A stretch of DNA of 56,310 nucleotides, the filler included, from Jimgerdemannia flammicorona (lineage: Eukaryota), in assembly GCA_003990765.1 (NCBI GenBank). It is 3 parts of 3 records of this genome, joined end to end, with 100 filler letters (N's around TTAATTAATTAA, not from the genome) between each part and the next. Parts side by side here need not be neighbours in the genome. Positions count along the whole stretch, not along the records: positions 18,817 to 37,516 come from RBNJ01002132.1; 2 more parts are not named here. One strand, written 5' to 3'. The notes under the pieces are model-generated. The model saw only the letters and a program-made list of their open reading frames with translations, did no database searches and had not been told where the DNA came from. Of this stretch, positions 1 through 56,310 are shown one piece after another. How positions within the stretch are numbered: position 1 is the stretch's first letter; each line of letters begins with the position of its first letter. A program made the position numbers and the translations under genes.

Positions 1-613
1 AGTCACTTGGACTTTGCCATTTATTACCAATCTATCCCATAAATTATATTATTCCCTCCTACTACCCAATACCCCTAGGGAGCCCCCCACCTATACCCTC
101 ACACTTGAAAACCACTTTGCCCCCCACCACTCCAACTGTCCCCTCACTCTGCCCACAGATTTTCTCCACCAAATGGCACCTCTGACCTCCCTACAGCCCC
201 CATCCCAGCCACCAGCCTGTCAAGATGTCCTCCATCAACCCTTTCCACCTTGCCGACTGCTACCTCAAACTCAAGCACTTTCCTTCCTCAAAACCAAACA
301 GCCAGTGACCTGCCAGTCCCACCCATACTGCCAATACCCAACCCAAAGTCAGCAATAATAGATGTCGAGTTGCTTATGTATATCCCAAAAAAAAATTGTA
401 ATTGTTTCCCAATTTGGATCATCTGTGACTTATAGTAGAGCGGGATATTGTAAATATTATGAATCTTTCCTTCTATCCATTGTTTCTGATTTCCGCGCAG
501 AGATTTATATTATAAGCATTGTAATCCTATAAAGTTTCGTCATTACCATTTTCCACAAAAAATTGTAAGTATAAAATGGAGCCCTGTCGACTTTAATTTT
601 CATAAAGCAGAAT

Positions 614-1273
614 ATGGACAACAATTAATTCATTACAAAATTCCGACTATTTCCTAAAGCCTCGAGAACAGTTGCTTTTCACTCGCAACTTCCACGACAT
701 TAACCTCAGCTCGTCCAGCATTCCACCTTGTTTCCAATGGAGTCCCTTCTCCAATATTTGATTGGCGCAGACTACCCTGCCTCGGAGCTATATAACAGCG
801 TAATGCCGAACGGCGTCTTAACTAATGGACCTACTGCTGACCACATTGACATCCCTCCGATTTAGACCGGACCTTTAACAGCTGCCCTGATTCTGTACAA
901 CTTCCCTTCAACTCGGAGGCTTACGCCAGCAACCTTTCAAATGGCGGCACGATAAATCAAACAACGACGGAGTCAGGACCAATTCTTCAGCAGTTCTTTG
1001 CTAGTCCACCAGCATATTTATCTCCTTCTAACGTAAATGTTGCAGCCACTTCCGTCCCCTGGCCAATTTCGTATGAGGAATGTCCCGATTGTTTGAAAAG
1101 GAAGAGGCGATATCGCATTCATGCTACTGGTAGTAACGAACCCTCCCGGAATGATGTGCTTTGGATACAAATTGTACAAGAAGGGATTTCTAGGAATGCC
1201 CTACTCACATTGTTAACAGTTCAACAGGCTTTACCATGTTGACTATAAGTAGACTATAAATAGATGTTCCTAG
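614..1273 (+). pseudogene. Decayed paralogue of the Zn2Cys6-like gene at 4178-4861
   Basis: Collinear nucleotide similarity to 4178-4861 (cctaaagcctcgaga, cctcggagctatat, gaatgtcccgattgtttgaaaaggaagaggcg, ttggatacaaattg, gttgactata) with frameshifts and lost Cys codons. Similarity continues through the downstream poly-A. Confidence 0.8.
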
Positions 1274-4125
1274 TTCTCTAACACCGCCAACCTTCTACGG
1301 CTCGGTGTGTTTCAAAAAAAAAAAAAAAAAAAAAAAATGTCTGTATGTATTTATATGTCTGATACAATTGTATTGTATATAGTTATTATGAGGTAAAGAC
1401 TAAAAAAATTATGATATGGAAAACATGCAAAAATTAAGTAGAATTATATGTGGATATCCTTGGATTTCTACCTAAGTGCAACGGAATAGCCAGTTTGGTA
1501 TCCTTACGATCAGCAATGTGCAATGATCGTCGGTCAATTTAATTTTTTTCTTATTCCCATGGTTTGTGACGGAATTTACCACTTTGGATGGCTTTACGTA
1601 TAGGAGGTCAAATAAGGACTCCTGTACAAGGCAATTAACGTGTAGCTCATTTTCGGCAATCGTGGCTTCTGCACCGACCTACTAAAGTATGACCATTTTG
1701 GGAGAGTAGACTGCACCTCACGTCACGTGATCTCCTATCTGGACCAACCCAATTTGACCGGGCTATTTTGGAATTCTTTCAGCCAAGGCTATTTCCGGAA
1801 AAGCCGACCTGGAACCTGACCAATTGAAATTTGGGTCACGAGTACCAGATCGGGCCTTTCCGTCAGGGCTAACTCCCGAACAGCCGACCTGACCCTGCTG
1901 GGGATCCAAGAGTTGTGAAACCTTACGCGACTGTTCTGATAATGTGTCACAGAACGATATGACGATGACACAGCCCTAATGTACCATTGTTCTAATTCGC
2001 TTGACGCCCACTCCTCTTGGTATCTATATTACAATTATGATATTATTCCAATCTCACACGGATTTCAATACTTGCTGAAACACAACAGCTCAGTCCACTA
2101 GATGATAGACAACGGACCAGTATCGTGGGGGGCGTCGAATACAGATTTTATAATATATATATAATAAATAGCTTACCTGGAATAAATCAAACGATGAGCA
2201 TTGCATACGGAACTAGCGTCTATGAGTTTCTCCAAGTTCTGAATCCATCTGCAGTGCTATTTCAAACCCTGGTAACATCACACGGCAAGCCCGGACCCCG
2301 CAGCAACGTGGGAGGATCTCCATTCCAAAATTGGTGAGTGATTTACCGGCATGGCTACACTCGGGATTGCGAGGACTTCGAATATCACACGGCCCTCATG
2401 CTACCCAGATCCTAAGGCACCGAAGCTACGGATTTCTAAGGACATTCCAAATGGCGACGTCCTAACCTATCCAATTAGATTACTTGCGGTGTTTAAATGC
2501 TCGATTCCGATGGGACCAATTAATTATTGGACTTCCCTTCCAAATCTGAAACACTTTGTGCATGTGATGTTTCTGACGGTTTTGGTCATAGCATGCCCAA
2601 GTTAATGATATGATATCGATATGGTATTGAAAAGTGTCACCAGGTTTTACCCCACGAACCAACATAATCTCGGCCTTTATGTAGAGCGTTTATTTGTATA
2701 TACACCTATACATAAAACGACCCTAAAGGTGGCAAATTCGGGTAAACGTAAGGACACGTGGACGTAAATAAAAGATAGAAGGTAGACGGACGGGACATCC
2801 CCGTCCCGTGTTTGTTTTCGAAATTTAACAGCTTCATACTTGATCTTTACCCTCCGCACGTTTTTCATTGTAACTCCACGACGGATAGGAACTTAGGTTT
2901 GTTAGAATGAGGGAAGGTCAAAGCTACGGATCATCAAAGTCGGATCAGAAAGCATGATTCCGTTGGGATCGGCCTTCCCGTCGTGACAGGAATTTCGTAG
3001 GACCAGATCGACAACGGTCACGGCTTAGCTATTACTTACCGAACGGGAAGGTATATATTTGGAAGTGGCCGAAACTGTCATCGTAGCACGGCACACCGAT
3101 TCCGATTTCCGATCCAGGCCACAGTTTATTAATGGATTTTTTGTAATAGTGCTTGCTGTTTCCAACGTGCCCCAGTTCTAAAGAACAAAAACTAATAACC
3201 TGTCCACGGTTTTGCCTTCTCCACAATGTTGAAACACCCACCGCTGCAATGTTATATATTTACATAATTCATTTCGTAGACTACGACCATCCTCCTAACA
3301 AACGTGCAGCCACAACATTCCCATCTTCCAAATCTAAGAAGGAGGATGACATTGCGCCAAAGGTGAAACCGTAGCACGCAGCATACAAAATTAGTAATTA
3401 TTTTGGCATGCATCGATGTAAATACGGCTGACCCAACGTTGAAATTAAGGGGCATATACTCCATCTCTTCCTCCTAAATAGATAAACAAAACAAAATATA
3501 AAATCATACACGGGATACCGAATTAGGCTTCGGGCATTTTTGCGTGTCACAGAGAGCTAAATCGCAACCGAATCTAACCTTGGGATGGTATGTAAAATAA
3601 TGACCGTGGGTGTCGCGATTGGATCCGGATAGAGCCGGATTACGAGAAGTCAGCATGAGAACAAGCCGCACCTTGCGAAAGGAAGGCCTTCCGACGGATA
3701 CTGATAAGTAGTCCCAAAAAAAAAAAATTGAAAGCCCCATTTCAAACATGTGGTCCAAGCAGTCTAACGATGTTAACAACCGGGTCGGGCTCGGACCATC
3801 TCAAAAGACACTTGTGCAATAGTTTCACATGTAAGTGCTGTGTACGGTAAGTTAATTTATTCCCTTTTTGATCACATGATATTTCGTGCAGATTTGGATA
3901 TAGTTTGGATTGTGATTGTCTGCCTCTTTGTTCATGTGTGTGATTTCTTTCAAACTCGCCGTCATCACTGATCTTCCATACATATCTGCATATGGTAAGT
4001 AATTTGACCATCTCCCTTTTTCCGATCTGAGCTGCATACTTTTAGTATTATAATTATACAGAGTTTCTTCATTTCAACTCTTATAACATCAATATTTGTT
4101 AATGTATGCTCCTCGCACAAAGTTG

Positions 4126-4136
4126 TATATATAAAA
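4126..4136 (+). promoter_or_regulatory. TATA-box-like element
   Basis: TATATATAAAA about 45 bp upstream of the ATG at 4178. Confidence 0.4.
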
Positions 4137-4177
4137 TTGGTTCCTTCGCTTCATTCGACTTAAGTTGCCATTAAGCC

Positions 4178-4861
4178 ATGAGCATTAATTCGCACACCAC
4201 ACAATTCCGGAGGATTCTCCCAAAGCCTCGAGAGCCGTTGCCATCCTTTCGCGACCCCCACGAAATCGACCTCCGTTCGTCTAACATACCGCCTGGTTTC
4301 CAGTGTCTCTTCTGCCAATATAAAATTTGCCCAGTCCATACTACCTCGGAGCTATATGGCAGCGTAATACCGAACGCCGACTCAACCAGTGGACGTACTC
4401 CCGCCTATACGGACACCCTTCCAACTGCTGGCGTATTGGACCAAAGCCTGCAGAGCCACCCTGAGGATATACTACTTCATTTCATTTCGAATACCAGCGC
4501 CGGCAGCTTTCCTAATGGCGACCCAATCAATCAAGCAACCCCAAGCCCAGGGCCAACCTTTCAACAGCCTTTCACCTGTCCACCATCTTTTCCATCTCCT
4601 CCCAGCGCGAGAGTCACACAACGGACGTCCACCGAATCCGCCTTCAGCCCCATGCCTATTCCGTATAAGGAATGTTCCGATTGTTCGAAGAGGAAGAGAC
4701 GGTGTCGCATTCACGCTACCGGCAGGACCGCAAAACGGAACCCTCCCGGAAAAGTTTGCGTTGGATGCAAATTGGATAAGAAAAAATGTCTAGGAATACC
4801 TTGCACCCGTTGTAAACAATTCAGCAGGCTTTGCCACGTTGACTATATAAGACGGCCCTAG
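4178..4861 (+). CDS. Small intronless zinc-finger protein with a C-terminal Zn(II)2Cys6-like cluster (putative transcription factor), 227 aa
   Basis: CVGCKLDKKKCLGIPCTRCKQFSRLC (C-x2-C-x6-C-x4-C-x2-C-x6-C), preceded by CSDCSKRKRRCRIH. Pro/Ser-rich middle, upstream TATA, two paralogues nearby. Confidence 0.75.
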   Translation: MSINSHTTQFRRILPKPREPLPSFRDPHEIDLRSSNIPPGFQCLFCQYKICPVHTTSELYGSVIPNADSTSGRTPAYTDTLPTAGVLDQSLQSHPEDILLHFISNTSAGSFPNGDPINQATPSPGPTFQQPFTCPPSFPSPPSARVTQRTSTESAFSPMPIPYKECSDCSKRKRRCRIHATGRTAKRNPPGKVCVGCKLDKKKCLGIPCTRCKQFSRLCHVDYIRRP

Positions 4862-4903
4862 ATCTCAAACGCCGACCACTTTATACACTCGTGTATACGA
4901 CAG

Positions 4904-4940
<37 letters not shown>

Positions 4941-5239
4941 TAGGTTACTTGTACGTATTTAAATAGTTTGATACAATACCATAGCATGGTTGAGGTAGAA
5001 ACAAAACCCCTTTGGAACAAAATTTATATGTCAAATCTATTGTTGATTAGTTTATATATTATATGACAATTATGAATAAAATCATGGGAGGCTTTAAGGG
5101 TATCGTTTTCTCTATTTTTCCAATTCTATCGTAGGCACGCCACTATCCAGTCTCTATGGAAACGTCACAGACCGGGTTTGGCGTTCCGTTGGTGTGCAGT
5201 GTGACCGGAATTTTCAAGCACCGCGCAAATGGGAACAGT

Positions 5240-5286
5240 GTCGCTTCCGTTGCGCCGTCGCTTCCGCTGCGCCGTCACTTCCGCTG
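5240..5286 (+). repeat. 17-bp tandem repeat, about 2.8 copies
   Basis: gtcgcttccgttgcgcc gtcgcttccgctgcgcc gtcacttccgctg. Confidence 0.7.
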
Positions 5287-8157
5287 GTTGGCTGAGGCCA
5301 TTGTTGACTACAAAGATAGTCATTGTGCGAATAGGCCGTGCGTCATATCATTGACTACGGTCAATGCACATTCTGACTCAACGCCCGATCATTGGATATA
5401 GTTCCCAAACAGGATCCGGCCCGCGTTAACGACCCAAAGGTAGTGAATCATCCGAAACCATGTGCGTGTGGTATAATTGACCTACGGTCGACGCACATTC
5501 GAAATCAACAGTGCCCTCGCATTTTCCCAACGGGATCCGGCCGGCCGGCGAAAGCCGGTCGACAGAGGTTGTTGCAGTCGCCAAAGCTGTTATCATGTGT
5601 GATTGTTTACCGCTTAGAATGCGCCCCCAATATCGGTATACCATACTTGCCCACACGGATTAACCAGACACTTCCGTCGTAGTCATGTCCACCAAATTGG
5701 TGCAGCGGCTCGTGAGAAGAAATATTATTCACACACTTAAAGTTTATTTAGGAATACACGCAAGTAGGAGGTGATAGGTGCCAAAATAAAAGGGAGGGGG
5801 AAAGAATTGAGATAGATATCTGGCCCATATCCTTTCATGAAAACATTTATTTTTCATTTTTAAATTTAGGTTGTTCAAATGCACGCGTATGGCACATACA
5901 GAAGCTTAGGCTCCCAAATGAAAGGGCTGAACAAGTTAAATATTTAATTCATTTCGCGTCCAGCTCGCTTCGCCACCTTGCAACGTATAACCTGTAACTT
6001 CTCCACCCTCGTTGTTACACATATGGCCGCAGCATAAAAATTTATGGTCTAGTCAGCCAACCTGATCCGGCAATTTATGAGTCACAGGATCAAAGAGGAC
6101 AGCGAGCCGACCGGATCCGATCGTATTTGGGACCCGATGCTTGAGTAGCAAGATAGAAATTAGGGTCATGACCGCCAGATTAGACCTTTTCACCAAACCT
6201 GATCTGTCAATTTTGTTGGGTCACAGGATGTGTTTGGGATAATGCTGGGGAGATGCACACCATTAAGCACAATTCTTGCTCCTAGGGTCAAATCCAGACC
6301 GGTCAACCTGACCCGGGTCGTGATCTGGACATGCAAAATCCGATACGGAGGGGCACACCGCTCGGCAAATTCGGTCAATAGAAGTTTGGGCTATGAGTAC
6401 CTGCCTGACCAAGCCTTTCAGCCAGGGCCAATTATCGGCTGATCCGGCGACAGGATTGTTGTGTCACAGGATTGGGTTCGGGACAATACCAGACCCACGC
6501 TGGGGGCCGGGGCCCGACCGAATTCCGTCAAAAGGAGTAAGGGTCATGACAATTTAGTTGAGTCAAGGATTGTTGAGTCCGAGCCAATGCCAAACCTCAC
6601 CCTGTGGGGCTGAGGGAACACAGCGCCCAGCAGAATTCTTCTACAGAAATTAGGATCACAAGTACCAGATCAGATTTGCCAACATTTGTATAACTTTATG
6701 GGACGGAACACTGCTTTGAGGTTCCGACACAAGAATATCACGAGAACCCGGATCCAATGTCCCGTACGTCAATGTTCTATATATATCACTCAACGCCCAA
6801 GTTCTCAAACCTTTCATTTATGTGTTACATTGCAGTCATGCTTTCAATCTTGTGACAAACATCCAGACTTGCCCTAACAACCGGAAATAAAGAAAGAAGC
6901 GGGAACAAGATCTAAATCCATCTGCAGCATTGTTTACATTTATTCGAAAGAAGGGAGTAAGAGTGCAAAGGAACCTTAATTGTGTTCTGTAGGGGAATTT
7001 ATGACGGGAGTGGCTGCCCTAATCCCGGAACCCGGAATCAATTTTTGTAGCAGCGTAGCAGTGCGGCGAGGCCGCCGACAATCTAAAATTGGGGAAGGAT
7101 TTACCTACATTATGTCATCGTAACCTAGCCAATTTCCCCGCATTTAATAAAATAAAATTAAAACTCTCGGGCGAAGGGTCGTACTGCACCAATGAAACGG
7201 CTTTATTTCACGCAGCCAACAAGGAAAACCCATTTGTGTATAACCGTTCCATCGTCAAAGATTTACCCTTGTTAGCATATATATTTGGCTCGCTTAACAG
7301 ACGGTCATTAGAAATTAAGGGTGTATAGGTCAGTTTTCGAACATTTATTTCTCATCGAAGGTACTCATTCAAACATCACGAATAAGCGCGAAAATATATA
7401 CGCAAGTTCTCGACAGCCTGCTGACCTTGTAGCTAGTGTTGGCTATGGATATAGGGGTTAAATAGTTGACAATGCTCCAAGCACCCCTCCATTGCGCTTT
7501 TCCGAAAGAGCTGACCGGTAGATGGGAAGGGCAACCCGTCGAACTTATGACTTGCGCGAATGACCCTGGGAAACCGATTTCGATGGAAGGATGTGAGAGT
7601 GGAAAACACATCCCAACATGGTTTTGAATTATGCCAAATGGGCTACGCGGTTAATGCTGGAGAGCTGCGCTGACAGTTGGCTTGACATAAGCTTTATCTA
7701 AGGTTTTATTAGGATCCTGCAATCACTTCCCTTTGGATAAGACGCAGTTGCATGGAACCATGATGTCAATGTTAATGTAAGTTGTGAAATGACTATCCCA
7801 TGCAACTAATCGCCTACGTGGTTCCCATATATGCTGTCTTTGCTCAATTAACGTCATTCAAGGTGAAAACCAAAAAAGAGAACCAAAGATATGCATACAG
7901 CTTCGCCGTAGAAGTTTTCATTCATTTTAGCCTATTGTCGTCTTGAATCTTAAATTGATGATATAAACTAATTGAAAATACATTTAATGGATAAAGTTAT
8001 AGAATTTTTTTCTCATCATAAGTGCATGCTATGCCATTGTAATAAACCATATAAATATATATTAATAAGTAAGTCATATGTCAGTTGGAACATGTTAATT
8101 CGATGGACGACAAAGCGAGTCCGCAGAGGTTGGCGGCAAAGCCTCTAAATTTGATAT

Positions 8158-8837
8158 CTAGGACGGCCTTACTTTATCTTCAATATAACAAAGCCTACCT
8201 AAGTAATTACAACGATGGCAGAGTGCACTTCGACATCCCTTCTTATCCAATTTGCATCCTACTCAAACATTTCCCGGTGGGTTGCGTCTGGTGGTGCCAT
8301 CGGTAAAGTGAGCGCCTCATCGCCTTTTCCTCCTCGAACAGTCTAGGCACTCCTTATAAGGAATAGGCTGGATATGAAAGTTGTTTCGGGAGACATCAGT
8401 GAGGCAACATTCTCGCTGGGAGGAGATGGAGAAGAATGTGGGTTGGCAGAGGACTTCTGGCGAATTGGCCATAGCTCCATCGTCGTTTTATATATCGTCA
8501 CTATTTGGGAAGTAGCCATCGTAGGTTTCCAAGCTGCAGAGAGGTTGTCGGGAATCAGGACTGCTGTGCAAGCTTCGGTCCAAAACCCCAGTTGGAAGGG
8601 TGCCCGCGTTGTAGGGAGTTGAACCACTGGTTGAGACGATATTCGCCATTACGATGTCATGAAGCTCCGACTAGGGGTGGGTTTGAAAGATATTCATGTT
8701 GGCTTCTTGCCAAATCGGATAGGGATTGAAGAGAAACAAGGGTTAGAAATAAGAAGGTATTCAATATTATGAAGATAGCAATGTCTCGAGGCTTTGGGAG
8801 AATGACGGAGTATTGTGCGGTATGAATTTTTGCTCAT
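8158..8837 (-). pseudogene. Inverted decayed paralogue of the Zn2Cys6-like gene
   Basis: Minus strand reads MSKNS..(frameshift)..ILPKPRD...SELHDIVMANIVSTSG...PYKECLDCSRRKRR*GAH...RNPPGNV*VGCKLDKKGCRSALCHRCNYLGRLC. It contains frameshifts and TAA/TGA stops. Confidence 0.85.
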
Positions 8838-9079
8838 GTTCTGTTCATGAAAATTATACATGCGGGTTTGGTCTGGCCAGATATATGGTACATGTATGCA
8901 GTATATTTGGAGGCGTTCGGACGCGGAAAGCCTGAAGATGCTATTTTTTCTTTTTGATCAAAACCAAATGGATGCGTTGCGCTATCAAGATTTGCCTTCT
9001 AGAGTGTATACGAAAGGAGAGAGTTAGAGGTGGATATATGGACGACATTCTGGTTGCGCGTATTTAAAATACAAAGAAT

Positions 9080-9469
9080 TGTGACGTGCTCCGAGTGTCA
9101 TTCGTAGTATGTATACCTATTTTGATGTATAATACTAAATAGGGAATAGGCGGACTTTAAGTCTGGATTTCCTGATTTAGTATAGAAAATAGGTAGAGCT
9201 GAAATTGCATCCTCAGCATGCCGATATAGACACTACCTCCACCTAGCCACCAAATATCTCAGCAATGCTGAATAACTTAGCCACATACTTAGCCACAATA
9301 TAGCATAGCAAACTTGTATAAATTACCCAGTATCAAGAGTGAATAAACCTCAGATTGAAACAGTTCAAACATACACACTGTTCAGCCTCACCAATAACTG
9401 ATACCAGGAGTCAAAGAAGTAAAAAAAGTCAAAATAAGAAATATGATGTACTTTCCGAGATACGTTACA
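9080..9469 (+). mobile_element. Probable solo LTR, about 390 bp
   Basis: Termini TGTGACG...CGTTACA form an imperfect inverted repeat. Internal TATA (tgtataaattaccc) is followed by AATAAA, the interior is CpG-poor, and the core resembles 19785-19890. No clear TSD. Confidence 0.55.
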
Positions 9470-12259
9470 CTATAATAATTAATATTATCCCAAACGGAAT
9501 TTGTGCTCATGGTAGAATCCTTTCAATGTGAATTTCGCTAACAAAGCAAACAGAATCACTTTCGATTTCGGGTTGCGTAAACCATTAAAATGTTGGTTCC
9601 TGCAAAAAGCCCGCCCGCAACCGGGCCTAGCCGTAATTATCTGGAGCCTCATGGTGACGCCGCCAAGCTGTCACACCAACATCGAGGATCGCTGCCGTGC
9701 ACACCTAGGCCACACCGATCGAAGTAGCTACGTGAGATTTCAATAAGCCCCGGATTGGTGCAGAGAGAATGGGGCGGCAGCCAGGTGCCGCTCACGCCAT
9801 CGCAATCGATTAAGGGGCTCCTGAGGGTGACCGGTACATTTCTGACGTTCAAGGTAAGACGACGTCGTGGTAGATTCCGCTGCCGGTCTAGATATATGAG
9901 AAATATGTATGCTAACAAGAGTAAATATTTGGCAATACGAACGCTATTAAATGAATGTTTTCAATATTGCGAGGATATGTGAAATGAATTTTTAAATGTG
10001 CCGTTTCATTAGCGCCATTTCAAACCCCGCACGGATACGAAAATAGCAGTCGTTGCCGCAAGGTTAGGATGTGACCATGTAGGTATATACCAATTTTGGA
10101 AAGTCTGTCGAAAGAGGGGTATCCGAGCTTCGGATAGCGCGAATAAGCGGGGCGTGTGATATTTGAAAGTAATCCAGGGATCTAAAGGTAATAGGCATAT
10201 AAATCTCTCCCCGAATTGGGAATATCTACCAAAGTAGGGATTCCCGGTTTGCACGAGTGTGTCGTGCGGCATTTAGAGTCACCGCAATACGGGAATTCGC
10301 AAGTAAGGCTAGAATGTGGCCATGCAGGTAAATCCCTCCCCAATTTTAGAATTTTTTCTGTGGCAATCCCTGCCCATGCAGGTTAACCCCTTCTTTGGCC
10401 TCCCCACGAAGTGTTATGGCGTATGGAAAAAATAATCAGACAATATTTTTCAGGGGCGATTTCAAAAACCGCCAGAATACGGAAGTAAACCGTTTTCGTA
10501 GGAATACCCACAGTCAAAGTTATATTCCATTAGGAAGAAAATTTTTCCGATAAAAGAAGGCTTTATTTGCCGTCCAGCTGCCATATTTAATTACACGCTG
10601 AAAAATAGAGCGCCAAATAATTCTTTTTCCGATGTTACCGCTCCGGATCAAACCGATCACTAAAAGCACGACAATCAGGTTGCCATATCTGGCCAAAAAA
10701 AAAAACGACATTGAAGACTTCGCGTTCAGGTACCATTTGTTACACTCTGAGGTAGCACCTTTAACTTTTGAGATAGTCCATTGTTCAGAAATCATTTGAT
10801 GGCAGGTCAAAAAAAACCCCCCAGGCCCAAATTTTAATCACGTTGATGGCATTTACAAGTCGGCGAATGTGCCCCGAAAATTGTTAAATTTTCCTAGGGA
10901 AAGGAGGTTTTGCGGATCTAAACCCCTTTCGGTAAATCGAAAGTCAGCAAGTTAGGCTGCATACTCGTAATGTTTTAAACGTTACCATCTCGTAATAGCT
11001 TTCATCTTGCTTGCCTAATTGTTTATTTAGGGATCTTCCACAACATATGTGATTAATAATATTAATAGTAGATCCCCTCATAAAATTGCAAATACGTTGC
11101 TATAGAAACCGTTTAACAATGCTTATAAAATATTGTGATGTACAAATTGCGTGTATTCGTCGATAAGCTGGGCGCTTGGCGTGGAGTTGCAGGCGCTTTA
11201 TCGGACGGTCGGTCCCGCGTGAGTCACATATGCCTACACAATTCCCTGGATTATACACCAATATAACCTTGTGTGGAAGAGGGTATACAATCAATAATAC
11301 ACATGCAACAGTGACACTATATTCGCACCATAATTTTGATTCTCTTTAAATTATACAAAGGAGATGCTCGCCAATGCTAACGTAAAAAAATCACATCACC
11401 CTGGCAATAGTTCTTGCCTGGTACCTTTACCAAAATCGGCATCCACGATACTACTTTAACTGATGGAATCAGTAATAATGTAAATCTTTCACGCGACGTC
11501 ACAACACAGCACAGAGGGGGTAGGTGGTATTCACTTTAAAACCAGGCTTCCGAGCCAAACTGAAAACGGGCTATCTTAGAACAGTTTCGTTAAATAATGC
11601 GGGAAGCCGTTAGGCGAGCACCAGGTGTAGGGCAATCGTAATTAATGTCACGTGAATGTCACCGATCAACCCACAGACACAACTTGAAGCTCTCTTCTTT
11701 TCGAAAGTAATACTTAGACAAAGTCTATACTCGGCTGGATTTGCTTCTATTCACATGCACTTACTGCTCGAACGTCCATTGGTAAGAAACCACATTCAAC
11801 CCCTAATAAACGCCCTTTTCAATAACTTCCAGCCTGTTCACCTCAAATATAGCCAGGAGCATTGGAAGCGAGAAAGCCATGAATGTCCGAGTTTTGTCGA
11901 TGAGACACTCGATGACGCGAAAGATGTGGTCTTCACCCTGGTTTACGAAAACAGGCCTCTGGCAGGTGTATGAAATGGGAACTCTGCTGAGCAACATGTA
12001 AGAGTCGATGTTTGGTTAAAGCTCTGGAAATTTTATTTCGATATTTTTCTCAGCTTTCAGACGAAATAATTTCTGCCGAACGTTCCTGACAACAAACACA
12101 TTTCCGCTGGCTGCACCTGTTCCAACCGCGGCTACAGGCGTACACGCTCGCGCCGAGCTACAGATCCACAACTTCTGCGTTAAACACTGCCTTGAAGTTG
12201 ACCACCAGTGCGGATCGTTGGGTATCTGGGGAAGGAGAACAAGGAGCGCAAGCCCGAAC

Positions 12260-12591
12260 TAGTGCTCCCAAACGAATCGAATTGGGGTTGATTCGAATTG
12301 AATCGAATTGAGGATTTTTAGATTTGAATTTGATTTGATTTGATTTGATTTGATTCGAATTGAGGTCTGATTTGATTTGAATTAAGAGTCAAACTTTGAA
12401 ATGCAAAAACTCAACAAAAATATGTCCAAGTTTGAGGATCTTTGCTGTGCTAGATTTCCCTAGAAAAGGGGAATTTAACAAGTTAAATTATGTCAAATTC
12501 GGACATGTTTACATTGAGTAATTGAATTTTGAAAATTAAAGTTCAAATCGAAACTCGAATCGAATTGGACCTCGATTCGTTCCGAGCACTA
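12260..12591. mobile_element. hAT-type MITE, 332 bp
   Basis: TIRs TAGTGCTC..AACGAATCGA / TCGATTCGTT..GAGCACTA. Perfect 8-bp TSD GCCCGAAC at 12252-12259 and 12592-12599. Subterminal GAATT/GATTT pentamer repeats. Confidence 0.9.
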
Positions 12592-13263
12592 GCCCGAACC
12601 CGCCATGTAGCCAGGGTCAGGTACTGCAAAGCGGCAAAAGGCAATAGCGACACCGGCATCCGTCCCCAGGGAAAGGAGCATGCCCAACAACGGGCTGGGG
12701 CTGACCGAGCGGCGCCCTTTTTATCTTAAATCTTTGGGAGATGGGTGTGTGTTCACTAGTGATAATTACCTTTTTTGTTTAATTTCGATTAACTTCAGAC
12801 AAAGAGAGACAGACCAGATTGCAACACAGATGTCGTTAGAGCGCGAAAATTTCTTTCAGAATGGATCGAAGCCTTCGAATTAAAATCTCACCATAGTCAA
12901 AGGACAACCTATAGGTATTTGGTTTCTGATATTGACAACGGTTGTTTTGGATTTTATGTATAATTCAATGAATATTGACATCACGAAGGTTTCCATTTTT
13001 TCATTTTTCATATTAATATTTATATGTTGTGCGGAGCAAATTTATAATAGGATACTTTGTGTATTTGTCGTTGATTGCGATAATACGTTTGTCAATGGAA
13101 CACGATTCCTCGCTTGCCATGCTTTCTGTTTGGTTCGTGTTATAACCAGTCACTCTAATTGTGTCACCAGTTTCCCCGCACAAAATCATTTTACAGTGTT
13201 CAGGATATCAAGGCCGTGCGCAGATGGTAAAGAAATCTCACACAAGACACGACAATCCAATAT

Positions 13264-13304
<41 letters not shown>

Positions 13305-14251
13305 TCTCCACTTCAACCGTCGTTTCGGGGTCCATACATCGCCGTATTATACATGGGTCTCGCTGAAATTTTCTGTGGCTTAGACTGTCAGCGTGAAATC
13401 GCTCACACAATGCATATGGAATGAGGATCATGGAAACTCAAGAATTCGCTCTGGGGGACGGGGCGAGGTCGGATTCCAAATTGGTCCACCGTTGACAGCG
13501 GGGTACCACCCGAGTAGTGTTTGGAAAATGAGGAAGGCTTCGTACATGGAGATTTTATGCACTGTCACCAAAGCGGAGTTTTGATTTGCATTCTGGGTTG
13601 GTCACTGGCTCCAATAACTCGTGTGTTGCATGCAGGTCCGAGGAAGGGTTTTATAATCGGAGTTCAAAGTGTCGTTAGCGTCCCACGTTGCACTCTTGCC
13701 TTGATCGGGTGGTTATGGTATATCACGTGACGTCTCATTGCGGGGAGGAGCGGGATGTTGCGTAGAACGTTTGTAGGCATTTGGCAGGAACCCCGATTAC
13801 ATAACGATCACGAATGCCAAAATCCATGTCTTTATCGGGTAGTGGTCGTTCCTTGCGACAATTAATCGACTGAACCGGTCAAAGATCGGTTGTTGGCGTG
13901 TTCTAACTTGGCAATTAACATTGTAGACACATGTTCGTTAGCGGGAAAATTAGAGTCGGAGGTCTGATGTCGTATTAGCCACGCAATGTAAATATTGACC
14001 GTGTATAGACGGCATTTTTGGCAAAGCGCGCTTTTTGAAATAGACTTTATGTGGAAAGGGTCATTCGCAATGGTTGTGTTTGTTTTTTTTTTTTTTTTTT
14101 TTTTTGCCGTCAGGTATATTTTATTAATCAAAGAGCGATTCTATTCTAGTAAAAATACACAAGCGATGGAATACACACTGGTGTAGGCGTAGGTAAAATA
14201 TTTTGCACTCATTCCGCCACCAGCTCAGTGAACATTGCTAAAGTTCTAGAT

Positions 14252-14957
14252 TTACTTCTTAAGGCCAACGCAAACCTCGGAACCGATGTCAAGGTTATCG
14301 CCACTCCTGTGAAGACCCTTATTCCAGTTGAAGAGGTTATCCATAGAGATGCCGTATTCTGCAACGACTTTCTCGCAGTAGTCGCCTTCAACGACCCTGT
14401 GGAACTTATTACAGGCACAATTGAACGTGCCCTTAGGGTGCCCAGCGATCTTGCACATGCCCGTAGTAGCGGGCTTCGTGGGCTCCTTCGTGGGCGTCTT
14501 CACGGGCTCCTTGGTGGGCTTCTTCGCGGGCACGGGCTTCTTCGCGGGCACGGGCTTCTTCGCGGGTACGGGCTTCTTCGCGGGCACGGGCTTTTTCAGG
14601 CGCACGGGCGAAGTCTTCATGCCCTTGATGTGAGTGCAGACGTAGGTGCCTATGTCCAAGTTGTCGCAATTCTCGTGGAGGCCATCGTTCCAGTCGAAGA
14701 GCTGGGCAAGAGTGATCCCGGCCGCCTCAGCAACGCGGTAACAATTGTCACCTTTGCAAACTGTTATGTGCGTAGAAAACCTCGTTAGGTCGACAATATT
14801 TGTGATGCGAGAATAAATCCGTATCAGTTGTAGATCAAAGCAGATACGAACCTTGATGGAACTCGTCGCATCTGGGATCGAACCTGCCTTTGGGGGCGGC
14901 GGCGGTAGTGGACACGAGGGCCAAGGTGACTGCAGCGGCAAGAGTGAAGAACTTCAT
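14252..14957 (-). CDS. Secreted two-LysM-domain protein (LysM effector-like, chitin-binding), 204 aa; exons 14957-14852 and 14760-14252
   Basis: Signal peptide MKFFTLAAAVTLALVSTTAAAP. The 91-bp intron 14851-14761 (GTTCGT...CTAAC...ACAG) restores the frame. Fungal Cys-type LysMs CDEFHQVCKGDNC...WNDGLHENCDNLDIGTYVC and CNKFHRVVEGDYC...WNKGL...NLDIGSEVCV flank a Lys/Pro linker. Confidence 0.92.
14478..14610 (-). repeat. Coding minisatellite: 18-bp (KKPVPA) x4 plus 12-bp KxPT/KEPV-type units
   Basis: cacgggcttcttcgcggg is repeated on the + strand. Confidence 0.9.
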
Positions 14958-15053
14958 GTTGAATGTTTTGAACGAGGTTGAGAGGATCTGATGTATGCGA
15001 GAAGGGGTTGTGGAATGCTGCTGGGTAAGGAGTGGAGATGTGGATGCCGGCTA

Positions 15054-15060
15054 TTTTATA
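15054..15060 (-). promoter_or_regulatory. TATA box of the LysM gene
   Basis: TATAAAA on the minus strand about 100 bp upstream of ATG 14957. Confidence 0.45.
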
Positions 15061-16549
15061 CGCAAGAGTGCTCCGTTCGGACACAAAATAAATTCGGTCG
15101 GATTTCCCAAGTTGCCATTCAAATCCTAAAGCGGCACTACAATTTGCTTCTTGACCAATCTGGTGCGGCAGACTGACTGCTCATCAGCTGACTGTGACAG
15201 CGACCCCTCAATGGACGTGTTAACGGGACTAACGAGACCGTGACGTCACCAACGAAATTGACCTGCGATTGTTGATTACAGATTGTAGATCGAGATGATA
15301 CAACAACAACGACGACGATTAAATAACGACGACGACGATGAATACGACGATGAGATTGTGACGCCAGCATCTCGATTGAGACAATCCTGTTCGAGACAAC
15401 CCATCCCAGTTCCGAACGCTAGATTTTCGTTCTCGCGGTCCAACCTTAATATTCTTCTGGTAACACCATCTAGTGTTTGCAACTCGATTTTAGTAAATCC
15501 TAACCTCCGCTGCGCTGGAAAGAGAGTCGCGTTAACAAGCTTTCTTCCGGATCCCAACCTGTGCGGTCTTTAGCACGTTAAGTCCTCGATATTGACAAAC
15601 GAGCGTTATTCGGAAAGTCGACGAAAGAGCTTGGGGTGTGCACGTCCGAAAAAGGGGAAAAAAGAAACACACGGAGTCTTCAAGAATTTATATCGTGCCT
15701 GTTATTCCTGGAAGCGCATGCAGGCTGAGTTTGTTTGACTTTTAAATAAATTCTCTTATTATTGTTATCACCGTTTCCTTTTGATCCGTCGCCGTTACCA
15801 GGTACCTCGTCACACGACTATACCAGCAAGCTTGTTGCGGCGGGGGATTCGGCAAGTGTGATTCCCTATAGCCATCATCATGGCTGGTCTGGGGCCGCTG
15901 TGCCGAAGGAACACACGCAATGTCCTTGAAGAACGCAAATCAAATTATTTCTTGATTATGATGGAAACTGTCACCCCGTTGTTTGGTAAGCACGTTGCAC
16001 ATCCCAAATCCAGTGGATACGGTGTTTGGCATGTGGGAGCCACCTCCTCAACGTGGGTTTTGACCACGCGAAATGGCTACACTAAGCTAGCCTGTCCTAT
16101 TAGCCGATCACGAGACATGCCGTCAATTAATTACGTCACGTGCGAATTTAACTGCATAGGGTTGGATTGAATTGTCACTGGATGGTTGAGTGTCCGTCGC
16201 TCAGTCGAGGTGTAAATTCAAAATACGAAAGAATGCACAAAGTTTCCGCATATAAATTTTTGTTATATTAGACCTAAGATATGCAATAGAATCAACTATC
16301 GATTTGTCTGGAATATTTGCCATATGCAAAAAGTTGGAGAGTTCACCTCAGCACATGCGTCAAATCATAAAAGTAAAGTGATCGTATTTTTTTTGGAACA
16401 CGCCAAATCGATCGACGGCTAATCTGATCCAAAGGAGAGTGGCGGTGGAATATTTTTATTTGAGATCTTATCATCCACGCGGCATAGTTTACCGCTGAAT
16501 CCATCACAACTTTAGCAAAAATAATTACAGTTGTTGGGATGGCAACTTG

Positions 16550-17909
16550 ATAAATCGCTTCTTCTGTTCGTCACCACAAGGTTATGAGCCCCGGTTAGTG
16601 GCTAGAAAATCCTCTAGTATATACGCTACATTGCAAGGTGCACGAGCGCGCCAAGTACAAGCGCCCACGGGCGAACATGGTCATTACCAGCCAAGGTGTG
16701 GTGAAGAAGCCCGCTAATGGCAACAACGAAGTCCTCCCTGGTGGCAGAAGGCGATTACGACAAAGGCGCCCGCCCAGGTGTTCGAGGCAATTACGAAGTC
16801 CTCCCTGGTGGCAGAAGGCGATTACGACAAAGGCGCCCGCCCTGGTGTTTGAGGCAAAGAAGCCCTCCCAGGTAGCGGAGGCAATTATGAAAAGGCTTTT
16901 TATAGCCAACGAGACCGACAAGGTCAGCGACACGGCCAGCAATGAGGCACAGCGGACGAGGCCACAGAAAAGGCCAATGAGATCAACGCGGCCAGTATAC
17001 ACGAGCATCCGCATCTAACAGAGATGACGGCGACGAGAAAGCCTTCCACGGCTCCCGCCGACGAGGCAAGAAACGCCAACAAGGTCAAAAGGGCAGCAAA
17101 CCGTTCGAAGGTAACTTGAGGGAAATATGGGCACCGCGAACGTGAATGCCGCAAAAATAATGAGCAACCACCGAAAGGGTAACAACCGCCGACGCCGAAA
17201 GGGCAACAACCGACGAGAAAGCCTTCTATGGCTCCCGCCAACATCATAAATTCCATAGGCGCGACGATAACAACGACAACTACGTCGACCAGGAACGACA
17301 TCCGTATCTAGTAGCGACACCCGCCAACAACATCAATGGCATTGAATTAAGTGGGAGCGACAGTATACGGTTATCCGGCTCCTATAACACCGATTGGGCC
17401 AGCGATCTCTACGATGGATATGACAACCGAAGCGGTTAATCACGGGACACTTTTCAGGCTGTCAAAAGCCTCTTGTACGGCATATACATTTCACATCTGC
17501 ATTACATACGTTGGTTGCATCCCTCATCAACGAACGGATTATATACATGGGTTACAGTTCATTTCTGCGGGTATTATAGGTATTTCGAAACACTTTTCGA
17601 CACGCGAAAATTCCTTAAATATAGGATTTTATAGTTGTAATTTTTTGGGTTACATGCAGTTCAAGTTTATTTTTTTTTTTGCATGCGTTATGCATTGATT
17701 TTTATTCTAGTTTGCATTCTTTTTTTTTTTTGGATACAGTTGATATTCTTTTTTTTGTTTTTGCGTACATATCTCCTTGAGCTCGATATGTAGGCACGTG
17801 ACTTTACGCCACATGTCATATCATCAGTTTTACGTCATTCATCAGTAACACGTGAAATACGCGACATACGCATTTTGAATAAATCGCTTCTTCTGTTCGT
17901 CACAACAAG
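16550..17909 (+). repeat. 31-bp direct repeats bracketing a 1.3-kb internally repetitive, probably decayed coding segment
   Basis: ataaatcgcttcttctgttcgtcac(c/a)acaag at 16550-16580 and 17879-17909. Inside are a ~67-bp tandem duplication (about 16726-16856) and gacgagaaagccttc..ggctcccgcc twice. Confidence 0.75.
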
Positions 17910-18716
17910 AGTGTTCCAAAAACTTAATAGGAAAATAATATTAATAATAAAGAAAGTCTGCGCAACCACCACCCGCAATTCTGCACAAAATATTTTGGCG
18001 GGATGTCAAAAGATAAGATGATTGGAGAGATGCATGCACCAAGTGCCCTTTGCTGTGCCAATCCTCGAATTTGTGCCTTCTCTTAATCTTATTCGCCAGA
18101 ACACAGATTCCTGGGTAAACTTTTATGATAAAATCGAAATTACAAAATAACCGGGACGATTAAACCAATATCCAAACATGTGGCGCCCGCTCGGGATATG
18201 TACAACAGGTCAAAATTTCAGAAGATGCTGCTGTCATTTCCCCTTTTGAAATGTTTAATAATTTTTACTGGTCATCGTATTCGAAAAACGTTAAAACGAC
18301 TTGTGGAAACTTTCAACCAACCTACGTTAGTGGGATGATTTTTCCCAATACAGATATCTGGTGTAATGAAAATTTCAATAGAATTTCTAAAAGACAGTTA
18401 TATCCCTGAATATCCCTGATGAAGAGAAGTATAAATAACTGAACAATCATATACAGATAATCTACCACAATATGAGTACCCAGCAAAAGATACCAAGAAC
18501 AACCCAAGAATAAGATTGCCAGTGCTGTCCTTATAGCTATCAAACACTAATAGAATTCTACCAAACTACCCTCTCTCAAATATCAATCTCTGCGACCCAG
18601 ACCCAAATGAAGCCCAATAACATCTTAGAAGAATTCAATATTTCCAGGTCTTCTGCTACTAATAAAATTAAAAGAGTACTATAAGATCAGATATCTTATC
18701 TTTTTTTTTTTTTTTT

Positions 18717-18816
18717 NNNNNNNNNNNNNNNNNNNNNNNNNNNNNNNNNNNNNNNNNNNNTTAATTAATTAANNNNNNNNNNNNNNNNNNNNNNNNNNNN
18801 NNNNNNNNNNNNNNNN
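18717..18816. other. Artificial contig linker N44-TTAATTAATTAA-N44
   Basis: Exactly 100 nt with a six-frame-stop core; identical to 37517-37616. Confidence 0.97.
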
Positions 18817-19049
18817 TTTTTTTTAAATTTTTTTTAAAGATAAAATAAAAATTTAAATATAATTAATTTAATTTTTAAATATCTCTAATATAAAATTATA
18901 ATATATTATTATATAAAATATATTTATTTAGAGTATTTTTATTTAAATAATTAAAATATAAAATTTAATAAAACATTGATTCAGTTTTGGAATATACTGT
19001 ATAGATAATCTTATCTAAAACTTTAATAACTTATATAAGAACTTAAAAA

Positions 19050-19960
19050 TTACATTGTTTGATTCTGATTTCTCTTAGAAGTTTCACCTATCTCACTATT
19101 ATAAGAACCAGCAGATTCTCTAAATATAATACTCTTAAGAATATCAAGAGAAGTACTAGTGTTCAAAGACTGAGTGTCTACTTCTCAACTTCTAGTAGCT
19201 TAATAAGACTCATTATACTCTCAGAAATAACAACTAAAAGAGATTTAAAAACAGAGAAAGAACTAAAAAATAGTGATAATAAAATAACAGCACTACTATC
19301 TATATTTATAGAATACCCAGAAGAAGACCCAAGAAAATTTCTAGATGTCTTAAAGGAATTGCAGTCTTAAAGAATCTTATACTCAGAAGATAAATTATAA
19401 TCTTCAAAGTATACCTGAGAGAACCAGTTAAAGGAATCTTTACCAAAATATTAAATAATCTAAACTCTGATCTAGAATAAGTTATAGCTGATAAATACTA
19501 CTATATAAAACAATATGAAGCTATCTTGTATTAGCTTATTGAAAAGTATTATGACAAGCAGCAGAAATTGTACTAAAATATTATAAATAACTATATAGTA
19601 TAGTACAAAAAGAAAGTCAAACATATCTGTGGACATCTAGCACTGCTTTGTCATGACAACTTATATAATTAGCCAGATACATCAGAAATAGTATATTTAT
19701 CTATATAGGACCTGAATACTTATATAGGACCTGAATACTTATACTGAACCAGAAATAACTGCCATAAATAGCCTTCTATAATTAGCTATGTAGCAATCAG
19801 GTAGCAACCACAACTGTATAAAATACCCAAAGACAAGAGTAAATAAACCTCAGTCCAAAATTCAGAACACATTTCAACTCTGGTTCACTTTCTGATATAA
19901 AGAAGAGTCTGAAAATCAAAAGCAAAAGACAAGTCTGCCTACTACACTTTGAGGGATATG
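19050..19960 (+). mobile_element. Heavily decayed retroelement-like remnant with an LTR-like core
   Basis: Nearly CpG-free and stop-riddled. 19785-19890 (actgtataaaataccc...caagagtaaataaacctcag) matches the core of the solo LTR at 9310-9355. Confidence 0.4.
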
Positions 19961-20492
19961 CCTGCCAAAAGCCACTTGATCCTAAAGGAATTGGATTGCA
20001 ACAGGAGAAATCCCCGCTCTAAAGCCACTACTAGGACATTGTGAGCTTTGCCATTTCCAATCCGGTCCACTTTCCGATACAAAGAACAAGTCCGTTTTTG
20101 GTTCGCTTGCCAGATAAGCCAGAAGAATCTGAGTTATTATTCAAGAGATCCGCCATTTCCAGAGAGCCCGAATCTTGCCACAAACCAGTCTATCTGACGT
20201 AACTTTGCAGTGGAGCCAGTCCTGATCAGGTGGCCTCATCAAGGGATAAAAATATGATTTCATCGGGATATCAGATGACTATATACATACGCGGGGTGCG
20301 AGCTAGGGGGTCATTGACGGAAATAAATAAACAAACATTTGGGTACGGGCTGTATACCACGTTCTAGCTTAATATCACACCTCTAATTTACGAGTGTGTA
20401 TGTTAAGGAAAGATTTTCAGTCATGCTAGCATGTTTGGATAAATAAGTGGGGCTAATTCATATGGAAGAACAAATGAATATAATAATTTTAA

Positions 20493-20541
20493 CTTGTCTG
20501 CAAATTAAAATTTGTCTGCAAATTAAAATTTGTCTGCAAAT
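20493..20541 (+). repeat. 18-bp tandem repeat, about 2.6 copies
   Basis: ttgtctgcaaattaaaat repeated. Confidence 0.75.
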
Positions 20542-20728
20542 GCGTTATGTCAGCTCTTCTAGGAGAACGTCTGAAGAGAGTCAAAAAAATGTAACCAGAA
20601 ACACCTTATTTTGGGATGATAGAAACACATACTGGAAAAACATGATAGCTTTCTATTGGATATTAGCAGAATATATGAACAAATCCATTGATACATAAAA
20701 TTTATCAAACAATTTAGAAATAAAGATA

Positions 20729-22204
20729 TTAAACAAGATCTTTTATCCGATACTTGGATTGAAGCTCAGTCACGGCGGGGTACACCTTATCCGGGAGGTC
20801 AGTCCATGCTATCCCATGGTTAATTCCATTGACAGGTACGATTACTTTTATCCAGATGCAAAGCCACTACATCGCCACAACGAAGTACGACGCCAAAGTT
20901 GCAAGACCTTTCAGATGTCCATACACACCGTAAATTGTTCCAACACAGAAACACCCACGCCGATGACCTTCTCCTCATGATAGAATCGAAGTTAGTGAAC
21001 TCCTCACCCACCAACCCAATTTCGCTGTAGGTACCCTCGTTGAACATTCCAACGGACTCGACCACTACGTCCCATTCGCACAACCCTTCCGCAGTCGTCG
21101 TCCCGGGGACGGAGATCCGCACCGTCTGCCTCGTGGACGCCGGGGTTTCGGCAGAAAGCTTCACGACCTTGCCGTTATTCGAGACGACAACGCGCGAACC
21201 AACCTTTGAGCGATCCCACTGAGGATCTTGGCTCCATCGATTTTGACTTTTCGATCCCCGGACGGGTGCCCCGTTGGGCACACGGTGTTCTTGCATGCGT
21301 GGTGACAAAAGGCCATATAGTGCGGAGACGTCTCCATAAACCCGTCGACCGCCTCCGTAAGGCTCTTAAGGCGATGCGGGCACACAAGGGTGAAGTCCAC
21401 ATGCCTCACCATGTTCAGCAGCAACGAATTATTTCCTAGTCGAAATTATACTGCCGCATCCCGAGACCATACTGGCGACATCATGCAAGACATCATGACG
21501 CTCCGCAATATCGGGTCCAGACTCTTCGGCATGCGCCCAAACCCAGTCGACGATGCACAGCAACAGGTCGTATTCGGGGGTGACGAAGTCAGAAACGTAT
21601 GGTGCAGTGAAAAGCAGCTGAGGAGCCTCTTCGGAAAGATTTGTCAACTCTCCAATGGCAAGCTTGCGAGTGTAGAAGGGGTTGAGGAGCACGGCTTAGA
21701 GGTATTTGCTGGCATCACTACATAGGATGGAGGCGGCGGCTCCGTTGAGGAGGGTTGAGGAGACACCAAAATCGGTAATACCCTGGGCGCGCTCGAGCAC
21801 TATTGCCATGAGCTTTTGGAGGAGAAGGAAACTTGCTGCGCGGTAAATGTCTACCGCGATAGTGACGGTAGTGTCGTCGATCGATTCGGTATAAATGAAT
21901 CCGAGGATGACGGTGAGCTCTAGGGAGTTGATGTCGTGGAGGACGTTTCGCTGGGAGATACTCTCTTGCATGTTACCGTACAGCATTTCCTTGAAGACGG
22001 GACACCTTTGGGGTCACATGGCATTAATGAATATTAGATAGATCTCCAAAAGCCATTAGACACAATCAAGAAGTGATTGAACGCACCTGGCAGCCAGCAC
22101 AGCACGGCAAGCACCAAGTTCGACGTCATCGGCGCAGACAATGGTGACATCATGGTAGGTAGTGTCCGTCCATATCTAAGACCACTGTTGGATTGTACGT
22201 CCAT
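20729..22204 (-). pseudogene. Pseudogenised tandem copy of the BTB-SPRY gene
   Basis: Collinear with 23583-25093, including the intron. It has a net 22-bp deletion in exon 1, an in-frame stop after SKYL and further frameshifts, and appears in the track as ORFs 21696-21986, 21429-21692, 21161-21424 and 20820-21308. Confidence 0.88.
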
Positions 22205-23582
22205 GTTTAGTCTTTGGGTTACAGCTTTGCTTGGGTTACCGATTCACGAGACGTCGACAGATGGCGCAGTGGGTTAATTGTCGATAATAAAAAGGGCAGT
22301 ATGCGCGGTGTGCCAGAAATTGTTGGATCTAGGTTAAAGAAGTCAATTACGGTATAAATTTATCCCATCAATTGCCCTTCCCACTGACGGATGTCGGGGG
22401 CTTGTTTTCATTTTCGTAGGATTATTTTGACTCCTTGTCCTCAACCTATTCGACGTCCTCATTCCACCTGCCCTTGGCTACACCCCGTTGAGAAAGAAAA
22501 TAACACCTCCACAACATCTAAATATCCGCCGTACACCGCCTACGTTATATACTTGGTTAATCTCAAGCACGATGTAAAACCTATGGCGCTTTCCGGCAAT
22601 GGATGTACAAAAAGAAGAACTTTACATTCGACGAATATCATGAGCGGTGGCTGTTCGTGCTGCTCTCTATGTAACAACTGGCAATGAGAATGTCGGCATA
22701 AAAATAATTTGGTGCTCAGGGCATTTTACACGACATTAGTGGGGAGCCGGGCAATACTATTTATTGGCGTCATCCATAGTTCTCAGTTATAAGAGTTAAA
22801 CCCAAGTTTATCGTATCCGTTGCCGATCAATAAAAACATGCTCGAACCAACTAGCGACATTTTTGAAGTTCACTGCGGGTTTTAATTGATCGTTTGTAAT
22901 TCAATATTAATATTTGGAAACCTTGGATGCATCAGAGGAATTGTCTCCGTAGAGCATCATTCGAAAAACCAAAAGGTGCACCTTCCACACATCCGACACA
23001 ATTTTCTCGGGAATCTGGATCAAAAGGTCTTCGATTGTCAAGATGCAAAATGCGGCTGATCCGGCGGCCTCATCAAGGTTAAAATTCTAAGTTCATCGGC
23101 ACAGCTTTATCAGCAACATAGGTGTGGACTTATAAATCGGAGATGACGCTCTGACGGTTATTCACGTATATACCAATATTTTGAGTACAGGCTGTGACTC
23201 TATATCACGTTCGGCTAGCTTACTATCGTAGCTCGGTTGCGGCAACAATTTGCGAGTTTGTATGTCAACGTAATATTTTCAGATTAAAAGGTGGGACTAA
23301 TACATAACCACTGCGAGCCGCGTAAGCTGATCCAACAGAACCTTTCCAGAATTTTTAAGCGCCACCACCAACAATTTGTATAAGTTTAAAAGGCAGAAAA
23401 TTGAGAGCAGAATATTCGGAACCTGAATAATTTTGTATTGGAAAATATGAACAAAGATAAAGAAACATGATAGACTTATAGCAGAGGGTATGAAAGAATG
23501 CATACATGAATCCATAAATACCCATCAAACAGCTAAGGAATGAACGAAGAGTTGCGTTCACAAAAAGGAGGCGAGACTAAAA

Positions 23583-25093
23583 TTAATCATGATCTTTTAT
23601 CCGATACTTAGATTGACCGCTTAAGGTCACAGCAGGATACACCTTATCTGGAAGGTCGGTCCAAGCAATCCCTTGGTTAACCCCATTGAAAGAAAGGGCA
23701 CAAGTACGGTTGGCTTTATCCAAATGGAAGGTCACCACATCGCCACTCTGAAGCATTGCGCCATATTCACGTGTCTCTCCCGACCCCCATACCTGCCGAA
23801 AATCTTCCCAACACTGGAATGCCCACGCCGATGAATTTTCCCACATGGTGCCATTGAAATTAGTGAACTCCTCGCCTACCAACCCAATCTCTGCAAAGTC
23901 CACCTCGTCGAAAAATCCGATGGACTCGACCACTACGTTCCATTCGCAGAGCCCTTCCTGAGTCCTCGTTCCGGGGACGGAGATCCGCGCCATCTGCCCC
24001 TCGGACCCAGGGGTTCCGGCAGAAAGCTCCACCACCTTGCCGTCGTCTGAGATGACAACGCACGAATCGACCTTTGACCGATCCCACTGAATTTTTTGAC
24101 TTTCTCGATTTTGACTTTTTCGATACTCGGACGGGTGCCCCGTTGGGCACACGGTGTTCTTGCATGCGTGGTGACAAAAGGCCATGTAGTGCGGGGACGT
24201 CTCCGCCAACCCGTCGACTGCCTCCGTTAGACTCTTTAGGCGATGCGGGCACACAAGGGTGAGGTCCACATGCTTTAACATGTTCAACAGCAGCGAATTA
24301 TTTCCTAGTCGAATTTTACCGTCGCATCCCGGGTTCATACTGGCGACATCACGCAAGACACCACGGCGCTCCGCAACATCGGGTCCCGGTTCATCGGCAT
24401 GCGCCCAAACCCAGTCGACGATGCACAGCAGCAGATCGTATTCGGGAGTGACGAAAGTAGACGCGTAGGGTGCAGTGAAGAGCAGTTGGAGAGCCTCTTC
24501 GGAGAGATCTGTCAACTCTCCTATGGCGAGCTTGCGAGCGTAGAAAGGTTTGAGGAGCGCGGCGTAGAGGCTCTTGCTGGCCTCACTCCATGGGATGGAG
24601 GCGGTGGCTCCGTTGAGGAGGGATGAGGATACGCCAAAATTGGTAATATCTTGGGCGCGCTCCAGCACCATTGTCATGAGCTTTGGGAGGAGAAGAAAAC
24701 TTGCTGCGCGGTAAATGTCTACCGCGATAGTGACGGCGGAGTTGTCAATTGATTCGGTGTAGATGAATCTGAGGATGACGGTGAGCTCTGCAGAGTTGAT
24801 GTCGTGGAGTACGATTCGGTGGGAGATGCTTTCTTGCTTGTTACTGAACAGCATTGCCTTGAAGACGGGACACCTTTAGGATCATGTGATCTTAATTAAT
24901 ATGAGATGGATCCCAAAAACCATGAGACGCGATCAAGAAATGAATGAACGCACCTGGCAGCCAACACAGCACGGCAAGCACCAAGTTCGACGCCATCGGC
25001 GCAAACAATGGTAACGTCATGGTAGGTAGTGTCCGTCCATAAGGAGGCAATGTCGTCCTTGAGGCTAAGGCCACTGTTGGATTGCACGTCCAT
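23583..25093 (-). CDS. BTB/POZ-SPRY (B30.2-like) domain protein, putative Cullin3 substrate adaptor, 476 aa; exons 25093-24954 and 24873-23583
   Basis: BTB: DVTIVCADGVELGACRAVLAAR|CPVFKAML...ELTVILRFIYT...IYRAASFLLLPKL. The 80-bp intron 24953-24874 (GTGCGT...AAAG) restores the frame. SPRY C-terminus: EWNVVVE...EIGLV...GDVVTFHLD...FNGVNQGIAWTDLPDKVYPAVTL. Confidence 0.88.
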
Positions 25094-26852
25094 GTTGAGT
25101 TTTTGATTACGGCTTTGTTTTGGGTTGCGGATTCAAGGTACGGTGACCGGTGGCGCAGTGATGATGACCCTAAATGTGACGGTTCCACAAAGATTGATCG
25201 ATAATAAATGGGACGGGATACGAATGCTTTGTAGAAGGAACGTGTTGGATCTATATGGGCGTGTTTGCTAAGGGATTCACTATGAAATGCGTCCGGGGGA
25301 CCGGGAGAGCCAGAAAGGCGACCTGTCGTAAGGGGATTCCTGGGATATCCGATCCCAGCTTGAATGCATCCGTTCTGAATGTACGCTGCTTTCAGATTTC
25401 AGACTGCCAAACTAGACTGCCTTTTTTTTAAAGCGGAAGAATCCAGTATTTATACATAATTTCCTTACTAAAAATACTACATGTATATGGGGATCCCGCA
25501 TAAGTCCGTTTATGCGCCCTTCGGCCCGCCCGAGATGTATTTTTAGCGGTTTCAACCTGCGTAGAACCGTTTCCGAGCCTTCTTCGCGTGATTCTAGATT
25601 ATCGTTCCACGGCCTGATTTGGACGCGTCAAATTTTGAGGCACGTGCCCTTACACTAAATAAAGGACTGGCCTGTTACACCTAAAAAAGTTGGATCTATC
25701 GAGACGCAAAGCAACTCTGTTTGCCGATTACGCGCTTCTTGGCTGAAATGTACGGAATTCCGAAATCTCAAATCTGAACGTTAGTATATTCGGCAAGCAT
25801 CCCATATTTATACATTATTTCTGACTAATACTTTAGCCCACGTAAGGTCATATAAAAAGGCCTCGAGAGTCGGACGGCTTGGCGTAGTGTCCGCACTAAA
25901 TCGCATCCTCGTCGTCACCGCCAATCCCGCGGGTGGTAATGATGGTAATTTCGGTGGACTCTAGGCCGAGCTTCTTGCCGATAACAGGGAAGAGGCAACG
26001 CACATGCTTGGCCTCACGTGATGGGACGAACGCGGTTTTCTCGGGTCTGGTCGGTGTGTTCTTAGTAACGATATGGCCTTCCATGGAGAGATCATACCGC
26101 TGGCTGATTCGACTTTTCCTCGAACTTGATCTTGTAGTTGACCCGGGTACCCATTACGGTAGCTGCTGGTACTGTTAGACCTTTGTGGTCGAGCTTGCAG
26201 AGAACTAACTTGGAACCATGCAGATTATTTTATGAAGAAAATTATTTTATGAAACACGCCGAACGTATGATGGTCTTGGTGATGGTGCGGCCCATTTTGG
26301 TGGTCCCTGCGAAAAAAATAAAATAAAGAGATTAATCGATGTATTAATATACGAGATAATCTAGAAACTATTTGAAAATTGTGGTGTGGACCTTGGTCTC
26401 GTCGATGGCTCGATTGGGGCGGCGAGGACGAGGCCGACTGGCGGGTAGGGATATATGTACGCGCGATTAGCTTGCGCGTGACGTATTCAGATGATTGTCA
26501 TTGGTGCCTGTCTGAAGCGGCTTCCAAATCATATGAGATTTCCGATGCTACGAATGCTTGATCAGCCTGAATTTATCGGCCTACGTACCTTACATATATC
26601 TATCTCCGTCGAAACGACTAATAATATATGCAGCCCGCATATGCACGATATTCCAACTAACAGTTTTACTTCCTATCTGTTAGGATTTGCAACTCGTTTC
26701 AAGTAATTTGTGGCTTAGGCTGACGATGACGTCGCAATATCCATGTCTTCATCGTCAATTACAATGCATAAAAGTGTGAAACATGTAATAGCTTGCTCTT
26801 TGTAAAGTAGAATATCCTATAATAATTACAATAGGTTATGAGCCCTGCTTTG

Positions 26853-27040
26853 TATGGTGCGCCATCAGGGTCAAAACTATCAAATCAAAAAAAAATGGAT
26901 TGATGATAAAAATTTGACCAAAAAAATTAGATTGATGAATTTAATCAAAAAAATTAGATTGATGATAAAAATTTGACCAAAAAAATTGGATTGATGAAAT
27001 TTGACCAAAAAAAGTGGATTGACAAAATTTGATCAAAAAA
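26853..27040 (+). repeat. Left TIR and subterminal repeats
   Basis: Units of aaaaattggattgatga(taa)aaatttgacc, reverse-complementary to 36920-37151. Confidence 0.9.
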
Positions 27041-27691
27041 GTAGATACTTATATTACTCAAGGCTATATATATATTACATGTGTCAAGGTGCATCACATT
27101 TATCAAGACACATCATATCTATTAAATCATTCCATTCAGCCATAAGATCAATCAGATTCAACTTACATAAGTTTCTATTCTCTTTGCTAAATTTCTATTC
27201 CCTTCATCAAATTTTTATTTTCTTTATCAAATTTATTTCTATTCCTTTCTATTTTCTTCACTAAATTTCCATTTCCTTTGCTAAGATTCTATTCCCTTCA
27301 CAAAGTTTCTGCCTCCACTGTTCTCTCTACTGCTGATTTTCCATTTTTTCTACTATCAAGTTATTGTTTTCCTTCTCTCTATTATCAAATTTCCATTTTC
27401 TATTCTCTTCACCACCAAAGTTTCTATTGCCTCTACTGCCAACAAGTTCACTCTGTTCTCTGCAAAAAGGGTTTCTTTCCTCTACTATTAAGTTTTCATT
27501 TTTCAATCCTTACATCATATTTCCATTTTCCAATCACTTCATAGTCCCCTCTGCCACCAAGTTCTATTTCCCCTAACACCAAGTCTCTATTCACCCTACT
27601 GCCAAGCCTTTGGTTGCTAGTATATCTGAGCAGATAAATATAATTTATTTGAGCATATTACACATTATACATATAAAAGAGACAGTTAGTA

Positions 27692-30251
27692 ATGAGTCAG
27701 TTCTGTGAATATAAGTGTTATAAAACTTGTCATGGGCTCTCAGATTCTTGCTGAGAGATATATCTATAGAAAAGGACTTCACTTAGAAAGACAATCTTCA
27801 ACTTTGTATGCATTTATAGATTGCTATCATATGTGACAATTTCTGCCAAAAAAAAGAAACCCAAAAATCCCTCAACAAACTAAATATTATTTGCATTTCT
27901 TTAAGAAACATATTTCAGAAGTCTTTCCTGATATTTGGTCATAGATCCTGAATTGCTACAACATTTGGTAGCTCTTGCTCAGTACCCATAAATATAACAA
28001 ATCCTCCAGTAGCTACAACAAAGTGAACCTGTTCAGCAAGCTGCAAGTAATACCTCTATGTAAAGTATATTTATAATAATTATATATTCTAATATTTTCT
28101 AATATGATATGTCTTTTTTTTTTTTAAAAAAAAAAAAAATTAGTTTATTATCTCATCATTTACTATCCTATGTGATGATAGTGCTGTAGTAGTCAATGAA
28201 TGTATATTGACTTCATTTCAATACAAGGACCTCCATATATATGGATACAACTTTGTCAAGGTCAAGAATTATACTATCCTTCACCCTCTTCATACACCTG
28301 ATACTGAATTCAATACTGAGACCTTAATACACTTCTTTGGTAAGGGAAAATGGTATATTGAGGCCTGAACCATAATGCTCTTACCATCTGTACTTGCTGC
28401 ATCTGAGGAGGATGACAACTCTGGTAAGTTTTAAAGTTCTCTACTGATTTAAAGCTAAGATTGATTATATATATATAAGTAATATAATATAATATATATT
28501 GTATGACTAATTCTAATATTGATATTTTAATATCAAGTTATCACTCCTATTGAACTGCTTTGCAAGTTTTGCAATCAGCTATATTACAATATTCTGAAAT
28601 ATACTTTATATGAAACTATTTGTCCAAGAAATACTAGTGTCAGATATATATATATTTTTTAAGAATTGCCAGTTTTTCTTGTGTATATAATTTATAAAAT
28701 AATTATTTATAATTATATTTGATGAAACTACTGAATCTGAGCAATCAATAGTGATAATTGATGACAAAAACGATCTAACTGCTGAATCATCTCTCAGGTA
28801 ATAAGATATTATATATAATATAATATTTTATATATTATATTGATTATTTATTCACATATATAATTATATATTAGTTCAAGTCTTCCACTAATGGATGACC
28901 TTCTGACAGCTCTGTCAACTCTGGACTCATATGATACTGCAGAAAGCATTAACTCTGAAAGCAATAGTTGAGAGATAGCCTTTTTTGCCAATCTTACAGA
29001 CTCTTATAATGGAGAATTATTGATAAATTCACTGCAAACAATAAGGCATTTGGCTATTGATGCTGGACTACTGTACAATATATAAGATAATAGAATATTA
29101 GGATTTTAAATATGTATGCATTTCATTTTAAATACTTTAGTACATCATTCAACACTTTTTGAAGATTTATTTTAGTTTTATTCATCTCTGGAGTCCAGCT
29201 CAGATATACTCTGCTTGGTCAAAGTTACTGTCATAGGTGAATCTGCAGTAGACCAGGGAGGAGTTGCACAAGAAGCCTTTTAAATTACATTAGACCATTA
29301 TATTGAACAATAGTCATCTTTGATGGAGGGCAATGAGAAATTTCTCCCATATACAGAAAGTTATTTGAATATTGACAAGCATGACTATTGGACCTTAGGA
29401 TGGATTATTGTGGCCTCATTTCTCAACTATGGACCTATACCTGATTGTCTATATCCTGCTTATCTTCTTTATGCTTGCTATGATTCGATTGGTCATGAAG
29501 ATGTATTGTCATTTAGTAAGTGATATGGCTTCCTCCTTCAAGCACTAGACCTTACTGAAACAATAAAGGAGATATGGTCTGAATCTTTAGAGTCAGTTAG
29601 ATTTTATATTCTTCTTTATATTTTTTTTAATTATAAATTATTTAATTTAAAAAATTCTTTTTATCTAGATTGATATCTACCTTTGAAGAGCTTGGTATCA
29701 GTCAGAATATACAGAATATAAAGCATAAAGACAAGAATGAAGTTCTCTCATTGATTACAAAAACTCTTCTGATCTGGAAACAACAACCTGCTCTTGACCA
29801 GCTTGTTTCAGGATTCAATATCAGAAACTTCATCAATAATTTCATTCATCAACCACAAAGATTTCAACCAATTGCATAACTTTTTTACTCTTCAGTTCTC
29901 TACAGTAAGGAAGATATTACTAATGCAATTGATTGGCCATCATGCTCAGCTCCTGGAACAAGGATCAGTATTTGTGTCCAGCTTTTCAAGGAGGTTCTCC
30001 ACAGATGGTCTACCAATGATCCTCAACTTCTTAGTCAGTTGGTGTAGTTCTGGAGTGGTGCATGAAACATTCTAGTTCAAAAATGATTGCAGCTTAACAT
30101 TCACTATTTTGGAGTAACCAGCTCATATTGGCCAGTAGCTCATACTTGTAGACCAATACTGGAAATTAGAGATAACTATGAAATAGGAGAGTAGCTTGCA
30201 GACAGCTTAGTTGCTGCATTTAATGAGGGAAGTATCATAACTCTTCTATAG
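27692..30251 (+). pseudogene. Transposon-borne multi-exon HECT E3 ubiquitin ligase (G2E3-like HECT), decayed; start approximate
   Basis: KVTVIGESAVDQGGVAQEAF (29221-29280); DYWTLGWIIVASFLNYGPIPDCLYPAYLLY; QQPALDQLVSGFN; catalytic-type motif WPVAHTCRPILEI (Cys at 30147-30149). AT-rich GT-AG introns, Cys-rich upstream exons, many stops. Confidence 0.8.
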
Positions 30252-31304
30252 TGTTTTATATAAACAACCTTTCATTCCTATATCTCTTATTCTGTATCTC
30301 TACCTCACATTTTGTTATACTTCAGTTATATTACTGTGATATTTGCTTCTTTGCTCTATATCTATCTTGCTGTTGTATCTCTGTATCTAATTATATTACT
30401 ATCTAGTATTTCTTTGCAGCATTATTATAACTCATATTCTTCTGCTCTATGATTATTTATATATCTTAACTCTTTATATCTCTGCCTCTGTGATTCTTTA
30501 ACCCTACCTCTGAAATTTCTTATATCTCTGATCATTTGCCTCTTTGCCCTATGACTCTTTGCATATCTGTACATTTTTTCTTATATCTCTTCTATATGAT
30601 CATCTGCCTCTTTGTCTCTATGATTCTTTGTATCTCAACTCTTACTTCTCTGGTCCTGCAATTTTCTACTATACTCCATGGTTCTTTATATATCTGTCCT
30701 ACAATTCTTTGTCTCTCTGCCCCAACCTGTATTCATAGACAGAATGAAACCTTGGACAAACATTACAAGGCCCTACCACAGCCTGTAAGCTATAGCAATT
30801 GCTACTGTATACTCTGTTTACTATTTAAGAAATAGGTACTAGATTGGATCAGATTGCTACCATATTGAACTGGGTCAGCCTAGTAATTCTTTTCATTTCT
30901 GTTCCTTTATTCTTTACCTCTATGCTCTGCAATTTCTTGCATCTTCGGCCTGCAATTCTTTGCTTCACTGCTTCTGCAACCCTTTGCCTCTCTGCTTCTA
31001 TGATTCTTTACATCTCTGCTATGCAGTTCTTTGCATCTCTACCCTGAAATTCTTTGTATCTCTACTCTATGATTTATTGAACTTCCACCCTATATTCACA
31101 CTTTATAAACTCACACTTACTTGCATCACTATATTCTGTATTTCTTTGTGCATCTGTATTCTTTGCAACTCCTAAACTATTATTTGATCTTGAACTAGCA
31201 ATTATAATAAATTCATACAGAATATGCTGTTGAAATGATTAGAAAATAGTGTGGCAAATGATTTTACACCATATGATTAAATGCTCATGTGATTTCGACT
31301 TTCA

Positions 31305-31960
31305 GATAAAACATGTTCAAACTCTCACCCACATTGCTCATTGCCAAGTCTAACTTACAGTTAGTAATATAAATATTTTTGCCACTATTGGATCCTTAGA
31401 CAAAATACACCAGCACTGCTCATTGCCAAGTCTGACTTATGGTTAGTGATATAAATATTTTGCCACTCTCAGATCCTCATATCCAAACTCTCAAAACGTG
31501 TTCAAACTCTCACCCACACTACTCACTGCCAGATCCTCAGACAAAATGCATTCAAACTCTCACCTGTACTACTCACTGCCAGATCCTCAGACAAAACACA
31601 TTCAAACTCTCACCCATACTGCTCACTACCAGATCCTCAGATAAAATACATTCAAACTCTCACCTACACTGCTCATTACCAAGCCTGACTTATAGTTAGT
31701 TTTTATAATCAGACAAAATACATTCAAACTCTCACCCACACTGCTCATTACCAAGTCTGACTTATGGTTAGTTTTTATAATCAGACAAAACACATTCAAA
31801 CTCTCACCCACACTACTCATTGCCAAGCCTGACTTATGGTTAGTTTTTATAATCAGACAAAATGTATTCAAACTCTCACCCACACTGCTCCAAATACCCA
31901 ACTCAGATAAAACGTATGTCCAAACTCTCAAGCCACACTGCTCATTGCCAAGTCTGACTT
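31305..31960 (+). repeat. Minisatellite array (45-72-bp units) inside the transposon
   Basis: About nine copies of (c)attcaaactctcacccacactgctca(t/c)tgcca, with alternative tails agtctgacttatggttag or gatcctcagacaaaa. Confidence 0.9.
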
Positions 31961-32229
31961 TTTTTACCATTATTGGATCCTTTCACTAACTATGAATCTC
32001 CCTCACTCTCTCAAAACCCAGCTCAAGTACCAAAATGACCTATATAAAACAAACTGCAAAGAAGTCAACCTTTGGCAATGTAGTCCAATGAAGCCTATCT
32101 CAAAGTATAATTATGACACCAACCAAGCATCCAGCTCGAGTGGCCAATATAACCAGACCATCTATTCAGATATATTATATAGAGGGGGTAAAAAAAAAAA
32201 AAAAAAAAAATGGATGAGATATATATATT

Positions 32230-33075
32230 TTCAGATGAATGTCTCTATGACTAAAGCCTTTTTTATTTTTTATTCTTTTGGATATTTTGGGATGTCTCTA
32301 TGATGGAAGCCTTAATATCTTTCCTGATGAATGTCTCTGTGACCAAAGCCTCTTTTATTTTTTATTCTTTGGATATTTTGGATAAATGTCTCTATGACTA
32401 AAGCCTTAATATGTATCCTCTTTTTTATTTTTATTCTTTTGGATATTTTGGGTGAATGTCTCTGGACTGAAGTCTTAATATCTTCTTTCCTGGTGAATGT
32501 CTCTGTGACTGAAGCCTTTTTTATTTTTATTCTTTGGATATTTTGGGTGAATGTCTCTGTAACTAAAGCCTTAATATCCTCTTTTTTACATATTTTTTAT
32601 TCTTTTGAATATTTCAGGTGAATGTCTCTATGACTGAAGTCTTAATATCTTCATTCCTGGTGAACATCTCTGTGACCAAAGTCTTTTTTATTTTTATTCT
32701 TTGAATATTTTGAGTGAATGTCTCTGTGACTGAAGCCTTAATATCCTCTTTTTTATTTTTTATTCTTTTGGATATTTGGATGAATGTCTCTGTGACTGAA
32801 TTCTTAATATCTTCTTTCCTGATGAACATCTCTGTGACCGAAGCCTTTTTTATTTTTATTCTTTAGATATTTTGAGTGAATGTCTCTGTGACTGAAATCT
32901 TAATATCCTTTTTTTTATTTTTTATTCTTTGGATATTCTCTGTGACTGAAGCCTTAATATTCTCTTTTTTACTTTTTATTCTTTGGATATTTCAGGTGAA
33001 TGTCTCTGTGACTGAAGTCTTAATATTCTCTTTTTTATTTTTTATTCTTTGGATATTTCAAGTGAATGTCTCATG
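32230..33075 (+). repeat. Minisatellite array (33-60-bp units) inside the transposon
   Basis: More than 15 copies of gtgaatgtctctgtgactgaagcc(ttaatatc)...ttttattctttggatattt. Confidence 0.9.
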
Positions 33076-33136
33076 TCTCTGCAACTAATACCTCAAAAAT
33101 TTTCTAATTTCTATTATCAAATTGACTTATTACTAG

Positions 33137-34014
33137 AATTCTCAAACCATTAATATTGGTTACATCAAGGGTACCATATGCTACCTGTGTGGGACCGAAG
33201 GCTGTATTCTTGAAGGATGTAGTATCAGCAACTGTTCCAATGCCATCTGCATTGAGAATGATCGCAGTCATCCATATATACCACTATTTATTACTGAAGG
33301 AGCCTGGCAATGTCCATCTCATGATGGTAAAGCTGATACAACTGTTTGGTACAATGGGAATTGTCTCATTGACATCCAGACACTTGAATTGGCATCATAT
33401 TTGGAGTGGGAGATCCTCTTTTCAGCAACTGGGTTGATATTTTCTTTGTATAGTATGTATACTTTTATATTTATATTTATTTGCTAATATTGGTCGGATT
33501 TTAGCTAATAAGATATTTTTTATCTATACAGCAAAACCAGATCCTTTTTACAAAGCACTCTTTTTCAACTAGAAATATGCTAAAGGCTGCTGCAATAAGC
33601 ACTGATCAGATGTAATGTTTTTTTTTTTTTTTTTTTTTTAATCTATTTTTTAATATTATATTCTAATTTAATATCATACTTTTTTCATCAAGATGGTGAC
33701 CTGAAGCTAGCAAATAGCTATTAATCCTGATACATACTAATGATGAGGGTAATTTATGGTTTGAGATCACTAAAGATGGATAGCCATGGGCAGTCCCATT
33801 GAATGAGGTATGTTTACAGAGTGTCTTTAGGTTTTTTATTAAATAAAATACTCATTTATTTACAGTTTTTTGCTAGCATCTTCACCAATAGCAGAACATA
33901 TAATATCAACATAGTTCTTTTCATCTGTGGCTCCCTAATACACTCTACCAAGTCCAATACTAAAAAGAAGTTGCAAGAGAAGACTGTCCAGGTAATAAAT
34001 ACATTGAAGAGATA

Positions 34015-34052
<38 letters not shown>

Positions 34053-34435
34053 TAAGTATCTATTTAAATATAATATATTTTATATATAGCTAATGATTAA
34101 ATTTATATTTATATAGACCAAATATTGGGAAAGTTCTTCTTTTTACACAACAAGATCTTCTACCAAATCAAATTGCTAGAGATATTCTGAAGATTATTGA
34201 GCAGTATGAGATGTGTGGTGTTCTATTTGTAGAAGCTGTATACCAAAGAGAGAATCTGTCAAGTCCTGTCTGGGTGTTGGAAAATAGTGAGGGAATATAT
34301 ATTCATAGAAAATTGTTATCTTGTTCTAAACATCCACATGTATACAAAAGTAGTCAGCACTATATGATGGTTAAATGTAGTGAGAATGATAGATATGTTG
34401 TTGAGATTGTAGAATGTAAGGCTTCTCGTAGATAA
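33137..34435 (+). pseudogene. Transposon-borne multi-exon gene with a PHD/ADD-like zinc finger, decayed; a possible upstream exon lies near 31992-32187
   Basis: 33179-33322 reads CYLCGTEGCILEGCSISNCSNAICIENDRSHPYIPLFITEGAWQCPSH. AT-rich GT-AG introns follow, and the last exon ends ...VVEIVECKASRR*. Confidence 0.6.
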
Positions 34436-34619
34436 TAAAAAATAAATGCAATTTTATTTATAATATTATTTGGTTGCAAATTTGATAGCTAATATCACTT
34501 TAAATTATATATAGTATAGCTAAATAATATAGATATTTATATATATCTTTATCCTTAGAGAAAGAGTTATTCTAGAGAAAAGAGTTTTCTTTCTAAGAAG
34601 CTAGGTGAATCTAGCATAA

Positions 34620-34777
34620 TAAATATATTAAATTTGAACTTGATTTTGTTAAGTTATTAAATTTTAAAGTTTGTCTCTAAATTTCAAATCAAATTGAACC
34701 TCAATTCAATTTGATTTGATTCCAATGACCCCTAATTCAATTTAATTGAAATTGATTCAATTTGTTTACAAGTACTA
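34620..34777 (-). mobile_element. Decayed member of the hAT-MITE family nested in the large transposon
   Basis: Reverse complement TAGTACTTGTAAACAAATTGAATC...GAATTGAGGTT resembles the left arm of 12260-12591 after CpG loss. Confidence 0.55.
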
Positions 34778-34799
34778 GGCTGAACAGTTCAGGTGATAT

Positions 34800-36560
34800 A
34801 TATTATCAAATAGTATGATTGGGCAATTTGTGTAAAGAGTAAAGAAAATAAAACAGCCAATGGCTCAGTAGAAATATGTGTAATCAGAATTCAGAAAGTC
34901 AGAATACAGGGGTCTAATACATATATGTAAACAAGAAGTATAAACTATTTCTGAATGATCAATATGAACTCCAATATAATCTCTGAAAATGCAAAGACTG
35001 AACTATTCCCAAGATACAAATACATATATCAGTATTAATTATATATAAAGTAATTGCAATACAACCTCTATTGCTCTAACATATATATCCATTCCCCAAA
35101 GATCAGATGCTGCCAATGGATCTATCTCTGTTTAAGGCTGCATTTTCATTTCATCAGAAAGGCCAATGTCCTGAGGAGGCTCTATTTCTTTAGATTCACT
35201 ACCTATGCCAACTGGACCATCCTAATCAATTCCAAAATCCTCATATATTCCTCCAAGTATATCAACAATATACTGGTCATCTTCTTTTGCATCAAATCAA
35301 TTCCGTTGCTCAGCATTAGATATGCCCAGAATGAACAACTACCATGGGGTTCTATTATTCTCCATTCTAATAGGATGTCAATTCCAACTCTCCATAAATG
35401 ATTGGAGGACAGCTTGAATTCAGGAAATATATATGAAGTGAAGACACTATATATGAACTGAATTGTCAATATTCAAGAATCCCTGATACTCAAGTTTATA
35501 AAAAATCTTAAAATAGCAATAAATTTAAAGTTAGAGAATATATTAAATAATATTATTTAAATATATATATATATATAATCTTACCTTATAAAATATTCTC
35601 AATGTGCAACTCCATACATCTCACCAAAATCATTCAATTCATTGATTATGTATAGATTTTCCAGCAATAAAACTGCTACAGCCAATTCCTCTTGTTTACA
35701 ATATAAACTCACAGACAGCATAATTTTCACCTCCCTTATCACCTCAAACTTAACTAGGACAACTCCAAGATCAGATTTCTTATAAAAATGCTTCCATCAT
35801 TATTTCTTTCTGATTATTATTGTTTAACATAAGAAATGTTATTGCCCGAGTCTTGCCATCAATACTGCCATGTACAACTATCTTCCATCTATCTAATCCA
35901 TGATATCCATCAATATGCCAGAGAGAGTTTGGTCGCTCAACCCAATAGACTCATCACTGAATACTCTCAGCCCATCATATAGAGACACCAATAGGATCAA
36001 TTACTTATAAGGCTCTTTGAATTCAATGTTGAGGAATATGTATTCCATGGCTTCGCAATAATCCAGTTAGTGTTTGCTCTCCACTATAAGCATCTGTTGT
36101 CTACTTAAGATACCTTATCATATTCTCCAGATCAGTATCAGAAATATCTGTCCATTGTCTACAGATTCTATAATCATGTAATTATCTCTTGATAGTTGAT
36201 TCTGAGACACCAAAGAGTCAAGCAATATCAGAATTTGTTAGACACTCTTCTACATTAGTAATAAGAATCTCCTTGCTGATAAGATAGTCTGGATGTCTAC
36301 CTTATCCAGTCCAAATAACTTGTGGTTGAATAGGTAATAGTGCAACTTCATCTGTATCAACATGAGTATGGATTCTAAGAAGCAGTGAGCAGGCTAAGTC
36401 AAGATTGCTCTGGATCAATAGATCAGATAATAGAGTTGTAAGGTGATTGAGATTATTTGCAAGCTGATTCAATTGAAGAAGGTGGAGGTCAAATTCAGGA
36501 TGATTGCCATTATTTCACAAGTTCAATGCATTTTGAGCATCTTGTATAATTTGGGAAGCT
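34800..36560 (-). pseudogene. DDE integrase-core transposase (IS3/IS481-related, IS3EU type), decayed, intron-containing; ends approximate
   Basis: VYWVERPNSLWHIDGYHGLDRWKIVVHGSIDGKTRAIT...PS*V*GDKGGEN...IAGKSIHNQ*IE*FW*DVW, then an intron starting at 35584, then FYKLEYQGFLNIDNSVHI*CLHF...WNWHPIRMENNRTP. Most stops sit at conserved Arg positions. Confidence 0.88.
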
Positions 36561-36795
36561 ATATGAAAGAAGTTCTGTATTTGATCCAGTTTGTGTAGTA
36601 TATATAGCTTACTTGGCTTATATGGTTTATATGACTTATATGTTTTGTATTTGCTCACAGCTTACTCAGCTTACACAGCTTGCACAGTTTGCACAGTTTG
36701 CATACCTTGTATAACTTGTATGACTTGTATTACTTATGGATGGTATAGATTATGTAGCTTATGTTAACTTATATATTTGATAGAGATTAGATAGT

Positions 36796-36900
36796 ATAAG
36801 CTTAAGTGGGTGGCATAAGCTTAAGTAGGTGGTATAAGTTTAAGTGGGTAGTATAAGCTTAAGTAGGTGGCATAAGCTTATGTGGGTGATGTAAGCTTAA
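36796..36900 (+). repeat. 19-bp tandem repeat, about 5.5 copies
   Basis: ataagcttaagt(g/a)ggtgg(c/t) repeated. Confidence 0.85.
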
Positions 36901-36919
36901 TTGCTTATAAAAAATCTAC

Positions 36920-37151
36920 TTTTTTTGTCAATCCAATTTTTTTGGTTGTCAATTTAATTTTTTTGATCAAATTTCATTGATCTACTTTTTTGATCAAATT
37001 TTGTCTATCCAATTTTTTTGGTCAAATTTTGTCAATTCAATTTTTTTGTTTAAATTTTGTCAATCTAATTTTTTTGGTCAAATTTTTATCATCAATCCAT
37101 TTTTTTTTTCGATCCATGATTTGATAATTTTGACCCTGATAGCACACTATA
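36920..37151 (-). repeat. Right TIR and subterminal repeats
   Basis: Reverse complement of 26853-27040, followed by GCTTTG. Confidence 0.9.
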
Positions 37152-37516
37152 GCTTTGTTACTATAAGTAAATATACTATGTCTATATAATATAATATAAT
37201 ATAAAATATTTTTCTCAAAATAAATAATAGAAAGATTTAATTATAATAATTGCCATATGAATTAAATATATATGAATTACAGTTTTAATGAATGTAATCT
37301 AGCAGATTACTGGAAATCTCAGAGATCAAAGATTACAATACTACTAAAAACTATAAAGTACTTATAGAGATTTTTTTTATACTTTTAAAATTATAAATAA
37401 GATTAATAATTAATATAATAATAATAAATAAAGAATTAAATATACTAAGAATACTATATATACTTAAGTTCAACTAGTTTATTATATCTCAAAGTCTTGT
37501 CTTTTAATCTTCAAAA

Positions 37517-37616
37517 NNNNNNNNNNNNNNNNNNNNNNNNNNNNNNNNNNNNNNNNNNNNTTAATTAATTAANNNNNNNNNNNNNNNNNNNNNNNNNNNN
37601 NNNNNNNNNNNNNNNN
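37517..37616. other. Artificial contig linker N44-TTAATTAATTAA-N44
   Basis: Same 100-nt structure as 18717-18816. Confidence 0.97.
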
Positions 37617-37658
37617 TTTGTTTGTTTTTTTTTTTTTTTTTTTTTTTTTTTGTTCTAG

Positions 37659-40600
37659 TCTGATGCCAATGAAGTCTACCAGCTCGCACATCGTATTAAT
37701 GAGACACTCCAAGACAAAGCTGAGCTTGACGAGAAGTTAATAAAGCAATTGTCATACCAGGCTTCTGGGGATCTCTCTCCGATGGTCGCTGTATTCGGCG
37801 GGTTGATTGCTCAGGAAGTGCTGAAAGCTGCCAGTGGCAAGTTCCACCCTATCCGGCAATACTTCTACTTTGACTCATTGGAATCCCTACCATCTAACGC
37901 TGACAAATTTACGGAGGACGACACGGCCCCGGTAGGTTTGGACTTGCGTTACGCCTTTGGGTAGACAGTAAACAGTGGACATCCGTATTTCGTCACATCA
38001 ACCTAACAATGAACATACATCACAATTCTTGCCTAGATCGGTTCCCGCTATGACGGCCAAATAGCCGTTTTCGGCCGCGAATTCCAGGACCGTATCGCTA
38101 ATACGAACGAATTCCTCGTTGGCGCTGGTGCGATTGGATGTGAAATGCTGAAGAATTGGGCTATGATAGGCCTGGGCACAGGACCCAGGGGTCGAATTAC
38201 GGTCACTGATATGGATACTATCGAGAAGAGTAATTTGAACAGGCAATTCTTGTTCAGACCTGCTGATGTCGGGGTACGTGTGATTGATTTACATGGATTT
38301 CCGTTGTGTTGGTACGGCTAGCGTATGTAATGGTGTTTGGTAGCGCTGGAGGATCGATATATCATGCGGTTCGATTACAGCTGATCAGAAACCATACTGT
38401 CGACTTCTTCAGAAATTGAAATCGGAGACCGCCGCTGCCGCTATTGCTAAGATGAATCCCGAAACCTTAGGTCATATCAAAGCACACCAAGACCGTGTCG
38501 GTCCCGAGACTGAAAGTATGATATCACATATTTCAGATCATTTTACTAAGCAACGACTACTTTCTTCATTGGAATTTTCACTTTTGGTCATGCGTAAGTG
38601 AATGAACCAACTAAAACGGAATTGTATCCATCATTTCAGACGTGTACGATGATGACTTCTTCGAATCCCTTGACGGTGTTACAAACGCTTTAGATAACGT
38701 TGATGCCCGTGAGTAACAAATTAGTACAGACAACCGCATTTTTTTTTTCTTTTCTTGTTTTGATTTGAGTTATCATCTTGACATTGTATGGCTTTTATAA
38801 CGCTATGATCTTTTATGCATTTGCAGGCAAATATGTAGATAGGCGTTGCGTTTACTTCCGTAAACCGCTGCTCGAGTCCGGCACCCTCGGCACCAAGGGC
38901 AACACGCAAGTTGTCATTCCATTTTTGACCGAGTCGTATGGGTCGTCGCAGGATCCGCCAGAGAAGTCCATTCCTATCTGCACACTCAAGAATTTCCCCA
39001 ACGCAATCGAGCATACCATCCAGTGGTCGCGTGATCTGTTCGAGGGTTTGTTCCGCCAGCCAGCAGAGAACGTGAACCTTTACCTTAGTCAGCCCAACTT
39101 CATCGAAACGTCGCTCAAACAGAGCGGTAATCAGAAGGAGCTGCTCGAATCGCTCCGAAATTTTCTTGTTACGGAAAAGCCCCTGTCATTTGACGAATGT
39201 ATACACTGGGCAAGGTTGAGGTTCGAGGAGTTCTACAACAACAACATCCAGCAATTGCTATTCAACTTCCCGAAAGACTCCGTTAGTTTTTTTTTTTTTT
39301 TTTTTTTTCCCTTTTTCGGGCTCAAATGCGGGGCGGGCGGGTGTGTGTGGATGGGGAATGCATTGCTTCTCAATCATTTGCCCAAACACATGTTCCTAGA
39401 CTAACTACGTGTGATGTATTTTCAGGTTACGTCAACTGGTACTTTATTCTGGTCCGGCCCCAAGAGAGCACCCGAACCGATACAATTCAATCCTGATGAT
39501 GTATGTAACCCATACATTGCCGTCAATGATGGTTAGTTCCATTTTATTAAACAGACTGACTAAATACTAACTCCTTTTCGATTATTCCAGGAAATTCACA
39601 TGGAGTTCATTGTGACCGCTGCAAATCTGCATGCATTCAACTACGGCCTCAAAGGGGAGACAGACCGAGCCTATTTCCGCCGTGTTCTTGCGGATGTAAT
39701 TGTGCCCGAATTCTCGCCCAAAAAGGGGGTCACAATTCAAGTTCAAGAGAACGAGAACGTGCAAGCTGGAGCGACTGCTGGTAAGGATTCTCAATTCCCG
39801 ATTATCAGATGCAGCTGGTGTAGTTGAAGGGGCCTTGTTTGGTTGAATGAGGAATGTTAAAGAGAACCCTCTTTCATCACCCTGTATTTTTCCAGATCAA
39901 GACGAATTGGACCAGATTCTCACTTCCCTTCCACAACCGTCCACATTGGCGGGTTTCCGATTGAACCCGGTGGATTTCGAGAAGGTATGCCACTGTTTTC
40001 CGGATTTTGAATTCCTCAACGTTCAGTTTTAGTGTCAATGTCGTGGACAAGCATCAAAGGTTGCTTTCGTTAACTAATTTTCGTTTTTCTTTCTTCACTC
40101 AGGATGACGACACCAATTTCCACATCGACTTCATCACAGCTGGATCCAACCTGCGTGCTATTAACTATGGCATTGCGCCCGCCGACCGCCACAAGACTAA
40201 GTTCATTGCCGGAAAGATCATTCCTGCTATCGCCACCACAACTGCAATGGTAACCGGTCTTGTATGCTTGGAACTGTATAAGGTAAATTATATAACAAAA
40301 ATTACACACGCTTGACCACGCTCTTATAACAGAACAAAGCTCTAATCGCAACCGTCTTTTTTTGCTGAAACAGATCATCGACAACAAAAAGGAATTGGAG
40401 GCGTATAAGAATGGCTTCGTCAATTTGGCTTTGCCGTTCTTCGGGTTTTCAGAACCGATCGCGATGCCCAAACTCAAGTATCACGATACTGAATTCAGTT
40501 TGTGGGACCGTTTTGATGTCAAGGGTGACTTAACGCTGCAAGAATTCCTTGATTACTTCCGGAATGAACACCAGCTTGACGTGACGATGCTTTCGTGTGG

Positions 40601-41018
40601 CGTGTCCATGCTTTATTCGTTCTTCATGCCCAAGAAGAAGCTGGAAGAGAGGAAGGGAATGAAGTAAGTGGAGTGCACTCGTGTGATGAGTTACTTAATG
40701 CCGATCGTAATAATCCACCGCGTATGTCAATTGTGCAGAGAAAATTGTCTCATTTGCTGTGAATATTTATCATCGCGACCAGGATGTCCAAATTGGTCGA
40801 GAACGTCTCGAAGAAACCCATCCCTGACTACGTAAGGGCTCTCGTGATAGAGATATGCGTGAATGACCGTAGCGGTGAAGATGTTGAGGTTTGTATTCTT
40901 AATGAGGAACTTTGTTGCTTCTGTCCATATATCAGTCGCGGCTCTACGTCGAGTGACTCACTTAACATTCTGGCTGATCATGTAGGTACCGTATGTCCGC
41001 GTCTCCATCAAGTCATGA
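37659..41018 (+). CDS. UBA1: Ubiquitin-activating enzyme E1, 5'-truncated by the contig edge. Exons: 37659-37931, 38037-38273, 38413-38515, 38640-38708, 38827-39281, 39426-39500, 39591-39780, 39896-39984, 40103-40282, 40374-40663, 40783-40888, 40986-41018
   Basis: [59 protein letters not shown]; catalytic Cys in [48 protein letters not shown]-terminal UFD ending [10 protein letters not shown]. All introns are GT-AG. Confidence 0.97.
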
Positions 41019-41463
41019 ATACGATCGTATGCCAACGAGGTTCTAGCTTTCTTTTTGTCGAATTCTACCTTCCCCAATTATTTTGGACATTCTCTTATTT
41101 TGTATATGTTTGCTACATTTACCTCGAGAATAAAATTTGTGTGGTGTGGAAGATATGATATGTTTTAAAGTTTTACGTCCTCTCTAATCTCTTGGGGTGC
41201 ACGTGATCCAAATTCGCATCATCAGTAATTGATGTATCGATATCCTTCATATTCGAATGACTGTAAAAGTTCGTTTGCAAGGTTGTACTTTGAGTGCTTG
41301 GCATTACAGCAATAGCAGGGAAGGGGTTAGCAATCAGCAGCTAGAATAACTGATGCTCTAGACAGCAATATTTGTAACTGCATTTGTATCTCTTTTCTGT
41401 ATTATATACTTGATTCTTCTTGCTGGACATTGGGGATGGATGCATTTGATTGTGCTGTGCAAG

Positions 41464-41560
41464 TAGTGCTTTTAAATATGTAAATCAAATCAATTTAATT
41501 GAATCAAATTGAGGTTGATTTGAATTGAATCAAATTAAGAATTTTTTAGCAGATTTTTTT
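41464..41560 (+). mobile_element. Left arm of a decayed hAT-MITE-family copy
   Basis: TAGTGCTT...aatcaaattgaggttgatttgaattgaatcaaatt resembles 12260-12330. Confidence 0.55.
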
Positions 41561-41670
41561 TTACTTGAACTATTTGAAGAGAGTTAAGTTACAGGCATAT
41601 CTTTTTATGAAAAGTAATATATTAAATAGTTTTCACTTCATCTTCTTGAATATATTTAGCTAGAAGTAAG

Positions 41671-41672
<2 letters not shown>

Positions 41673-41716
<44 letters not shown>

Positions 41717-44690
41717 GACTCAAGTTCTATAAATTTTTATTAGAAGAGAACTTAGACTATATATCAAAACTCTCTCCCACTTCTATCCCAAACACTATAC
41801 TAGTAAATATTCAACACTGTCACTCTTCCTATCAGAGATATATAGTGACCATCCTATCTCAAAAGAGTGCTTCCCCACTCTATCACTACTCTCATTATTC
41901 ATATGACAGCAAAGAGTTATATACTGAAAAGTAGATCTCCAGATAATGCACAGCCTCTCCCATAGAGATAATTGTTCTAATGATGTCCCCACCTATTATC
42001 TCTTCCTCTAATACTAAGGTCTCATACTTATGCCAGTTAAGCTTAGTACTCAAGTATCCCTCATACTACTCTACTGCTTCTTTCACTACTGCAACATCCT
42101 CAACTAACCTTAGCCCAACTGCCATATCATTAGTAAAGGCCCCTATCTTCTAATTAACCCCTAGAATATCCAATCCTCTCATCTTATGCCATATTCTATC
42201 CAAAAGAGACTTCAGGGATAGTACATAAGAATTGGTAACAGTGGATCTCTCTATGACACTCCTCTATTTAAAGAGAATGAAACTCTTCTGTACTCATTTA
42301 TTATAATTACTACTTGACTCCCTTTCAGTAGACCAACTAAGGCCTGTTGGACTCCAGGGAGGACTCCAATGTACTTTAGTACTCCTTTCAACTATACTCA
42401 TTAGACTCTATTATAGGTCTTCTCTTGGTTCAAGAAAACCAGCTTTCTATCTACTCTAGTAGTATGAGTGCTCTTGATAATACCATGTACCCAGGCTATC
42501 TCATCTCTAATTAGATATCTTCTTACAAATCCTCTCTACTCAGTTCCCAGAATCTATTAAGCCACTCTCTATAGCCTAGCTACTAGGATCTTCATGATTA
42601 GTTTACAATCTATATTCAGAAGTATGATCAGCCTCTAGTTCTTCCACTTCTCCCTTCTTCTCTTATTCTTAAACAGCAGAGCTATAAGACTCAAGCTCTG
42701 CCCTCCAATTCATGCTCCAGAGCTTATTACTTTATCATACATTGCTGTTATTTTCTTCAGAATCAACTCAACTCCTGCTATCTTCTTTCAAAAATCCCAC
42801 TATAAGCTATTCTCTCATAGTATTATTCTGGAGCTTATCATCATCAGTATCTGCTGAATCTCTTCTCTTTGGATAGCCACACCTAAGTTATCTAAGCCTG
42901 CTGCCAGATCAGAGTACTATTCCTCCAAGTGCCTATCAATATCTATCTCCTCCATCCCTCTATCCTCCTTGCTCTATAAATATCTCCACCATCTACTCAA
43001 CTGATCCAGAATCTCTGGTACCCTTACTACTAACTCCCCAGTCTCATCCAAAACCCTCTCCCATTACTACCTTACTCTCCTCATCTATAGAAGCTATGAC
43101 AAAAACTTGGTTGACCTTTCTTCCTCCTCCAAACTCTGCCACTACAGCTGGGCTGCCATGTCTTTAATCTATAGGTCCTCCTCATATCTCAATACATCTA
43201 CCTCTAGCCTGATCTACTGTAATCACTAATTCTCATTCTTGCCATCCTTCAGCAGATCTACCCAAGTCACCAATAACCCCACCAATCTCTGAGAGACTCA
43301 CCTTACTCACTTCTTCCTCTGAGTACTCCACATCCTTCCCACCTTCTTCTAGTACTATTGTACCTTAGATTTCAATCTTATTTAGCAATCCCCAATCCCC
43401 AGCTTCTCTGCTCACCAATCAAGAACTCTGAAGCTAATATCTACCACTCACACCTTCTATAGGGAGGCCTCTCCTAGTAAGGAGATATTCAGTTATCAAT
43501 ATTCTAGTTCCTCTCCACTTCTCTCAAAACATCTCCCTCTTAGAAGACCCCAATAATCTGACCATAGATACCAAACAATTTCCAAAGTCCTCCAGATATT
43601 AACTCCCCAGCAATCAGTAGTCAATATCCAGTCAATCTTTGAGCCCAGTCTCACTACTCAGTGGGTAAAAACCCCATCTAAGCCTCCTGGCATCTACTAA
43701 AGAGCTCAGACATTTGATTTCCTCTCAGGCTTCTATACTACTACTTCTATCTGCCATCTCTCTTTCTCCATCAGTTCTGTCTATCTTTCTATTATATACT
43801 ATATTAAAGTTCCCTCCTAAACAATTAATACCAGCCTCCACTAATGCTCTAGACTCTCATAGCTCTTGAATTCATTTCACTCTCTCCCCCCTCTCAGCTG
43901 GACAATAACAAGACTCAACCATTAAGGACCTCTAGCCTGGTCTCTTTCAAACTCCCCACACTACTCTGCTCTCACAGTATCCAATATCTCTAATGTCCCC
44001 CTTGTTCTTCCAAACCATAATACTTATACATCCTCACCATACAGCCATATCACCCCATTCCTTTGTTCAGTCCAGAATATCTAAGTCCTCATTACACCCA
44101 ATATCCTGTAGTAGGAATAGATCTGCTTCTATTTTCTCCAGCTATCCAAAGATATTTTGAAGCCTCATACTCTATAGTCTATTGATATTCAAAGATAATA
44201 TTTTAGTTATACTGTTTATATTTAAAGAAAAGTTATCTACTCTACAATTCTATGCTCACTATATCACCAGTAATATTAAGATTCCTCTCAGCCTCCAGTT
44301 TATCCACCTCTTCCTACTGAGTCTCCAGTACCTCTAAGATCTCCTGACAATTCATACCATCTACAGCCTCTATCTCTATTTGGTACTTCTCATACATTAT
44401 CTGCTACTTTGCCAGCTCTTTTCTTAGACCCCACATATATACAGCCCTATTATTCACAATTACCAGAAATACTGCCTCTCTGTCATCATCTATCTGATAT
44501 GTCTTAATCTCTAGCAATACTGCCATTATCTTATTCTGAAGTTTTCTTAGCACCTTCTCACCATACAGGATTTCACCCCAGTATCTCTTGCTCTGTATCT
44601 AGAAGTTCTCTCCCCAGCTCCTCAGCTGCCACATTCTCAAGTATTTTTCACAACTATTTCTCCTCAACCTCAGCCTTTGTCACTCTACAG
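41673..44690 (-). mobile_element. Decayed non-LTR retrotransposon (LINE, L1/Tx1-like: APE endonuclease plus RT) with poly-A tail
   Basis: Minus strand: KILSLNINRL...ADLFLLQ (APE start, about 44200); KN*RLIILLNIDCK (RT region, about 42620); AFTNDMAVG (decayed ADD motif, about 42130). The 40-nt poly-T at 41673-41712 on + is the 3' tail. Strongly CpG-depleted. Confidence 0.8.
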
Positions 44691-47600
44691 GTAGTGGACC
44701 TTAATAGTATCTGGTAGTGCCAATTTATAGGAGGTTGGAGAGACTTATACAATGACTTCGAATGGTCTAATAAACTTACTGTTCAGCTTTGTAGATAGTC
44801 TGTGCTTGAGGTTATCAACTTAGTATCCTCAGATATCCAGTAGAACTTTTTCTCCAATGTCAAAGGTTTCTTCTCAGTGGTATTGGTTAATATACTGTAA
44901 CTGTTGTTCTTGAGCTCACAATAAATTCTCAATTGTGATCTGGCTTAGATTGCACATTCAGAGCAGGAATTCTTCAACAGCTTTGACTGTAGAGGGTTCA
45001 TCAGTAGTTCAGATAAGTGTCAGAGGGGTGTTTGGGTTTTGTCCAATATTGGCAAAGAATGGGGTTATTCCAAGAGTGGCTTACTTGCTATTGTTATAGG
45101 CAAACTTGATGGCAGTGAGGTGTTCATACTAATCATCTTGTCTGTAGGAAATATAGTTCCTTAGTATTTATTCCAGAGTTTGGTTCATTCTTTCAGTTTG
45201 GCCATCAGTTTTAGGATAAAAGGCTGTGGATAGTGCAAGTTTCATTTCAAGATATACATGGAGGGCTTTCTAAAAATGACTGGTGAATTTTGGGTCTTGG
45301 TCACTAACAATGATCTTAGAAAGACCATGATAGCAGAAGATGTTGTCAAACAAGAGTGTAGCTATGTCCAGTACTGTTGCAATAGTAGTAGTTGGTACAA
45401 AGTAGACTTGTTTGCTGAGATAGTCCACAAAGACAACAATTGTATCTTTCCTGTTCTTGGTTCGGGATAGTTGTACAATGAAGTCTATAGAGATTTGTTC
45501 CCAATTAGCAGATGGTACTGGGATTGGATAGAGTAGGCCAGGTTTTGCTAGTATTGAGAACTTGTTGCATTGGCAGGTATTATAGGAAGTGATATAGGTC
45601 TTTAGCTGATCTGCCATATGGGACCAATAGAAGTTTTGAGAGATAACTTTATAGCATTTGTCAAATCCTAAATGTCCAGTGGTAGGGGCATCATGACATT
45701 TGAATAGGATAGTCCTTTGGAGGTCTTGGTTGTTTAGAACATACAATCTGTCCTTATAGTAGATAGCATTGTCCTTCAGTTGATATTGGTGGTACCAGAT
45801 ATACTTGTCAGCATCATCACTGTTCAGGATTTCTTAGAGTACTTGAGCTTCTTTATCATCAGCACATACTGTGATAATTTGTTTTATGATAGTATTGGTA
45901 ACCAAGGTGAGAGTTTGGATAACTTCTTCAATAGGTGGTCTGGAGATTGCATCAGTAACAATGTTTTCCTTGCCAGAGTGATACTGGATTTTATAGTCAA
46001 AGTTGGTGAGGACTTTCATCCATCTGGCTTACTTTTGAGAAAGGGTAGCCTGGGTCTTGATGTTGACTAATGACTTGTAGTTAGTCAGTATGGTGAAGTG
46101 TACTCCTTCTAGATATGGTCACCATTTAATCAGAGTATCTACAATGGTTAGCATTTCCTTCTCATGGGTTATATAGTTAATTTTGACATCATTGAACTTG
46201 TGAGAGTGATAGACCACAGGGTGTCCTTCTTACATGAGTACTGCTTCAAGAGCTAGGTTAGAGGTATCAGTAGTAACTTTATATAGTAGGGCAGGGTTTA
46301 CTGCTTGAAGTACTAGAGTAGTCATCAAGACATCTTTTAGTGCTTGAAAGGCTATATCTTATTCAGATCTCCAATTTACAAAATTGTTGAAGTCTTTCTC
46401 TTGTTTCATAGTTCAGGACTGTTCTTCTTTCTTGTTGTGCTTGGTCATTTGGGTAAGGGTGGTAGCAATTTTAGCAAAGTTGGCAATAAATTGTCTGTAA
46501 TAGTTTACTAATCTCAAGAATAACTAGAGGTCTTTCAGCTTCTTGGGTCTGGGCCAATCTTTGATTGTGGAGATTTTGCTGGGATCTACTTTAATTCCAT
46601 TTAGTATGACAATATATTCAAGGAATTAGATTTATTTCAGGAGAAATTCGCACTTGCTGAGTTTTACAAAGAGTCGGTTTTCTCAGAGTTTCCGTAGTAC
46701 TAGTTCAAGGTGTTCAAAATGTTCCTCCAGGGTTTTGCTGAAGACTAGGATGTCATTGATGTAGACAATAATGAATTTGTCCAGGTATGGGTGCAGAATG
46801 GTATTCATCAGTATCTGAAAGGTTGCAGAAGCATTAGTTAAGCCAAAGGGCATAACCAGAAACTCAAAGTATCCATAGTGAGTTTGGAAGGCTGTTTTGT
46901 AGATGTCTTCTTCTTTCATGGCAATTTGCCAGTAACCATTTCACAGGTCAAAGGAGCTCATGAATTGCAGGTTAGTGAGCCTATTGAATATTTCATCAAT
47001 TCTTAATAGTGGGCAACAGTTCTTGATGGTCTGTTCATTGAGGTCATGGTAATCAATATATATTCTCAGATCTCCTCCTTTCTTGACAATAAAGAGGACT
47101 GGTGCACTGTAGAGTGATATACTAAGTCTGATGAATCCTTGTTCTAGGAGTTCATTGATTTCTTTCTTAAGTGCATCAATTTCTCTTGGCAACATATAGT
47201 AGATTGACTTGAAGGCTAGCTTGGTATCTGGAATGATCTTGATTATATGGTCTACTGCTCGTTTAGAAGGTAGGCCTTTCAGAAACTTCTTTGGGAATAT
47301 ATCTCAGAATTTCTAGAGTAAGGGTCTAATATGGCTGTCAACTTTGGAAAAGTCTTCTTCAGAGTTCTCAGGTTCTCCTTTGGATGGGTGGATAGAGATG
47401 GCAAAAAGAGGGCATTTCTTGGCCAATTTCTTGAGCTGTAGCTTGTTAATATGGGTGATCTTTGGTCCAGAGTCACTAGAGCTGAGTGGGTCCTTTTTAC
47501 CTTGCAGTTTGAAGTTATAGCATCCTTTCTTGATAGTCAGAGAATGGTTTACTCAATTGATCATGGAGTTCTCTTATTTTAACCATAGAGTCCCAAGGAT

Positions 47601-48079
47601 GATTTCATTATCAAGAAGTGGTACAATCTGGAGGATAACATATACTCAGTAGTTACTAATTCAGAAGGGTAGGTTGTAGACTTCCTTGCTAATGATATAG
47701 AAGGTTCCATCAGCTGTGGCAACTGCTTGAGTTTGTTATACTGGAGAGGTGAAGACCTTGAGTCTATTGGCTGTTTCTTCTTTGATAAAGTTGTCTGAGG
47801 CACCACTGTCTATCATAATCTTAACAGGTGCTCAGTTGACAAAAGCTTGAAGTGTAAGCAGTTTGTCTGATCCAATAGTGGTGATTTCAGTTGTAGGAGC
47901 TTTCCTTCTGTTGGTTCTTCTTTGAGCCAGTTCATTGACACAAGAGAAGCAATCATCAATCATTTGGGAAGAGTACATTCCAATACTATGGGGGTATTGA
48001 CCACTTGATATATATCCATCTTCGATTTTCTTATAGAATTATTCTTCTTTGTTCATGGTAGATTGGGCTGGGGTCTTGG

Positions 48080-48480
48080 TTAATGAGCCAAATCCTTTGA
48101 ATCCTCAGATGGTGGGCAGTAGTTCAGAGACTTCCTTGACTATCAGGGTTGACTTGATTTTTTTGAATAGAATCTGGACAATACAGAAACTAATGGGAAT
48201 CTTGAAGAGTGTCCAACTATGGTTTCAGATGAGAATAATAATTTCGCCTATATAATCTTCATCAATGACTCCTCCTTCTACTGAGAGTCCTTTCAATGCT
48301 AGGCTGCTGCAACAGTATATTCTTCCAATATGTCTTTCAGGGATTTGGATGCTGATTTTTGTGTAGACTTACTTGACTTCTTGGTTGGAAACTGTAGCTT
48401 CTTCAGCTGTATACAGGTCATATCCAGCTGCTTTTTGACTTCCTTTGGTTGAGGCCTTGGTAGTTTGTCTTAATTTGACA
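48080..48480 (-). pseudogene. dUTPase domain in the Gypsy polyprotein
   Basis: AAGYDLYT...GRIYCCSSLALKGLSVEGGVIDEDYIGEI...I*GFKGFGS (trimeric dUTPase motifs I, II, III and V), located between the knuckle and the protease. Confidence 0.85.
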
Positions 48481-50639
48481 AAGTCCAGTATTCTGGTAGT
48501 CAGGTTATTGAGGTGATGCAGAGTAGTAACAGTTGCTTATGTTGCTGTTCAGGGTTTTCAGTTGAGGCAGGCACTGGCCATATATCCTGTCTTTCAGCAA
48601 TAGAAGTATGCTCCACTTCTTTGAAGTTCATTCCTTTTGCCATCAGTGAGTTTCTTGAAGGTACTTAGCTGGGTAGGTTCATAATTTCTAGGTGTCCAAG
48701 AGGTAGATGTGGAGGGAGCTCAGGATGCTTCATGCTTGGGTTCTTCTTTCTTGGTCCAAGTCTTTTCTTTATTGTTGAATTGTCTTCAGGACAGAATTGG
48801 TCCAGCTGTTAGAATTCACTTGACCATAGTCTTGATTCTTGCCAGGCACCATTGTTGGTGATTGCAACCAACTGGGCAGCCTTATTCTCAGATTTTTCTA
48901 GTAAGCCATTCAGGCAGAGCATCGAATAAATGGTCTGTTCTTGTACTATTTCATACTTCATCATTGGCAATATATCCTAGGCCAACAGTGTTTAGGAGTG
49001 ACTCAAGTTTTATATAGAAGGTTTTGAATTCTTCTTTGCCATATACATCAAATTTGAGATTGTGGAGTTTTACTTGAGATTCAGCAATCATGATTTCACT
49101 GCAGTATTGAGCAATCATGAGTTGTTTGAGTCCAGGGACTGCAGGATGGGCTTTATATCCTGGGGCATTATTTGCTGCATTCTGGGCAACTACTGCAGAC
49201 TGGGTGTCCCATGTGAGGGGTTTTTCAGGAAGAGTTCACCACCATTCTTTGGCAGGTCTTCAGAAGAATGTAATAACTTAGCAGCCATAGACTGTAGTTG
49301 TAGCAAAGAGTTGTTCCAGAGTGTGGTCTTAATTATTTATCAGAAGGTGGTCAGCAACTTGCTCATTGGTCCATTGATTGGCTTCAAAGTTAGTGTCAAC
49401 TATACTAATGAAGCTTTGGACTTCTTATGCAGTACCATTAAAGATAGATAGGCTAAAATTTTTGGTAGGTCAGGTCTGTTTGGCTAAAGTAGTAATGGTT
49501 GCTGCCATTATTGCTATCTGGGCTGTAAGGTCTAGAATCTGTTGGTTTACCATATTGTTTGCTGAAGATGGTTAGACTACTAGTAGTAGTATTACTGGTA
49601 CTACTTGAGATACTGGTGCAGAGTGTGATGGAGTTCTTTGAGTCTATATAAGTTGCTGGAGTAATAGTTGTGGGTCTGGAGTAAGGGCTCAATAAATAGC
49701 TATCTGTTGCTGTATAGGTGTATTCTGTCCTGATAGAGGTGCATCTCCTTCAGTAGTGTATCTGGGATCAAATTTACTGAGATACTCCTCCTCCTCTTCA
49801 GTTTGGTCTCTGTATAGTTGGGTTTGCTCAGCATTAAAGTAGATAGAATCAGTTGTATATCCGATTTTGGATGGAATTAATTCAAAGTCAAGTTCTGGTT
49901 CAGTATTGGTTTCAGGTTCAGGTAGAGCCATAGCAAAGCCTGCTTCTGGTTCAGGGTCAGGTTGTTGATGAAGGGTTTCTCTTACTTCTTCTTTAAGAAT
50001 ATAGTGGGTCTTGCTATTCTGGAATCAGTAGTATAATGCGGTCTTGGTTCTGGTATAGTGAAAGTCAGTAGAGTTGAGCCACTTGGCTACAGAGGCTTGG
50101 GCTTCATGAGGGACTAAGGCTAGAAAGACTACTGATGGTTGTCCTAGGTCACTTGGATTTGTGGAGCTAACAAAACTCTTGTTGAGAAGAGTAAAGAAGA
50201 CTGCTATAAGACCTTCTTTGTCTTGACTTGCTGGGTGTAGAGCAAGGAGTTCAGTGAATAGGGTTTCACTTATTTGCTGATTTAATTGGAGTACTTCTTT
50301 CTTTGAATGAAGTTTGTCTCACTTATTGCAGATATAGAAGTCAAATTGTCCTTATACATCAGGTTCAATTTTCTCCAGATTGTCAGATGGTTCAGGATAA
50401 ATTCCAGTTCAGAGGTTGGGCTTTATACTAACTTGTAAGAATTCTTAGAGGAGTTTGTAGCAGGGTGAGAAAGCATCTTAAAGTAGAATTGAATTATAAA
50501 CCACTGCTACCAAGTTGTAAGAGGGTTACTTTTTAGGGTAACCATTATGTAGTTCTGGAAGGGTTTTCTGGAAGTTCTGGATATTCTGGAAGACCATTTT
50601 CTTATGGTCAAGATCAATTTCATATGGAGTATATCCTCT

Positions 50640-51832
50640 TTTTTTTTTATTTTTTTTTTTATTTAACAGACTCAATGTCCTGCAGATTTTTATTGAAAGG
50701 GAACCTAGACTATATAGGCCAAAACCCTCCCCCACTACCCATCAAGCACTGCCCCCCAATTAACCTAGGCTAGCTATTGTCTAGTAGCTCGACCATACCA
50801 GGCACAGCAGGACTAATCAGCCCGTACCTCATTCTGTACACCATGCTCTCCCTATTACCAGGGGAAACCCAGCCATATGCCAATGACTGAAAGCACATAT
50901 CCAAGAACCCAACATATGTATAAGGCTATGCCCAAGCTGAATAGAATAGCCCCTGCCACTCCAAAGAGAATGACAGGTAAAGAAAAATTCTCATCAAAGT
51001 ACAACATAGTAGGTAGGGCCTGGTTCTCCCAGTCGAGGTGAGTAAAGAACTTACATGTGAGGCAGGAGGAGACCTCCAATACCCCACTACTCAAGTCTGT
51101 AGACCTTGATTACGTTACTATATCAGCTCCTGGTTCTAGATAAGTACAGCTAAGATACCTAAAATGGGTAACCTTGGGCCCCCCGACCCCCCCTAATGAC
51201 TGGGGCCTAACCCACCAACCTGTCAAAAGAAGCCAAGAGTGATACCTACCACCTAACCATGCCACATCAATCAAAAGGCCCCACTGAAACAGTATCTGCC
51301 CTAGCCCTGATGACTACCCCCAGACTGGCACTCTACTGGTTCACTATTATCACCCTTCTTCTTATCTGTGACAGCCATCTCCCCTCCCATCCTGACAATA
51401 CCTGAAAAGCAGTCACCTATGCCAGAACTGTGCTCACTGGGAAGCTCGCTAAAGCCAGAGGGCCCCACCATAGGTACTGAGAACCTGTAGGTAACCTATA
51501 CTGAGTACTTGATGCTCAAGGTTGGCCAACTCCCTACATAGCCTGAGATATACCAGGACAGTACCTTATTGGTGATGGCAAAAGGAAGAAGATGCCACAT
51601 CAAAATAGATGCACTCCAGATACAGCTGAAGACACCAGAAACTGTAAAAAAGTGAAGAAGACACCAATCCAACACTGATAAAGGAGCAACTCATCACTAT
51701 TGCCCTCCTCCCACTATGCCTATATAGGTACAGCAAACCAACTCAAGGTAGAGAGAGTAATATTAGGGGAAAGGGGACTCAGAAGGTTGCCTACCAAACC
51801 TTGTGACTAGTAAGGTAGTGGAGAAAGAAGCC
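50640..51832 (-). mobile_element. 1.19-kb non-autonomous non-LTR retroposon inserted in the Gypsy LTR
   Basis: 15-bp TSD tggagtat(a/g)tcctct at 50625-50639 and 51833-51847. Poly-T on + at 50640-50664. The 3' terminus (aacagactcaa...atttttattgaaagggaacctagactatat) matches the LINE tail at 41713-41780. Confidence 0.85.
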
Positions 51833-52399
51833 TGGAGTATGTCCTCTATACTTATTGATTTCAAGATCAGGTTAATATCTCAACCAAAGTCTCTTTTTTA
51901 GACTAGTTCTGAATGTTCAGGATTTTCTGTATTTTAGAAAGTTCAAGAAACTAAGACCAGCTTAGTTGAATTGGCATATTGCTGCAGATAATACCCAATT
52001 AGGAAATTTCATGATAGGGTTAGGAGTGGGATCTTACAGGGAGCAGATTTACTTAAGAGTAGTTTGTGGGTTATTAAATAAGTTTATTTGCTATTCATGA
52101 TATTGCTATACTAGGAGTAGTTGTATAAAGGGATATTGTGAAGAAGTGCTCAGGAGTTGTGTTCAGATTATTCTGGTCTGAGATTCTGAGGTCTGGGGGA
52201 GGGGGTATTTATACTAGTGAGGGGCTATCTGGACTATGCTAAATATGGATGTAGTACTTAGTGTCTTGCTGAGTTGAAATGCAGTTACATAGTATAAGTG
52301 TGATCTGATATGTCAAGAGATTGTCTGACTGCTGAGTCAGTTCACAGTTATGTTGTACAAGATTAATCTAATCATACTATAACTGCTAAGCTATTTATA

Positions 52400-53500
52400 G
52401 ATTTAGATACTGTCTGGATAGTCTTCAATGACATCACTATCGATGATATCATCTCTGATAAAGTAGTTGTCTAGGAAGAGTGGTTTGTAAATTAACTCTT
52501 CTTGTTTGCTGAGATAGTAATATATTGGGACTTCATCACCATTCCACAGGATAGCATCATCTCTCTCATATGCTAGATATAGAGTTAATGGGTGAAGAAG
52601 TGATACATCATCTTCACTTTCATCAGATTTGCTATCTGCATACCTTCTATAGGTTACAGCACTATGAGTTGTGGTATTATAGTAAGCTGGTGGCTATGGT
52701 TCATATCACTCATACTCGGGTAGTGGAGTTGTTGGTTCAATCTCGAGAGTTGTTTGAAGATACAGATTGTGTTCTTCTGTCTCTTTATTGTAGTTGAAGT
52801 AATTGAAAATAAATATGGGTTGGTATTTGTACCAGTGGTCATTGTCCCAATAGGTCTTGTAGATAGTTATGAACTGCTGTAAGTTCATCAGCAAGGTTGG
52901 CGGTGTGATCAGAGTTGGCAGAGATTCTTGGCTTGAGGTCATATTGGCATCAGAGAGATCATTATCTTCTACTTCATTTTCATCAAATCAGATTATATTG
53001 TAGACATCCTTCATGGTATATCTGACTTAAGACATTTGCAGGATATGGTCATCAGGGTGTGGGAAGATTCTGTCTGTGGTCTGAACATACTTGAGGTACT
53101 TGTGGTTGAGTTCTTATATCATATTGTTGATTTGGCCATAAGACAGAGTAGCAACCATTTCACTAATAGTAACTTGGAGATGAGAAATAACAGTGCTATA
53201 CTTATAGAAGAGTTCTCGATATTTGTGGGCAATGAGTTTCTAGTGTTGAGATATCTGAGTAATATCCATATCATAGTGGTGTTTGACCATGTCTTCTAGG
53301 AGGCGACTGATCTAGTAGTAGCTTGAGATTTGTCCAATTTGGTGGGTCTTACTAAGCATATTCAGGGCATTCCATTGAGCTTCCACAAAGTAGAGGAGTG
53401 CTAGACTATGGATATTCATGAGGGGCAGAGGGAGTGTGGCTTGGTTGACAATAGCATTCCAAATATCAGTATGGATGTGGTTGTAGATCTCAGTAGTCAT
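52400..53500 (-). pseudogene. Decayed ORF of about 360 codons, unknown function; end approximate
   Basis: ORF fragments 53312-53500 and 52706-52942 share one frame, separated only by scattered stops. TATATA lies about 70 bp upstream. CpG-poor like the flanking elements. Confidence 0.5.
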
Positions 53501-54134
53501 GTTGTGTGTATTCAGAAGTTGTGATTGTTATTTGTTTTGGTTCTCTGTTTTGATGCATCTCAGTACTCGGTATATATGCATTTAGTCCTGATTGGTAAGA
53601 TTCTGTTTGTATAAATCTTGTGTTTTGTGACTTTATATTGACTCAGCTTTGTGCACTGTAACTTCGGTTTGACTCAGCTTCATGATCGTGCAGGTGATTT
53701 CCAGATTTGTTCAAAGATTGTATATGATTTCAGTGGCTTGCTCAGAGGGTGATATGTGATTTCAGTGGCTTGGAGATTGTGCACTTACAGACAGAGTCAG
53801 AGATGGAGGTTGGTGAGGATTCTGAGTCAAGATGGTAGTAATTGAGAGATCTCCATATTGGTGGTCATAGTCTAAAAGAGTACTCATTGATTGAGACAAT
53901 GGAGTGGATCAGGCCTGGCCCTCTGGAGAGATGGCTGGCAGATTGGCAGAAGACAGAATTGGGTGAAGGCTGGGAGTGGAGCCAAATCTGGAGTTGGAGA
54001 GCCTCCTTGCTCAAGGTGGTATCCCTTAAGTATTGGAGAGGAGGGGAGGAAGAAGGCCCAGTGGAAGCCAAGAGAGCAAACCCAGAGCCAGTGTCAAAGC
54101 GAATAGAAGACATGTAGAAAAGCATATATAAGGG

Positions 54135-54537
54135 TGTAACATTTTAGCATAGTTTATTCCTTTTCTTTGTCTTTCTCTAATATTCTACAACCTTCTGGTA
54201 TTTTCCGAATGCTTAGAAATCCTTTCTTGGCGCCGAGCATTAACTAGTACTTATTTAGTTAGTCACTGAATGTCCTGGAAACTTGTAGAACTTTATTTGT
54301 CATCATTTGTCATCTTTGCCGAGAACTTTCCTCTTGGCATTTTCCTTTGATTTCTCAGATCCTTCCAGATCCTTCTTTCAGATCTTGTATAAATAACCCC
54401 TTTGTTCTCATGAATAAAATCTCAGAATATTTTCTCCCAGAAATCCTTCGAGAACACTTGAATCCTTAGTATCTCTTCGAGCTACTTAGGACTACCAGAA
54501 TCAGTCGCTTCCTCATTTAAAAACTAGAACCATTACA
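54135..54537 (+). repeat. 5' LTR (403 bp) of the second Gypsy element
   Basis: TGTAA...TTACA termini, TATAAATA followed by AATAAA, and a PBS 2 nt downstream. Confidence 0.85.
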
Positions 54538-54539
54538 CT

Positions 54540-54551
54540 TGGTAGCAGCGG
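54540..54551 (+). promoter_or_regulatory. Primer-binding site, probably for initiator tRNA-Met
   Basis: TGGTAGCAGCGG is complementary to a tRNA 3' end CCGCUGCUACCA (U72/A73, iMet-like). The other Gypsy element has the same PBS with one CpG transition. Confidence 0.7.
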
Positions 54552-54605
54552 TGAAGTTACACCTAGCCTAATCAAGACACCTCTCAAGATATCAGTCACA
54601 ACACT

Positions 54606-56310
54606 ATGGAGGACAATGGGTGGAACCCTTCATACAGTACCTACAGTCCAGGCAATATCTCTTATCACCAGCAAGAAGAAGAAGAGGAACAGCCAATCTC
54701 CACCCAGTCAACCGGGTCCATCGAGAGTCTTTTGCAAACTGCATTAGCTCAGATTGCCCAACTTCAAGAACACGTAGAAAGAAAGGAAAGCAAGGCCTCT
54801 GCTCATACCTCCGCACCTCCACCAACATCAATACATCCAACAGCAGTCACTATCAAGCCTCAGAAGCCTGACACCTTTGATGGTCAAAGAGGAGGACTGT
54901 CTACCGATGCCTGGCTTTTCCAATTGGGGCAATATGGAGAACTGACCAATTTGGAAGAAACAACACTAGTCCAATTTGCCACCACACTCCTCCGAGGGAA
55001 TACTGCAATCTGGTGGCGAAATCATGTTCAGAATATCCGATTCTCTGGCCAAATCAAGACCTGGGGCGAATTCTCTGATGCTATTCAAGGCCAATTCAAA
55101 CCAGTCAACAGCACCAAGGCTGCGCAAGACCATCTGGCAAACATCAAACAACTCAAGTCTGTACAAGCATACAATGCACAATTCCTGTCAATCCTGCTAG
55201 AGTTACCACATGTCACTGAAGACGAGAAGGTCAACAAGTACATCCGAGGTTTGAAAGGCCAAACCTGAGTTTATGTTGAACTAGAAGAACCCAAGGACCT
55301 AGACACAGCAATGAAAATTGCTGATAGGTTTGATGTCATCACCTATGGTCACCACTTTGAACAGAAGAGACCGCCTTTCAACAACAACAACAACCACAGA
55401 AGGGAGGAACCCAAAGTCAGAACTGTTGGACCTGCCTCCATGAACCTAGACACCATCGACAAGAGCAAGAAAGGCAAACTTACACCTGAGGAAAAGGAGC
55501 GCCTCAAGAAGGCTGGAGCCTGCTTCTTTTACCATCAGCCTGGTCACATTGCAACCAAATGTCCCAAGAAAACTGCAGAACCAAAGAGGATCCTGGTCCT
55601 GTCCAAAGACACTCAAGGTCAACCAGTTGAACAAGAAGTTGTACTCAATTTCATACGAGTCAACCCCAAGGCCCAGATCCCTCAAGCACAGTCAGAAGGA
55701 GCCATTGGTTTGGACCTTCAAGTAGTACAACAAGTCACCATTCCGGCACATGAAAGAAGGCTCATTCCAACTGGCCTTTCAGTCGAAATTCCCAAGGAAC
55801 ATTATGCAAGAATTGCACCAAGATCTGGCCTCAGCTTCAAGCACTCATTGGATGTTGGTGCTGGAGTCATAGACCCTGACTTCCAAGGTGAAATGCAAGT
55901 TCTGCTAATCAACCACAAGAACCAGCCATATACCATCAATGAAGGAGATAGAATTGCACAGCTCATCCTGGAGCGAGCCACCCTACCAGTCATCAAAGAA
56001 GTCACCAAGCTGTCTTCAACCAAGTGAGATCAGAAAGGCTTTGGCAGCACTGACAAAGTTGCAAGCATAGCCAAGAACCGAGCCAATTCAATGCTCATTT
56101 TCAAAGGTCTAGTCAAGAGACAAGAACTAGATGTTCTCATAGACAGCAGAGCGGTTGGGAACTTCATCAACAAGAACCTCATCAACAAGCTCAAGATTCT
56201 CACCAAACCAGCTGGCAAGAATGGTGGAGTTGTCACTGTAGATGGCACCACCTTACCAATTGACTCAATTGCTGCTAAACTTCCCCTCAAGATCCAGAAG
56301 TACTGGGAAC
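54606..56310 (+). pseudogene. Gag-dUTPase-protease polyprotein with two in-frame TGA stops (55266-55268, 56025-56027)
   Basis: Gag KPDTFDG...AWLFQ...LRGNTAIWW...YIRGLK; knuckle CFFYHQPGHIATKC; dUTPase AIGLDL..IAPRSGLS..AGVIDPDFQGE..GDRIAQLI..*DQKGFGST; protease VLIDSRAVGNFI. Confidence 0.9.

Follow-up and report, generated by a model that had tools for sequence, protein, structure and literature searches.

We analysed a window of 56,310 nucleotides from Jimgerdemannia flammicorona, consisting of three contigs joined via N44-TTAATTAATTAA-N44 linkers, and found a decayed DNA transposon of 10.3 kb (positions 26853-37151) that carries, in addition to a transposase gene, a gene resembling HECT-type E3 ubiquitin ligases. 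The whole element and both target-site duplications (TSDs) lie within a single contig (18817-37516), in which the true right flank of the element comprises 359 bases only. As the initial annotation had proposed, the TSD is 6 bp long and perfect, reading GCTTTG on both sides of the element (26847-26852 and 37152-37157). Because this duplication flanks the terminal inverted repeats (TIRs), the 10.3 kb was inserted as one unit. The TIRs, previously described as ending in TAT...ATA, are arms of 35 nt each with 89% complementarity, the left one (26853-26887, plus strand) beginning with TATGG and the right one (37117-37151, minus strand) ending with CTATA, and the two element ends pair across 198 nt (82.8%, E 4.6e-52). 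Mirrored subterminal repeats were also recovered, from both tandem-repeat and inverted-match evidence: 5.2 copies of a 28-nt unit adjoin the left TIR (26888-27040, plus strand), and the right array (36946-37116, minus strand) mirrors it with 5.1 inverted units at 36946-37086. These 28-nt repeats are probably binding sites for the transposase. A further tandem repeat, with a 19-nt unit in 5.6 copies, occupies 36792-36900. No second copy of the element was found within the window.

The transposase, an integrase-like DDE enzyme encoded on the minus strand, matches the Pfam family rva_4 (PF24764) with 183.4 bits and shows the motifs reported earlier (WHIDG, GDKGGEN and HNQ*IE*FW*D). Exon 1 (35585-36499, 5' limit approximate) contains a helix-turn-helix (HTH) region and the DDE core with WHIDG, GDKGGEN and HNQ.IE, and matches rva_4 with 137.1 bits; exon 2 (35020-35506, 3' limit approximate) supplies the end of the rva_4 core (56.4 bits, profile positions 125-190 of 194) and the C-terminal tail. 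They are separated by a phase 0 intron of 78 nt (35507-35584, GTAAGA..TAAG). The HTH matches are weak (E 3e-4 to 1e-2), and Pfam scans detected no zinc-finger family in the transposase. All 12 database homologues, which are 36-45% identical to the window protein, contain PF24764, and all 12 share its D-56-D-34-E spacing. The transposase frame is interrupted by 25 in-frame stops, 13 of which, among them 10 of the 13 TGA stops, fall where the 12 homologues mostly have arginine.

After insertion, the element lost CpG as one block and filled with stop codons. The observed/expected CpG ratio is 0.07 inside the element versus 1.03 in the left flank; it ranges from 0.00 to 0.13 in all ten 1-kb windows between 26853 and 36852, and reaches 1.14 and 1.26 in the two 1-kb windows to the left, the higher value belonging to the adjoining kilobase. 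Together with the stops at usual arginine positions, these ratios bear out the CpG decay that had been invoked to explain the broken frames. RIP was rejected as an alternative to CpG decay, since the TpA/ApT ratio is 0.83 inside and 0.78 outside the element and only CpG has been lost.

Between the HECT-like gene and the transposase gene lie about 2.8 kb of tandem repeats plus two unexplained open frames. The repeats form arrays with units of 23, 50, 72, 66 and 162 nt (30909-33072). The first frame (33137-33484, plus strand; 116 codons, all open) is cysteine-rich, with seven cysteines within 50 codons, and had been presented as an intron-containing PHD-like gene. We could not sustain that description: only the first half of a PHD-type spacing is present (C-x2-C-x9-C-x4-C-x4-C), a full C4HC3 pattern is absent from all six frames of the window, the frame has no match in Pfam, PDB or Atlas, its model has a mean pLDDT of 50.3, and a search for an intron found none. 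It is therefore retained as a candidate gene only, and of the three intron-containing genes originally proposed, the transposase and HECT-like genes stand, each with one frame-restoring GT-AG intron. The second frame (34097-34432, plus strand, 112 codons) has no Pfam match, nothing meaningful in PDB, and Atlas hits that all stay below the threshold (0.87).

Such unexplained DNA could point to a composite structure, in which a second element is nested in the first, or host DNA is enclosed between two IS3EU ends, and the HECT-like gene is foreign; an AT-rich inverted match of 90 nt (28448-28533 and 35505-35592) could be read in the same way. We regard this as very improbable. The perfect TSD sits at the outer ends, CpG depletion is even over the ten 1-kb windows, and scans by open reading frame, whole frame and sliding window revealed no other mobile-element Pfam family inside. 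Furthermore, the inverted match is simple TA-rich sequence within the transposase intron.

The HECT-like gene lies on the plus strand and converges on the transposase gene. It comprises about 429 codons with at least 12 in-frame stops. The first coding block (28885-29591) runs from a candidate ATG in one frame with 7 in-frame stops, an intron of 77 nt read by eye (29592-29668, GT..AG) connects two reading frames, and the last block (29669-30251), with 5 in-frame stops, would encode the complete C-lobe and a portion of the N-lobe, and ends in the stop codon. Over the final 201 codons, the gene matches Pfam HECT (PF00632) with 26.0 bits (E 8.8e-6, profile positions 135-300 of 306), about 2 bits above the curated cut-off, or gathering score, of 23.9 bits, which supports the convergent ligase gene that had been proposed; the match did not reappear when six whole frames were profile-scanned. 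The catalytic cysteine of HECT ligases is usually about 32-36 residues from the C-terminus. Here the candidate cysteine, in the motif AHTC, is Cys168 of the 201-residue block; it aligns with the LPSAHTC motif of HUWE1, and because it lies 33 residues from the stop, the gene retains a native 3' end. In the first block, VIGESAVDQGG..QEAF resembles by eye what we take to be the start of a HECT N-lobe, and this presumed N-lobe block (28885-29598) gave no match in Pfam or PDB sequence searches.

A search of 1.84 billion representative sequences returned a single relative, a natural protein (P0013) that matches Pfam HECT with 41.4 bits and has FWSG, P.AHTC and IRDNY in common with the window gene. 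When the two were combined into a joint profile and compared with PDB, 53 of the 58 sequences at E<=1 were HECT ligases, including all of the best 44, a result that depends partly on P0013; HUWE1 matched at 2e-6, in an alignment reaching the final residues of its C-lobe. Among longer proteins, word-based searches were empty whether the query was the HECT block by itself or its alignment with P0013. A first metagenome scan for related loci gave 483 pattern matches, none of them confirmed, and a second gave one locus (L001), which was rejected as a chance match of 14 residues within a bacterial glycosyltransferase region.

Could the HECT likeness itself be accidental, with no gene present in this decayed and AT-rich DNA? 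The score is close to the threshold (26.0 versus 23.9), the word-based searches were empty, the N-lobe was detected neither by Pfam nor in PDB, and the structure predicted for the C-terminal block says little (mean pLDDT 46.9). Nevertheless, we consider this explanation already largely refuted, with only the slimmest chance of being correct: the match covers 166 profile positions with a score over the curated cut-off, an independent protein that is clearly a HECT has the same motifs, the PDB matches are nearly all HECT C-lobes with the catalytic cysteine aligned, and both the cysteine-to-stop distance and the frame-restoring intron suit a genuine gene. On the sequence evidence, a HECT gene exists at this locus and is part of the mobile unit, and its predicted product is barely more than a HECT domain with a candidate catalytic cysteine in place. 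Compared with HECT E3 ligases such as HUWE1, SMURF2 and E6AP, whose C-lobe structures have been solved, it shares the C-lobe, the position of the AHTC cysteine and an above-cut-off profile match, but it is very divergent, short, devoid of substrate-binding N-terminal domains and transposon-borne, with an N-lobe invisible to profiles.

The ends, the TSD length and the type of transposase all fit an assignment to the little-studied IS3EU type. Kojima 2023 (PMC10045372) characterises IS3EU and GingerRoot elements by a 6-bp TSD, termini of the TA..TA form and an integrase-like transposase whose N-terminus lacks a zinc finger, and Kojima 2025 (PMC12730594) describes IS3EU elements of rust fungi with TAYGG..CCRTA termini, TIRs longer than 30 bp and 6-bp TSDs; 12 Puccinia families listed in its supplement start with TATGG or TACGG. 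The right end of the present element, CTATA, is one C-to-T transition away from CCRTA. We take the Pfam family rva_4 to be equivalent to IS3EU. The element further resembles the Pucciniales families (for example IS3EU-1_PGr to IS3EU-6_PSt) in its TAYGG start, its long TIRs and A-rich subterminal repeats, and in having several genes, one of them an accessory gene that runs against the transposase. In the rust elements this accessory gene encodes an alpha-kinase, and the TET+ families have a TET/JBP dioxygenase gene in between, whereas here a HECT gene is found in the accessory position. No Tet_JBP or Alpha_kinase match was detected in 108 ORF pieces, 6 whole frames or 48 sliding windows, scans whose sensitivity is limited by decay. 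Additionally, the 13-base TIR core does not occur in the supplement text of PMC12730594, in which long cells extend to at most 400 characters, and none of the 12 listed Puccinia family starts resembles the TIR past the first bases; the element therefore represents a different family from the rust IS3EU elements covered there.

IS3EU and GingerRoot elements in general (Cerbin et al. 2019, PMC6839031; Kojima 2023, PMC10045372) share with the present element the 6-bp TSD, TA..TA termini, long TIRs and an integrase-related DDE transposase that lacks the HHCC zinc finger, but typically carry the transposase alone or host gene fragments, in contrast to the complete HECT-domain gene observed here. 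That tendency raises the question of whether this gene is a one-off capture of a host gene or pseudogene (Pack-type transduplication) by this copy or a recent ancestor, with no role in the element. In GingerRoot, the sister group, pieces of host genes have been picked up by 22 of 77 intact elements (PMC6839031); a single copy of our element is seen, within the window; and the rust IS3EU cargo consists of alpha-kinase and TET/JBP, the words HECT and ubiquitin appearing nowhere in the main text of PMC12730594. However, the gene is complete: it starts at a candidate ATG, includes a spliced HECT domain and ends at a stop 33 residues beyond the catalytic cysteine. It is also far from canonical cellular HECTs (26 bits, and one relative among the representatives), whereas a recently captured housekeeping ligase would be expected to look different. 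Its position and orientation equal those of the accessory gene in the rust IS3EU elements, as described in the accessible text. Furthermore, GingerRoot captures mostly lose the transposase, a DDE motif being found in 6 of 22 in the same portion of PMC6839031, whereas here the transposase is present. We therefore judge a one-off capture unlikely, although it deserves more weight than the other alternatives; under it, the element would be just another dead transposon.

The reading that we prefer, to which we assign a probability of roughly 0.7, is that we are looking at a single, inactivated copy of an autonomous transposon of the IS3EU/GingerRoot type, with the HECT gene as a former working passenger. 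It rests on a single element copy. In a live element, the transposase would bind the mirrored 28-nt subterminal repeats and cut and paste the element with a 6-bp stagger, and the HECT gene would be a working passenger rather than debris, occupying, by analogy, the slot of the alpha-kinase gene in the described rust elements. As a tentative possibility, its product may have ubiquitinated the transposase or a host protein, for instance one that acts in chromatin or silencing, and so have helped the element to evade or dampen the silencing, linked to methylation, by which this copy was finally killed. A chromatin reader paired with a ubiquitin ligase had also been suggested. The ligase part of that multi-gene system is borne out by a HECT gene inside the mobile unit, but the pairing is unsupported because its PHD-like reader consists of a cysteine pattern alone, and the anti-silencing or target-site selection roles suggested for it are speculative. 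A broader proposal, that a fungal IS3EU lineage maintains a minimal HECT as a functional accessory where its described relatives have the alpha-kinase, with a counter-silencing or transposase-regulating function, is in our view doubtful.

Since multi-gene IS3EU elements have already been described in the available text of PMC12730594, the novel point is the HECT passenger, not the layout. In a literature search covering titles and the beginnings of abstracts, no DNA transposon was found described as carrying a HECT gene; Repbase or the full Data S1 of PMC12730594 may hold one. A parallel is provided by the VTD deubiquitinases of Helentrons (PMC9741609), where a mobile element likewise carries a ubiquitin-system enzyme whose presumed target is host control of the element, although there the enzyme removes ubiquitin and the elements are of the rolling-circle type, in contrast to a ligase-type gene in a DDE element. 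DNA transposons of rust fungi are already known to bear TET/JBP enzymes that plausibly counter host silencing, and an as yet unexplained alpha-kinase gene occurs in their IS3EU families.

Should the proposal of such a lineage hold, this would be the first E3 ligase known from a DNA transposon, within the scope of our searches, and it would join the TET/JBP genes with which rust transposons are equipped against methylation. A HECT ligase in the alpha-kinase slot would bring the ubiquitin system into the known cargo of transposons, would offer a compact HECT without substrate domains for study, and would point to an accessory slot in IS3EU whose module can be exchanged.

We assign the 10.3-kb decayed transposon at 26853-37151 as a dead autonomous IS3EU-type element, on the basis of its ends, its target-site duplication (TSD) and its transposase type compared with published descriptions. 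As the initial annotation had proposed, a perfect 6-bp TSD (GCTTTG) abuts the element on each side, at 26847-26852 on the left and 37152-37157 on the right. Its ends, TATGGTG... and ...CACTATA, pair as a 35-nt terminal inverted repeat (TIR) that is 89% complementary and whose arm-to-arm mismatches are transitions. Because a 28-nt unit is repeated in mirrored orientation at both ends (5.2 and 5.1 times), end-to-end pairing extends beyond these 35 nt to 198 nt (82.8%, E 4.6e-52). The window contains no further copy of the element; elsewhere in it, the only element-like matches are 108 nt at 12357-12463 and two of at most 45 nt near 41.7 kb. The 108-nt stretch, on the first contig, matches 34601-34707 on the opposite strand at 77% identity, a position lying between an unexplained 112-codon frame (34097-34432) and the 3' end of the transposase gene, and could be the remnant of a related element.

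In the parts of the published accounts used here, IS3EU elements have TA..TA termini and usually 6-bp TSDs, and they unite with GingerRoot at a bootstrap of 99, both being without the HHCC motif (Kojima 2023, PMC10045372). Those of seven rust species have 6-bp TSDs, TIRs longer than 30 bp and TAYGG..CCRTA ends (Kojima 2025, PMC12730594), and 12 Puccinia family entries among those listed in the supplement start with TATGG or TACGG followed by A-rich repeats. By TSD, TIR length and end sequence the element fits the rust description, and the IS3EU assignment of the initial annotation agrees with both papers as far as these parts go. However, its TIR diverges from the 12 Puccinia starts after the first bases, and the 13-base TIR core is absent from the supplement text. 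Relative to that text and the listed starts, the element is therefore a different family.

Of 108 stop-to-stop frames of at least 38 codons, only one passed a Pfam cut-off, with a minus-strand match to rva_4 (35783-35950, 70.4 bits). When decayed frames were translated across stops for profile scans, with X at each stop, rva_4 scored 137.1 bits at 35599-36499 (profile positions 1-114 of 194, with weak HTH matches upstream of this core), 56.4 bits at 35020-35500 (positions 125-190) and 183.4 bits over the whole transposase frame. A 78-nt phase-0 intron (GTAAGA...TAAG, 35584-35507, minus strand) divides the two blocks. Twelve database proteins are homologous (469-523 residues, E 1e-53 to 2e-38, 36-45% identity; named sources Tulasnella and Fundulus); every one carries PF24764 and shares with the element an identical WHxD-56-D-34-E spacing. 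The profile score, this spacing and the GT...AG intron uphold the minus-strand DDE transposase claimed earlier.

The earlier explanation of the broken frames, CpG decay, is likewise supported. Inside the element the CpG observed/expected ratio is 0.07, versus 1.03 for the left flank. Measured per 1 kb, it drops at precisely 26853, from 1.26 to 0.05, and none of the ten windows up to 36852 leaves the range 0.00-0.13. This evenness indicates that all 10.3 kb, with the HECT region, underwent the loss as a single unit. RIP was rejected as the cause, since TpA/ApT does not rise (0.83 in the element versus 0.78 outside) and the loss is CpG-specific. The transposase gene contains 25 in-frame stops and the HECT gene at least 12. 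At 13 of the 25, homologues most often have Arg (TGA 10 of 13, TAA 3 of 8, TAG none of 4), as CGA-to-TGA decay would predict; the remaining stops would need other changes.

The HECT gene, a ubiquitin-ligase-like gene on the plus strand, opens with a block in one frame from a candidate ATG (28885-29591), which a 77-nt GT...AG intron (29592-29668) joins to the frame of the last block (29669-30248). The first block contains a VIGESAVDQGG..QEAF stretch, which by eye we take to be a HECT-domain start look-alike, and neither Pfam nor PDB gave a match for this block. Translated across five stops, the gene's final 201 codons align with positions 135-300 of the 306-position Pfam HECT profile (26.0 bits against a cut-off of 23.9; E 8.8e-6), a near-threshold score that a whole-frame scan did not recover. 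A HMMER scan of 1.84 billion representatives (E<=0.001) returned one protein, P0013 (E 9.1e-5, 30% identity), which has 129 residues, comes from a 1274-nt metagenome contig, matches Pfam HECT at 41.4 bits and has FWSG, P.AHTC and IRDNY in common with the element's gene; word-based protein searches gave no longer relatives. A profile of these two sequences drew 58 PDB matches at E<=1, of which 53, including the best 44, are HECT ligases (led by HUWE1 at 2e-6, SMURF2, pub2 and E6AP) and the other five are glucuronyl hydrolases (E 0.11). AHTC aligns with the catalytic LPSAHTC, and the alignment continues to where the HUWE1 chain ends at its C-terminus. From this cysteine to the stop there are 33 residues, a distance indicating that the gene keeps its native 3' end. 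An AlphaFold model of the C-terminal block was useless (mean pLDDT 46.9). Together, the Pfam, P0013 and PDB matches substantiate the proposed HECT gene.

The initial annotation had counted three intron-containing genes. Two stand, the transposase and the HECT gene with one intron each, and the third, called PHD-like, reduces to an unexplained Cys-rich open frame of 116 codons (33137-33484). Seven Cys fall within 50 codons of it, a number that only 51 of 20,294 such windows of the element reach or exceed. Across the window's six frames it holds the sole instance of the half-pattern C-x2-C-x(7-21)-C-x(1-4)-C-x(4-5)-[CH], and the full PHD pattern is absent. The frame has no match in Pfam, PDB or Atlas, and its predicted fold is unusable. 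Cys codons (TGY) can themselves arise from Arg codons (CGY) through CpG decay. Tandem repeats spanning about 2.8 kb separate the HECT gene from both unexplained frames.

Linkers of the form N44-TTAATTAATTAA-N44, a six-frame-stop design, occupy 18717-18816 and 37517-37616, and the window is thus three artificially joined contigs (1-18716, 18817-37516 and 37617-56310) whose adjacency across joins is not real. The element and both TSDs lie inside the middle contig, with only 359 bases of truly contiguous right flank. Consequently, the ubiquitin-activating enzyme E1 exons at 38769-41155 (plus strand; ThiF, UBA_E1_SCCH, E1_UFD; normal CpG content), on the next contig, need not neighbour the element. 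About 12 kb at 42001-54000 show CpG ratios of 0.00-0.13, similar to the IS3EU copy, and the Ty3-type integrase zinc-binding domain there (45273-45833, minus strand) makes one or more decayed LTR retrotransposons probable. CpG depletion is milder (0.29) at 54567-56024, where an open retrotransposon gag/Ty3 capsid frame (54567-55265) adjoins an open dUTPase-domain frame (55269-56024, 117 bits), both on the plus strand; together they may belong to a younger LTR retrotransposon encoding a dUTPase. Normal-CpG DNA left of the element holds host-like minus-strand frames with LysM domains (14255-14953) and BTB plus SPRY domains (23586-24875).

The safest reading is that the dead element carried within its mobile unit, in the place of an accessory gene, a HECT-domain gene that is complete and divergent. 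According to the part of PMC12730594 consulted, rust IS3EU elements carry an alpha-kinase gene opposite the transposase and, in TET+ families, TET/JBP between both. Neither was found in 108 ORF pieces, six whole frames and 48 sliding 250-residue windows, scans that, to judge from the HECT gene, have limited sensitivity in sequence so decayed. In the literature searched, taken in part and with Repbase and full supplement sequences outside its scope, we found no HECT gene described in any DNA transposon. From the one copy seen, we put the odds at about three to one that the HECT gene is a real accessory gene of the element, because it is complete, remote from cellular HECTs and in the accessory position. 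That this lineage merely picked it up is the less favoured reading: host-fragment capture is known in 22 of 77 intact GingerRoot elements, but only 6 of these 22 keep the DDE motif (PMC6839031, in part). As an accessory gene, by analogy with transposon-borne TET/JBP (PMC12730594) and deubiquitinases (PMC9741609) as portrayed in the excerpts used, the HECT gene might serve to ubiquitinate either the transposase or a host factor involved in silencing or chromatin.

Follow-up and report, generated by a model that had tools for sequence, protein, structure and literature searches.

A divergent HECT-domain pseudogene within a decayed, IS3EU-like DNA transposon of Jimgerdemannia flammicorona

The element and its genes

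The window analysed here is a stretch of 56,310 nucleotides from the genome of Jimgerdemannia flammicorona (assembly GCA_003990765.1), joined from parts of three records. In the part that comes from RBNJ01002132.1, a 10,299-bp element occupies positions 26853-37151 and holds a HECT gene between matching inverted ends; no further copy of this HECT-carrying element is present elsewhere in the window. The features of the element, in order along the stretch, are as follows.

26847..26852, no strand: left target-site duplication GCTTTG, the identical hexamer lying just outside each end
26853..27046, + strand: left terminal inverted repeat, starting TATGGTGCGCC (inverted pairs 77-91% complementary)
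27692..28971, + strand: possible upstream exons of the HECT gene, uncertain (ATG at 27692; list of open reading frames)
28972..29595, + strand: putative first half of the HECT N-lobe, frame 1, with a GESAVDQGG motif from 29236 and a likely intron at about 29086-29175
29596..29668, + strand: AT-rich spacer with GT..AG ends and a single frame change (sequence and reading frames)
29670..30251, + strand: second half of the HECT N-lobe plus the C-lobe, frame 0 (Pfam PF00632)
30132..30149, + strand: PVAHTC, with the catalytic Cys codon TGT at 30147-30149 (alignment to known HECTs)
30300..33100, no strand: minisatellite arrays within the element, as direct-repeat families with spacings of about 20, 50, 72 and 54/66/96/162 nt
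33137..34435, + strand: third gene, Cys-rich (open reading frames 33137-33487 and 34097-34435, in one frame)
35038..36499, - strand: transposase pseudogene (Pfam PF24764 rva_4, E 3.1e-59, and translation)
36974..37151, - strand: right terminal inverted repeat, whose reverse complement starts TATAGTGTGCT
37152..37157, no strand: right target-site duplication GCTTTG, pairing with the left hexamer

The inverted ends are about 190 bp long, and their alignment contains 172 matches, 19 transitions, 10 transversions and 17 gap columns. The termini are TA..TA; the left end reads TATGG and the reverse complement of the right end TATAG, a difference of one G-to-A change. Subterminal repeats of 28-32 nt (AAAATTTGACCAAAAAAATTRGATTGATGA) form a tandem unit in the left inverted end, and the subterminal repeats of the inverted ends are presumably binding sites for the transposase.

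The transposase has a helix-turn-helix region at about 36274-36167 and a DDE integrase core that covers 35950-35582 and continues beyond; there is an intron near 35500-35580. Its other Pfam matches are to helix-turn-helix families (E 6e-4 to 0.03) and to rve (E 0.012), and the same scan found no zinc-finger family. A DD35E triad was read by eye as D197, D254 and E289 of the translation P0005, with a D-E spacing of 35 residues. The translated transposase stretch (34900-36499) is interrupted by 29 stops, two of these beyond 35038. The two open reading frames of the third gene are free of stops over 116 and 112 codons, and their shared frame has 11 stops in 433 codons, compared to 30 and 41 in the other two frames. 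The first of them (33137-33487) had no match to any Pfam family, and the second (34097-34435) had one sub-threshold match (E 0.096; 12.9 bits against a cut-off of 27); an Atlas search with the Cys-rich frame gave nothing usable (best score 0.76).

According to PMC10045372, IS3EU elements have TA..TA termini and a 6-bp target-site duplication, and PMC12730594 describes the IS3EU elements of Pucciniales as having a 6-bp duplication, terminal inverted repeats of more than 30 bp and ends of the form TAYGG..CCRTA. The present element shares with IS3EU/GingerRoot elements the TAYGG-type start, TA..TA termini, inverted ends longer than 30 bp and the 6-bp duplication; an integrase-like DDE transposase with an N-terminal helix-turn-helix and no HHCC finger; and a large size, passenger genes and a second gene that is read in the opposite direction to the transposase. 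Judged by these features it appears to belong with the IS3EU superfamily as known from rust fungi. The cargo is different. In the published IS3EU families of rust fungi the passengers are a TET/JBP dioxygenase and an alpha-kinase, neither of which was found in the present element by a six-frame Pfam scan (E <= 0.1), whereas the genes here are the HECT gene and the Cys-rich gene instead. In the proposed layout, the transposase would read inward from the right end and the HECT gene inward from the left end, with the Cys-rich gene between them. Six short motifs of the element do not occur in the supplement of PMC12730594, the text of which is possibly incomplete.

The HECT domain and its relatives

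The plus strand reads GESAVDQGGVAQEAF (from 29236), LGWIIVASFLNYGPIP, FWSG and WPVAHTCRPILEI (30129-30167). The Pfam HECT profile hit on which the sequence-only reading of this locus had been made to depend was found: the 194-residue piece P0002 (29670-30251) scores 26.0 bits against PF00632, above the cut-off of 23.9 (E 8.6e-6), with residues 19-187 aligned to profile positions 136-300 of 306. The match arises only when this piece is scanned alone, and none of the six frames of 26000-38001, scanned as 4000-residue strings, gave a HECT match at E <= 0.1. The Cys of WPVAHTC aligns with the catalytic Cys of E6AP (PTSHTC) and HUWE1 (LPSAHTC), and also with that of PIAHTC in P0003, a relative introduced below. 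The distance from this Cys to the stop is 33 residues, and it is 34 in P0003; by its sequence, the C-lobe is whole: the catalytic Cys is present, and the stop follows at the distance usual for HECTs. The earlier claim that the catalytic PxAHTC motif is retained was therefore borne out, by the Pfam match and by the alignment with E6AP and HUWE1.

The likeness to known HECT ligases (PF00632, for which structures of E6AP, HUWE1, SMURF2 and Pub2 have been solved) extends to the xPxAHTC motif of the C-lobe with its Cys about 33 residues from the C-terminus, to the second half of the N-lobe, which the profile covers, and to a GExxVDxGG-type motif at the expected upstream distance. Against this, the aligned PDB chains usually have F-x-T-G where the present domain has FWSG, and L-P-x-Y after the Cys where it has IRDNY, and the domain differs from all of these ligases in being transposon-encoded, a pseudogene and very divergent. 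No affinity to a particular HECT subfamily was seen among the PDB matches. For the first half of the N-lobe, the fit to HECT comes solely from the presence and spacing of the GESAVDQGG motif. The piece P0001 (29176-29600) had no Pfam or PDB sequence match, and this includes the segment that had been called G2E3-like, in which ..NYGPIP.. was assumed to resemble the N-lobe of G2E3.

A search of 1,835,955,588 proteins at E <= 0.001 returned a single relative, P0003, an intact metagenome fragment of 129 residues that is 30% identical to P0002 (E 8.6e-5). P0003 itself matches Pfam HECT (E 1.8e-10), and 30 of its 30 Atlas hits are HECT clusters, the nearest being short HECT proteins, mostly from chordates; it could be a host gene and not transposon-borne. 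Word-index protein searches, with P0002 and with P0003 among longer proteins and with the HECT alignment among proteins of similar length, returned P0003 alone and no full-length intact relative. Metagenome scans gave 483 pattern matches with the HECT alignment and 114 with the transposase (for which the patterns were poor), and none in either set was confirmed. One locus on a viral contig (L001), with a match of 23 residues, was dropped as a chance match; its open reading frames look bacterial or phage-like and include no HECT gene.

The HECT likeness itself might be ascribed to chance resemblance in AT-rich, decayed DNA. The score exceeds the Pfam cut-off by only 2 bits, no whole frame matches, and AlphaFold2 models have mean pLDDT values of 40.3 (P0001) and 40.9 (P0002 with P0003), too poor for comparison of folds. 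Chance would, however, have to account for the link to P0003, an independent protein found among 1.84 billion and itself a HECT. It would also have to account for a profile built from P0002 and P0003 alone, with which 51 of the 56 PDB sequences found at E <= 1 are HECT ligases, the best match being HUWE1 at 29.8 bits (best E 4.3e-6) with the Cys aligned. On these comparisons, chance resemblance is close to refuted and can be given very little credence.

Decay of the copy and the upstream stretch

The copy that bears the HECT domain is dead and its HECT gene is a pseudogene. The two HECT pieces contain 8 internal in-frame stops in 334 codons (3 in P0001 and 5 in P0002) in addition to the terminal stop. 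Those in the first piece are at 29281, 29311 and 29521, with a TGA just upstream at 28969; those in the second piece are at 29877, 30045, 30063, 30084 and 30192, and the terminal TAG is at 30249-30251. The frames can still be recognized by their depletion in stops. The P0001 frame has 3 in 140 codons (9 and 12 in the other two frames), and the HECT reading frames as a whole have 10 in 407 codons, compared to 25 in 404 and 37 in 404. The spacer at 29596-29668 is probably an intron, judging from its sequence, though the phases fit inexactly. The sequence-only reading had described the domain as readable across introns; the segments it named can indeed be read on the plus strand, but the reading is broken by the internal stops, and the phases on either side of the spacer join imperfectly.

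The decay has a distinctive pattern, in that only 18 CpG dinucleotides are left in the element where 251 are expected, a loss of 93%. The ratio of observed to expected CpG stands at 0.07 for the element as a whole (HECT gene 0.03, transposase 0.09), and it is 1.07 in the left flank. TpG and CpA are in excess. Classical RIP of the Neurospora type was rejected because TpA/ApT is 0.83 and (CpA+TpG)/(ApC+GpT) is 1.55, whereas CpG is depleted to the extent just given. Hypermutation directed at CpG/TpCpG is reported for Pucciniomycotina in PMC3318451, and the CpG loss of the element fits, as a sequence pattern, a process of that type. An alternative genetic code was also considered as the source of the stops and was rejected because neighbouring genes stay open in the standard code, for up to 430 codons.

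The stretch upstream of the HECT domain contains open reading frame pieces at 28144-28430, 28531-28662, 28703-28801 and 28864-28971, and no frame is depleted of stops (26, 31 and 29 per 390 codons). Six-frame and piecewise scans found no Pfam family in these pieces. Cys motifs near 27700 and 28560 had been put forward as possible zinc fingers. This idea found no profile support, since no zinc-finger family was detected upstream in six frames (E <= 0.1) or in the piece 28531-28662 even at E <= 10. The Cys codons are all TGY: the four in 27692-27754, which are followed by a TGA, and the three in 28531-28662, which are TGT or TGC. Because the element has lost most of its CpG, and because none of the 7 Arg codons in the HECT frames is CGN (17 of 20 are in the neighbouring BTB-SPRY gene), these Cys codons may instead be former CGY Arg codons.

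Origin and possible role of the HECT gene

That the HECT domain is transposon-borne, as the sequence-only reading had it, is upheld by the inverted ends and the 6-bp duplication, which enclose the gene, and by the CpG loss, which is common to the whole element. The gene could nonetheless be foreign to the IS3EU element, either as part of a nested second element or as a host gene that two IS3EU ends enclose in a composite. Large elements commonly contain nested insertions, and about 5 kb of minisatellites and the Cys-rich gene lie between the HECT gene and the transposase. However, a repeat search around 27.5-30.3 kb turned up neither an inner pair of inverted repeats or LTRs nor a second target duplication, the CpG loss is uniform over the HECT gene, the transposase and the whole element, and one 6-bp duplication is common to the two ends, which is what a single insertion leaves. 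A nested or composite origin is thus improbable.

The interpretation favored here, held with somewhat better than even confidence, is that the locus is one dead copy, of about 10.3 kb, of an IS3EU element with its own divergent HECT gene, which was never a recent capture from the host and which would have had the normal role of such an enzyme. Recent capture is disfavored because the domain scores just 26 bits against Pfam and its single relative is 30% identical to it; the apparent position of the domain in a very divergent lineage argues against a recently acquired host ligase of the Rsp5/Tom1 type. In the proposed sequence of events, the HECT gene would have been part of the element before silencing, and CpG-directed C-to-T hypermutation would then have wrecked all of the element's genes. 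An active E3 in the ancestral element is plausible. In active elements, the HECT protein would accept ubiquitin from an E2 on its AHTC Cys and pass it to a target picked by its N-terminal part, and it might benefit the transposon, either through removal of a host factor for silencing or repair or through control over the transposase. Such a role would parallel, by analogy, that of the TET/JBP passenger genes in other rust-fungus IS3EU families. The broader proposal, that an IS3EU lineage in rust-type fungi encodes a divergent HECT E3 selected as a weapon against proteins of host silencing or repair, or as a transposase regulator, is tentative and must be considered doubtful on present evidence.

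A rival to the favored interpretation is that the HECT gene arose by transduplication from the host and was carried as passive cargo by one IS3EU lineage in the manner of Pack-MULEs, with no role for the transposon, from which a working ligase was perhaps never expressed. DNA transposons of rust fungi are described as passing passenger genes passively between superfamilies (PMC12730594). In addition, a single copy was seen, the upstream exons are unrecognizable, and HECT goes unmentioned for IS3EU in the literature found: no paper linked HECT and IS3EU, no transposon-borne HECT gene was found by title or beginning of abstract, and the term HECT does not occur in the available texts of PMC12730594, PMC10045372, PMC6839031 or bioRxiv 10.1101/2021.09.26.461848. 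On the other hand, the domain runs complete to its natural stop and includes the catalytic Cys, and its distance from canonical HECTs, with one relative at 30% identity, fits long separate evolution better. Passive carriage is therefore unlikely, though it deserves to be taken seriously.

Genes of the ubiquitin system are carried by other transposons, namely the OTU protease of Ginger1 and the ULP1 protease of some MULE and CACTA elements. The present element resembles these in having an enzyme of a ubiquitin or ubiquitin-like system beside a transposase, and it differs in that the known enzymes are proteases that remove the modifier, whereas a HECT enzyme is predicted to be a ligase that adds it. 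If the broader proposal of a selected HECT gene is correct, the element would offer the first known case of a ubiquitin ligase as a regular gene of a DNA transposon, a counterpart to the TET/JBP dioxygenases carried by related elements against DNA methylation. Known transposon cargo includes proteases of the ubiquitin/SUMO system and, in rust fungi, enzymes of the demethylation type; a ligase by which host proteins are tagged for destruction would add a new form of counter-defence for a transposon, akin to the tricks of viruses and bacterial effectors. Intact copies, if they exist, would provide a small, self-contained HECT enzyme whose targets could point to the host machinery of transposon control. 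Should the gene be no more than dead cargo, this is a commonplace decayed IS3EU insertion whose main value lies in repeat annotation, and in the caution that Cys codons and stops arise from Arg codons by CpG hypermutation.

Remains of the HECT domain and a distant relative

The HECT domain lies on the + strand at 29176-30251 and is split over two frames. Frame 1, up to 29595, reads ...VTVIGESAVDQGGVAQEAF*ITLDHYIEQ*SS...YWTLGWIIVASFLNYGPIPDCLYP..., and frame 0, from 29670, reads ...QLV*FWSGA*NILVQK*LQLNIHYFGVTSSYWPVAHTCRPILEIRDNYEIGE*LADSLVAAFNEGSIITLL* (asterisks are stops). Across the 334 codons of the two pieces, P0001 (29176-29600, 141 aa) and P0002 (29670-30251, 194 aa), there are 8 internal stops besides the terminal TAG; the window's copy is a pseudogene. 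Stops make up 10 of 407 codons in the HECT reading frames, as against 25/404 and 37/404 in the alternative frames (28864-29085 included). There are no frameshifts within the pieces; the frame changes only once, in an AT-rich spacer with GT..AG ends (29596-29668), across which the phases do not match up exactly. The stops cannot be put down to an unusual genetic code, because under the standard code nearby genes stay open over as many as 430 codons.

With stops entered as X, P0002 scored 26.0 bits against Pfam HECT (cut-off 23.9; E 8.6e-6; profile positions 136-300 of 306), bearing out the expectation of a HECT profile match. Taken alone this match is borderline, because a Pfam scan of the region as whole 4000-residue frames reported HECT in none of the six at E <= 0.1. 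P0001 had no Pfam match (one of the two pieces matched) and no HECT match among PDB sequences, where P0002 alone gave weak E6AP C-lobe matches (E 0.25), with PVAHTC on PTSHTC.

A full HMMER search with P0002 against 1,835,955,588 representative proteins returned a sole protein at E <= 0.001, P0003 (129 aa; E 8.6e-5; 30% identity over residues 68-172), which comes from a 1274-bp metagenome contig and is a singleton in its cluster. P0003 is stop-free, matches Pfam HECT at E 1.8e-10, and agrees with the window copy in FWSG, P[IV]AHTC, L[DE]IRDNY and where the C-terminus falls; its nearest Atlas clusters were HECT in 30 of 30 cases. Of the 56 PDB sequences that a profile built from P0002 and P0003 matched at E <= 1, 51 were HECT ligases (best HUWE1, E 4.3e-6), with the catalytic Cys aligned; the other five were unrelated hydrolases near E 0.1. 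Given P0003 and these profile matches, both the C-lobe and the later half of the N-lobe are real HECT sequence. That the likeness arose by chance, as the borderline score might by itself suggest, is scarcely credible. The sequence-only reading had held that the catalytic PxAHTC motif is kept and that both lobes are readable. The motif stands, as do the C-lobe and the second half of the N-lobe, but the first half (P0001) has stops in frame and no match; it may be marked by a GESAVDQGG motif at the right upstream distance. Protein and metagenome searches found no full-length intact relative.

The surrounding transposon and IS3EU

The HECT gene is embedded in a decayed DNA transposon of 10,299 bp, an AT-rich block (about 31% GC) bounded by inverted ends.

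Features of the element (26853-37151)
26853-27046 and 36974-37151: inverted ends, containing 28-32-nt subterminal repeats
29176-30251, + strand: HECT domain
30300-33100: minisatellite arrays between HECT and the third gene; direct repeats with spacings of about 20, 50, 72 and 54-162 nt, nearly 3 kb
33137-34435, + strand: third gene, between HECT and transposase; ORFs 33137-33487 (Cys-rich) and 34097-34435 in one frame
36499-34900, - strand: HTH plus integrase-core protein; Pfam rva_4 (E 3.1e-59), HTH families (E 6e-4 to 0.03)

The left end begins TATGGTGCGCC and the right end, in reverse complement, TATAGTGTGCT; aligned over about 190 bp, they show 172 matches, 19 transitions, 10 transversions and 17 gap columns. 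GCTTTG lies outside both (26847-52 and 37152-57). The transposase stretch is broken by 29 in-frame stops and has one gap that looks like an intron, and in its translation (P0005) D197, D254 and E289 were picked by eye, with 35 residues from D254 to E289. Both ORFs of the third gene, the Cys-rich one reading CYLCGTEGCILEGCSISNCSNAIC...WQCPSH, are nearly stop-free, whereas stops abound elsewhere in the element; neither had a usable Pfam or Atlas match. The window contains the element once, with no further copy or piece of it.

In the accessible text of PMC10045372, IS3EU elements end in TA..TA, usually make 6-bp duplications, lack an HHCC finger and form one lineage with GingerRoot. In that of PMC12730594, those of seven Pucciniales species have 6-bp duplications, inverted ends of >30 bp and termini TAYGG..CCRTA, with a TET/JBP gene between oppositely oriented transposase and alpha-kinase genes. 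The ends, duplication and transposase of the window element fit these descriptions. It resembles the Pucciniales elements in its ends and in a second gene on the strand opposite to the transposase; it differs in that neither TET/JBP nor alpha-kinase was matched in it (six-frame Pfam, E <= 0.1).

CpG loss and the standing of the HECT gene

The observed/expected ratio of CpG is 1.07 in the left flank but only 0.07 over the element, with 0.03 in HECT and 0.09 in the transposase. The element retains 18 CpG where 251 are expected, with TpG and CpA in excess. No CGN codon occurs among the 7 Arg codons of the HECT frames, while the neighbouring BTB-SPRY gene has 17 in 20 and the E1 gene 5 in 8. The RIP indices of the element do not fit classical RIP. 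The loss is best read as CpG/TpCpG-directed hypermutation, which has been reported in Pucciniomycotina repeats (PMC3318451, accessible text).

Cys motifs upstream of HECT had been proposed as zinc fingers for binding substrate or ubiquitin. All four Cys codons in MSQFCEYKCYKTCHGLSDSC (27692-27754) are TGY, with TGA next, and the three at 28531-28662 are TGT or TGC. CpG hypermutation turns CGY Arg codons into TGY Cys codons. Because of this, and because no zinc-finger family was matched upstream by Pfam (six frames; upstream ORF pieces), the motifs cannot count as fingers.

On balance, HECT is probably a genuine passenger gene of the transposon family that once yielded a working enzyme. It shares the mutational history of the element and lies within a structure left by a single insertion, whose matching ends have one duplication between them; the domain appears complete, stopping at the natural HECT C-terminus. 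Its distance from canonical ligases, with one relative at 30% identity, fits long independent evolution rather than fresh capture. Against this, there is a single dead copy and candidate upstream exons were not recognised; passive cargo, which these points would suit, is a less likely but serious alternative. A nested or composite structure is decidedly improbable. If the ancestral protein worked as established HECT enzymes do, an E2 loaded with ubiquitin would bind the N-lobe and hand the ubiquitin to the Cys of AHTC, forming a thioester; a Lys on a substrate, picked by the N-terminal region, would then receive it. That the protein countered silencing by the host, or regulated the transposase, is a speculative idea that draws its analogy from the TET/JBP genes carried by related elements.

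No literature linking HECT and IS3EU was found in the library searched, and HECT would for this reason be a new passenger gene of an IS3EU element, on thin comparative evidence. Titles and abstract openings yielded no report of a transposon-borne HECT gene, and the word HECT is absent from the accessible text of PMC12730594, PMC10045372, PMC6839031 and bioRxiv 10.1101/2021.09.26.461848.

Neighbouring sequences

Immediately to the right of the transposon lies a ubiquitin-activating enzyme (E1) gene (37157-41200, +) with ThiF, SCCH and UFD domains. The gene seems to begin mid-protein at about 37660, beyond AT-rich sequence that includes two runs of 44 N (37517-37560, 37573-37616), which fall in the filler between two records. 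A search of 24900-26852 did not recover its first ~300 residues; the gene may be truncated, or one of its exons may be hidden or out of place. That it neighbours a transposon bearing a ligase is probably coincidence.

A tandem duplicate at 20800-25050 (-; spacing 2868 nt, 71-91% identity) spans the BTB plus SPRY gene, with an open frame of 430 codons in the right copy. Parts of Ty3/gypsy-type retrotransposons occur at 54567-56027 (+; gag, then a dUTPase domain) and 45270-47303 (-; integrase zinc-binding domain). Together, the Pucciniales-type IS3EU ends, the CpG hypermutation, the LysM and BTB-SPRY genes and the Ty3 elements with dUTPase were taken as hints that the host may be a rust-group fungus. 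A gene-sized inverted duplication (4190-4860 / 8165-8825, 71-78% complementary) had no Pfam match at E <= 0.001; its Cys-rich stretch KVCVGCKLDKKKCLGIPCTRCKQFSRLC recalls fungal Zn2Cys6 DNA-binding domains. At 14252-14953 (-), a LysM-domain protein carries an 18-nt tandem repeat encoding PVPAKK units.
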